Positions 1 to 64,000 of a DNA stretch of 64,000 nucleotides are shown in pieces. The notes below the pieces were generated by a model. It was not told where the DNA came from. It made no database searches and worked only from the letters and a program-made list of their open reading frames with translations. The stretch is from Anthoceros angustus. Its lineage: Eukaryota; Plantae; Anthocerotophyta. Made by a program: the position numbers and the translations under genes. How positions within the stretch are numbered: the first letter of the stretch is position 1; each line of letters starts with the position of its first letter. Where the stretch lies: positions 558,001 to 622,000 of the forward strand of contig VJWM01000119.1 in assembly GCA_010909165.1 (NCBI GenBank), in the 5' to 3' direction.

Positions 1-659
1 TTTGTATCTAGATATACATAAATAACTAAAATTCAGCCCAAAACTCAGAAAACAGGCTTCATCCTTTGAGGGTTAATCTCGAAAGGGCCAAGGCCAAGGT
101 TTTGCAAGAAACTCGTGTACCCACATATTTTGATTTTTTTTTTACAGTTAATTTTTTTAACAAGTTTTTTGCAACCGTATAGGTGTATAAGTAGTATGAT
201 AAGCTCACCAAGAAACCTTTTCTTCAAGTTATAGGTTGTGTTAGATTTCGGGGGAGATATTAGGTTGGCTTCCATTGGGTTGGATATCGGGTTGGCTTCC
301 ATTAACCCTTTGCCTTCACATGACATGTGAATGTGACACCGTCCGCACCCAGCTTTCACATTAACCCCAAATGACGGAAAGTCCCAAATTGGAACTTTTC
401 ATCGACCTAGTGGACTCAAATAAAATTCTTCTTCTTCTTCTTCTACAACCCCCATCGATGTTGGCTAGATTCTAATTTTACAGCCTCACATAGGTTTTCG
501 CGTGTGATTGACAACTCGGCAACTCCTCATATAAAGTGTCCTCACGGGCTCGAGACCCATTTTGTAACATAGTGTCTAGGGTAAGTTTAAAAAAGAAAGT
601 ATATATATATAATACAAGATGAAAAACTTGTAGAATAGTAGTAAAAACATCTGTAAAAC

Positions 660-800
660 TGCAAAATAGAAAATAGAGCCCCAAGGTAGGAAACATAGCC
701 CCAAGATAGAAAATAGAGTCCTATGATAAAAAAACAAAGCCCTCAAGTAAAACCAATGCCCCTAGAGTAAAAAATAGAGACACAAGGTAGAAAATTAAAC
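660..800. repeat. ~20-bp minisatellite (AAAATAGAGCCCCAAGATAG-like); also at ~2975-3105 and ~8840-8980
   Basis: Direct tandem copies visible in the sequence. Confidence 0.8.
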
Positions 801-3800
801 TGCAGCATAAACATGCCTGTAAAACACAGAGGATAAAAACATACAAACTGAAAGAACTCTTACAACATCATCTCGAGCCCAATAATGCTGGACAAGGAGA
901 CTGAGAAGTAGACGCCTAGTACGTGGGCTGTGGGTCGTCGAAATGCCCAATAATGCTGGACAAGGAGACTGAGAAGTAGACGCCTAGTACGTGGGCTGCG
1001 GGTCGGTGACTAGTCTTTGTTTGCAAGGGTCCAAACTCCTGCTTCCTTCCTTCATTTATTATGAAGTGCGCTTGCGCCCATGAACTCACACAAGGAGTGA
1101 GTATGTAGGCACAAGCACGTTCATTAAAAATAAATAGTCACACATGTTTCAACAAGACAAGAAATACAGCCTCTCAATTTAAGAACAAGTATTGAGAACT
1201 TCCCAGTGAGTGTAAAGATCACTTAAACTTTCTCAAAGAAATTGAAATCATACAATACCTTGAGAACGCCGAGGTCAAGACATTGAGAGTGAAGGATCAA
1301 ATATTAGCCCATGGTAATGGAGTGGCGAACAATTGTAAATATGTTTCATTTGTGGAGCGCTTAAGATTTCAATAATTTGCACACATTCACACGCTTTAGT
1401 TAAATTCGATTGAATTTTGGTGGCTAAATTAGAATTCCACAAGAAGCCAACTTAAAGAAATTAACTCCATACTAACTCTAACACTCGGGCTCTTGAGCCC
1501 GATCAACAAGAACCTAGAAATCAAAAATCTTAGATTGTAAAGGCAATGCAAGATATATCTCAATCTTGGACCCATATTATTATTGACAACAACGGCCATT
1601 CATTATCATACGCCTAAAGTTTTGCGAGCTGGTATAGTTTCACGGATTTATTTTAGGTACAATTTAAAAGGTTCAAGTTAACGATAACCCCACATAGACT
1701 TCATATCATATTTCTCTAACCCGACATTTATATGTATTAGAAACTTGAGGACGGTAGCGTAATCTGTAAGCAATAAAAATAAGCTCTATTGAATTCCACG
1801 TGTTGAAGTTCTCTCGATAGACTCGGTTTGGATCGACCAACGTGCGTGTCTTAATGCATGAGCGGTGATCTCTTCAGCGATGGCTTCCGCTATTGTTTAT
1901 GGTAAATCCTATGATTCCAGTGTTCAGAGGCTTTGCTAAGTATGTTGTTAGTATATCATGTGTGCACTGCAATCTGGTCCACTTAGCTTGTCTAGGACTT
2001 CACCACGGAAGAAAAGCTTGTTTGCTTTCATGGTTTATTTGCTTCTCTAGAACTCTAGATGTGCGTTCATCCTTGAATTTCATGCTCCTATTCAACATAC
2101 CTAATCGATTATATACTAAATATTACATTTACATTTCTTGAACAAAATGATACATCACCCATATACCTAAAGAACAATTGAAGCTTTATAGATACATATA
2201 CATAAAAGAAGTTTGTGTTTTATTGAGGAAAAAGCGATGGGAAAAACCCATCTAGCAGGGACAATGAAGGTGAATTTCGGGGTCAAGGTCAAAAGCGACT
2301 AAACCCTTACCTAAAGTTATCTATGCTCCTAGAACATCATATACATAAATAACTAAAATTCAGCCCAAAACTCGAAAAACAGGCTTCATCCTTTGAGGGT
2401 TAATCTCGAAAGGGCCAAGGCCAAGGTTTTGCAAGAAACTCGTGTACCCACATATTTTGATTTTTTTTACAGTTAATTTTTTAACAAGTTTTTTACAGAG
2501 TATAGGTGTATAAGTAGTATGATAAGCTCACCAAGAAACCTTTTCTTCAAGTTATAGGTTGTGTTAGATTTGGGAGATATTAGGTTGGCTTCCATTGGGT
2601 TGGATATCGGGTTGGCTTCCATTAACCCTTTGCCTTCACATGACATGTGAATGTGACACGTCGCACCGACTTTCACATTAACCCCAAATGACGGAAAGTC
2701 CCAAATTGGAACTTTTCATCGACCTAGTGGACTCAAATAAAATTCTTCTTCTTCTTCTTCTACAACCCCCATCGATGTTGGCTAGATTCTAATTTTACTG
2801 ACCTCACATAGGTTTTCGCGTGTGATTGACAACTCGGCAACTCCTCATATAAAGTGTCCTCACGGGCTCGAGACCCATTTTTGTAACATAGTGTCTAGGG
2901 TAAGTTTAAAAAAAGTATATATATATAATACAAGATGAAAACTTGTAGAATAGTAGTAAAAACATCTGTAAAACTGCAAAATAGAAAATAGAGCCCCAAG
3001 GTAGGAAACATAGCCCCAAGATAGAAAATAGAGTCCTATGATAAAAAACAAAGCCTCAAGTAAAACCAATGCCCTAGAGTAAAAATAGAGACACAAGGTA
3101 GAAAATTAAGCTGAAACAAACATGCATAAAACACAGAGGATAAAAACATACAAACTGAAAGAACTCTTACAACATCATCTCGAGCCCAATAATGCTGGAC
3201 AAGGAGACTGAGAAGTAGACGCCTAGTGTGGGCATGGGTCGTCGAAATGCCCAATAATGTCTTTGGACAAGGAGAGAAGTGACGCCTAATCGTGGGCTGC
3301 GTGGTGACTAGTCTTTGTTTGCAAGGGTCCAAACTCCGCTTCCTTCCTTCATTTATTATGAAGTGCGCTTGCCCATGAACTCACACAAGGAGTGAGTATG
3401 TAGGCACAAGCACGTTCATTAAAAATAAATAGTCACACATGTTTCAACAAGACAAGAAATACACTCTCAATTTAAGAACAAGTATTGAGAACTTCCCGAT
3501 GAGTGTAAAGATCACTTAAACTTTCTCAAAGAAATTGAAATCATACAATACCTTGAGAACGCCGAGGTCAAGACATTGAGAGTCTGAAAGGATCAAATAT
3601 TAGCCCATGGTAATGGAGTGGCGAACAATTGTAAATATGCTTCATTTGTGGAGCGTGCTTAAGATTTCAATAATTTGCACACATTCACACGCTTTAGTTA
3701 AATTCGATTGAATTTTGGTGGCTAAATTAGAATTCCACAAGAAGCCAACTTAAAGAAATTAACTCCATACTAACTCTAACATCAGGCTCGCCAGGAGCCC

Positions 3801-4544
3801 GATCAACAGCAACCTAGAAATCAAAAAAATCTTAGATTGTAAAGTGGCAATGCAAGATATATCTCAATCTTGGACCCTTTGGCGATCACAACCCATATTG
3901 ACAACAACGGCCATTCATTATCACACGCCTAAAGTTTTGAATTTTGGTATAGTTTACAGGATTTATTTTAGGTACACCTAATGTTACAGGTTCAGATTAA
4001 CGGATAACACACACATAGACTTCATATCATATTTCTCCTAACCCGACATTTATATGTATTAGAACGCCATGAGGACTTAACGATTGTAAGCAATAAAATA
4101 AGCTCTATTGAATTCCCACGTGTTGAAGTTCTCTCGATAGACTCGGTTTGGATCGACATACGCGATGTCCAAATTAATGCATGATGGCGCGGTCTCTTCA
4201 CGCGATGGCTTCCGCTATTGTTTATGGTAAATCCTATGATTAGCAAGTGTTGGTCAGAGGCTTTGCTAAGTATGTTGTTAGTATATCATGTGTGCACTGC
4301 AATCTGGTCACCTTAGCTCTAGGACTTCACCACGGAAGAAAAGCTTGTTTGCTTTCGCGTTTATTTGTCTCTAGAACTCTAGATGTCGTTCATCCTTGAA
4401 TTTCATGCTCCTATTCAACATACCTAATCGATTATATACTAAATATTACATTTACATTCTTGAACAAAATGATACATCACCCATATACCTAAAGAACAAT
4501 TCGAAGCTTTATAGATACATATACATAATAAAGAAGTTTGTGTT

Positions 4545-5685
4545 TTATTGAGGGAAAAAACGATGGGGAAAAACCCATCTAGCACGGGACAATGAAGGTG
4601 AATTTCGGGGGTCAAGGTCAAAAAGAGCGACTAAACCCTTACCTAAAGTTATCTATGCTCCTAGAACATCATATACAAGAAGAACAAATGGCCTGCAAAT
4701 GACGGAGGAAGAGGAAGAAGCGTCACTCGCTGTCGCCGCCTTGTGAAGGATTGCCGTTGAGATGGTCCTTTGAAGGGTAATGCAGACTCGTTATCGAAGT
4801 AGGCTGAATTGAAAGGCAACCGCGCCATACTGCAGCGTGGTAATTTAAAGACTTGAGAAATTGATCAAAGTCCGTAGCCATTGCTAAGCGTTTCAAGTGC
4901 AAGCGGAATAAGAAGTGGCCGCTTGCATCCCTTCTCTTCGACCTTGAGAGCACAACCGTGATAACCGGGGCCAGTTAGTGATAACTCGGCGGAGATGGTG
5001 TCTCGGATAACCACCCACCACCACGAAATTTGGTCACCGCGAACAAAGTACAAATCGATACTGATTGGCGACATTGAATGTCCTCGCTCCCTCCAGGGCT
5101 ATGTGGCGCCATGAGCTATGACAAAGCGGACATCGCGGATAGCGTCGTGGGTGACGATGCAATGGCCCATGGGGACAACGAGCAAGGTGAACCCAGTCGA
5201 GGCGAGCCGCACTCGCGGTAAGAAGGAAAGGACGCTACGGGATGAAGGCGGGCCAAGACGGAATCGCATCGTGGTGAAGATGGCGTGCGATGACAAAACC
5301 CCGTATATATGGGCGGGCGAGCCGCGCCTTTACGGAACAAGAGCGAAGCCGAGCTCGTGGACCTAAGGATGGAGGAGTCCAAGAGGACAAATGAAAGCTT
5401 GACCAAGCGCTTCAAGCAACAACACTTTCAACCCCTGAAACCATCGGAGATAAATGTCAAGAAAGAAGGAAAATCCTGCGGGCATTATCAAGCATTTCCC
5501 GCCTCAAGAAAATTTGGACGGGAAGGTTCCCTCCTCCACATTAGACACAAGATATTCCGAAGGGCTGTCTGGAGGATGAAGCGAGAGGCAGGCGGGGCGA
5601 TAGGGCCCAACTACCAAAAAAGCCGGGAAGAGACCTCCATGAGAGAAGGCCAACGCCTAAAGCGCACTAGCATAAATGCTTGCCG
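4545..5685 (-). mobile_element. CRE/SLACS-like non-LTR retrotransposon, 3' fragment (zinc knuckle plus restriction-like endonuclease)
   Basis: Frameshifted GHCIVTHDAIRDV and DLYFVRGDQIS; near-identical to the copies at 6.8-8.4 and 10.5-12.0 kb. Confidence 0.75.
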
Positions 5686-6764
5686 GAGTGTAAAGATCAC
5701 TTAAACTTTCTCAAAGAAATTGAAATCATACAATACCTTGAGAACGCCGAGGTCAAGACATTGAGAGTGCAGAAAGGATCAAATATTAGCCCATGGTAAT
5801 GGAGTGGCGAACAATTGTAAATATGCTTCATTTGTGGAGCAGGCTTAAGATTTCCAATAATTTGCACACATTCACACGCTTTAGTTAAATTCTGATTGAA
5901 TTTTGGTGGCTAAATTAGAATTCCACAAGAAGCCAACTTAAAGAAATTAACTCCATACTAACTCTAACATCAGGCTCGCCAGGAGCCCGATCAACAGCAA
6001 CCTAGAAATCAAAAAAATCTTAGATTGTAAAGCTGGCAATGCAAGATATATCTCAATCTTGGACCCTTTGGCAGTCACCGCAACCCATATTGACAACAAC
6101 GGCCATTCATTATCACACGCCTAAAGTTTTGCAGGAGCTGGTATAGTTTACGGGATTTATTTTTAGGTACACCTAATGTTACAGGGTTCCCGTTAACAGA
6201 TAACCTGTGCCACATAGACTTCATATCATATTTCTCCTAACCCGACATTTATATGTATTAGAAACTTGAGGACGGTAGCGTAATCTGTAAGCAATAAAAT
6301 AAGCTCTATTGAATTCCCACGTGTTGAAGTTCTCTCGATAGACTCGGTTTGGATCGACCAACGTCTGCCAGTGTCCAGCCTTAATGCATGAGCGGTGGCG
6401 CAGTCTCTTCACGCGATGGCTTCCGCTATTGTTTATGGTAAATCCTATGATTCCGCAAGTGTTGGTGCAGAGGCTTTGCTAAGTATGTTGTTAGTATATC
6501 ATGTGTGCACTGGCAATCTGGTCACAGCCTTAGCTGTCTAGGACTTCACCCTGGAAGAAAAGCTTGTTTGCTCGCGGTTTATTTGCTTCTCTAGAACTCT
6601 AGATGTGCGTTCATCCTTGAATTTCATGCTCCTATTCAACATACCTAATCGATTATATACTAAATATTACATTTACATTTACTGAACAAAAATGATACAT
6701 CACCCATATACCTAAAGAACAATTCGAAGCTTTATAGATACATATACATAATAAAGAAGTTTGT

Positions 6765-8384
6765 GTTTTATTGAGGGAAAAAACGATGGGGAAAAACCCA
6801 TCTAGCACGGGACAATGAAGGTGAATTTCGGGGGTCAAGGTCAAAAAGAGCGACTAAACCCTTACCTAAAGTTATCTATGCTCCTAGAACATCATATACA
6901 AGAAGAACAAATGGCCTGCAAATGACGGAGGAAGAGGAAGAAGCGTCACTCGCTGTCGCCGCCTTGTGAAGGATTGCCGTTGAGATGGTCCTTTGAAGGG
7001 TAATGCAGACTCGTTGTCTGAAGTAAGCTGTGAATTAAGAAAGGGGCAACCCCGCGCCATGCCTGCAGGCGTGGTAGGATTTGGCACAGGACTTGAGAAA
7101 TTGATCAAAGTCCGTAGCCATTGCCCCAAACGTTTCAAGTGCAAGCGGAATAAAGAAGTGGCCCGCTTGCATCCCGCTATCTCTTCGACCTTGAGAGCAC
7201 AACCGTGATAACCGGGCCAGTTAGTGATAACTGGCGGAGATGGTGTCTCGAGCAGGGTCAATAACCACCACGTCCACCACCGAAATTTGGTCACCGCGAA
7301 CAAAGTACAAATCGTACGATTGAGCGACATTGAATGTCCTCGCTCCCTCCAGGGCTATGTGGCGCCATGAGCTATGACAAAGCGGACATCGCGGATAGCG
7401 TCGTGGGTGACGATGCAATGACCCCATGGGGACAACGAGCAAGGTGAACCCGAGTCGAGGCGAGCCGCACTCGCGGTAAGAAGGAAAGGCGCTACGGGAT
7501 GAAGCGGGCCAAGACGGAATCGCATCGTGGTGAAGATGGCGGTGCGATGACAAAACCCGTATATATGGGCGAGCGAGCCAAGCGCCTTTACGGAACAAGA
7601 GCGAAGCCGAGCTCGTGGACCTAAGGATGGAGGAGTCCAAGAGGACAAACTGGAAAGCTTGACCAAGCTGCTTCTCAAGCAACAACACTTTCAACCCCCT
7701 GAAACCATCGGAGATAAATGTCAAGAAAGAAGGAAAATCCTGCCGAGCATTCGCAAAAAGCATTTCCCTGGCCTGCCTCAAGAAAATTTGGACAGGGAAG
7801 GTTCCCTCCTCCACATTAGACACAAGATATTCCAGAAAGGGCCTGTCCTGGAGGATGAAGCGAGAGGCCAGAGCGGGAGCTGATAGGGCCCAACTACCAA
7901 AAAAAGCCGCCGGGGAAGAGACCTCCAGTGAGAGAAGGCCAACGCCCCCAAACTGCACTAGCATAAATGCTTGCCAGCGGGCCAAATCGCCCGCAAGGCA
8001 CTCGAAAGCCCCTAGGCCCATGATGTCACCAAGAATATCCATTATCTTCCTGTCAAACCCTTGAAGTCGAGACATGAGAACCGGAGCCAAAGGGAGCGTG
8101 CAGATGAGGTAACTAGAGCGCCTAGCAAAGCAGGAGGAAAGAATTCCAAAGGCCACCTAAGCTTCCCCTAACAAGGGGAGGCCCTCGACATGGGACAGGT
8201 CCTCCGCGAGAGCCTAGTCGAGGAAGCTCCCAATGAAGTCAAGGGAGTTGCAGGGGACCCCCAAAATCCGTAGACCCAAGGCTGGAGCAATCTCCCTAGC
8301 AGGGAACTGCAAAGTGAGGAGGATACCCGATGGGGACCAAACGCGACACTTAGAGAGCTTTACTTTTAAGCCGACCAAACTTGA
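6765..8384 (-). mobile_element. CRE/SLACS-like non-LTR retrotransposon, 5'-truncated (RT C-terminus, thumb, REL endonuclease)
   Basis: RT end GLKVKLSKCRVWSPSG...GLRILGVP, thumb WQAFMLVQFGGVGL...AAFFGSW, and endonuclease DLYFVRGDQISVVDVVVIDP; interrupted at 8385 by a MITE end. Confidence 0.8.
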
Positions 8385-9068
8385 CACATCCCACCCCACC
8401 GTCCCCTAATAGGCTTTTTATGTGCTTTATCACGTCTAACTACAGTCTTTTGAGGCATTGTCGTTTTGATTCATGGTGTGTGATAGTCTCATATCCTGGT
8501 TTTTGAACCACATAATTCTCTAATCAGGCAAGTAGTTCATGATTTCTGACTATGTGCTTCTCTAATCAAGCACGCAATTCATACCCCTAGCTATAAAGGA
8601 CCGTGCCACGAAAAATGACTTATGGCATGCTTGGCTCCGTCAGTCGGCGATGCTTAATGAGGGCCGTGAAAGTATAACGCCTATGGATGTAACATTACGT
8701 GGCTTCGGCTATATAAGACAACTATACTAGTCGATGGCCATGTAAATGGATTAGCTATATAAGACAACCTATGCTAGTTAGATGGCCATGTAAATGTATT
8801 AGGAGGAATTTGTGGTTGAAATCATACAATACCTTGAGAGCCCCAAGGTAGGAAACATAGCCCCAAGATAGAAAATAGAGCCCCAAGATAGAAAATAGAG
8901 ACACAAGGTAGAAAATTAAAGCGCAAAATAGAAAATAGAGCCCCAAGATAGAAAATAGAGACACAAGGTAGAAAATTAAGCACATAAAAGGCTACTAGGA
9001 AACGGTGGAGTGGGATGAGGGTGATAAAGCACATAAAAAGGCTACTAGGGGGCGGTGAGTGGGATGTG
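8385..9068. mobile_element. Rearranged copy of the TIR element (MITE) at 12037-12778
   Basis: Begins CACATCCCACCCCACCGTCCCCTAATAGG and ends CTACTAGGGGGCGGTGAGTGGGATGTG; the middle is replaced by the 20-bp minisatellite. Confidence 0.65.
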
Positions 9069-10469
9069 ATAGGTTTCCTCGCAAACTCTTACAACATCAT
9101 CTCGAGCCCAATAATCTTGGACAAGAGGAGTAGGCGCCTAGTCGTGGTGGTCGTCGAAATGCCCAATAATGTCTTTGGACAAGGTCGAGAAGTAGACGCC
9201 TAGTACGTGGGCTGTCGTGACTAGTCTTTGTTTGCAAGGGTCCAAACTCCCTTCCTTCCTTCATTTATTATGAAGTGCGCTTGCGCCCATGAACTCACAC
9301 AAGGAGTGAGTATGTAGGCACAAGCACGTTCATTAAAAATAAATAGTCACACATGTTTCAACAAGACAAGAAATACAGCCTCTCAATTTAAGAACAAGTA
9401 TTGAGAACTTCCCAGTGAGTGTAAAGATCACTTAAACTTTCTCAAAGAAATTGAAATCATACAATACCTTGAGAACGCCGAGGTCAAGACATTGAGAGTG
9501 CAGAAAGGATCAAATATTAGCCCATGGTAATGGAGTGGCGAACAATTGTAAATATGCTTCATTTGTGGAGCAGGCTTAAGATTTCCAATAATTTGCACAC
9601 ATTCACACGCTTTAGTTAAATTCGATTGAATTTTGGTGGCTAAATTAGAATTCCACAAGAAGCCAACTTAAAGAAATTAACTCCATACTAACTCTAACAT
9701 CGGGCTCAGAGCCCGATCAACAACCTAGAAATCAAAAAATCTTAGATTGTAAAGGCGGCAATGCAAGATATATCTCAATCTTGGACCCTTTGGCGATCAC
9801 AACCCATATTGACAACGGCCATTCATTATCACCGCCTAAAGTTTTGCAGGTATAGTTTCAGGATTTATTTTAGGTACACCTAATGTTACAGGTTCCCGTT
9901 AACGGATAACACTATATAGACTTCATATCATATTTCTCCTAACCCGACATTTATATGTATTAGAGAACGCCCGCAGGGACGTACAACGGCCGAATTGTAA
10001 GCAATAAAATAAGCTCTATTGAATTCCCACGTGTTGAAGTTCTCTCGATAGACTCGGTTTGGATCGACCAACGTCTGCCAGTGTCCAGCCTTAATGCATG
10101 AGCGGTGGCGCAGTCTCTTCACGCGATGGCTTCCGCTATTGTTTATGGTAAATCCTATGATTCCGCAAGTGTTGGTGCAGAGGCTTTGCTAAGTATGTTG
10201 TTAGTATATCATGTGCCTGTGTCAGTCCGACCTTAAGTCTAGGACTTCACCACGGAAGAAAAGCTTGTTTGCTTTCATGGGTTTATTTGCTTCTCTAGAA
10301 CTCTAGATGTGCGTTCATCCTTGAATTTCATGCTCCTATTCAACATACCTAATCGATTATATACTAAATATTACATTTACATTTACTGAACAAAAATGAT
10401 ACATCACCCATATACCTAAAGAACAATTCGAAGCTTTATAGATACATATACATAATAAAGAAGTTTGTG

Positions 10470-12036
10470 TTTTATTGAGGAAAAAGCGATGGGGAAAAAC
10501 CCATCTAGCACGGGACAATGAAAGGGGGTCAAGGTCAAAAGAGCTAAACCCTTACCTAAAGTTATCTATGCTCCTAGAACATCATATACAAGAAGAACAA
10601 ATGGCACGCAAATGGCGGAGGAAGAGGAAGAAGCGTCACTCATCATGCCTTGTGAAGGATTGCCGTTGAGATGGTCCTTTGAAGGGTAATGCAGACTCGT
10701 TGTCGAAGTAAGCTGTGAATTAAGAAAGGCAACCCGCGCCATACTGCAGCGTGGTAGGATTAACCGGACTTGAGAAATTGATCAAAGTCCGTAGCCATTG
10801 CTAAACGTTTCAAGTGCAAGCGGAATAAAGAAGTGGCCGCTTGCATCCCTTCTCTTCGACCTTGAGAGCCACGGCCGGCAACCGGGAGTTAGTGATAACT
10901 GGCGGAGATGGTGTCTCGAGCAGGGTCAATAACCACCACGTCCACCACCGAAATTTGGTCACCGCGAACAAAGTACAAATCAGCCCTGATTGAGCGACCT
11001 GTTCGAAGAATGTCCCCTCGCTCCCTCCAGGCTATGTAGCCGCTTTCGCGGGCTATGACAAACAGGACATCGCGGATAGCGTCGTGGGTGACGATGCAAT
11101 GACCCCCATGGGGACAACGAGCAAGGTGAACCCCAGAGTCATCGAGGGCAGAGCCGCACTCGCAGGTAAGAAGGAAAGACGCTACAGGATGAAGCAGGCC
11201 AAGACGGAATCGCATCGCGGTGGTGAAGATGGCTGGTGCGATGACAAAACCCCGTATATATGGACGAGCCAGAAGCCAAGCGCCTTTACCAGAACAAGAG
11301 CGAAGCCGAGCTCTCGTGGACCTAAGGATGGAGGAGTCCAAGAGGACAAACTGGAAAGCTTGACCAAGCTGCTTCTCAAGCAACAACACTTTCAACCCCC
11401 TGAAACCATCGGAGATAAATGTCAAGAAAGAAGGAAAATCCTGAGCATTATAAAAGCATTTCCACAGCTGCCTCAAGAAAATTTGGACAGGGAAGGTTCC
11501 CTCCTCCACATTAGACACAAGATATTCCGGAAAGGGCTGTCACGGAGGATGAGCGAGAGGCAGGCGGGGCGATAGGCCCAACTACCAAAAAAGCCGGGAA
11601 GAGACCTCCGGTGAGAGAAGGCCAACGCCTAAAGCGCACTAGCATAAATGCTTGCCAGTGACAAATCGCCGCAAGGCACTCAGCCCTAGGCCCATGATGT
11701 CACCAAGAATATCCATTATCTTCCTGTCAAACCCTTGAAGTCGAGACATGAGGCAGCCAAAGGGAGCGTCTGAGATGAGGTAACTAGGCGCCTAGCAAAG
11801 CAGGAGGAAAGAATTCCAAAGGCCACCTGAGGCTTCCCTAACAAGGGGAGGCCCTCGACATGGGACAGGTCCTCCGCGAGCCTAGTCGAGAAGCTCCCAA
11901 TGAAGTCAAGGGAGTTGGGGACCCCAAAATCCGTAGACCCAAAGTGGAGCAATCTCCCTAGCGAGGCGCAAAGTGAGGAGGATGCAGGTGGGGACCAAGC
12001 GACACTTAGAGCTTTACTTTAAGCCGACCAAACTTG
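10470..12036 (-). mobile_element. CRE/SLACS-like non-LTR retrotransposon, 5'-truncated; best-preserved endonuclease copy
   Basis: ORF 10889-11518: CECGSALDDSGVHLARCPHGGHCIVTHDAIRD (CCHC knuckle plus RH(D/N) motif) and RADLYFVRGDQISVVDVVVIDP (PD-(D/E)xK REL core). Confidence 0.85.
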
Positions 12037-12778
12037 ACATCCCACCGTCCCCTAATAGGCTTTTTATGTGCTTTATCACGTCTAACTACAGTCTTTTGAG
12101 GCATTGTCGTTTTGATTCATGGTGTGTGATAGTCTCATATCCTGGTTTTTGAACCACATAATTCTCTAATCAGGCAAGTAGTTCATGATTTCTGACTATG
12201 TGCTTCTCTAATCAAGCACGCAATTCATACCCCTAGCTATAAAGGACCGTGCCACGAAAAAATGACTTATGGCATGCTTCGGCTCCGTCGAGTCAGCATG
12301 CTTAATGAGGGCCGTGAAAGTATAACGCCTATGGATGTAACATTACGTGGCTTCACGGCTATATAAGACAACTATACTAGTCAGATGGCCATGTAAATGG
12401 ATTAGGGGCTATATAAGACAACCTATGCTAGTTAGATGGCCATGTAAATGTATTAGGAGGGAATTTGTGGTTCAGAAATCATGAATTGTGTGCCTATTGG
12501 AGAAGCATGTGATTCAGAAATCATGAACTGCATGCTTGATTACAGAAGCAAGTGGTTCAGAAATCATGAACTGCTTGCCTGATTATAGAAGCATATGGTT
12601 CAAAAAAAACCATGATATGAGACTATCACACACAATGAATCAAAATGACAATGCCTCAAAAGACTATAGTTAGACGTGATAAAGCACATAAAAAGGCTAC
12701 TAGGGAACGGTGGAGTGGGATGTGAGAGGGTGATAAAGCACATAAAAAGGCTACTAGGGGACGGCGGAGTGGGATGTG
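12037..12778. mobile_element. Non-autonomous DNA transposon (MITE-like) with ~200-bp terminal inverted repeats
   Basis: Left arm GGCTTTTTATGTGCTTTATCACGTCTAACTACAGTCTTTTGAGGCATTGTC is reverse-complemented at 12647-12697. The outer right end is tandemly duplicated. No clear TSD. Confidence 0.75.
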
Positions 12779-13322
12779 ATAGGTTTCCTCGTGCAAACTC
12801 TTGGTACACTTAATTTATATATGTATTCCTATGAATATGTATCTATAGAGCTTCGAATTGTTCTTTTAGGTGTATAAGTGATGTATTATTTTTGTTCAAT
12901 AAATAAAAATATAATATTTAGTATATAATGATTAGGTATGTTGGGTTTTGGAAAATCTTAGTATCTACTATCTAGGTCCTAGGGTCCTACGGTCCTAGGA
13001 CGTTTTCTGGAATGGAAAATATATGGGGGTGTGCCTTGGCGAGATATGTAATACCAGCCCGAGAGCTGGTTTTTGGGTTGTTGTTGCATAAGTAGAGTAT
13101 TTGTGAGTCATGTGGTGCCGCTTGTTGAACCCCTCTCTCGCTGCTCTTCATTTTTTGTTTCTTCTCTAACATTGGAGCTGGGCGTCCAGCAAGCAGCCCG
13201 CCAGTGAGCGCCTTATGTTGCCATGCTGCTGTGCAGCAGCGTGCGCGCATCACGTCTTGCAGCACGGCAGCGCAGGTGTTCCCTGAGCGGCAGGGCGCGG
13301 AGGACGACCTAATTGGGAGTCT

Positions 13323-16300
13323 ATGGAGGCGGAGGAGGCCAGAGCTACTACTGTTATGACAGTGTTCAGCGACCACTCGAGGATAGCACATTGGGACAAC
13401 ATTCGGGCTATGGGGCAGAAATTGACGGATGACGGTGGAAGGCTCCGAGAGCTGACGGAGGGCAGTCTGGACGGTAAGATTGGCGCGGATAAGGAGAGGG
13501 ATAGGGACCAGGAGCGCGACAGGCAGGCGGATGAAATGCCGGGCGGGGCGGACAAGGATGAGGCGCCCGGGCATGCGGATGACAAGGAGAGGCATGCGGA
13601 GAAGGAGGCTGACAAGAACGAGCGTCCCAAGGAGAAGCACAAGGACGCGGGGAAGGAGAAGAGCAAGGAGAGGAGCTTGAAGCGGGACAGGGAGGAGCGG
13701 GATGCTCCCGGGCCTGCAGACGGGAACGGGGTAATTGAAGAATATGAGGGTGAAAGAAAGCGGGGGAGGGAGGCGGAGGAGCGCAAGGCTGTGGACGAGA
13801 AGAAGCACCACAAGGAGCATAAGGAGAGCAGGGAGCACAAGGAGGAGATCGGTCATGACGGCGAGGAGCGGGAGCCAATTGCCAACACCGGCATCCAGCA
13901 GAAGAGGAGGATGCGAGCGCGGCAATCTCAGCAAGCTGCAACCGCTTCACGATCGCGCCTTCGGACTAAAGATCTTGACGGGTAGGTGCTCCTCACCTGA
14001 ACACACTCTTTTGCGGTAGTTACCACGTCTCTGTAAGCGGGTCCTGGCCAGGGTAAGGCCAGGCGCCTGCATCAGTCGCTGCCGTCCTAGGTAGGTCATT
14101 TTGCCACTTCATCGTCTCGCTTATCGGGTGCAGTTTGTGCAAGTTCCGTTGCTGCACTGTATTGAGTCGCTGTGGTGGGGGTGTTTGTGTTGCAGGTCGT
14201 CGCAAGGTGTGTATCGAGAGCTCCGAGCTTCCAGTCTCTTCTTTTTTTCTTTTTCTGTTTTGAGCAGGCAGCCTGTGGCTTTCTGCGGGTCGTTTTACTG
14301 CTTAGCGCTTACGCTGCCTGGTTTGGGTGCAGCTCGTCAGGAAACCTCAGCTATTGTTTATAAGGTTGGAGAAGGATTGCCCGAGCTTGAAAGACTGCGA
14401 TCTGATTACCAGGCTAGCCTTGCTGTCAGAAGCGGTGACAGCTCAAGCCTTGGTCCAACCGTTGAAATCCGCATTGCTCCAGAGCTGGCTACTACGTCCA
14501 ACAAGCAGGTACAGACGCATGCATTGTTGGGTTTTTGTGCAATGTTGTACTTTTGTTGGAAGCACCATTTCGGATGGGTGACCGTTGTTGTCGATTACGG
14601 TTGGGGTGACTTTCTCTGCTTCTTGTAAGATGACTACGGCTGGTATGACACATGCTTTGTTTCACCTGTCAGGTGCGAGGAAGCCAGCTGTGGGGAACAG
14701 ATATTTACACTGATGACTCGGACATTGTTGCAGGTAGTGATGTAAAAAAAACCCTAAGCTCACTAACCATGAGACCTTTTGTTAGCCAACAGAGTTGTTT
14801 TTGTCTGGAAGTGTCCTCGTAGCTTGTAGTCTCTTTCTTGCCCACCTTTCTGTTGGTCCTCTTCGGGTCCTTTTTAAGTTGTGGATGATGTTGGGCTTGA
14901 CAGTTCTCATGCATACGGGGTACTATACCCCAGTTGCCAGTCCTCCCCCTCCATCCTTCACGGAGTTGCGAGCTACTATCCGCGTTCTTCCTCCTCAAGA
15001 CTGTAAGAAGTCGTCACCTTTTTTATTTTCATTTCTGGATTACAAACTGTTGTTGGGTGGATTAGGATGGGCTGCTGAGCTTTATTGGGATGAATGGAAG
15101 CATGCAAAGTTGGGTGGGACTGAAGGATAGCTTGTTTTTGCAGGCTACATTTCTACTTTGAGGAACTGCCTCAGATCTCGAGCTTGGGGTGCTGCAAGTA
15201 TGTGCAGCTACAAGGTTGAAGGATGCCGTGCTTTAAAGGTAAACAGTCCAATACCGCATAGCGTAGACAATGTATCTCGATTAACTCTCAACGGTCATGA
15301 TGGTCAATCAAGAAGGAGATGTCACATCAAAGGGTCTCATATTTTCCATGGTTTTTTTTGCAGGCTGCAGGTGAGTTTACAGATCTATCACCCTGCTTAA
15401 CTCGTCTTCCTGCTGCTGCACCTACACTGTCAATTGCAGCCACAGAACGGACAGTCACAACAAGAGCGTCCTCTGTAAGATTTCTGCTAAGACAGGGTTT
15501 CCCTATGCGCCAAAATAAAGCAGTGCAAATAGCTCAGTTGAGGCTGTGCTTGTAGATGGTATTTTGATTTGATCTCTCTTTATCATCATGTTGCTAAGCT
15601 CGTAATGTGTTGGCCTACCATCCAGAGCTCGTATCGACAACAAAGATACATACAAGAGGTTACTGTTCAGTACAACCTCCTTAATGAGCCCTGGTATGTG
15701 CCTCTGTCCCAAACTGGATGTCACTTGAGTCCTGGTTGAAAGGTTTGTCAGATCTATGGCTGAACTATTTTGTGATCCAGGTTAAAGTACAACATGAACT
15801 ACGTGGCAGATAAGGGCTTAAAAAATTCGATGTTCACGTCTGCGCGACTGAAGAAAGGAGAGGTGCTCTATGTCGAGACTCGTTCACATAGGTAAGAGAT
15901 GTATGCCAGAGCTTTGTCAGTCCCAAATAGATCTGGTCGTTATCAGAGGCGAGGGAATGGTGGGGCTTGATATCTGAATGACATCTGAGTGTGCACGAGT
16001 TAACACAAGCTTTTGCTGTAGGTTTGAGTTATCGTACGAGGGTGATAGCACGACAGGTGTGATTACTGCACCGTCTGGGCAACCTGCCCATGACAAGGGG
16101 AAAGAAAAGGGGCATGAGAAGCACGAGAAACTCAACGGGGAAGCCCATCATGAACTTTACAAATGGGCAAAATGCAAGACTTGCTTGCCTCTGAACGTTA
16201 TGATGGCCATGGGACTGCCACTTCCTTCGGCTTACGTCGAGGTGAGAAAGTGATTGTTGTCAATGCAGCAGCGTGAAACTGTGGCATATCTCTAAGCTTC

Positions 16301-16438
16301 TCTGTGTTGGTTGGCTAGGTTTTGCATGATGGCTTGCGTTGGGAGGAAGTTCAGTGGTCCCAAACAAGCGTCTGGGTGCGAGAAAAGGAATATGTACTCG
16401 CTAGGGCCCAATTCTTGTCCTCCAAGAACAAAAACTAA
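13323..16438 (+). CDS. HDC1: Histone deacetylation complex 1 / RXT3-like protein, multi-exon
   Basis: K/E/R-rich first exon, then exons reading LGPTVEIRIAPELATTSNKQ, VRGSQLWGTDIYTDDSDIVA, VLMHTGY, YISTLRNCLRSRAWGAA, RQQRYIQEVTVQYNLLNEPW, VADKGLK..FTSARLKKGEVLYVET and WEEVQWSQTSVWV..KEYVLARAQFLS*, all bounded by GT-AG. Start codon inferred. Confidence 0.88.
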
Positions 16439-16721
16439 GTACCTAACCCTTGCCAAGAGCCTGTTCTTTTGCCCACATTTTCGAGCAAATCCTTTGTGTG
16501 GGCTCAAGAACATCTTCTTCCTCAGCTTCTGGCTTCTTCTCATCAGTCCACCCCCTGAACACCTACTCCCAAATGGGATCATTTATATAAGATGTAGCAG
16601 CCCCCTTCATTAGTTCTCGCCCGATGCCCGCAAAGACCAGGTTTGGCTGCATTGCATCGACGCAGTCACTCAAGCGTACGTACGTATTTGTTTGTGCGCA
16701 AAGAGACGGTAGAAGCGGAGA

Positions 16722-18378
16722 TTATGTGACGAGCTCTCGTCTGTTGCACAATGCGGTAGATATACACGAGCTTGGCGAGACGACCAAATTGTAAGAGATG
16801 GAAAGGAATTCCTCGGCTATAGAAGGATGTATCCCAACAGTCTGGTCGAAATCTGGCTTGCGAGCGCCCAGGCAGACCATGTCCACCCACTACCGCCCAC
16901 CATATGCACGCCCACCACTCTGTCCGAGCTACCATCCACCACCAGCTTGATCATCGCCTTGTCGTCGCGATCCGACAGGCTGTCCTCCAGCGGGCTCACC
17001 CTGTTGGTGTAGAAGCGCACATTCTTCCCGAAACTGGCGAGGACCTCGGCGTCCCCGAGCCCAACAGTGACGGCCTCCGGGTACCAGCTCACCGCGGCCG
17101 GGATCGCCTCCACTCGCACACCAGAGACAGCGGTCGAGGGCGACCCCGAATCCTGCTGCTCCCCGTCCTGGCCCGCGAACTGGTCGTCCGCGAAGGCCGG
17201 CCCTGCGCCACAGCCAGGGGCGTGAACTGCATCCACCTGGGTTGCATGCAGTCGCCCAGCGCGAAGATGTTGCCCTGCGACGTCGGGCTGTGGTCGTCCA
17301 CGGTGACGCAGCAGCGCGACACCCCCACCCCTGCCGCCTCCAGACCCAGGCCCCCGATGTTGGGCAGCCGCAGCATCCCGTCCAGGACGGTGTCCACCCG
17401 CAGCGTCCTGCGCTGCTCCTCCTCCTGAAGCTCGCCACCGCCCACCGAACCCACCACTACCTCCAGAAGCCTGCATCCCCCGTCCTCCTCAACCTCCCGG
17501 ATCTCCTCCGCCTTGCACCTGTTCAAGACGGTGATGCCGCGCTTGGTGATGCCGTCCGCGACGCCCTGGCAGAGGTCCTGGTCGAAGGTGGCCAGCACGC
17601 TCCCCTCCTGCACGACGTGGGTCACCCTGGCGCCCAGGTTGTGCATGATCCAACCCAGCTTGACGGCGATGTAGTCCCCGCCCATGACCGCCATCTCCCG
17701 CGGCTGCTACGCTAGGGAGAAGAGCTCGCTGGAGGTAACTGCCCGGGATCACGTCGTGGGGCACCGGGCTGGCGCCCACGGCGATGAGGATGGTGTCGGC
17801 AGTCACCTCCGAGCCGCCCACCTCCACCGTGTGGGCGTTGATGAAGGTGGCCCGACCCCGGAGCAGCTCTACTCCTGCCTTCTCCAGCGCCTGCCAGTGC
17901 ACCTGGCTCAGCCGGCGAGTCTCCTGCTCTTTGGCCGCGGCCAGTCGGACTTCAGACTGCAGTCCTCCTGCACCTGGCTCCACCCGTAGCTCACTGCATC
18001 CCGGCATGCTTCAGGGAACTTGGCTGCGAACGTCATGAGCTTCTCAGGGACGCATCCCCGCATCACGCACGTCCCTCCTACTGACTCCTGCTCCGCCAAG
18101 GCCACCCTGTAGCCTCGCCTCACTACCCGCTTGGCTGCAGCCAGGCCTCCCTGGCCCCCACCCACCACCAGCAGGTGGTATTTGTACTGAGCATGGACGG
18201 CTGGCCTCGCCGTCGACACCTTGGAGCCCATCGTCACCAAAAGCTGTCGCAAGAAAGCTCCCGCCTCCTGCTTGATTTGGACTGCGAGCCAAGACTGGTC
18301 CAAAATCACAGCAGCCAATGCCCAAAACAACCACTTACACAGATTGTAAGAAATCCACCAAGCCACCACGGAGGACAT
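16722..18378 (-). pseudogene. gor: Intronless bacterial/cyanobacterial-type glutathione-disulfide reductase with several frameshifts
   Basis: FAD motif VVGGGQGG, redox motif GGTCVMRGCVPEK, RRLSQVHWQALEKAGVELLRGRATF..HTVEV..VTADTILIAVG, TSQGNIFALGD, TPLAVAQGR, IKLVVDGSSDRVVGVHMVG, and in another frame DFDQTVGIHPSIAEEF. Spread over ORFs 17908-18378, 17489-18007, 17089-17694 and 16817-17476. Confidence 0.85.
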
Positions 18379-18617
18379 GGAATCAGGTCGGAACTAAAGC
18401 GGAGAGGCACATACTGCAGTCCACGTCTTCAGACTTCCCCCGGAGACAAGTGTCCGAAGACAAGTCAGGTCAGTGACTGAAATTCACTTTTTATTACAAA
18501 GCTTGAAACATTCGAAATTTCACTTGGAAAGCTTCTAGCCAGCATGTTCTGGTCGGACTGCATCCAGTAGACGCGCCAGCCCAAAAAATTGGGTATACGT
18601 AGGTACTTGTTTAAACA

Positions 18618-20763
18618 CTACACCACAAAGTCTGCGTCGTTCACCTCCATTATTCTGTGGATGCCAATGGGTTTAGCGTAGGTCGAAAATCGGTTTCCCT
18701 CAATGTACCTGCGCAGTGAAACGCTCAGTATGAGGTCGGGCCACAAGTAACTGAGATACAAAACGACACACGAGTAGTCTGTACTCACATTTCCCTCAGC
18801 ATTGGGTGGGAATAGAAAGCAGAATCTAGCCGCCCAGATAAGGCGTTGTCGTTCAGGTACCTGGAAAGGGGTATGTTTATCAGCCATGAAAGAGTGAGCC
18901 CGGTGCGTTTGTCAACCAGCACTGGAACGAGCGATCACTTACAGGTACGTGAGGCGAGGTAGACTAGCCAATGCGGCAGGCACTGGTCCGACTAGCTTGT
19001 TGGAAGAAAGATATCTGGCAGAAACGGAAAACAGTTAGTACTCGCTGGTGTTGCCTAAGAGATATTGTCTAAGATAGAAATTTACATAATCTCTAGGTTC
19101 TTGAGATTTGCAAGTTGGTCGGGAATTCCTCCTGTGAACCAGTTGTCATTTATGTACCTGAAAGCAAGTTGAGAATTCCATAAGTCCAGACTAAATCTAA
19201 TGTTCCCTTCAAAAAGTCATATCGCAAAAGCAGGTTCCGTAAAAACTCACAGGTATCGCAGAGCCGGAAAGCAGCCCTCCTCGGCAATAAGTTCTCTGAT
19301 TGTACCTACGAGATGGTTGTTACTAACATCCCTACAGAACAGAGGTTACGTGAGCTCGGTGATTCCACATCGAAGAAGTCAGAGATGAGCATGTCACCTG
19401 CTACTGGAAAAAACCAGCAGTTGCAAGGTGCGTCATGGCTTACAAATGTTTCAGGAGAGGTAGCCTCCCCAGCTCCGTGGGGATTTGACCGCTGAGCTTG
19501 TTTTCATGCAGCCAGAGATACTCTAGATTTGTCAGCTTCCCAAGCTCCGGGGGGATCGGTCCCTTCAGATTGTTGAAGCTTAGGAAACTGCACATCCGAG
19601 CAACTTAACTTAGACCCAGGGCCTGGTAGGATGTCACAATAAAGAAAATGCCGACACTACTCATTCCAATCACTCACAGGTTTTTCAAATTGGTTAGCTC
19701 TCCAATCTGAGGTGGGATTCCATCCTGCAACTTGTTCATCCTCAAGTTCCTGGATGGAAGAACGGCGATTGAAAGTCATCAATAAGCAAAGACGACATCC
19801 TGAAATTTAGGTCCAAAAACAGAATGTAGTGAAAATTCTTTAGAGGCAAGCTCACAATCGAGGCAAGCCTCCACGTTGATCCACCATGACTACTATGTGC
19901 CCCTATGACAAGGCTCATGCAAGACTGTATTAACTCGAAGAGCCAGAGTTGAGGCAACACAACAAAAGAGGTCCCTTGCACTAAGAGAGGGTCTCAAATC
20001 CTTTCAAAGATGGGAGAAGTACTCACAGGGTTTCCAATTGCTTCAATTGCCCAATCTGCGGTGGAATAGGACCAGTAAGTTTGTTTCCATGGAGATCCCT
20101 GTCGCACAAAAAAAAGAAGTTCCTCTCAAACCTGGATACCCCAGCTTGGCGACCAAAAAGCAATGCACCAAAAGAAGAGGCGCGGAGACTCACAGTCTCT
20201 TCAGATCCAGGAGATTAGTCACCGCCACCGGAAACGCGCCCCATATTGCTGCCTGAATCAGCTCCCTGGAGCAGAGATGCATGCATCAGAACCCCCTGGC
20301 TCTCCCGATCTGCGAGTCTGCATTGCCCGCAAGTCCATCCACATGTCCAGAAAACTCACAACTCGACAACCACGCGACGGAAACCCGGCTTTGCTGGGGA
20401 ACAAGTTACCCCGGCCCACGGGGCAACGTCATCATCGCCGCAAGGATCACTATTCACAAGCCAAGCAGCTGACACTTTCCAGCCAACCGACGCCTTGATG
20501 GCATTCAGCGCCTTGACTGCAACAACGAGCACGCGGAGAAAAAATGTGAGAAGACCAAAGACCTAATTTCCACCCGTCGCCACTATCACTAGATCCGATC
20601 CGCCCTCAGCTGCCAGACGAAGATCCACAAGGCAGAAGCGATGAAGACGATGGTCATGGTCCTTACTGTCACGCTTGAGAGTCTTGCCGAGGCAGCTGGA
20701 AGCGGAAGACAGGAGCAGCAGAGCCAGCAGCAGCTGGGGAAGGCATCCGCCAACACCGGCCAT
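18618..20763 (-). CDS. Secreted leucine-rich repeat protein (At5g61240-type), multi-exon
   Basis: Signal peptide plus KTLKRD|[13 protein letters not shown]...DPCGD...PWAGVTC, short LRR exons, and C-terminal YIEGNRF...[17 protein letters not shown] typical of this family. Confidence 0.85.
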
Positions 20764-21903
20764 GGCCAGATGCGCTTTTTCTGTGCTCCGATCTCACCGC
20801 ATTGTCTGCCTTCGAGCCACGCATCCAGCCGTGGCCGCTCGCTCAGCATGCACTCTACTTCGCTCCGCTTCCTAACACGCACACCGTGCGTTCCAACAAC
20901 AACTTATTAGGTCCTACTGCAGTCAAGACTCGAGGTCACAGCGGGACCGGCTGTATCCGGTCACCTGACGGGTTGCCACATTCATGGCCTTTCATGCCCG
21001 GGGCCGAGAATGTGTTTCCTTGTAGATCTCCGTCTCCTCCTCCTTTGCAATGCTCGCTTCTCTTCACGCTCAAAATATTCTTGTGCGTGTTTTCACTCCT
21101 CGTGTGCTGCCGCCTGGTGCGAGCTCTTCCGGTAGCCTTTTGCAACCATAGCAGAAATGAGTGCAAGAATGTGCTTCCTGATGCTTTTGTGTTGCTGTTC
21201 TGCTGCATGGCTCTTGCTGGCTGACATGTGAAATTTGAGGTTATTTGGGGAGCATTTGGTAGAGCTCCTGAGGTTCTCTTTCTTGTTTCTTGTGGATTCC
21301 TCGGGGTTTTACTAAATCTTTCTGAAATATACCGTATGAGGAGACGATTCAGGACACCAGGAACCGGATATGCGTGATGTTAATCCTTTGTCGTCTTTCC
21401 AGTTGCCATTTCTTGCGAGTTGATCGCAACTGTTTTTTCTGCCGACTTTGGCTGCTACCGTATTTAAGCGGGGTCTTGGTCGCAAGGTTCTTTTGATATG
21501 AACGGCTTTCTTCATCTTGAATGCCTGGAAAGGCGAACTGAGTGGTCGTGAGATTGACGTCAGTCGTTTGGCCTTCTTGTTCCAAACGCTGCCTGTGAAA
21601 CTTGGGCAGGTGGTTCACCTTTGTCTGGCAGCCCTCTGTTCCTAAGATTTTTTTTTTATTCGCTGGTGCTTGTAGGTCTCAGCAGCTCTGTTTAGGTCTG
21701 GATGGCGATAGGCGGAGATGCGGGAGATTGCAAGGACTAGTTGAACTCAGTCTCCCTTTTCAAAAATCCGACTCTTGCAGGATAGGGAACTGATCGAAGC
21801 GAGCGCTTTTGAGTATCAAGTTTCGTCTGAGCTAAGAGCAACAGGAAGAGGCATCGAGTATCGATCTTGTAGAAGGCAAGTTGGTGAAAGGAGACAGCTG
21901 GCG

Positions 21904-24408
21904 ATGTCTGCATTAGTCTGTGGCAAGCGTTCGTTTCTGGAGGACACGGCGTATGGGGCTCCACCCTGTGCAAAGCGGATGCGCTATGGGAACTTACCCG
22001 CTCGATTCTCAGGCGAGACTGTGACTGGTTTCGACGAGGAAGCTACAGTGTCATGTGATCAACCCTTGGTGAATGGCTCGAAGGAGCAACTTCTTGCTCA
22101 TTTGAAGGGGCTCTTCCCGACCATGGATGGACAGGTAGCGTATACTTCTCGTGTGCAGTTGGTCTCCCTAAAGTGAGAAGCCTTGCATTTGGAGGGTTGT
22201 ATTCCATTGTTTTTTCAATCGCCAGCTGAATTCAGAATATTGTCTGCTTGGTGAGCTCGACTGAAATATCGATGTCAGCATTGTAATAGATTGGGTTGAC
22301 ACCAAGCATCACCAGCAATTGGTGAGTTGGCACATGCAGTCAGTAATTGAAGTATTTGGCTGGTTTACATGGCAACCCAGCTCCTGGAGGGAGTCCTAAG
22401 GTCTTCTGGCTACGACATACGAACTGCTGTTGACAGACTCAGCATTCTGTCATCAGGCTCAGAGAGAAACCAGTCTCACATCGATACAGACTCCCCATCG
22501 ACCTCTCAAGATGGTAAGAGCGATTTGAGTATACGTGTCCCTCCAGTTTTTGGAGTTCCCAGTCATGCCTTCACAAGTTTTTGTTGCATCTTGCTACACA
22601 TAATCTGTGTTTGCTGCACGTTCGCGCATGGTGTCTTCCCTGTCATGGTCTTTTCGTACACAAGTCGAACTCAAGCCTCCTAAATCTTGCTGGCTTACAA
22701 ACTGTACAAACAGAAGGAAGGATTGGGCCGACTTGTTTATGAAGGAGATGCTGAGTGCATCTGACATGTCGGATGCAAGGGCGCAGCTAAACGGTTGCTT
22801 GAGGCTTTTGAGAAGGCCATGGCATCCCGGTCAGAGTCTGCAGCGGAGGCCCTTCAAAAGGTATGAAGGTGTAGGCAGCTCGTAAGTTGTCTGTTCCTCT
22901 TTCCCAACATACATGCAGGCTCTAACCATGAACCGATCACAGGAGAATTCAACAATGAAAGAGCAACTACATGTACTTTTGCGGGAAAATCATGTCTTAA
23001 AACGAGCTGTTGCAATACAACACGAAAGGCGTCAGGGTGAGCAAGAAAATGTGCGGCAGAAGTGGAGCATCTGAAGCAGCTGCTTTCTCACCAACAGGAG
23101 CATGTTCGAGCACTGGAGGTATTCTGAAGTTGTTGGCATAGAAATTCTGTTTGCTTCAGTGTCATGTGATCAACCCTTGGTGAATGGCTCGAAGGAGCAA
23201 CTTCTTGCTCATTTGAAGGGCTCTTCCGACCATGGATGGACAGGTAGCGTATACTTCTCGTGTGCAGTTGGTCTCCCTAAAGTGAGAAGCCTTGCATTTG
23301 GAGGGTTGTATTCCATTGTTTTTCAATCGCCAGCTGAATTCAGAATATTGTCTGCTTGGTGAGCTCGACTGAAATATCGATGTCAGCATTGTAATAGATT
23401 GGGTTGACACCAAGCATCACCAGCAATTGGTGAGTTGGCACATGCAGTCAGTAATTGAAGTATTTGGCTGGTTTACATGGCAACCCAGCTCCTGGAGGAG
23501 TCCTAAGGTCTTCTGGCTACGACATACGAACTGCTGTTGACAGACTCAGCATTCTGTCATCAGGCTCAGAGAGAAACCAGTCTCACATCGATACAGACTC
23601 CCCATCGACCTCTCAAGATGGTAAGAGCGATTTGAGTATACGTGTCCCTCCAGTTTTTGGAGTTCCCAGTCATGCCTTCACAAGTTTTTGTTGCATCTTG
23701 CTACACATAATCTGTGTTTGCTGCACGTTCGCGCATGGTGTCTTCCCTGTCATGGTCTTTTCGTACACAAGTCGAACTCAAGCCTCCTAAATCTTGCTGG
23801 CTTACAAACTGTACAAACAGAAGGAAGGGATTGGGCCGACTTGTTTATGAAGGAGATGCTGAGTGCATCTGACATGTCGGATGCAAGGGCGCGAGCTAAA
23901 CGGTTGCTTGAGGCTTTTGAGAAGGCCATGGCATCCCGGTCAGAGTCTGCAGCGGAGGCCCTTCAAAAGGTATGAAGGTGTAGGCAGCTCGTAAGTTGTC
24001 TGTTCCTCTTTCCCAACATACATGCAGGCTCTAACCATGAACCGATCACAGGAGAATTCAACAATGAAAGAGCAACTACATGTACTTTTGCGGGAAAATC
24101 ATGTCTTAAAACGAGCTGTTGCAATACAACACGAAAGGCGTCAGGGTGAGCAAGAAAAATGTGCGGCAGAAGTGGAGCATCTGAAGCAGCTGCTTTCTCA
24201 CCAACAGGAGCATGTTCGAGCACTGGAGGTATTCTGAAGTTGTTGGCATAGAGAAATTCTGTTTGCTTCAGTGTCATTGAGCACTTACGCTTACTGAGCT
24301 GTCTACGCTTTCACCTTGCAGTTGAACAACTATGCTCTCAATGTCCATTTGAGACAATTTCAAGTCGGAAACGCACTCATGGAGCGATTCCACCCGGATG
24401 TGTTCTAG
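21904..24408 (+). CDS. Ubiquitin-binding CUE domain protein (plant family), multi-exon, internally duplicated
   Basis: MSALVCGKRSFLED, LKGLFPTMDGQ|LLEGVL, WADLFMKEMLSASDMSDARARAKRLLEAFEK, ENHVLKRAVAIQHER, LNNYALNVHLRQ...RFHPDVF*. Confidence 0.85.
22046..24277. repeat. Near-perfect ~1.11 kb tandem duplication inside the CUE gene
   Basis: Units 22046-23156 and 23157-24268; CAGTGTCAT at all three boundaries (22046, 23157, 24269). Confidence 0.95.
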
Positions 24409-24604
24409 ATTGGCCATCGTCGTTCAGTTCCAACAATCCCTAAATAGGGCTTGGCAGCAACTTGCACGGTCGAGTACACAGATTTTGTTCCTGGAGTAGC
24501 TAAGCCATCGGGCAAGCATTGAATCGTCAAGTCAAGTCTACTCTTAATGTAAACCTCCCTCCTTTACCTCGACCCCATGTCCGTCATCGGTACGAGATGG
24601 TGAG

Positions 24605-27409
24605 CTAATAGTCTTTATGAGGCTGAAAAGTTTTGATGACTTGATCCAGGACATGCTGAGTATTCAAGAGATCAGCTCTTAATCTTGTGTTCCATTCATG
24701 CAACTCTTTGATATACTCACGCAGCAAGGCAGTCTCCACATGATGATGTCCAGCCAGGTCATGTCCAGCCAGCGAATGCCCTCGCTCAGAGAAGTTTATG
24801 TCTGCTCCAAAGCAACGACAACAGGATAAGACAGGTAATTTCATCGAAGCAAGCTAAGCAACCCGGCGATCGTTCTAGCTTCTCACCTGGCACAGGGGGA
24901 AGAGGCTCTTTGATCAGTGCCCAGGGCGGTATTCGATACTGAACCACAACAGTGTCAGCCTTGCGAGATGTGGAACTTGTTTTCCTTTCAGGAATAGGAC
25001 TGTTGTTAACGTGCCGATCTACCTCACCACGTAACTCGCTCGTTCGTGCGTCTTGTGGGACGACAACCTGGAAAAACCGGGACGTGGTCAGCAAACTACA
25101 CAAAAAACACAAAACCCAAAGAAAGATGACCTCGGCAAACTCACCAATCCTTCATGTCCAACACTTTCCTCCACCTCTCTGGGTTGTTCCACGCCTACGG
25201 GCTGGGAGTGTCTTATAGCTTGCAGATCCTCTACTCCGCCATCCACTTTGATTTCATCCAATTCTGGTCTCGCAATGTCGGCGGATTTCACCAGAGTCTG
25301 TCACACAACATAGCACTACCTTCAGGGTTGAGCCTGGTAACTGAAGCCGTCTGATTGTGCAAATTTGCCTTACCTGTTTTACCGAGGACCCAATTTTTGA
25401 TAACGTCTTTCTCATCCTCGTCCCAATATTGTCGGTCTCCTCAGCTTTAGCCTGCTTTTTGTCTCCTGCATCTCTTTTAGCGCTGTACTTCACGTAAAGC
25501 CTGATCTGTGTGCCAACCAATCACATCCGTGAGAAGAGCCAGAAACAGATAATATCCCCAAAGGAGAAAGAGGCTGTGACGTCTTAGACATACTTTACCC
25601 CACCGATGTCTCGCTAGCTCTCGGTCGTAATATCTGTTCAAAAGCTTGTCATCAAATCTTAGCCGCTTCACTCTGTATTCACACTACACATTAAGAGAAT
25701 CTCCACTCAGAAACTACAAATGAGCTCTCAAAAGAATATGTACTAAGTCTGCAAATCCTATTGCACGTCCATCTAGCACAAATGACATAGAAAATCTTAC
25801 CTCTCTCATCAGTATATAGAAAAAACACATACTTATGGCATATAGACCACCCAGACGGGCCAAGAAAGTAGCTGCACCCACAAAATTGCAGTCTTCGACT
25901 CAAACAGCCGAATCAAATCCTTGTCACCACTGAAACTGCAAGAAAGCACCTACACTAGGCATCTCATAGTTGACAGGAACAGCCATGGACAAGTAAGTTG
26001 CTCAAAGAACTTACCCGGACCTAATGATGCTGCATCGGACTTTTCAATCAGGTAGTCTGACAGCACATTGAGCTTTACTGTCACATTTAGGAAGCCTTCA
26101 GATGGATTTTGAAACGAAGACCATAGAGAGGTTCTGTTTTCCAAAAGTGTGCCTGGGATATATTGATGGAATGAGGCTTCCATCAGCTTCACCTCTCCTT
26201 TGTTTTTGTAGGCATATGGAACAAATGCAAACTGCAGGACATTCTCCTCCGTTCCCCTCAGTGTTCCTGGTACACCTCCTGATCCGTTCAATCCAGCTTC
26301 TAAAATCCCGTCTAACGAGGAGCTCAATCCACTGGAGGGGTCCCTTGAGGACACCGAAAAATCAAACCCAACTGCAGAAGCACGGCTCCCAGGGGTGTCC
26401 ACAAAATACCAAGATATGTAGTACTCATCCCTGATGAAATAGCAGTCTTGGCAATGGATCTGGACAAGAGGACCCTCGGTGGTGTTACCACAAGTGGCTT
26501 TGGCAAAAGTAGACAACGGAGATGTCCTCGCACCAATGGAACCTGGAGAGCCTGTAAGAACGGTTTCTAAGCCCCGCAGCTGTCCACAAGACATGCTTGA
26601 CACTACAGTGACATTGATCTCAATATCGTTCAAGATGGAGGCCACATCTTGCCCGTTGCCAATCTTCAAATTCTGTGCCACTGCTTTTCTATCAGCAGCA
26701 AACTCAAAGATCAACCTACAAGCCAAGAGCAAGTTATCAGAGTCCTGAACATTTGCATCTGACACTTCAAGTTATTCCCAGGGCATACGATGGACAGGAG
26801 AGTTACGCAGAAGTGAGTCCAAGAAAGAATATCCATCCGGCAATGGTGAAGGCTCCTCCCAACTCTGTTAACCGCTTGACCTGTGTCTTTTGGTCATCCT
26901 ATATCAGGCATGCAAGGGATCACTTTCAGGAGGAGCTGCAACATTTCAAAAAGCACATGAGCTCCGGCTGCAACCTTCCTTTCCATGGCTTCCACCTTAC
27001 AAACAACCGCGAACAGAGCTTGAGAGAAGCTCACCAGCCAATGGTGATTCGCATATGCATAGTCCAGGCGACTGATCCAGTACCGCCAACGAAACCAGGC
27101 AGATCGGCCGCCCCTCAGGGGAGCCTTGCGCAGGAGAAAGCACATAGCCAGCCATAGTCCCGCAACAACCAAGGTCACAACAACGAACCATATCTGTGCA
27201 GTAATTATCCTGTTTACCGTCACGTACTCCCTGATCAAATAGGAAACAGAGGCATTCTGCAGGCCATTTCCTCCGCTTTCGGTGATCCCGTCCCCGACTG
27301 AGGAAAAGGAGATGCAGCTGGTCTGTCCAAATGGCACGTAGTATCCAGGATCGCAAATACACCCGGAATCTCCAAAGGAGAAAGAGTTAGCTGGACAAGG
27401 AGTCCCCAT
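24605..27409 (-). CDS. Uncharacterised plant transmembrane protein (At5g16520-like), multi-exon
   Basis: Cys-rich N-terminus CPANSF...CICDPG, TM helix, WFRWRYWISRLD..NHHWL and ELGGAFTIAGWIFFLGL; long exon 25.99-26.9 kb and downstream exons with GT-AG. Confidence 0.7.
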
Positions 27410-28074
27410 CTTCGAAACCTGGCAAACCAGGACGACAAGGATGCTTCACTTCCTCCTCCTCATCCTCCTCACACCGCCCACCTGCTTAGTTTATCAAGGT
27501 CATCAGCCTGTTTCCTCGGCACTACTAGCTCGTCCAGCCAGGGAGCCGCAGCTGCCTAAACTGTGCTTCCGAGCTTAATTTCACCTCAGGGGTAAACTGC
27601 ATCACAATCGATGTCATATCAGTGCTCATATCAACTCACACAGGAGAAACAAACCTACCCAGTTTCCTGAGCACCATGAATCACCGTCACCGTGCCAGTG
27701 CCAGTGCTGTGCACAGGGCGTTTCATGGCGTTGTTACGACGTGGGCTATGGGTCGATGGGGTGTCTTGTTGTGTCCTCGTTGAGACAGGAGCATAGCCGT
27801 TTTATCTTGAGTGTGCAAAATTTCTATAAGACATCCCCAGCGTGAAAACTGAGCTGGAACAGCTCTCTGTGCTTGACATATGCAGGCACGTTTGGTTTTG
27901 GGTGGAACGTGGAGACTTTATATCAAAAACAAGAGATGGAAATCCGAATCTACTCCGAGACGAAGCGGAACAACCTCTACCCTCTGGACGGCACCAGGCC
28001 ATGGGAACTAAACGCATGCACTACGGGTGATACGTGCAACAACTCTAACTATTAGCTCAGGAAATTAATAGTCA

Positions 28075-30595
28075 ATTTATATAAATATTTATGTAGGTAA
28101 GTATTGATCATAAAGAACTACTTAGAACACTCGATTTAAGTGGGTTCATCCTTCAAGGGTACTATTTAGTTACTATAATAATAATTAGCTAATTCAAAGA
28201 GTAGTAGGACTAGTAAAAATTATACAATATGAATTATAGTAACTAAATAATACTTAACTACTTAATAACTAATATTAAATATTTCAAATATGAACTATAT
28301 AACCTCAAATATTTATTTAGTTCATTCTTTTTTCATGAACTAATCAACATTGCTAGAATAATTAATGTGAATTTTCAAGAAGCGGGAAACATGACGAAAT
28401 TGTCTTTGACATGGAAGTAAGATTTTACATCATAAACCTCAAGTACCAAAATAATCTTTTGATCAAGTAATTCAAAGTCCTTGAGAATAATTATGAACTT
28501 GATTCGTAAAGGGGCGCCACGATAGCCTCGGAATTTGAGTAGCATGATTTGGTACTAGACCAGCATAATGTCTGCATGATGATTTTTTTTTCTTTGATTA
28601 TGTGTATATATGTAATCACTAATTATCTATAAGTTCATGTATTGACATCTCTTACTCCGTATATGATCATGGAAATGAGCCAATACAAGTGGGACAAAAG
28701 CTTGAAAAAGCAAATCCAAGTCTTCTCAAGAAGATGATGTAATACAAGTGTTCGGATGCCAACGAAAAAAGTTTTTTCACTCAGAGGTGAAAATTATCCA
28801 TCATGGCCCTTGAGGAATGGATTTGATGGGAAAATATACATATATGCCCCATAGAAATGGCATCTAGTTAATGTCATCCGTCACTCACTGCAAGTATTTT
28901 TGTCCCCTTGCTATCCAGCTATACTAGTCAATTTATTTGGATGGTCAACTTATATGTCAATAATTAGCTCACTCAAAGAGTAGTACGGCTAGTAAAAATT
29001 ACACAATATGAATTATAGTAACTAAGTAATACTTAACTACTTAATAACTAATATTTAATATTTCAAATATAAACTATATAACCTCAAATATTTAGTTAGT
29101 TCATTCTTTTTACATGAACTTATCAACACTGCTAGAATAATTAATGAGAATTTTCATGAAGCGGAAAACATGAAGAGGTTGTCTTTGACATGGAAGTAAG
29201 ATTTTACATCATAAATCTCAAGTACCCAAATAATCTTTTGATCAAGTAATTCAAAGTCCTTGAGAGTAATTATGAACTTGATTCGTAAAGGGGCGCCACG
29301 CCTGATGACGGCGTTTGAGTAGCATGATTTGGTACTAGACTAGCATAATGTCTGCATGATGATTTTTTTTCTTTGATTATGTGTATATATGTAATCACTA
29401 ATTATCTATAAGTTCATGTATTGACATCTCTTACTCCGTATATGATCATGGAAATGAGCCAATACAAGTGGGACAAAAGCTTGAAAAAGCAAATCCAAGT
29501 CTTCTTAAGAGGATGTTGCAGTACAAGTGTTCGGATGCCAACGAAAAAAGGTTTTTCACTCGGTGAAAATTATCCATCATGGCCCTTGAGGAATGGATTT
29601 GATGGGAAAATATACATATATGCCCCATAGAAATGGCATCTAGTTAATGTCATCCGTCACTCACTGCAAGTATTTTTGTCCCCTTGCTATCCAGCTATAC
29701 TAGTCAATTTATTTGGATGGTCAACTTATATGTCAATAATTAGCTCACTCAAAGAGTAGTACGGCTAGTAAAAATTACACAATATGAATTATAGTAACTA
29801 AGTAATACTTAACTACTTAATAACTAATATTTAATATTTCAAATATAAACTATATAACCTCAAATATTTAGTTAGTTCATTCTTTTTACATGAACTTATC
29901 AACACTGCTAGAATAATTAATGAGAATTTTCATGAAACATGAAGAGGTTGTCTTTGACATGGAAGTAAGATTTTACATCATAAATCTCAAGTACCCAAAT
30001 AATCTTTTGATCAAGTAATTCAAAGTCCTTGAGAGTAATTATGAACTTGATTCGTAAAGGCGCCACCGATGACGGCGTTGAGTAGCATGATTTTGGTACT
30101 AGACTAGCATAATGTCATGATGATTTTTTCTTTGATTATGTGTATATATGTAATCACTAATTATCTATAAGTTCATGTATTGACATCTCTTACTCCGTAT
30201 ATGATCATGGAAATGAGCCAATACAAGTGGGACAAAAGCTTGAAAAAGCAAATCCAAGTCTTCTTAAGAGGATGTTGCAGTACAAGTGTTCGGATGCCAA
30301 CGAAAAAAGTTTTTTCACTTAGAGGTGAAAATTATCCATCATGGCCCTTTGAGGAATGGATTTGATGGGAAAATAGACATATATGCCCCATAGAAATGGC
30401 ATCTAGTTAATGTCATTCGTCACTCACTGCAGGTACCTTTGTCCCTTTGCTATCCAAATATACTAGTCAATTTATCTGGATGGTCAACTTATTATCAACA
30501 TGATAAGTTCAAGAGTATAGATTGCAATCATAATTATTATATCATTCACTTCACATGCGAGGAGGAGAAACCCGAACAACTTCGTCATACTGGCC
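28075..30595. repeat. AT-rich ~760-780 bp unit in three tandem copies
   Basis: Units start near 28178, 28959 and 29735 (AATAATTAGCTCACTC); a further diverged copy lies at 35160-35880. Confidence 0.9.
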
Positions 30596-30783
30596 TCGGC
30601 TTCTGACCGCGCAAGGGGAGGGGGCATATCATTCACTTCACATGCGAGGAGGAGAAACCGTCATCACGGCCTCGGCCGACCGCGCAAGGGAGGGGCATAT
30701 CATTCACTTCACATGCGAGGAGGAGAAACCCGAACAACTTCGTCATACTGGCCTCGGCTTCTGACCGCGCAAGGGGAGGGGGC
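30541..30783 (+). repeat. Three tandem ~70-87 bp units at the 5' junction of the CRE-like element
   Basis: ATCATTCACTTCACATGCGAGGAGGAGAAACC...GACCGCGCAAGGG(G)AGGGG at ~30541, 30628 and 30698. Confidence 0.9.
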
Positions 30784-33700
30784 CCGTCCGTGCGGGCCTG
30801 GGCTCCAGCCTTCCGGTGGTCTAGCCTGCATCCGTCGGCGCCGCCCGCGGATGTTCTAGCCGTTCTTAGCGTGTGATTTTGGTGGATTCCGTCTTGGGGA
30901 TTAGCAGTTTTTAGCATTAGTTTTAGTTTTTTCCGGTGTTGGGGATACTAGTTTTTACCATCAGGTTTGGAGTTTTTCCGGCGTGAAGATTAGTCCTTTT
31001 TGGCATCTGGTTTGGCGGTCTCCGGCGTGAAGATTTCGTAGTTCTTCGGCATGAGGATGAGTTAAGGTTTTCGCCGGTGGGGAGTTTCCGACTTCAAGCG
31101 CAGGGATTAGTGGCTCTTAGTGTTGGATTTGGTATTTTTTGGCGTGGGGATTTGCTGTTTTTTGGCTTCTGGTGCGATGGTGTGCGGCGTGGGGATTAGT
31201 ACTTGTTGGCATTTAGGGTTTGGTTTTTTTTCTGAGGGGCGTGGTTGGTCCGGCAAGGTTGGCAATTTTCAGGTTTTATTTTTTTTTCTGCCATAGGTCC
31301 CCATTCGTTTGCTCCCGTGAAGCACACTCCATGCCCTGTGTGCGGGAAATTGTTCAAGCCTCAAGGAAATAAGAGCCATATTGGTCTGGTCCATAACGCT
31401 TTCGATCAGACCACTTGGGAGGCTCAGCTGTGGCTTGCGTCTTCTTCCTCCACTGTTGTCCTTCAGACTCCAGATACACTTCCTGGGCCTTCGCCGGAGT
31501 CTTGGCAGTGGTTGCAGAGGCAGGTTGATCATCTTCTCGCCCTGTACGAAGTGCGCTTCCCGGGACCGCGTCTTTTTCGGCGCCGTCCGTGGCGTCTTTG
31601 GGATGACGTCTGCCTCGCTTATCGCCTTCCCTTGGAGCGCCTTGCGTAGGATGCCCGTGACAAGGTTGCATGGGCCTTGTTCCTTTTCCTCCCTCGGTGC
31701 ACGTGGTGCCTTCGTTGCTCCCGGGGGAGGGGGGGCGAGAGGGGAGGTTTTTGGCCAACGCGAGGTCCCCTCCAGACTTCGCCGGTTTCGGGCGGGGGAT
31801 TGGGAGGTTTTGCAGAGGAGGCTGGTTGCGCTGCGAGGTCTAGGTTGGATTATGCTAAGCTGGACCATGTTCGCTCGGACCCTACGAAGGCACATCTGAA
31901 GACGTGCCTTTTGCCGGGTTGGGTCGGGGAGTATGCTTGCGTTGATCATGCTCTTCGCCCACAGCCGATGGCGCCAGCTTCCGAAGAGACTATCGCTGCC
32001 GTTCGTGCCCTTCATCCGAGTGCGGGGAACCCTATTTCGCAGGTTATCCAGGACTTCGTCCCTGAGGAGCCCTTGTGTTTAGCCAGGCGATCTTGATAGC
32101 ACCCTACGCTGCGTCTTTCTTTGGGTGGTCTTTCGGTGCATGCCTGACCACCTTGGGACCACTTACCCGGAGGATCCTCTAGCGGTTTTTCCGAACTGTT
32201 TTTTCTGGTGGCCGCATTGGCGAGGGGGGAGACCCCTCCTCGTATTTCTCAAGTTTTGGGGGCGAGCAGATTGTTGGCCATGGAGAAGCCCACTCTTGGG
32301 ATGCGCCCTATCACCGTAGACGAGTCGTTCTTCCGGCTTATTGGCCGTGGCTTTGCCATCCAGCTTCGGGAGCAGTTCCAAGCCCATCTTAGTTCACATC
32401 AGTTTGGGATTGCTATGCCGGGGAGCTGCGAGTATGTGGATTTCGGAGTGGAGGCGGTTCTCGAGACCCATACTAATTGGGTTGCTCTTTAGGTCGACCT
32501 TCAACACTGTCTCATGGTCGGCCATCTTCGACGAGCTCAAGAACACAGATGGGCAGTTGGCCAGCCTTAAGCTTATTCCCTTTGTCCGCTGTTTTTATGG
32601 GTCTCCTTCCAACCTCTATTATCAGCATGGGCCCTTGGTGGAAGGAGTTTCTATGCTGAACTCGGCGATGGGCACTAGGCAAGGTGACCCTCTTGGGGGT
32701 TTAGGGTTTAGGGTTTAGGGTTTTAGGCATTTATCTTCAACCGCCTCTTTAGTGTGGAAACGTTTGTATCCGTCTGTGGCCGATAATACCCATATCCTCG
32801 GGCCTAGAGACAAGGTTAAGGTGGCGTTTGATTTCTTCGCCTCACAGCTCTCCCGCCTTAAGCTTGGTTTGAAGGTCAAAATTATTAAGCGCAAGGTTTG
32901 GTCTCCCTCTGGCATTGTGCCTTTTCTTCGGTATCCGGAGGGGGATATTGCTTCTCCGCCAGGGCTTCGGGTTCTTGGTGTCCCGGTTGGGCCTCCTACT
33001 TTCATCCAGGATTATGTAGACGCGGCTTTGGGTGAGGATTTGGCTCACATCGACGATCTTCTCAACTGGAAGTCCTGCAAGTGGCGTTTGGGATCCTCTC
33101 CTTTTGTTTTGCGCGTCGGCCAGGGTACCTTCTTCGAATGGTTGCCCCCTCCCCGGTTCTCTTCTCTAGCCTAAGGGAGTTCGACCAGCGGCTTATGCAG
33201 GTTTTAGGCGACATCATCGGCCCAGGCACCTTCGAGTGTGCGGCGAGGATCTCTCGAAGCGGCAGGCATTTCTTCCTGTCGCTTTTGGGAGCACCGGTTT
33301 GCTGACCAAGGAGGCCTCCGCGCCCGCGGCTTTCTTAAGGAGCTGGGCTCTCTCTGCCTCCATCTTGTCTTCCCGTTTCTTAATCCGGCATTCACACATC
33401 CTGGAGGCTTTCATTGCGGGCGTTGAGGAGGGTGTCTTTCCCCTGTAGGCCTCGCTAAGGTTAGCTAAGGACTCTTTATCCTCCATGGAAAGGGCTGCCA
33501 TGCCGTCTTTTTCCTCGCTTCCCGAGGTTGGGCTCCGGGGGCTTCAGGCATCCTTCCTGGAGAAACATTATGGGCAAGCGTAGTTGGCCCTCCTCCATGA
33601 TTCCTCCATTTCTAGGCCCACTGGGGCTCATCTCCGCTCTTGCTCGAGGAAGGGGGCATGTTTTTGGCTTCTAGCTCGACTTAATATATAGGTGTTCCGC

Positions 33701-34530
33701 ATCGCACCAGCAACTTTTTCCACTGCGATGCTTTTTTGCTTGGGCTTGGTCCATCCTCTGACTTGCTCTCTTTCGACTTGCAGCTGGGGGGCCCCTCTCG
33801 ATGACTTCGGGCACACTTGGCTCGCTGGCCCGCGGGTGGGCATCTTATCGCTACGCACGACGCTGTCCAAGACGTCATATTTTGTTTTGCTAGGGAAGGC
33901 GGGTTCCTTCCATTTAGGGAGCACCTTTACACCTTGCTCAACGGGGTTTCGCATAAGGCTAATCTATTTTTGACTCGGGGGAATCAAGTTTCGGTTGCAG
34001 ATGTGGTTGTAACAAACCCCACCCGGGACAATGTCTGCGAACATGTTATCCTTAACCCTCCAGGTTGGGCGGCGGAGGGATGCATGACGGTTAAGGTCCA
34101 CAAGTACTCTCTTATGCAGGATGGCCACGCCTTCGTCCCCCTTGCCATCGAGACTCATGGAGCCATGGGCAAGAATTTCTCCAGGTTCGTCAAGTTTTGC
34201 GCCAAGGCTTATCATAGCCCCAAGAATGGGGTGGCCTCCCCCTTTCTTGTATTGTTGCTTTCTTCTAGCAGAGGATTTCCATTGCTCTGCAAAGGGCGTT
34301 GGCCAACACAGTGTACAGAACGATAGCAAGCGCGGGAGATGCGGCTTCTTCGACACTAGTGGTAAGTAGGCCTTTTCACATCCCTGACCATGAAGTTCTT
34401 CGGGCGGTTGGTAGTTTTGAGATGCGTGATCATGGGGGCTAGTCCCCTTAGCATGGTGTCCTTCGTTGGGTTTTCCCCCCTTTGTTTTTGGTGTGGATGG
34501 GTTTTTCCCATCATTTTTTTAATAATAAAG
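30596..34530 (+). mobile_element. Near full-length, degenerate CRE/SLACS-clade non-LTR retrotransposon (C2H2 finger - RT - CCHC - REL endonuclease)
   Basis: CPVCGKLFKPQGNKSHIGLVH; EKPTLGMRPITVDESFFRL; HQFGIAMPGSCE; FNTVS; GTRQGDPLG; ADNTHILG; GLRVLGVPVG; HDAVQD; ADVVVTNP; KVHKY; FVPLAIETHG; 3' hairpin plus AATAAA. Contains stops and frameshifts. Confidence 0.88.
32697..32727 (+). repeat. Interstitial Arabidopsis-type telomeric repeat (TTTAGGG)x3 plus TTTTAGG
   Basis: GGGTTTAGGGTTTAGGGTTTAGGGTTTTAGG immediately after the QGDPLG codons. Confidence 0.85.
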
Positions 34531-35159
34531 TCTCCTTTTCCCCCATTTGCTTAGACATATCTCAATGAAGTGACGTGAAGACGGCATACATAGTAGGCTA
34601 CAAACTCCTTGCTCAAAATTCCCTCAAGCCATTTAAACAAGTCTTAATGAGAAAGTTGCTGCACCGTAGATTGACAAATGCTTTGGAAAACTTGGCAATA
34701 GCATCTTCACAGATGAGCAAGAAACTCAAAAGTTAAATAATTATAAGTGGACACAAGGCGGAGCAGCAACAGCTTTCCATGAGCCCCCATAGTAACGACT
34801 CTGACCATCATCACCCTCAAACTCCAACGATCAGCACAATAACTTATCAAGCATTAGCAAGGATGTCTCAAACTTGAAGCAACAAATATCATGGTGCACA
34901 CAAGGCTGTATGCAAAGGCACGAAGTTGCTGGCAACAAATCCTAAGACACGAAAAAGGTTCTATTATCAGCCAGGCAATCACAAACGGAGTACATACACG
35001 CACCTCTAGCAAGATTAGTGGATCAATTGCAAGCGATAGTGCTAGGGCTGGCTAGAGTGGGAAAGAAACTGGTGGGAGGAGAAGCCTGATGCGGATGTGG
35101 AGGAAGGGAAGAAAAAAACCAACGACCCTGCAAAGTGCTGCTATAATCAATCTAACTCA

Positions 35160-35880
35160 ATTATTACTTAATAATCAACTATTTATTTAGATAAGTATTG
35201 ATCATTAAGGAATACTTAGAACACTCGATTTAAGTGGGTTCGTCTTTCAAGGGTAATACTTAGCTACTATAATAGTACTTAATTAATTACTTAATAATAA
35301 TTAGCTCACTCAAAAAGTAGTAGGACTAGTAAAAATTACACAATATTAATTATAGTAACTAAGTAATACTTAGCTACTTAGTAACGAATATTTAATATTT
35401 CAAATATGAACTACATAACCTCAAATATTTAGTTAGTTCATTTTTTTTACATGAATCAATCAACACTGCTAAAATAATTAGTGTGAATTTTCAAGAAGCG
35501 GAAAACATGACGAAATTGTCTTTGACATGGAAGTAAGATTTTACATCATAAACCTCAAGTATCAAAATAATCTTTTGATCAAGTAATTCAAAGCCCTTAA
35601 GAGTAATTATGAGCTTGATTCGTAAAATGGCGGCACCATAGCGCCTGATGATGATGGCGCTCGAGTAGCATGATTTGGTACTAGACAGCCATAATGTCAT
35701 CCGTCACTCAGTGCAAGTACCTTTGTCCCTTTGCTATCCAGTTATACTAGTCAATTTATCTGGATGGTCAACTTATATGTCAACATGATAAGTTCAAGGG
35801 TATAGGTTGCAATCACGACTATTATCCTATTCACTTCACATGCGGGGAGGGGCACCCCGACCAACTTCGTGGATATGCCC
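35160..35880. repeat. Diverged copy of the 28-30.6 kb AT-rich unit with an internal deletion
   Basis: Shares GAACACTCGATTTAAGTGGGTTC and TGTCTTTGACATGGAAGTAAGATTTTACATC; jumps from CATAATGTC to ATCCGTCACTC. Confidence 0.85.
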
Positions 35881-36496
35881 ATTAACTCTTAGATTCACGT
35901 GTAACTTTGAATTGGTTTCACACTTTAGCTGGCACATCAAAAGAGTGCGGAGACTTAGATTCAATTCCAAAATGGGTTATTTTTTCCTTCAATACCTGTA
36001 AACTTATTTCTCCGTTTAAATTACTTTTTTATTACTGAATTCTAAAACCTAGCTATTTGTTTCTTTCCGCAAGGGCGGTCTAGTGATGCGACTCATGCTT
36101 CCGTGGAACAAGTGTGCAATAAGCAAATGGTGCCACCTTTGTTTAAAATTTGCAGAATAGTTTTGAAATTTTGTTTCACTACCTAGAACGTTTTTTACAA
36201 CTTTGCATTTTGATACATAAAAATATGGGCATGTAGGCCCATTCAAATAACTAAATAATACCATCTACCATAAAACATGTTAATTATAAAAGATGAAAAA
36301 GTATATTAATGTGTATTTTAAGATATTAGATCATCACAAAGAGACCCCAAGGGCTACGGTAAAATAGAGTAACTAAATTCCATGTCTAAAATCATCTACA
36401 TACTACTGAGAGAGGATATATACTAGGGGGATGGAGAGGCCTACATACTAATGAGGCCTCAACTACCAGTGTGGAGGGTGACCTCCAGATGGTGGA

Positions 36497-36942
36497 TGTC
36501 ATGACATCCTGGTGTGATAACTTGTGAGTGGACATGTTGATTAGCTAGGATGTGCATGAGCATGGCATGCATGCCCATCTGTAGGCATGCACACACAAGC
36601 ATGCTGATAACCATGTGCGTGACCCTGCGGAGGCCCGTGAATCGCGCGTAAGCAACGGGTGACGGACCCGTGCTGGGCCAGGCGTCACGGCGGAATTATG
36701 GCGCGCCATGGGCGCGATCCTCTTGGGCGTCAAGGCGCACCAGCGGGTACTGATCGGCGGAAGGCGCGCCAAGCATTTAGGCGATAAAGTAGGCTCCAAT
36801 CCGCAGTGGCAAGCGGATTGCTGATGTTTGTTCTTACAGAGCAGCCATACGAATCCCAATGAAGAAGGGTGCGGAGTTCCTTTGACAATCACGGCTCTGG
36901 GAGGTGCGGGTGGATGGGCTTAGACCCGATTGAAGGACGAAT
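36497..36942 (+). repeat. Terminal direct repeat A1 (copy A2 at 45822-46262)
   Basis: TCATGACATC..GTGATAACTTGTGAGTGGACATG...GAAGGACGAATT present at both loci. Confidence 0.92.
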
Positions 36943-37278
36943 TTTGCACATCAGCAATCCGCTCGCGCTGAAGCCAACGGCGGCGTCCAACCAAGAGGGC
37001 TGTGAAGGGAATCCAAACACGTCACGAAAGAGCGGTGGACCACACAGATAAGTTGATGGTGAACCATAATGAGAGTGCTGTAGATTACGGTATGCTGTTT
37101 TATGCGGGGTGGTCCATTTTGCACCTAGCTACCTTAGCAGAAATAGAGCCCGCATATTTGTGGCAGAGGTTGTGGGATGAAGTGATTGACAAACTGGCAT
37201 GGCTCAGAAGGGGGAACCAATACTGACTTTGATAGAATGCCATACATAGTCTCTCGTAGAGGAAGGGATTGATAAGTT

Positions 37279-38740
37279 ATGGTGTTTTTGCGGTCTGGGT
37301 GGACAAACGAGATCACTCCCGTCCAGGAAACTCGCAGTCCCATCACCCAGTACCCGTCAGTCCGTAGGCCAAGTGGTCAGTTTGAGAGGGAGCATAGTCC
37401 CATCCGATCTATAGCATTTGAAGAGAGTAGTGCTGGAGTCGGAATGGAATATGAAATAGCGCCTAGCAAGAATGATGTGTTTACTGGCAGACATGGCAGC
37501 ATGTCGCTGGCTGATTTTGAGGAGAAGTTTAGGTGGGCAATCGATGAGATGGTGCTCAAGTACAAATCCGAGTTTACACCTGAGATGGCATTGAGGAAGA
37601 TGAGCACGTTCCTTGCAGGAGAGGCATTGACGTGCTATCGGGACTGCAAGGACCAGATCTTGCAAGATGCGCATGCTCTGGCCAAGGCAAGAATGGCCAA
37701 GAAGATGTTGAAGGTGGATGAGGTGGAAGAGGCGTCCAGTTCTACACAGGCTGACACCATTACATACCTGGTGGATGAGATGTTCGCCAAATTCGCGAAA
37801 TGTTTCGATGTCGTCCATAGAAAAGATTCGAGTCCGAGTTCACCATCAAGCATAACGAACCTCTCGATCCGCTTACTTGAGGTTGAGGCAAGCGGTAAAA
37901 GACACGCGTGTGAAGACAATGCGAAGCCGCCCGGATCTACATAGCTCTCCCGGGAAGGCAAAGGAGGGTGATTGCCAATTTCTTGCATATGATGCAGTGC
38001 GGATTCAGTGGAACAAGCCTATGAGATGGCCGAGCGGGTCATGAAGGCGATCGTGACCGTGCCTGGGAGGAGCACAATTTGGTCGGGGGGCTGACATGCC
38101 GTGAATAACCCAAGGTTTCATGGTAGAACCACACAACGGAACATACTCGGATGAATCTGCGAATTCCCCAAGCAAAGGGCATACGGCCAATAGCGCAGCC
38201 ACCAATAAAGCAACGGTGGAATGCCTTCGCTGCAGGGGGGCACACAAAGCTTTCGAGTGTGAATACCGAAGTGGGGGAACGAAGGAAAAAGAGCGTTGTC
38301 GTACGTGTGCCAAGACCGGACATACAGAAGCGGCGTGCTGGCAGGCCCATCCTGAACTCAAGCCAAAAGGGGCGGTAGAGCGGATGTCTGACAGAGCGAA
38401 ACCAACAGGAGGGTACACTCGGAGGGCGCTCCTCGGTGAGGTGCACAGGCTGCAAGAAAAATTGGCCATGAGCGTAAGCACGGGGGGAAGTTCGGTTGTC
38501 ACCACTGAGGAGTATGATTCGGATCCGGTGTATGCACTAATGACCATGAGGTCGTTTGAGGATGACAGGCTGGCCTTGACTTGGGAAGGCAGAGAAAGAA
38601 GGCCGAGAAAGGAATCACTCAAGATGCCCAAATCCTTGAGACGGTATGAAGAAGACCCGAGGTACGGATGTCAAGAGAAATCACCTAGTCTTGAGCTCAT
38701 GCTTGAGAAGGTGATGGACGTTCGTAATGAGTTTGCGTGA
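37279..38740 (+). CDS. gag: Retroelement Gag (frameshifted) with two zinc knuckles
   Basis: CLRCRGAHKAFEC and CRTCAKTGHTEAAC (CX2CX4HX4C); FTG...FEEKF...FLAGEALT capsid-like segment. Confidence 0.75.
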
Positions 38741-38919
38741 CCTCGGGGTCAAAACACAACCATTGAGGCAAGCGTTAAAGGCCCGGATGCGAAGGAGACT
38801 ACAGGGGCGTGGCGAGGTGTCCGGATGTGTCGGTTGGGTGAACACCTAAAACTGCGGCACGGGCAAGGGGCATTGCCATGGTGAAAAACCAAGGCCGAGA
38901 GGTGACGATCAGCAGGTTC

Positions 38920-39290
38920 GCTCGAACATGTGTTGGTGGACACGGTGCGGACCGGTATTGCTCGGGCGTGCAAAGCCCTACATGTCAGGAGATAAGCTCA
39001 AGCCATGTGATGTCCACATCACCACATCGGGAACCAAGGAACGAGTAATGGGAATGACCCGTGAGCCAGTACGCATAGAATTCAAGCCGGGAACCAAGGA
39101 TGCCTCCGTTATCGAAGTTCACTGCCTGGTATCTAACGCAAGGAACTATGACGCGTTACTTGGGGCTGATGCCACACACGGCCCAGCAATGGGGGTAGAT
39201 CCGCTGCACTCAGAAGCATTTTACAGGCCACGATGGCGAGATGGAGATTTCACACACGTGGCCAGGATACCACTTGACATGAGGCGACGG
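38920..39290 (+). CDS. Retroviral-type aspartic protease (frameshifted)
   Basis: EHVLVDT(GA) at ~38924-38950 and YDALLGAD. Confidence 0.7.
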
Positions 39291-39599
39291 GATGAAAAAT
39301 CAAATAGCATGATTGCATTCACGGCTTGTTCGGCTGATGTTGTGCATAGGCAAGTGGTTTGGGAAGAAAACCCGGATCTCATGCGGGAAGAGGTACAGGA
39401 GAGGATGTGGAGCCGCAAGTGCATGTACATCGTGAAGAACCCCATGCTATCGAGGCATTGTCTCGGAGCTCACCCGACGGTCGGTCAAGGCATGGAAGGC
39501 CTCCCACGGCGTCCGGACAACCATATGCCTAAGCTGGAATTGGATGATACCACCTTGAGGATCAACACGGCCGTGATTCGGTGGCAACGACGAGCGAGG

Positions 39600-40450
39600 C
39601 ATACATCGATGGAGTTGTGTTCGGGGATCGGCGGGCTTGAAGCGGTATTAAAGAGTGGAATGCGAGTAAAGAAATACACGTGTGTCGAAATAGATGAGAA
39701 GGCACGGCGTGCAAGTCCGGGATCATCGGGATGCAAAGAGCATATCCATGAGCATGGAAGCGGTGAAGGGATGTCGAGCGGTGCCGTCCGATGTTAGCTT
39801 GGTGGGGAAAGCGGCGGTTGAAAGCCATCGGTGTCCGGTCGATGTGTTAATTGCGGATGGGAATGCGGGGCGTTTTCTTGGTTGTGGAAAGGGTGACGGT
39901 GTGGAGATGGCTGCGATCGGGATTAAGGAAATACGGTGAGCAACCCAACTTCTGGTACTATTGGAGAATGTCATGGAGCATTAGACAAACGCGAGCACAT
40001 CGGGAAGAGCTATGAAACTCGGATGGTGGCTAGGTGAGGAATTTGTCATTGATCTGTCAGACGGGTTCATATGCCCATCGCGCGGAGTTTTTGGACCAAC
40101 ATCACCGGTGGAGGTGTTGAGGCAACATCGTGAACCCACCAAGCCGTAAAACGATGCGTGGATGAGATTCGGGGCAGGCGGATGTTCTCGGCGGTCGAAG
40201 GACGGACAAACCGCCGTGCTTTCCAAAGAACAAGATTGGGAAGCCGAAGGGCCCGCCCACGCTCGTAAGGGGCTGCCATCTTATGCCTTCCGCAGGTGGG
40301 GACGGCATGGTAGTGGATGTCGGAAGCAGATCGGTGAGCCCACGGTGGCGGCGTGAAGCGAGCCATGGGATTCGACAGATGGGACATCACGCGAGGCATC
40401 TCCAGCATATCGCAAGTTGCTCGGACAAGCATTCGACGACTTGCTGCGGT
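39600..40450 (+). CDS. C5-cytosine DNA methyltransferase domain within pol (frameshifted)
   Basis: Motif I ELCSGIG (39612), motif II VEID, motif IV PVDVLIA-(G)WEC..FS (39858-39866, needs one indel), motif VI LLENV (39964), motif VIII AHR.R.FWTN (40073-40103), motif IX EP...AMGF, motif X LLGQAFD (40417), in canonical order. Confidence 0.82.
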
Positions 40451-40799
40451 TGAGCGTGGGCTGGTCACACAAATGGGCGGTACAAGGCGGAGGTGAGGCA
40501 CACCTATTGGTACTCGAGAAGGCGAGTTTCCAACGGAGTATCGTAAAGAAAGGTACACTGCGGACACCGCAGGAACAGCGACAATACAAGAAAACCGAGA
40601 TGGTGTGAATTCAGCACATGAGTGGCAGATATGCGAGGAACTGGAAGAAGCCGATCGGACGAGATCCGGATATGCTACTGATGAAACACGCCGCCAGCGT
40701 TGGTGGGTGAGGCGGTATGATCGCATCAAATTCAAGATCACCACCACCACTAGTGAACCTGTGTTCCGACGAAGGCAGTGAGTCCCATGGAGTGGGACA

Positions 40800-42620
40800 T
40801 CGTAGAAAGAAGATGCAAGGAATTGGCGGCGGCGGGCTAATTAGGAAGTCCACTTCACGATGCGCTCTGGTGTTGCCATTGAAGAAGGATGAAAATGGCG
40901 AATGGAAGGACCGGAGGATGTGTGGGGACTATCGTGCTCAATGAGGTGACGCCTATGGAGCGATATCCTATGCCCACGCCGGATGAAATTTTCGATGCCA
41001 TCAGGCGGGCCAAGTATTTCACTACGTTGGATTTCGATCGCTTCAATCAAATTGTCATCGAAGAGAAAGACAAGTGCAAGACAGCGTTCTGGGGCAAAGA
41101 CCAACTTTGGGAATGGGAAACGATGCCGTTTGGTCTAAAGAATGCGTCTATATACTTTCAGAGGGTGGCTGATTTGGAGCTGCAGGGACTGCCGTTTATA
41201 CGATGCTACATCGATGACATCTTGGTGTTTAGCAACAGCCTGGAAGAACATCTCCAGCACCTGGAGATTCTATTGCAGAGGTTGGCCGCATCGGGATTAA
41301 AGGCACATCCAAAAAAATGCAAGTTCGCATATAAAGAAATAGAATACTTGGGACACAAGATAGTTCCAGAGGGTGCTGCCTCGGTTGGCTAAGTCGTGCA
41401 ATTGATCTAATGCCTCGACCCGAGGCGTCCGCATTGAGGGCATTCTTGGGCGTCAACTACTATCGCCGCTTTGTCGCAACATGAGTAGTGTGTGCAAGCC
41501 GTATGAATTGCTCAAGAAGGAGTGCCACAGCAATGGGAACAAGAGCAAGAACAAGCTTGGCGAATTGAAGAACCAGTGGCGGAAGGCCAATGTTAAAAGG
41601 CGACTTTGAGAAGCCTTTTGTCTTGCACACGGATTGAGTGCGGTGGTCTTGGGGCATGCTAGCTCAAGCAGACGAGGAAGGCGAGGCGAGTCGTCGCATA
41701 CGAGGTCCAACAATGCCGCGAGGCAAACTACTCGTCATATGAAGGAATGCCCGCGGCCGTTTGGGCGGTTTTACATTTCGAGTGTATTTGTTTGGTGAGC
41801 TTTGATTGATCACGGATCATCAGCCTTCGGCTGATGACAAACATGAAATTGAGCGGAAACTTGCCGGATGGGCGCTTTTGCTTGTACGATGCTACATCGA
41901 TGACATCTTGGTGTTTAGCAACACTGGAAGAACATCTCCAAAGACTGGAGATTCACAGAGGTTGGCCGATCGGGATTAAAGGCACATCCAAAAATGCAAG
42001 TTCGCATAAGGAAATAGAATACTTGGACACAAGATAGTTCCGGAGGGTGCTGCCTCGGTTGGCTAAGGTACGCGTAATTGATCTAATGCCTCGACCCGAG
42101 ACGCCGCCGCATTGAGGGCATTCTTGGGACCGGTCAACTACTATCGCCGCTTTGTCCGCAACATGAGTAGTGTGTGCAAGCAATCGTATGAATTGCTCAA
42201 GAAGGAGTGCCCGCAATGGGAACAAGAGCAAGAACAAGCTTGGCGAATTGAAGAACCAGGAAAGGCCAATGTTAAAAGGCTCGACTTTGAGAAGCCTTTT
42301 GTCTTGTACACGGATTGAGTGCGGTGGTCTTGGGGCATGCTAGCTCAAGCAGACGAGGAAGGCAGAGCGAGTCGCCGACACGCGAGTAGGTCCAACAATG
42401 CCGCGAGGCAAACTACTCATATGAAGGGAATGCCCGCGCCGCTTGGGCGGTTTTACATTTCGAGTATATTTGTTTGGTGGAGCTTTGATTGATCACGGAT
42501 CATCAGCCCCTAATCGCTGATGACAAACATGAAATTGAGCGGAAACTTGCCGATGGGCGCTTTTGCTCGACGATATGCAGTTGTGCATCGAGCGGCAAAG
42601 TGCATCTCAATGCCGGACTC
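40800..42620 (+). CDS. pol: Reverse transcriptase plus RNase H (frameshifted; 41199-41884 duplicated as 41885-42570)
   Basis: RMCGDYR, YPMP, YFTTLD, KTAF, MPFGLKNA, CYIDDILVFS, KKCKF, YLGH; FEKPFVLYTD, NYSSYEG, LITDHQP. Confidence 0.9.
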
Positions 42621-42899
42621 GGCGGGAACCCGGTGCGACAAAGGTGATGCGTGGAGCAAGGCGGGACTTTGGATCCACTCAAGGCATGCCCGGTTACTAC
42701 ATGGCCCTTATGTCCATAGAGCAAGAAGATGGAAGGCATCCGCCGAGGGAGGAGAGATATCCGCGAATGAGCAAGCCATACATCTGCGGAAGGATGATCC
42801 TGTATGGATCCCTCGGCCCTACACAGATTACAACGGAAGATCAGTCGTTACACCTATGAAAACGGCAAAGTATGGGTGACAGATCGTGGAGTACTCAAG

Positions 42900-44183
42900 G
42901 AGGTACCACCCATAGGGAGAGGAAGCAATTGGCAACCAAGGTGCACATCACGCTTGGACACTTTGGGGTAAAACGCATCACATGTTGAAGAACGCCTACT
43001 TTTGGTCGGATGTATGCGGATGTTGAAAAGGTGGTGGCCAAGTGTGCGCGTGTGATGCGATTAAGGCCGAGTTCAACGGCCGGGATGTGGTCGCACTCGC
43101 GCCCATCGAGGACTCTTCTTGGATGGTCATCGACTTGATGCACGAGCTACCAATCACCAAGCAGGCAATGTATAATCGCATGTTGATGATCGAGCATTTT
43201 CAAAATGGGTGGAATTGGCCTTCCGCCGCTTAGAAGTTCGCAGATACCGCCCGAGCATTCCGCAATGTGTTCTCGGCAGATATGGTAGTTCTTGAAGTGC
43301 TAAGCGGCCAAGGCAATGAGTTTCGAGGAGAGTTTGCGTTCTTTGGATCGAGCGATAGATCACAGTAACCTCCCGAGATCACCCTCGGTGATGGGTGGCG
43401 GAGCGATTAGTGCAGACTTTCAAGGATTCGCGGAAATATTGCATGGAGATCGAGCCCGATTGTTGGGATGAGCTATTGCCTTATGTGGCTCGGGATACCG
43501 AATCGCAAGCCGCTCTTGGCAACCGATTATACATCATGTTTGGCGAAGCAGTCATGCCAAACATAGTGGCAGACACTTACTCGGGCCGTGGGTGGGCACA
43601 GGACTCAAGGATGTCTTTGAATTGCAAGCAAGAGCCGAGTTATTTCAACGTGATCTGGATGGCCATGGACAACCTAGCTATAGCCCAACAGGATCGACGG
43701 TGTCGTTTACGGGGAGGTTCGTGGAAACCAAAGCAAGGAAGTTTGAGGTGGGTGACTTTGTTTATCTGCAGCATCGACCCTCAACCACTTTGGACGTAAG
43801 CCGGGCGCCTGATTTTGCGAGTGGTACACGTCGGTGAACAAGGGGTGATTGAGTTGGAAGGACAGGATGGGCGAAGGCGTAAAGAGCACATGCGGCATTT
43901 GGCCCCATGCCATCTGCCCAATCTTGACACAAGGACACAACCGCAAGCATGGAGACCACCGATTGATCTACCTTGTGGGTTCTGCGGCCGTGTCTCTGAT
44001 TCGGAATTAATGCTACTTTGCGACAAATGCAACGCAGGGTACCATGTCTTTTGCCTACGACCGCCGCTCAAAACAATTCCAGAAGGCGATTGGTTTTGCC
44101 ACCGCTGCAACACCTCACAAGCGAACCAAGTAGCTGGGGGGCCAAGCGGGCGGCTCATGAGTGACGCAGACTCGACCCAATAG
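42900..44183 (+). CDS. DDE integrase with C-terminal PHD finger (frameshifted)
   Basis: HITLGHFG...C..C (HHCC), IDL, QGNEF, AERLVQTFK, FEVGDFVYL; PHD CGFC..LLCDKC..YHVFCL.PPL..IPEGDWFCHRC at 43974-44108. Confidence 0.85.
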
Positions 44184-44276
44184 GGGCAACAAGGCGCGGG
44201 AGCCCGTTCACATGTCGCACGGGCGACCACGCGTAGGTGTAGAGTAAGATAAGGGGGGGGGTAATAACAAATACGG

Positions 44277-45658
44277 ATGTTTGGAGCCCTAAAACGGCAG
44301 GTCATGAGTGCTCAAGGCAAAGAAGCTAGGGCACCGGAGCCGGGCAGTGTGAGCAAGGAAGATCGCACACAGGCACTTGTGAGGCAACGCGCTGGGAGTC
44401 GTGCGCCACGACGAGGTCGGACCTACCTCACAGGATGCGCGAGGCCGGCGGTGGGTGGTCACCAGCATGGCCGTGAGCGCGAAGACAGCACGCGAGTGGG
44501 GCATCTGGTGCCGTGAGGGTCGATCACAAGCGGGCGTCCGTGCATCCAGGTGATTGGCTGTTTGCAACCCATGAACTAAAATCGCTCTTGGTTTGACGGT
44601 CTTGTGTGAAAGTGAGTCGCCATCACACGACGCTCCGCCGCCTCGCGATCTGTCGGGGCACGACCGCGGTGGGCGATTGAGGCGAGTGGTGTCGTGAAGG
44701 ATCAAGCATTGATTGATCGGTGCATCACGAGGCGGCGGTGGGTGATCACCAGCATGGCCGTGACCGCGATTCGCGGTAAGGAGTCCGTGGTGTGGTGCTA
44801 AGGTGGTCCTATGATGGATTTGGAAGCGGATCATACACGCAAAACACCGCCACTGCATCACAGTGCCCCAATTCCACGAGGCCGTGGAAGATAAGTGGCG
44901 CACTCCTTTGGTGCGCAAGTACCACGGCAAGCGAGCGGCGAAACGTTCACGGAATTACAGGCGTTCTTGTTATCGTGGAGTCTCATCATGAGACATGCAA
45001 TGTTGAGAATTTTCCATATGACCACAGGGACTTGTTCGAACTTGCAGGAAGGGGGATGAACAGGCAATCGTTTGTGTGGACTAGCTTTTGTGAAGGAGCG
45101 TTTCGTAAGTTAGAACATCACCTCTTTATGCATCAAGTTTTTGATCATTGGCCTAAGGAGGGGTTTTTGATGTATAGGCAGAGAAACTGCGGACTTGAGT
45201 CTCAAGGTGTGGCTTAGCCATTTGCATCGCAGCGGACGATATGCCGCCGGCTATCCAAGAGCTTTTATCGCCTATTTGCTTGTCTGCGGACGAGAATTTT
45301 GGAGTGGGATGAGCCCACAACCGAAAGGCCGGTACTTGCCGAACAACAACGTGGGTGAATATTTGCGCACGCAATGCATCGACAAAGCGACTACGTGAAT
45401 GGGTTGAATGGACCACGGATGGCGAGTCAAGGCGAGCTTGGCGGTGATGAGGAAGAGGAGCTAATGGCTCGACATCGAGCCCGAGAACGGCAGCGATTGG
45501 GAAAAGCGCAAGTAGATGAGTACTTTGATCACGAAGAGCGGCGGTGGCGCTCGCCGCGGTCGCCGAAGCACGGCGACCCTCCGAACCCGGCGGACAATAT
45601 GTTTGACGGTTCTCTGAAGATTTTATGGGATATGAAAATGCCCAAAGTCTTTGCCTGA
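44277..45658 (+). CDS. Putative additional 3' ORF of the retroelement, unknown function (fragmented)
   Basis: Chain of overlapping + ORFs (44277-44516, 44792-45217, 45195-45398, 45374-45658) between the pol stop and repeat B1; no recognisable family. Confidence 0.4.
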
Positions 45659-45681
45659 CGTGCGCTACTTTGGCGGGGGCC

Positions 45682-45821
45682 ATTGGCGATTCGAGTTTTG
45701 TGGCTTTGATTAATCACGATCTTGTGCAAACACTTAACTTAAGTGCGGTTTATGGTCATTACACTCCGCACTAGTTACAGTCATCAACGTGTCACAGCGG
45801 CTATGCGGCTCGTGGCGGCGG
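45682..45821 (+). repeat. Direct repeat B1 (copy B2 at 46263-46405)
   Basis: CATTGGC..TTCGAGTTTT...AACACTTAACTTAAGTGCGGTTTATGGTCATTACACTCCGCACTAGTTACAG...GCTATGCGGCTCGT at both loci. Confidence 0.92.
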
Positions 45822-46699
45822 TATCATGACATCTGATGTGATAACTTGTGAGTGGACATGTTGATTAGCTAGGATGTGCATGAGCATGGCATGCATGCCC
45901 ATCTGTAGGCATGCACACACAAGCATGCTGATAACCATGTGTGTGACCCTGCGGAGGCCCGTGAATCGCGCGTAAGCAACGGGTGACGGACCCGTGCTGG
46001 GCCAGGCGTCACGGCGGAATTATGGCGCGCCATGGACGGCAGTCCTCTTGGACGTCAAGGCGCACCGCGGTGCGTGATCGGCGGAAGGGCGCCAAGCATT
46101 TAGCGATAGTAGGCTCCAATCCGCGGTGGCAAGCGGATTGTCGATGTTTGTTCTTACAGGCGACCATACGAATCCCAATGAAGAAGGGTGCGGAGTTCCT
46201 TTGACAATCACGGCTCTGGGAGGTGCGGGTGGATGGGCTTAGGCCCGATTGAAGGACGAATTCATTGGCAGTTCGAGTTTTTGTGGCTTTGATTAATACT
46301 GATGCTGTGCAAACACTTAACTTAAGTGCGGTTTATGGTCATTACACTCCGCACTAGTTACAGGTCATCACTGTGTCCTGACAGCTATGCGGCTCGTAGC
46401 GCGACATGGACGTCGTAGTCCTTAGGATTACCCCATCAAGTGCGTTATGAAGGGCAATGGATACCCCAGCCTAATAACGGAAAGAATATTGTGAAAAAGG
46501 AGAGAGTAGTGCGCCTCCATGGACGATATGCTTTGCCGCAAGACCTCACAATTTCCAAAGCAAGGAAGATGAAGAAGTGGCCTTCCTATTCCCATAACAA
46601 AGCAAGGAGGATGAAGAGACCATGGCCTTCCTATTTTCCTACACTTAACAATGACCTTGGATGCCGTGCGCCGTTACCCCTAACCCAGACGCTTTACGA

Positions 46700-47062
46700 T
46701 TAACTTGTTCAGAGGTGGAGTCTTCGGCTATTGTCCCCCAACCTACATATAAAGTTTAGGATTACCCCGTTCAGAGGTGGAGTCGTTGTTGTTGCCACCC
46801 AACCTAAATATAAGGTGTAGAATTACCCCGTTCAGAGGTAGAGTCTCTGTAGTATGCACAACCACAACATTTGTCATCCAACCAAAATATAAGGTTTAGG
46901 ATTACCCCGTTCAGAGATAGAGTCTCTATAGTATGCACAACCACAACGTTTGTCATCGAGACTTTATCGCCTTGGATAAGGTAATCTGTAGTATGCACAA
47001 CCACAATGGTTGTCACCGAGACTTTATCGCCTTGGATAAGGTGCATGTCGGCCCTCACCGAC
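46700..47062 (-). mobile_element. Decayed CRE-like endonuclease fragment amplified as ~60-bp tandem repeats
   Basis: RADMHLIQGDKVSVTTIVVVHT repeated, resembling RADLYFVRGDQISVVDVVVIDP; ATTACCCCGTTCAGAG repeated three times. Confidence 0.55.
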
Positions 47063-47407
47063 CGACCTATTTGTAGAGCGTAGCAACACTTTCTCTAAAC
47101 CACGTGAACACTTTCATGAGCGATTGTCATAAAGTTCAATCAAAAGTTAAATGATCGATAGAGTTATATAAATAGATAATCTTATCTCACCTAGATTTAA
47201 TATTAAAAATTATTTTAAAAATATAAATATATAGTTCAGAGTACAAAAAAGTAGACCAATTCATATTAAGATTATAATATTATAATATATATAATGGTAT
47301 TATTAACTATAAGTAACGTCACTTATGCGTAGATCCTGGACCCCAACGCAAGTGTACGCTGAGGGAAACATTGGAAGGTTCACCAACCAGATGGAGGGAA
47401 GGGAAAA

Positions 47408-48737
<1,330 letters not shown>

Positions 48738-49324
48738 GGCTGCAGTTGCGCAGGCTGTATAGCTTACAGAGCCAGCTGCAATAGTACTATGGAGCTCCGA
48801 AGGGGATGCTCCGATCGATCTGCGTGGAAGCCGAGACCGAAGTGAGGTGACAAGACCTGGTAATTGCACCATCGCCACAGGATTTTGTAGCATGTCGCTC
48901 CTCTCTTTTTTAGCGGAGCTCACCAAACTTAGGCGGATTCCTGGAGCCAGCCTCGTTGCGGTTGCAGACCTGTTCAAACAGCCTTCAAATTGCTCCGTTA
49001 TATAACAACCAAGCACCCAACTTCAAACCAACCCAACCCCACCCAAATCAACCCGGCCCAGCAAACCATACCTTGTGTTTGACCAACAAGGTGGCAAGCT
49101 GATAGTCACATATAGTTTTAGGCTAACATACTCCCAATATTTTGCAATTTTTAAATCCTTTATAAAATAATTATTAATTACTTTTTAAAAATAAAATCTA
49201 AAAGTACTTTTATCGAATCCAAAGGAGCATTTTATATTCTAACCATATACTGTTATGTAGGTTGGGATAATCAAGCTGATATAAGATAGTCAAGCAAATA
49301 TAAGAATTGTTGTGAGGTATAGGC

Positions 49325-49887
49325 TATGGAATAGCATTCTTGTCACCCACATACGGAGAAAACTTGTTTTTTTTCTTTGTGCAGATGTGGTGCGCCAATA
49401 GGCTCAGTGACCAAGAGCGCCTAGAGAGAGTAAAGACTGGACTCTAAAGGACAGAGCTCGAGGCGTGGCCACCAGCCACGGCTCAAACTTGAGCATGGAT
49501 ATCAGCGAGTCGTGAAACAGCTGCAGTGTTGGATGGGGCACATCCGCCGACTTGTTGCTGTTTCCGTACATCGGGTTGTTTGTATTGCCCGAGCAATTGC
49601 TGAAGGCAAAACCCTGGTGAGTGGCATTCAGGAAGAGAGCAACGTCAGTGGCCTAGCCACGACGGTGGATCACGCCTGCTCTAGCCATTAGTGGCCTAAC
49701 CGTGACGGTCTCATCATGGCCGATTGGTCTAGAAGGAACTCCTTCTGGCTCCATGCACGAAGCTAGGATGAAGCTAGACCTCCACTTGGGTGCCTCAAGC
49801 CAAGTGGCGCACCAGCTCTGCACAAAACAAAAAAAGGTCACAAACAAGTTTCCCTAAACTTGTGGGTGACGAGAACGGTATTCCATA
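49325..49887. mobile_element. MITE-like element with ~85-95 bp imperfect terminal inverted repeats
   Basis: TATGGAATAGCATTCTTGTCACCCACA...TTTGTGCAGATGTGGTGCGCCA is mirrored by TGGCGCACCAGCTCTGCACAAA...TGTGGGTGACGAGAACGGTATTCCATA; flanks ATAGGC/ATAGGGC. Confidence 0.7.
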
Positions 49888-50680
49888 ATAGGGCCGACAT
49901 AGTTTGGATTTGAATCCAAGCTATGTTAGGCTTGTCCCGATGAACATGAAATCTTTCCTTTTCAAGTACCTTAAAAGTCCTATAACTACCTAATCCAAAT
50001 GAGCTGCAATAAAGTCTTTTCTTAAATCCGTCCTTAGTGGACTTAAATAAAGTAATTTTTCTTCTTCTTGTTCTTATTCAAATGAGCTCCCTCTCGGCCT
50101 TGGACTGGTTGAAATGTTACACTTTCAAATATCTGTAAAATTTTGAAATTTATTAAAATAAAAAATTACTTATTGAGCAATCGACCAAATTATGTAAATG
50201 GCGTGGCAACAACCTCTCCCCCCACCACGCCGCCCAGTGAGTGGCACATAGCTGGTAACCCCTCTCCATCAAACTCGACCAAGTGGTGTTCGCCATGCCC
50301 CTCCGCCCCCACCCCCAAAGCCCCACCCGATCGGATTGAGCGGGGCCGTGCAATGTGCGAACATGACTGCGTTTCATGACATTGTCAATATTCAAATTTT
50401 TTCAGATGAGAGAAAGGGGCACATGATCAGGTCGCAGTGAGGCTTTCAGACTATCTAGGTCCACAGTGTAGGGTAAGAGAGGAACATGGACAGAGTGCGA
50501 TAACGTTATTGCGCACTCGGTCATCAAACCCTAGCAGCGGGTCAGCACTCAGCTCTAAGGAATGCGCAAGAGCTAAATGGCGCATGGCTTCATCCTAGCA
50601 CATGGAAATGAGAAGCCTGGCCAAATACATGATGAGTGTTCACATATGTTGTACAGCAACAGACCTTCAGAACCTGTGTT

Positions 50681-53104
50681 TCAAAGACGACTTGTGAAGA
50701 AGCCGTACTTGACAGGGCCGGGGTTTGATGAGTTGGATCCCCTGGCGTAGGTCAGGTAGGACCAGCCGGAAGGGGAGTAGACGAAGAAAGCAAGCGCTAC
50801 AAGAAACCCTATCACAAATCCGGATCCCACTGCCTCGAGGGACACATATTGCACAAGGCCTGCTTCTGGTTGGTCTGCTGAAGGTGTTGGATCTTTGTTG
50901 CGGGACGGCGGCGGTGCGCATTTGTGTGGAAGGTTGACTCCGCATTGGAAACGTAGATTGGGGTTACCCTCGAAGTCGGTATCAGGAAAACTATCAAACT
51001 GGCCGCCTGTGGGAATGTAGCCTGACAGATTGTTGTGAGCCACTATCATTTCCGAAAGCTGGTGAAGACTATTAAACTGGGCAGGAATCCCACCGGTAAG
51101 GTTGTTGTAGGAAAGGTCCAGTGATTCCAAGGACGATATCTCTGCTAGGGTGGCAGGTATGTCACCTTGGATTTGGTTGCGGGAGAGATTCAAGTACCTC
51201 ATACCTATCAATGACCCGAGCTCCCCTGGGATTTTGCCTGTGATGGAGTTGCTTGACAGATCCATCATAGTTTGGGCTTTCAAAATCTGCGTCAACACCT
51301 CCTCGTTGCCTTTTAACTGGACACTCACTTCTACTTGATACAGAGTTGTATTCTGGTAGTAGTACTCCGACGAGGATTCGTCCTGCTGGAAAGCTAGCAG
51401 CCCCGACACATTCTCGGGGATGGAGCCAGTAAAGGAGTTACCTGAAAGATCTAGTACTTGGAGCTGAGATGAATTGGTGATCTCATTGGGTATGGGCCCC
51501 TGGAACTGGTTATGAGCAAGGCTCAACACACGCAGGATGGGCAATTCCAGTAGGAAAAGGGGAAACCTGCCTCCCAGCTTGTTGTTCCGCAGGTTCACAA
51601 ATTGGAGGTTGGAGCTGTTGGCTACAAGGTTAGAAATATCACCCTCCAGCTCGTTGTCATTCAAGGACAGAAACTGAAGAGAGCCTAGGTTACAAAGACC
51701 ACCTGGTACTATAGCAGGAAGAGTTCCTTTGATTTGATTGAAGGAGAGGTCAAGATTCCCAAGTCGCGGAAGGCATACCTCTGCGGGAAGGGAACTCAGC
51801 CTGTTTCGGGAGAGATTGATGCCACTGAAAAAAGAACCCCACGACAGCATAGCTGGTGGAACGAGACCTTCAAGCAGGTTGTTGGAGGCGTCCAAATACG
51901 TGTTTGATACGATGTTTGCCATTCCTGACAGATTCGAAGGTATTGGCCCACTCAATTTGTTGTCGGATACCAACAGAAATCTGCAGAAGATCATATTCCC
52001 GAATTCGGGCAAGATCGGTCCCTCGAAACTGTTCCCGTCCAAAAATAAAGAACGAAGCGAACCCATGGAGGCCAAGGCAACAGGGATTCTTCCAGCCATC
52101 CTGTTTCGGGAAAGGCTCAAGCCGCGCAGCAGGGTAAAGTTGCTGAATGAAGGTGAGGGCATGGAAAAGCCTTCGAGACGATTGTCTGCGAGATGTAAGA
52201 ACATGAGCGTCGGGTTGAGGTTACCCAAAGCCGAGGGGATCAAGCCACTGAGGTTATTCCTCTGGAGGTCGAGTGTGATCAAGGATGTGTTGGCCAGACT
52301 CGCAGGAATACGGCCTGTCAAAAAATTGTCAGAGAGGAACAGGTATCGGAGAGAGAAGAGGTGGCCCAGAGATTGAGGAATGTCTCCACTGAGATTGTTC
52401 CCGCTCAAATCCATCACGGTCAGATTAGTAAGATTTCCGAAGGAACCAGGAATTTTTCCACTCAGCTGGTTGCCCGACATGGACAGTTCCTGGAGAGAGG
52501 AGAGGCGACCTAGAGCCGGAGGAATAGGACCACTCAGATTGTTTTGGTGCAGGGACAACGAAGTCAGATTAGCAAGGTTTCCAAGGGAGTCAGGAATGCT
52601 TCCACTGAGCTGGTTGTCCGACACCGACAACTCCTCAAGAAACCTGTACATCCGAGGCACATTCATACGAGTTAAACATGCAAGCAAGCACACACAGCAT
52701 GAGAGCAAACGGTTCTGCAAGACATCCAAAGCCCGACTTCACCTGAATCGTTCGATCAGGTCGGAAGTAATGCTTCCCGTCAGGTTGCACTCGGACACAT
52801 CAAGAGACCTGAGTTCCCGCAGTTCACCTAGGGCAGCAAGGACTGCTATAGAGTTCTCCGGAGCTCCCGTGGCATTGCTGCTGCTCCATAGATGGATCTG
52901 AAGGGATTCCACGTTGTTCCTCTCATTACAGCTCACTCCGTACCACTGGCAGAAATTGGTGGCTTGAGAGCCATTCGAGACGCCCCAGCCACGCAGCACT
53001 CCCGAGGGATCGTGCAAGGCGGCCCGAAACTCCAACAGGACGGAAGCATCGTCGGCGAGAACTTGTCGGAGGCACAGCCACAACAGCAGCCAACGGAATA
53101 ACAT
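50681..53104 (-). CDS. LRR receptor-like protein (RLP), 2 exons (intron 52644-52742)
   Basis: Signal peptide, LRRNT FCQWYGVSC, many LxxLxLxxNxLSGxIP repeats, island domain, MDLSSNSITGKIP C3 block, GGQFDSF..F.GNP.L, TM helix, short tail; no kinase. Confidence 0.93.
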
Positions 53105-53424
53105 GATGCTAGCCGATTCAAATTTCCCTGCCTGGCCGTGCTAAGAAATAGGCTAGAAGAAGAAGGCGAGAATCTCCAGACATCTCCGGGAGTTGGCGCC
53201 ACCTGACCAGGACCTTGACCAGGCTTGACCGCTGGCTGGAGTGTGTCGGACGACACTTGGCACATCTGCCGAGAACGGACGCTCGGCTAGGTAGGACTTG
53301 GATGGACAAAACAAGAAAGCACACGCATTCGCACGAGCGTCTTGCACAGCTCTGGTGTCGGGAACAGGAAAACGCGGCAGCCACACGTCCTTTCTCCATC
53401 TGAAAGCACGCAGGTTGAGGTTTC

Positions 53425-55120
53425 CCATGCTTGTAGGTGATCCAGAGAGGGGAACCATGCTACCAGCTCCCCCTGCTGTTCCAAGGCCACATTTGCCGGG
53501 AAGGATCCCAAGGAGAGAGTAACTTCCGGAACAGGAGGAAAGCTGATCTCAGCGCTTCTGGACCTGTGGACCTTGTAGACTGTTCCTGGACCTCCTGACG
53601 ATGGCTTTACAACGAGCCCGGCCTGGATGGTCCATGCCCATGTCCTCATCCGCAGCCTGGGAGTCGCGAACTGCGTCTGCCCGATCTCTCGTCCTCCCTT
53701 TCCACCCCATGCTTCATGCTTCATGAACAGATAGGGCAGTAATGCTTCTGCCTCATGCTTCTCTGCAAAGAAGTTGAAAGACTCAGGTACAAAGAGGTTG
53801 AATGACTCAGGTAATCCATGGATGGGTTCATCTTGCCTCCAAAGGGACCACATTGTTTTTTGACTGACCTGCTGGATCCGGAACACCCAGCTCCACATCC
53901 AGCTGGAGGAGGGCTGGTAGAAGCTCACTCCGGCTTAGATTCCCATTTCATGTATCATACCTTCGCTGCCTTCAGTCGAGGAGACGACTATCCTTCTCCT
54001 GATTGTCCCTCCCTGTGTCATGCACAAAGCGATCCCTTTGTGCACATTTTTTGCTACCCATCGAGAGAGCCCGTTCGGACTGACTGAAGACAAGGCGTTT
54101 GCAACAGCGTTTTGAGCGCCCACAAAAGGAGCAGATCTGCCTTGCTGGGAAGAATCCCATGGCGGAGGAGGAGGAGGACTGGAGTGCCCTCTTGCCTCAG
54201 ATGCAACCCATCTACAACTGTGGACCTGACAGGGCCAGCGGCGGACCAAAACGTTTCCATGCAGATGGCATGGATTGCTTTGAAGAATCTGTTGCAACCA
54301 CTGTTGAAGGAGCAAATGGTCGATAAATTTCAACTGCATAAAGTGCGGTGCTGGAAAAGACCTCAGGAGTCGCATGGGTTCGCGAACGGTGTATGCGGAG
54401 GGGCGTCGACAGACATTTTTGTCAGCCACTCTAACACGACTCTTGGAGCCATCTATCTGATGTGATTACTCTAAGATAGTGGAAGGTAGATGGACATTAG
54501 AAGTGGAAGGTAGAGCTCCTCCTCTATTTTGTAACATGATTCTTTACTCAAGATACATTCCTTTTGATTTGTTGAGACCTCTAACTATTGCACTTGTTCC
54601 AGACCTCAGTGATGTCTAGAGGTTTTCCCATGCGGGTTACCTTGCTTGATAGGTGATCCAGAGAGGGGTACCAGGCTACCAGCTCCCCCTGGGTCCAAGG
54701 CCACATTCGCCAGGAAGGGATCCCAAGGAAAGAGTAACTTCCGAAACAGGAGGACAGTTGAGCTCAGCGATTCTGGACCTGTGGACCTTGTAGACTGCAC
54801 CTGGAACTGCTGACGATGGCTCTGGGAGGAGCCCGCCTGGATGGTCCATGCCCATGTCCTGATCTGTGGCCTGGGAGTTGTGAACTGCGTCTGCCCAACC
54901 TCGTCCTCCCCTTCCACCCCATGCTTCTTGAACAGATTGGCCAAAAAAGTTTCTGCTCGAGGCTTCTCTGCAAAGAGGTTTGATCACTCAGGTAATCAAT
55001 GATTGGGTTTGTCTTGCCTCCAAGGGGACCACATTGTTGGTTTGACTCACCTGCTGGAGTCGGCACACCCAGCTCCAAACCCAGCTGGAAAAGGGTTGGT
55101 TGAAGCTCACTCCGGCTTAG
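53425..55120. repeat. Pair of diverged ~500-bp direct repeats (53425-53940 and 54645-55120), probably TE remnants
   Basis: Shared TAGGTGATCCAGAGAGGGG, CTGGACCTGTGGACCTTGTAGACTG, GCCTGGATGGTCCATGCCCATGTCCT and GAAGCTCACTCCGGCTTAG. Confidence 0.75.
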
Positions 55121-55175
55121 TCGCATTTCATGTGCTCCCTACAGGTAAACTTGAAGCTGGAGATGAGCAGATCTG

Positions 55176-56455
55176 TTATGGCTGTCTTATTGCCTGCCCC
55201 TGCTGCTCGAAGAATTCTAAAGCTTGAAAAGCAACTCTTTGTTCAACGACACACTCTAGGACAATGTCTGCTCCTGTCACTACCCCGCCTGCAGAGAGAG
55301 ACGGTGTCAGGTGCAAACTTATGTCCTTCAAATCTCCCTTTCCAAACATGCGTTTGAGATGGTCCGTATCTACGCTGAGCTGAAAAGATAAAATCCCAAC
55401 AGCAACTTCAAACCTTTTCTTTCCGGTAGAAGGCCTGCATCAACGGCTGAGACAGGCAGGACTGCGATGTCTTGGACTTCTGACACTGCAGGAGCCTCGT
55501 GGGCCATTGGATTGTTGGGCTGGGAGCCAACATGGTTGACAGGGCTTGCCTTCGGTGCTCTCTCAGGTATTGGCATGTTCACCCAGTCCGAAAACGAAGT
55601 ATTTTTTAGCATTTCTTGAGGTAGCGTGAAAGCTGCTGCTCTCTTCATCTGCACGAGAACATCACAACAAGTGATCAACGGATGAGCGTTCCACTTCCCA
55701 TGCTAGAGCCTGCAGTAAGCACCATCTGGAGAAACTCGTAACCTCTTCAGTCACAACCACGCCTGCTAGGTGGGGTTCCTGTATTGTTGCGGTTGTGAGG
55801 GATGCAGCTTCAGTCCCTAGCGAACCTAGAAAGCACGAATACATAAGCAAGATGATTGCGTACAAGACGGTACTGTAAGATGTTATGAAGCTACAAACCA
55901 ACCTGTGTTTTGCTGGACAGGCTTCAAGTGCACCCCAGCGGCTGAAGATTTGAGTATCTCCCGAGTCAATGGGGCAGGATTCATGATCGACATGCCAGAA
56001 TGGATCTCATGACGAATGGCCTCAAGCTGGGCTAGTGTCTCTCTCAGCTCATTGTGCACCTGTAACCGAGCGGATCAAACACAACATCACTTCAGCATCA
56101 CAAAAACCGCAGAAACTACACATCATAAAACGCACAGTGCCCACCTGATTCGCTTGATTGCGCTGTAGAATATCACCAAACTGGGTACGGCTCTTCTGTA
56201 TGTAAGCCACAGCCTTTCCAGTTAGCCTCCCTGCTGCCCTTGCCACCAGTGCCACATCCTTCGGACCTGGACGGGTTTCGGGGACCCGGCAGCATCATGG
56301 ACCACACAACAACATGAGACGATAAAAGCCTCATACCCCAATTCGGGGATGATCTGCAACGGCATCGCCACAAAAGAAAAGAGACCAGGCTTACCCAGAA
56401 CGGCAATCGCTACCCCGACCAGGAGCAAGTCACTGAAGGAGAGACCGAACACCAT
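55176..56455 (-). CDS. TatB: Mitochondrial TatB-like twin-arginine translocase subunit, multi-exon
   Basis: MVFGLSFSDLLLVGVAIAVL|GPKDVALVARAAGRLTGKAVAYIQ..|VHNELRETLAQLEAIRHEI...PLTR; VLPVSAVDAGLLP; GADIVLECVVEQRVAFQA*. Confidence 0.8.
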
Positions 56456-56751
56456 GGCTCTTGCCACTGGAGGAGGGTTCTGGGTCTCGGGTCTTCGGTG
56501 CTGAGCAGCGAGTATCTAACTGAGGTCAGCTGATCCATGGTCTAGGAAACCAGCGTTTTCACGACTGGGTTTTCGCGTTCGTTGCGCCAGCCAACGAAGA
56601 AGCTTTCAAATTCTGAAAGGGTGAACATTCTGGGGGGAGAGGGCGCTTGCGATGCGTGAGGCAGATATAAGGCTACTGCTCTGTGCTTCTCGTTTGGTGG
56701 TGGAAAGTGAGGTGGGAGCTGTACTGTGTCCAAGTTTTAGTTCTCTTGGAG
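56456..56751. promoter_or_regulatory. Candidate bidirectional promoter between TatB-like and PSF3
   Basis: Divergent ATGs 296 bp apart; TATA-like ATATAA at ~56665. Confidence 0.45.
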
Positions 56752-57859
56752 ATGGCAGATTACTTCGATCTCACAGACATTCTTGTGGAGGATGAGGTGC
56801 GTTTCTTTTGCAGAGGCTTCTGCTGACTGATTCCTCGTGTCATTTCAAAGACAGGGAGCGCACTGTCTCCTGTTTTGCTATGAGAGAGCGTGACTTCTCA
56901 AGGCTGAAGTGGGAGCATCATTTGCTGACATCTCAAATTCCTGTTCTGGCTTCTAGATTCTGCCCGTTCAATTCTTGATTGCAGCAAACGGTGTTGGCTC
57001 ATTGGATCCCAGCTCAGAAGACGACAATGTGACTTTCCTCTCCTCTTTCTTTGCAGCTTGGAATACGTGTGGCCTGGTTCGTAGAGTCATTCAGGCTCTT
57101 TGAGTCATAACGTGCAATTCCAGTGTTCTGAACCTTGCATGTCGTATTGCTATGCAGGTTGCCGTTGGTTCCAAGGTTGATCTGCCTTTCTGGCTAGCTC
57201 GAGATCTCGCTACCAGGGATGCAGTTAGCATCAGCTTGCCGAGTTGTTTCAACCAAAGGTGACGCCCCTTCCCAACTTCACTTATGTGTTAGCCATTGTA
57301 ATGCGTATGGTATACCAAAGACTGACATGTCTGTCTCAGGGTGCGGAAGGAAGTGCAAGCTGATCCCGGTTGTGTCAATCTCAATAGCCGCTGCGTATAT
57401 TTCTACGAGCTGGGAACCAAGCTGATTCCTTTGTAAGTCGGGAAGCATCTGCTTCCCCTCGCCCCTACTCTAGGTTTCATTCCTTATGTTCCTTCTCTTA
57501 AGAAGGTCATGGTATTCGTGCAGCATTTCGGATTCAACACTGGGGTCCTTCTTGTTTTACACGTTCCGGGGTCGCTACAAGGACATTCTCTGCAAAGCAC
57601 ACAGGACAAAACTTCCAGTCGAGACATTGGCCAATTTGGAAGCTCAAAGTACGTACTACTGCCTGAAGCATTCATCTGCCAAGCAGTACCCAATGTGTTT
57701 TGCCTTCTAGTCTTACTATTATACCCTGGTCCTTTTGCAGTGGTTCAGATGGCACACCAATCGATTCAAGCTTTCAAGACGTGGTACATCGAAGGCACGA
57801 GATTGAAATGTGCCGATGTCTTGAGTCGAAAACGCAAATACAACATCGACTCGTTATAG
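56752..57859 (+). CDS. PSF3: GINS complex subunit 3, multi-exon
   Basis: MADYFDLTDILVEDE|..GVGSLDPSSEDDN|VAVGSKVDLPFWLA..|VRKEVQADPGCVNLNSRCVYFYELG..|FRGRYKDIL..|AFKTW...SRKRK. Confidence 0.88.
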
Positions 57860-58703
57860 CACGATGTGGCAAGGGTGAAAGCAATCGCTAACAGGCTTAG
57901 GGTTGTACACGGTCACCATTGATCGAGTTTGGTGAATAGACATTCAGCTAGAACTGCAAACTCATCTTCATCTTCATCTTCCAGCAGGTCTCTGATAGCA
58001 GATCCGTCTAACGCCAGAAATCGACTCCCTGTCACAATGGTTTCAACAGGCGTAATCCATAATCAACAGTGGAGGCTTCAGATTATCTACAATGATATGC
58101 CAATCCAGTCAACTCCTCAACATTGTTCGCCACATCAAAGGCACAGGGGGCAGCCCACCCACTCCTCAGCGTGATCAAGCTATGTGATCATGCAGGAACA
58201 GGCACAGATGAAGGAAAAAATTGTTTTCCCTGCCCTTGAGAATTTTCGACACGATATAGTCTGTCTTGATCGGTCAACTGGAGATGTTGCTTAGCCACGG
58301 ATGAACCAGCCTTGAATCCGATCTTTAGCCACAGGAAGTATTTCAGAGCTAGAAGCCCATTTCTCTGGGCGATCAGGAAATAATCAGTGTAGGTAGCCTG
58401 TTAGCTGAATGTGATAGAGGCCGAAAACATTCCACCTAATCGAAGGCCACAAGCCAGGCATTTTAGGGTTAACCATCCCCTTCATGGGGCAGTAGAATAT
58501 TCCTAATACGGGAGACGAGTTGCGGGAAGTAGGTGTAGCTTGCAGTGTTGAGGGCCCGGGACGGCGTCAGAAGCTACTCCCGTCGAGGAAGCCCGCCTCC
58601 TTGGTTTCTCGAGCAGGCAAGCAGGCAGAGAGGCGAGGGCAAGGGCGAGGGCAAGGGCAAGGGCAAATCGGTTGTGTGCAATCGGTGGAGCATTCCGGAA
58701 GCA

Positions 58704-59524
58704 ATGGCGGCTCCAGAGCAGCGGCCGGAGCACATGAGGGAGCCATGTCCGGACAGGATTCTGGATGATATAGGCAGCGCTTTCTCCATGGGAGCAGTGG
58801 GAGGCTCGGCTTGGCATTTCATCAAAGGCATGAAGAATTCACCCCGCGGGGAGCGGCTGATTGGTAAGCTTGGAAGATCGGTTTTTGGTGACCCTAGCAA
58901 GCTTTGTATGATTTTGCTCGTTGTCCTGATGGAATTGCTTGCTTGCGTGTGTTGGCAGGGGGGACGCAGGCGGTGCGGATAAACGCCCCCAGGATCGGGG
59001 GTAGTTTTGCGGTTTGGGGAGGGCTCTTCTCCACCTTCGATTGCTCCTTTGTGTACTTGAGGCAAAAGGAGGACCCCTGGAACTCGATTGCAGCAGGTGC
59101 AGCCACAGGAGGTTTCCTGCAATTGAGGCAGGGGATGAAGTCGGCGGCGCGATCTGCCGTTTTCGGAGGCGTGTTGCTGGCTTTGATAGAGGGGAGTGTG
59201 ATAATGCTCAACAGATGGATGGCGAGCATGCCGCCCCCTCCTCCCATGGAGGATCCATTGCCTCAATTGTCAGGCCTCCCTTCCGGCTCCATTCCAGCGG
59301 GCTACGGCGGCTACGCAGGTTTTGCAGGAGGCCAAGCTGCGGGTTCTTCTCAGTATACTGCCACGGACTTCGCTTCCGAGCCTCCGAAAGCAGAAGCGTC
59401 AGGGTCATGGCTCGGGAATTTGTTTGGAAGCAAGAAGGAGGATCAGCCAGCAGTGGCAGTTGAGAAGTTCGACAGCTTCGAGGCCCACCCCGCTCCACCG
59501 ACCCCTGGCTTCGATTTGAAGTGA
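58704..59524 (+). CDS. TIM17: Mitochondrial inner membrane translocase TIM17, 2 exons
   Basis: [23 protein letters not shown]...|[42 protein letters not shown]; plant-type C-terminal extension; intron ~58864-58958. Confidence 0.95.
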
Positions 59525-60424
59525 CCAGCTCCCATGTGGAAGCTAGCCTGTTCATTTCTGCAAAGCTACCGTCTGTGCGGGGCAGGACGTGCTGCGATGC
59601 AATTTTTGTTCGACATCTTTAGAATTATGAGAGCCGCTCAACCTCCTGCTCCTCCAGAATCCAGACTGATGAGAGGCAGGACGAGCGTTACCCTGATTCC
59701 TGAATTCGCTGATTCTTCTTTCCTCGATCAATACTTAGGGTTTCTGGCAGGGGTACTTACTTCGGCGTACATACCCAGAGAGAGTAGGTGTTTGTAGGGT
59801 TTGATGCAGGCAGCTCCCGGACGGGGGTACTACTTACAATCTCGTCGGCAATTTGTCATGTCATGGGACTGTTCGGCGGCCGAGTGCAGGGGGCCCAGCA
59901 CTGGTGGACTTCCTTCCATTCCAGGGTCTGGGAGACAGGAGTCCTACAGCAGTCACTGTTGCCCTCGAGAAGTGTTGGCTGCTGTGTTTAGAATGTGTAA
60001 CAGTAGGAGGCCATCCTAATTTGGGGACAGGAGCTTTGTCCTCTGTTTTTGGAACATGCCCAGATCTTGCTATAGCAAGACGTGGTGGAACAGGCCCAAG
60101 GCGTCCTTCATCCCAGTTGGGAGGCGGAAGCTTCATGGATTCCTTACTACTTACTGTGTGAGACGCTGGACGCATCGATTCCTCAATAGTTCTGTTACCC
60201 GCCTGTTTCCTGTCTCCTGTTTCCAGACTCCAGTCGGTTAGCAAGTCACTATATAAAATAGCAAGAGTGCAATGCAGCACTGCAGTGCGCGACACGCCTT
60301 GGTGGGCGCCAGCCTCTGACATGTGTCGGCGGGCGCGGCGGTGACCGGTTACCAGCTCATCACCGTATCGCCGGAATCGCCAGGCAGTATAGTCAATAAT
60401 TCTACTGGGATGAAGTTGCCAGGT

Positions 60425-61090
60425 CGGCGCGCAGCGGCAGCGGCAGCGGCAGCAGCAGGAGCTTGTGCAAGTGTGGAGAGAGGCGGGAGATCTGACACAC
60501 CCAGTTGAGGCAAACGCGGGCGGGCAGCCGGGTCCGGGCAGCGGCAGCGGCAGCGCCGGGCAGGGCTGGGCAGCTTGGCGCCGGGCAGCGAAACCTGCCC
60601 GCGCCTTCGTGACTCCCACTAGTGCCAGCTGTCCGCACGATGCCGCCAGCGGAGCGCGTTACAAGTAGGCTGGCGCGGAGCAGTGAGGCGGGGGCGAAGG
60701 AGCCGGGAAGGTCCTAGCCAGGCGCGCCGTGTGCTGCCCGCGGGCAGGGGAAGGATCCGGGCAGCGCGGCTCGGGCAGGCGCGGGTCAAAGTTAGAGTCG
60801 ATAATGCAGGTAAATTTGGAGCAGGAGGTGGCGTCCCGCTCTGCCCCGGCTGGTTGCCTTCCGCTCCTGGTGGCGAGGGGTGCAGTTGCGAGGCTAGCGT
60901 GCGCGGATCCAGGTCTTCTCGGAGCGCATCTCCTCTCCCCTGCGAGCTCGGGCGCGGGTTCCAGCCCCAGGCCTCCGCGGACTCCCCGCCGCCCCCGCCC
61001 TTGCTGACCCGGAGCGCGGCTTAGCAGGAGGCGCGGTCATGAAGAGAGCGTCAGGTGTCTCGAGCAGCAGCAGCAGCAGCAGCAGCAGGA
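60425..61090. repeat. GC-rich upstream region of GAE with (GCGGCA)n and (CAG)8 microsatellites
   Basis: GCAGCGGCAGCGGCAGCGGCAGCAGCAGG at ~60431, a similar tract at ~60538, and a CAG run at ~61065-61088. Confidence 0.7.
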
Positions 61091-61863
61091 GACTGGAGGA
61101 GACGTCGCGGCCGTCGCATTGGCGCAGCGGAGTGTGAGCGGCCCGGGGTTCCTTCCGGCTGGCTTCCGAGTGAGTCCCGTTTCTGCATTTGCCGTGTGCT
61201 GTTCCGGGTTCTGTGCGTGCGTGCTGTGTGACGCGGTTTCGTGTGCGGCGAGGGATTCCGGTTCCCGCTGCTAGATCTCGGGGCTGGGAATCCCGGGGTA
61301 TGCAGGGATTGCCGCCCGGGGGCATGGTTTCCCTCTTGCCATTCTCGGGGCCCCGTTCCCCTCGCCTCAGTAGGGTTCCGTGGTGGGTATCGGGGGTTTG
61401 GTTTTGGGTCGGTTTTGGTCTGGCGTGGGTGCGTGATTTGTGGTGGTGGGCGGGGACGGGGTAGAGGAGGGTAGGGTGCGGGCGGGGAGGGAATCTGGCC
61501 GTGGCGGGAGGTTCAGGGGCTGCATGTGGGGTGGTGTTCTGTGGCGACGGGGGGAGGGGAATCCAACCGTTTGGTGCGCGCATCTAGCTGGTCTGGGTTT
61601 CGAAGTGGAGTAAGGGTGTGGTTTTGTCCTTTTTGGTTTGGTTTGAATGAACTGTAGGCATTGGTTTGGGTAGGTGATGTTTGTGTTCGTCGTGTGTTTG
61701 TGCTGAAGTGGTGGACCGTTGCCATGGTGCGGCTGTGTGTGTGCAGTGCTGGGAAACACCGGAGAATCTGGAAGAAAGATTTCAGATCCATCGGTGGTAC
61801 TTAAAAAACGGAAAGGAAAGGGCCCAAAGCAAGGCTTTGGGTAAGAGGGGCGCAGGGCTGTCA

Positions 61864-63252
61864 ATGTCACAGGGTGGATCGGCAGAAACGATTCTGCAGA
61901 ACCCTCTTCTCAAAATGCCGCCCTCGCTGCAGGACAACTTCCCGTCCACGCCGGGGAAGGTGAAGGTAGAGAGGAGTAATTATTTCGGGAGGGTGGCAAG
62001 GGGGTGGCATTCCTCCACGTCTACCAAGCTGTTGATTGCTTTTGGGGTATTCGGCTTGGTGACTTTGGCGTTTCTGCTCTTCTACAAGTCTCCTGCTGGG
62101 GCTCCCAGCTATGGTTCCTATCTAGGCACGAGTTCTGCCACATGGGGGGGCCGGGCGTGGGAGAAGAAGGTGCTGCACTCCGTCCGCCCTAAGAAGGACA
62201 AGGAGGATGCCATGACCGTGCTGGTGACAGGTGCAGCAGGGTTTGTGGGGACGCATGTCTCGCTTGCGTTGAGGAAGAGAGGGGACGGTGTGGTGGGTCT
62301 GGACAACTTCAACAACTACTACGATCCCTCGCTGAAGAGAGCGAGGCAGGAGCATCTGAGCAATTCTGGGGTGTTTGTGATCGAAGGAGATATTAATGAT
62401 GCAGAGCTCCTGAAGAAGTTGTTTGACATGGTTCCGTTCACGCATGTGATGCATCTGGCAGCTCAGGCAGGTGTGAGGTATGCCATGGAGAACCCCAAGT
62501 CGTACGTGCACAGCAACATTGCGGGGCTGGTCACCTTGTTTGAAGCCTGCAAGTCGGCAAACCCCCAGCCAGCTATCGTGTGGGCGTCGTCCAGTTCCGT
62601 TTATGGTCTCAACCCCAAGGTCCCCTTCTCGGAGGCTGATCGCACGGACCAGCCAGCCAGTTTGTATGCTGCTACCAAGAAAGCTGGGGAGGAGATAGCG
62701 CATACATACAACCACATCTACGGTCTCTCAATAACTGGACTGCGCTTCTTCACGGTGTATGGGCCTTGGGGTCGTCCTGATATGGCATACTTCTTTTTCA
62801 CGAAGGATATTCTGCGTGGCACTCCCGTCTCGATCTACGAAGGGCAAGGGAAGAAGGACCTGGCACGGGACTTCACTTACATTGATGACATTGTCAAGGG
62901 GTGTATTGCGTCTTTGCAGACTGCGGAGAAAAGTACAGGATCCGGAGGTAAGAAGAAAGGAGCTGCTCAGTTCCGTACATTCAACTTGGGCAACACCTCG
63001 CCTGTGACTGTGAAGGACCTGGTCAGCATTCTTGAGAAGCATCTGAAGTTGGAGGCAAAGAAGCAGTTTATCAAGATGCCCAGAAATGGTGATGTTCCAT
63101 TTACGCATGCAAACATCACCCTGGCCAGAGATCAACTCCACTACAGGCCGACCACAGACCTAAAGACCGGCCTGAAGAAGTTTGTGAACTGGTACAAAGA
63201 CTACTACGGGGAGAACGAACGTGGACCACGTGGTAGCAGGAAAACAATATGA
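61864..63252 (+). CDS. GAE: UDP-D-glucuronate 4-epimerase, intronless CDS (start at 61864 or 61915)
   Basis: FPSTPGKVK, N-terminal TM anchor, VLVTGAAGFVG, HLAAQAGVRYAM, WASSSSVYG, YAATKK, FNLGNTSPV. Confidence 0.96.
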   Translation: MSQGGSAETILQNPLLKMPPSLQDNFPSTPGKVKVERSNYFGRVARGWHSSTSTKLLIAFGVFGLVTLAFLLFYKSPAGAPSYGSYLGTSSATWGGRAWEKKVLHSVRPKKDKEDAMTVLVTGAAGFVGTHVSLALRKRGDGVVGLDNFNNYYDPSLKRARQEHLSNSGVFVIEGDINDAELLKKLFDMVPFTHVMHLAAQAGVRYAMENPKSYVHSNIAGLVTLFEACKSANPQPAIVWASSSSVYGLNPKVPFSEADRTDQPASLYAATKKAGEEIAHTYNHIYGLSITGLRFFTVYGPWGRPDMAYFFFTKDILRGTPVSIYEGQGKKDLARDFTYIDDIVKGCIASLQTAEKSTGSGGKKKGAAQFRTFNLGNTSPVTVKDLVSILEKHLKLEAKKQFIKMPRNGDVPFTHANITLARDQLHYRPTTDLKTGLKKFVNWYKDYYGENERGPRGSRKTI

Positions 63253-64000
63253 GCGTCTGCTAGTTCTATGTCTATTTGTAGGCACAATTGTAGTCTGAGA
63301 TGTTTCTCATCTTGGGACCTGAAAACTAGGCCCAACTGCCCTTGGCCAGTGTTCTGCGAGACATGATTGCATCCAGTCTGGTGGTAGCGAGATAACATAT
63401 TGGTGTGCCGAGGGACAGGATTCAACCTGCTTTCGGGAGCTTGGAAATAGTGGAAGCAGAAGACTTAGGTGAGAGATGGGATTGCTTCTTAGGAAGATGT
63501 GAGAGTAATCATCTGTTGATAAAAAAGGACCTGCAGCTCTTGTGCACTCTGCTTAGTCATGTGGGGCTGAGTGAGTTCCATTGCGACAGCTCGTATCTCG
63601 TGGAAGATGTAATTTGTTTTAGTAACCCCAACCATTTTTTGGGTTTTAGCTTTGCCAAGCCAATAACTCACTGGCCTTCCTGATGTGCCCTGCTTGATTT
63701 GAAATTGAAAAGTTGGCTATGTACAAAGAAACAAGAACCTGACTTCTGAGCACGCACTAATTTGTTACCGGGAACGAGCAGAACATGGAAATTGGCCTGA
63801 ACGTATGAATGGCAGAAGCTATGTACCGTGTTTGTGTTCTGAACTACACACGTGGACTCCATTCTGATCACAACCTCACATTTCAAGCTGCTATGTAGAC
63901 ATGTTCTTCGTACTTGTACATTAAATCCTGGCCTGCAAATGCGACCTTCACATCCGAGCAGCTTCCTAATTGTACGCGGTACGGTGGGAATAGGGAAATT

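Follow-up and report, generated by a model that had tools for sequence, protein, structure and literature searches.

Does the Ty3/gypsy retrotransposon at this locus, in a host that is likely a land plant, carry a C5-cytosine DNA methyltransferase (MTase) of its own inside pol, and if it does, to what kind of element does it belong and how would such an element replicate? An earlier note on this DNA had claimed such an element and had named an algal precedent for it. The precedent was cited correctly: KnitGypsy-Dnmt3 of Klebsormidium nitens combines DIRS-like repeats and Gypsy domains with a Dnmt3 in Pol, at a Ka/Ks under 0.2 (de Mendoza et al. 2018, PMC5890265). Here we report on the element, its relatives and its ends. 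The window is the whole 64-kb stretch of DNA that was analysed, and all features of the element lie on its + strand.

Results

Layout of the element

The Ty3/gypsy element occupies positions 36497-46406 (9.9 kb) and has the order Gag-PR-MTase-RT-RH-IN-PHD, where PR (also protease), RT, RH and IN denote protease, reverse transcriptase, RNase H and integrase. Gag (37276..38740) was recognized by blastx to the Gag N-terminus of P0333 (E 9e-7; P-numbers denote relative proteins, L-numbers the 35 MTase-anchored metagenome loci) and holds two zinc-knuckle-like motifs (38222-38245 and 38297-38323); a Pfam scan of it gave no significant match. The aspartic protease (38863..39260), with VLVDT at 38930 and DALLG at 39150, aligns continuously to the PR of P0333, which itself has Pfam gag-asp_proteas/Asp_protease_2 matches, and a homology search with a 315-aa PR fragment of the window found nothing. 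RT (40617..41390), with RMCGDYR at 40915 and YIDD at 41207, was identified by Pfam (RVT_1, E 3.5e-26) and by a tree. The end of RT and RNase H (41196..42574) are repeated in a 690-bp tandem duplication (copies 41196-41890 and 41882-42574; 89.6% identity, 15 substitutions, 34 indel events), which may be an assembly artefact.

The DDE integrase (42920..43930; H2C2 finger, core and C-terminal part) is frameshifted and was traced by tblastn of P0004 and by alignment to ORF2 of L003, with which the window agrees at 247/540 residues over RH-IN-PHD. At its C-terminus the integrase carries a PHD finger (43965..44110; Pfam PHD, E 7e-13) and not a chromodomain of the chromovirus type; neither this finger nor the split-repeat ends reported below figured in the earlier note. 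An extra 1.5-kb 3' region follows (44184..45665), the fragments of which look coding; 0 of 13 fragments had a significant Pfam match, and the relatives compared offered no convincing one. The distance from PHD to the B repeat is roughly 175-400 bp in relatives versus 1.5 kb in the window.

The methyltransferase domain

The MTase domain, delimited by frameshift-aware alignment, profile and motifs, spans 39609..40437 and is flanked by protease and RT. Every motif claimed earlier for this interval was found there, in canonical C5-MTase order, the full series being ELCSGIG (39612), VEID (39684), PVDVLIA (39835), GWEC (39855), LLENV (39958), AHR (40073), SFWTN (40086), RAMGF (40359) and LLGQAFD (40417). 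Motifs I, IV (Cys), VI (ENV), VIII (RxR) and X are all present and unrearranged, motif IV reading G-W-E-C and not P-C, and they are distributed over all three reading frames, with about 15 frameshifts in the assembly. Because of this spread a plain Pfam search fails: hmmscan with PF00145 gave E=0.15 in one of 15 stop-free fragments (11.9 bits, below the cut-off of 22 bits). A 41-aa fragment holding motif I had 0 matches in the PDB, and the frameshifts kept the MTase region of the window hidden from tblastn of the intact relative P0132.

When an X was placed at each frame break, the window domain aligned to P0132, a single intact relative, with a score of 125, compared with 39.6±5.0 (maximum 52) for 40 codon shuffles. 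A frameshift-aware profile of 135 relatives yielded 239, against 33.4±3.2 (maximum 41.4) for 60 shuffles and a best of 43.4 when 102 further segments of the window, from either strand, were scored. The domain covers profile positions 13-322, agrees at 106 of 266 positions, and contains 15 shifts and 2 stops; compared with relatives, about 10 codons after motif V are absent. Together with the colinearity of relatives, these scores bear out the claim of a Ty3/gypsy element with its own C5-MTase, and the domain is real.

The non-significant plain Pfam match is what one would expect if the segment were an unrelated fragment nested in an ordinary gypsy element, or a chance set of motifs. We consider this extremely improbable, given a profile score of 239 against a control maximum of 43 and given that the window is colinear with intact relatives over both borders of the MTase, in one continuous alignment with P0330 across MT-RT-RH (315/693 identical) and another with P0333 across PR-MT. 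The longest direct or inverted word common to the two flanks has 9 bases, the GC content matches that of the flanks, and the RT and MTase trees described below divide the two architectures of the family similarly. Among the metagenome loci, PR precedes the MTase in 27/35 and RT follows it in 21/35, the anchoring on the MTase meaning that MTase-less relatives could not appear. A nested insertion was rejected on the profile score, the colinearity with relatives and this flanking by PR and RT.

In a search of the PDB, the MTase family profile ranked DNMT3A first (1.4e-22), then DNMT3C/B, with weaker matches to DRM2 (1.6e-12) and M.HhaI (1.7e-9); likewise, all listed Foldseek matches of the AF2 model of a close relative (P0142, pLDDT 93.5) were DNMT3A/B/C. 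On the HMM ranking, the fold ranking of the relative and the published K. nitens tree (PMC5890265), the window MTase may be called Dnmt3-like. Non-flowering plants have a host DNMT3 that likewise possesses a DNMT3-type catalytic domain with unrearranged motifs (Yaari et al. 2019, PMC6453930); this host enzyme differs in its C-terminal DUF3444 and in standing outside mobile elements, whereas DRM has rearranged motifs, unlike the window MTase (PMC6453930).

Across 178 family domains the motif-IV Cys is kept in 167, EN/EH in 151 and RxR-xx-WxN in 164, and the residue before the catalytic Cys is Glu in 94 and the canonical Pro in 67, the window having the Glu form. The MTase of intact relatives is under purifying selection, with dN/dS of 0.09-0.12 in the three measurable of six pairs (the other three being saturated); for RT the value was 0.04 (one measurable of three pairs).

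Relatives and phylogeny

In P0132, an intact protein, the order is PR-MTase-RT-RH-IN (PF00145, 3.7e-10), and a search with its MTase returned 1,974 representatives at E<=0.001, a count that may include non-transposon MTases and of which the best 150 were inspected. In an RT search, K. nitens ORFs and PHD-tailed relatives ranked top. Intact relatives from Klebsormidium, Closterium and the metagenome loci have the order Gag-PR-MTase-RT-RH-IN(-PHD): K. nitens KFL_009030040 reads PR-MT-RT-RH-IN and a Closterium protein PR-MT-RT. In Marchantia polymorpha, MARPO_0008s0049 (P0332) has a Gag-like N-terminal part and then PR-MT, with PF00145 above the cut-off; it is annotated as 'hypothetical protein', and our literature search found no paper naming it. 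The MTase was in the same called protein in 0/18 RT-anchored top relatives, a count that is uninformative because those proteins begin just before RT. P0004 had no match when viral contigs were scanned with it.

The RT tree united the window with every sampled MTase-bearing element in one clade (100/99) that contains P0336, the contrast set being 17 other Ty3/gypsy RTs including Chara. Within the clade, the window was sister to P0003 + P0330 and then to K. nitens P0009 and P0021 (subclade 96/90). This tree comprised 49 rows under LG+G4 without mixture, with an outgroup drawn solely from matches to the window RT; it left out the long-branch P0335, P0285, P0249, P0251, P0027 and P0007 and took 11 of 55 'MTase after RNase H' rows. 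A first RT tree was a quick one with 127 rows. The MTase tree was also quick (80 rows, to which the 'after' group contributed a third of its rows and the 'unknown' group 11), and in it the window branch was long (1.45), had no supported sister, and fell outside the 'MTase after RNase H' clade.

A second architecture, RT-RH-MTase-IN-PHD, was seen in Scenedesmus sp. PABB004 (P0158).

Among 153 family proteins, the MTase stood after RNase H or just before integrase in 81, after PR or before RT in 18, and alone in 53, and one protein had RT-RH only. In the RT tree, elements of the RT-RH-MTase-IN-PHD type nest inside the PR-MTase-RT group, a topology which suggests that the MTase domain moved within one lineage.

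The window element thus displays the features of Gypsy-Dnmt3, namely PR, RT, RH and IN in order and an intronless, unrearranged Dnmt3 domain in the Pol region, and belongs to that published kind (PMC5890265). It resembles KnitGypsy-Dnmt3 both in the intronless Dnmt3-type domain of a Gypsy Pol region and in its A-coding-B-A-B repeats, arranged as in DIRS (PMC5890265). With the K. nitens elements it shares the PR-MT-RT-RH-IN order of KFL_009030040 and an RT clade. The host of KnitGypsy-Dnmt3 is an alga, however, and that of the window element likely a land plant. Moreover, PMC5890265 describes the acquisition as specific to the K. nitens lineage, whereas the data presented here place it across streptophytes and chlorophytes.

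Element ends and priming

The left target-site duplication, TGGA (36493..36496), is followed by repeat A1 (36497..36948), which starts TGTCATGAC, ends CA, and presumably holds the promoter, the transcript start and R-U5. At the other end, a polypurine-tract-like (PPT-like) G run (45672..45683) directly precedes repeat B1 (45684..45823; starting TG, 87.8% identical to B2). Then come A2 (45824..46264; 94.6% identical to A1, the two differing by 13 transitions and 9 indel events), B2 (46266..46406), whose final GACA is the right end of the element, and the right target-site duplication, again TGGA (46407..46410). The arrangement is therefore A-coding-B-A-B, as also in L020, with A only on the left and B-A-B on the right, in place of the canonical pair of complete, identical LTRs. 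The element begins TGTC and finishes GACA (TG...CA ends), and 4-bp target duplications flank all three copies with both ends (window TGGA, L020 AAGG, L022 CACA). The first nine bases of A1 (TGTCATGAC) equal the A start in seven distinct relative insertions, in all of which A abuts host DNA directly, and a G run also precedes B in L003, L004, L008, L012, L015 and L020. The B1|A2 joint is a palindrome, GACA-NN-TGTC, in L003, L004 and L020, which the window does not keep. The A|B joint varies, reading CA-AT-TG in L020, CA plus a primer-site remnant plus TG in L022, and CA-T-TG in the window.

In L008:11658-11769 and L015:6946-7057 host DNA begins directly after the PPT and B, and A2-B2 is absent. 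Such ends fit a 1-LTR-circle product, recombination between B1 and B2, or short-read collapse.

Positions 36812..36827, at the putative 5' end of the transcript, form a 16-nt perfect complement of 36948-36963 and pair with it in the predicted fold, which points to a self-priming primer-binding site right after A1 (36949..36963). The longest self-complement in 60 shuffles was 12 nt. Several copies have a TATA-like box about 30 bases upstream of the complement stretch (GATAAAG in the window). In L019, L020 and L021 (17 nt) and in L003 (16 nt) the same layout recurs, built from sequence unrelated to that of the window, and was hence found in three unrelated sequence families, counting that of the window. 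Overall, the complement was 16-17 nt long in 5/11 cases and <=11 nt, within the range of shuffles, in the other 6/11, which are more decayed or truncated. Priming by a tRNA was rejected, there being no TGG after A1; the 64-kb window contains no tRNA genes. A self-priming layout was reported for Tcn1 and TAR by Neumann et al. 2019 (PMC6317226), and the window element is like the self-priming Ty3/gypsy elements Tcn1/Tf1 in that the primer site complements the 5' LTR and not a tRNA (PMC6317226). In the main text of that paper the words 'methyltransferase' and 'homeodomain' are absent.

Split repeats are also known from elements with a tyrosine recombinase. The layout A1-body-B1-A2-B2 is that of PAT/Ngaro/VIPER (PMC6681497), which are tyrosine-recombinase elements, and SymbioDIRS-Dnmt3 of Symbiodinium also has A-B-A-B repeats and a Dnmt3 in its Pol ORF (PMC5890265). 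The latter uses a tyrosine recombinase; the window element differs from it in its DDE integrase, its PHD, its TG...CA ends and its 4-bp duplications. Neither fragments of the window element nor the intact ORFs of L003 gave a Pfam match to a tyrosine recombinase, with the proviso that a recombinase in the extra 3' region of the window could be masked by frameshifts. On the lack of a recombinase match, the DDE integrase and the 4-bp duplications, a tyrosine-recombinase element was rejected.

Condition of the copy

The MTase and RH-IN of the window each carry roughly one frameshift per 55 bases. An old, decayed pseudo-element with genuine frameshifts would account for this even rate, and for the 13 transitions that separate A1 from A2. 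We think this unlikely, since the A repeats differ by 2.9% substitution and their indels nearly equal their substitutions, unlike those of L020 (27 substitutions, 0 indels), and since a short-read contig over 39925-40167 differs from the window chiefly by gaps (8 gaps, 5 substitutions). The short-read contigs come from one DNA run (0.08 share), no RNA run being listed as a source, and cover parts of the element with no bridge from PR to MTase or from MTase to RT, and their depth does not equate to copy number. Two host ORFs close by, with 685 and 524 codons, are uninterrupted. Probably, then, the many frameshifts in this copy are long-read consensus errors in a repeat.

Between MTase and RT the window has no TAG, and in the assembled copy approximately 15 shifts interrupt whatever frame the MTase would share with PR and RT. 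The MTase is contiguous with its neighbours in P0132, P0291, P0330 and P0336, and in L003 and L004 a single in-frame stop parts MTase from RT, and nothing else separates Gag-PR-MTase from RT-RH-IN-PHD.

An in-frame stop followed by CAR-YY was present in the MTase-RT linker of all 20 full-linker loci examined (L002-L005, L007, L009, L012, L013, L015-L020, L022-L024 and L029-L031; L010 was left out). Four are exact TAG-CAR-YYA; the remaining 16, among which several represent the same insertion, read TAG/TAA-CAA-CCC. TAG-CAR-YYA is the tobamovirus-type leaky stop. Judged by these motifs, the stop-bearing relatives would make the MTase at Gag-like abundance and RT-IN by readthrough; exceptions are the window, without a TAG in the linker, and the contiguous P0330, P0336 and P0291.

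Neighbourhood of the element

Non-LTR retrotransposons, frameshifted and bearing motifs of RT and of a restriction-like endonuclease, also lie in the window, at 31000-34500 (+), 7221-8156 (-) and 10889-11539 (-), and from these motifs we take them to be CRE-like. Dispersed repeats spaced about 2.2-2.3 kb apart lie at 600-10650. A unit of about 776 bp is repeated in tandem at 28176-30492 and recurs near 35300 (35292-35776). An LRR receptor-like protein gene (50681-52738, -) is EIX2-like, of Streptophyta. From motifs, 16800-18400 (-) is presumably a glutathione-reductase-like host gene, and we take 47313-48732 (-) to be a class III peroxidase gene, its introns measuring about 100-150 bases, 58898-59524 (+) to be TIM17-like and 61678-63252 (+) UDP-glucuronate epimerase-like. 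The short introns and a GC content of about 50% suggest a compact genome of a non-flowering plant. The LRR gene places the host among the streptophytes, where its gene content makes it likely a non-flowering land plant; a host GAE-like protein, taken with two alternative starts, had no match in the collection searched.

Discussion

On balance, we favor the view that the window holds a full-length Ty3/gypsy element of the Gypsy-Dnmt3 lineage, whose MTase would likely methylate the element's own cDNA and whose PHD-integrase likely inserts an end-joined, circularly permuted copy.

With a PPT ahead of B and the self-priming site behind A, we are inclined to regard B+A as the working LTR. Reverse transcription would then yield BA-body-BA, of which the integrated A-body-B-A-B, by its repeat order, is a circular permutation. 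The simplest reading of the sequences would be that the cDNA ends are joined, in a 2-LTR circle or head-to-tail dimer, which would leave the variable A|B joint, and that the integrase would then open the upstream LTR at GACA-NN-TGTC, where B meets A, to give A-body-B-A-B. To our knowledge, no LTR element has been described whose normal life cycle passes through an end-joined and internally reopened circle. As a retroviral precedent, the integrase of foamy virus is reported to cleave palindromic 2-LTR junctions (PMC1180852). Against this route, the B1|A2 joint of the window itself lacks the palindrome, the preference for the upstream palindrome alone has no explanation, and the mirror product A-B-A-body-B, although a symmetric circle should give it, was found in none of the 35 loci.

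The missing mirror product would also agree with a linear route as in PAT/Ngaro, in which the transcript extends into B2 and extra strand transfers across B1|A2 restore the two ends with no end-joined intermediate; so would the repeat order, which is that of the PAT/Ngaro/VIPER elements (PMC6681497). We nevertheless hold the linear route to be rather unlikely. B+A is marked out as an ordinary LTR by the canonical PPT in front of B1 and the primer site behind A1, the A|B joint differs from copy to copy and in L022 retains a primer-site remnant, like end-joined products, and 4-bp duplications indicate a DDE integrase where no tyrosine recombinase was detected.

According to our hypothesis, end-joining and reopening are accompanied by methylation. 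By its place in the polyprotein, the MTase would be in the particle in which the cDNA is made; the protease would free it there, and being DNMT3-like it would methylate CG on the cDNA, such that the new copy arrives pre-marked. We judge it an evenly balanced proposition that a protease-released MTase methylates CG on cDNA inside the particle, the role that we consider most likely for it. The purpose could be mimicry of the host, protection or restrained expression. Self-methylation of cDNA was proposed by de Mendoza and co-workers in 2018 for DIRS-borne Dnmt3 (PMC5890265), and SymbioDIRS-Dnmt3 methylates CG de novo in yeast (PMC5890265).

Alternatively, the MTase could be a non-catalytic or weakly catalytic DNA-binding module which, for example, protects or organizes the cDNA with no methylation of DNA. 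Methylation by the K. nitens Dnmt3 homologue was undetected in yeast, a result its authors call inconclusive (PMC5890265), Glu replaces Pro before the catalytic Cys in 94/178 domains, and the window copy shows no CG depletion. The CG observed/expected ratio of the element (0.97, versus 0.71 in the rest of the window and 0.28-0.70 in relatives) weighs little on self-methylation because of the sequence errors in the copy. We find the non-catalytic alternative improbable in view of the retention of Cys, EN/EH and RxR in 167, 151 and 164 of the 178 domains, a dN/dS of about 0.1 in intact relatives, and the yeast experiments, in which human DNMT3B failed the same test while DIRS-borne Dnmt3 domains methylate CG (PMC5890265).

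The second chromatin-related domain points to how insertion may be directed. The best PDB matches of the PHD finger were CHD4, KDM5A, ATXR5, KDM5B and BAZ2B, the PHD fingers of which read unmethylated H3K4. By analogy, the PHD of the integrase likely reads unmethylated H3K4 as well, and would steer insertion away from active promoters. Chromoviruses also carry a chromatin-reader domain at the integrase tail; in plant chromoviruses this reader is a chromodomain, whereas in the window it is a PHD. A DNA methyltransferase combined with a chromatin reader in an LTR element is likewise a feature of DAM-LTRs/EpiLTRs, which differ in combining a chromodomain with domains of the adenine MTase and DNMT4-related kinds (bioRxiv 10.64898/2026.05.21.726589). 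The same preprint names the streptophyte 'Gypsy-DNMT3' as a separate, earlier-described case, with 0 occurrences of the term 'land plant'; PMC12344493 cites the same Gypsy-Dnmt3 cases.

The Gypsy-Dnmt3 kind is not new, since its domain order and repeat layout have been published and the family is large (the 1,974 representatives at E<=0.001). The end anatomy and the reading of replication, on the other hand, appear to be new here. The main text of PMC5890265 leaves PHD, primer binding, readthrough and chlorophytes unmentioned, and its single mention of target-site duplications concerns LINEs. Our literature search, with subscription papers mostly outside its scope, found no description of a land-plant or chlorophyte Gypsy-Dnmt3, of gypsy elements with split repeats, or of readthrough in such elements. 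Standard LTR finders would likely mis-delimit or miss these elements, as they expect target duplications around an LTR pair.

More tentatively, and with somewhat less than even confidence, we hypothesize that the window element represents an old, green-plant-wide lineage with a Dnmt3 writer and a PHD reader, whose self-primed cDNA would be end-joined to a 2-LTR circle, self-methylated, and reopened by the DDE integrase. With the same reserve, this lineage may span chlorophytes, Klebsormidium, Zygnematophyceae and land plants, with every integrated copy a circular permutation of the cDNA.

In conclusion, the presented data would take Gypsy-Dnmt3 from an oddity of one alga to a lineage that is likely older than land plants. 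A member in Marchantia, a model liverwort, could open the role of a transposon MTase to genetic test. The end anatomy offers a testable explanation of DIRS-like split repeats on an element with a DDE integrase, and has a bearing on a question of long standing, namely whether 2-LTR circles can be true precursors of integration.
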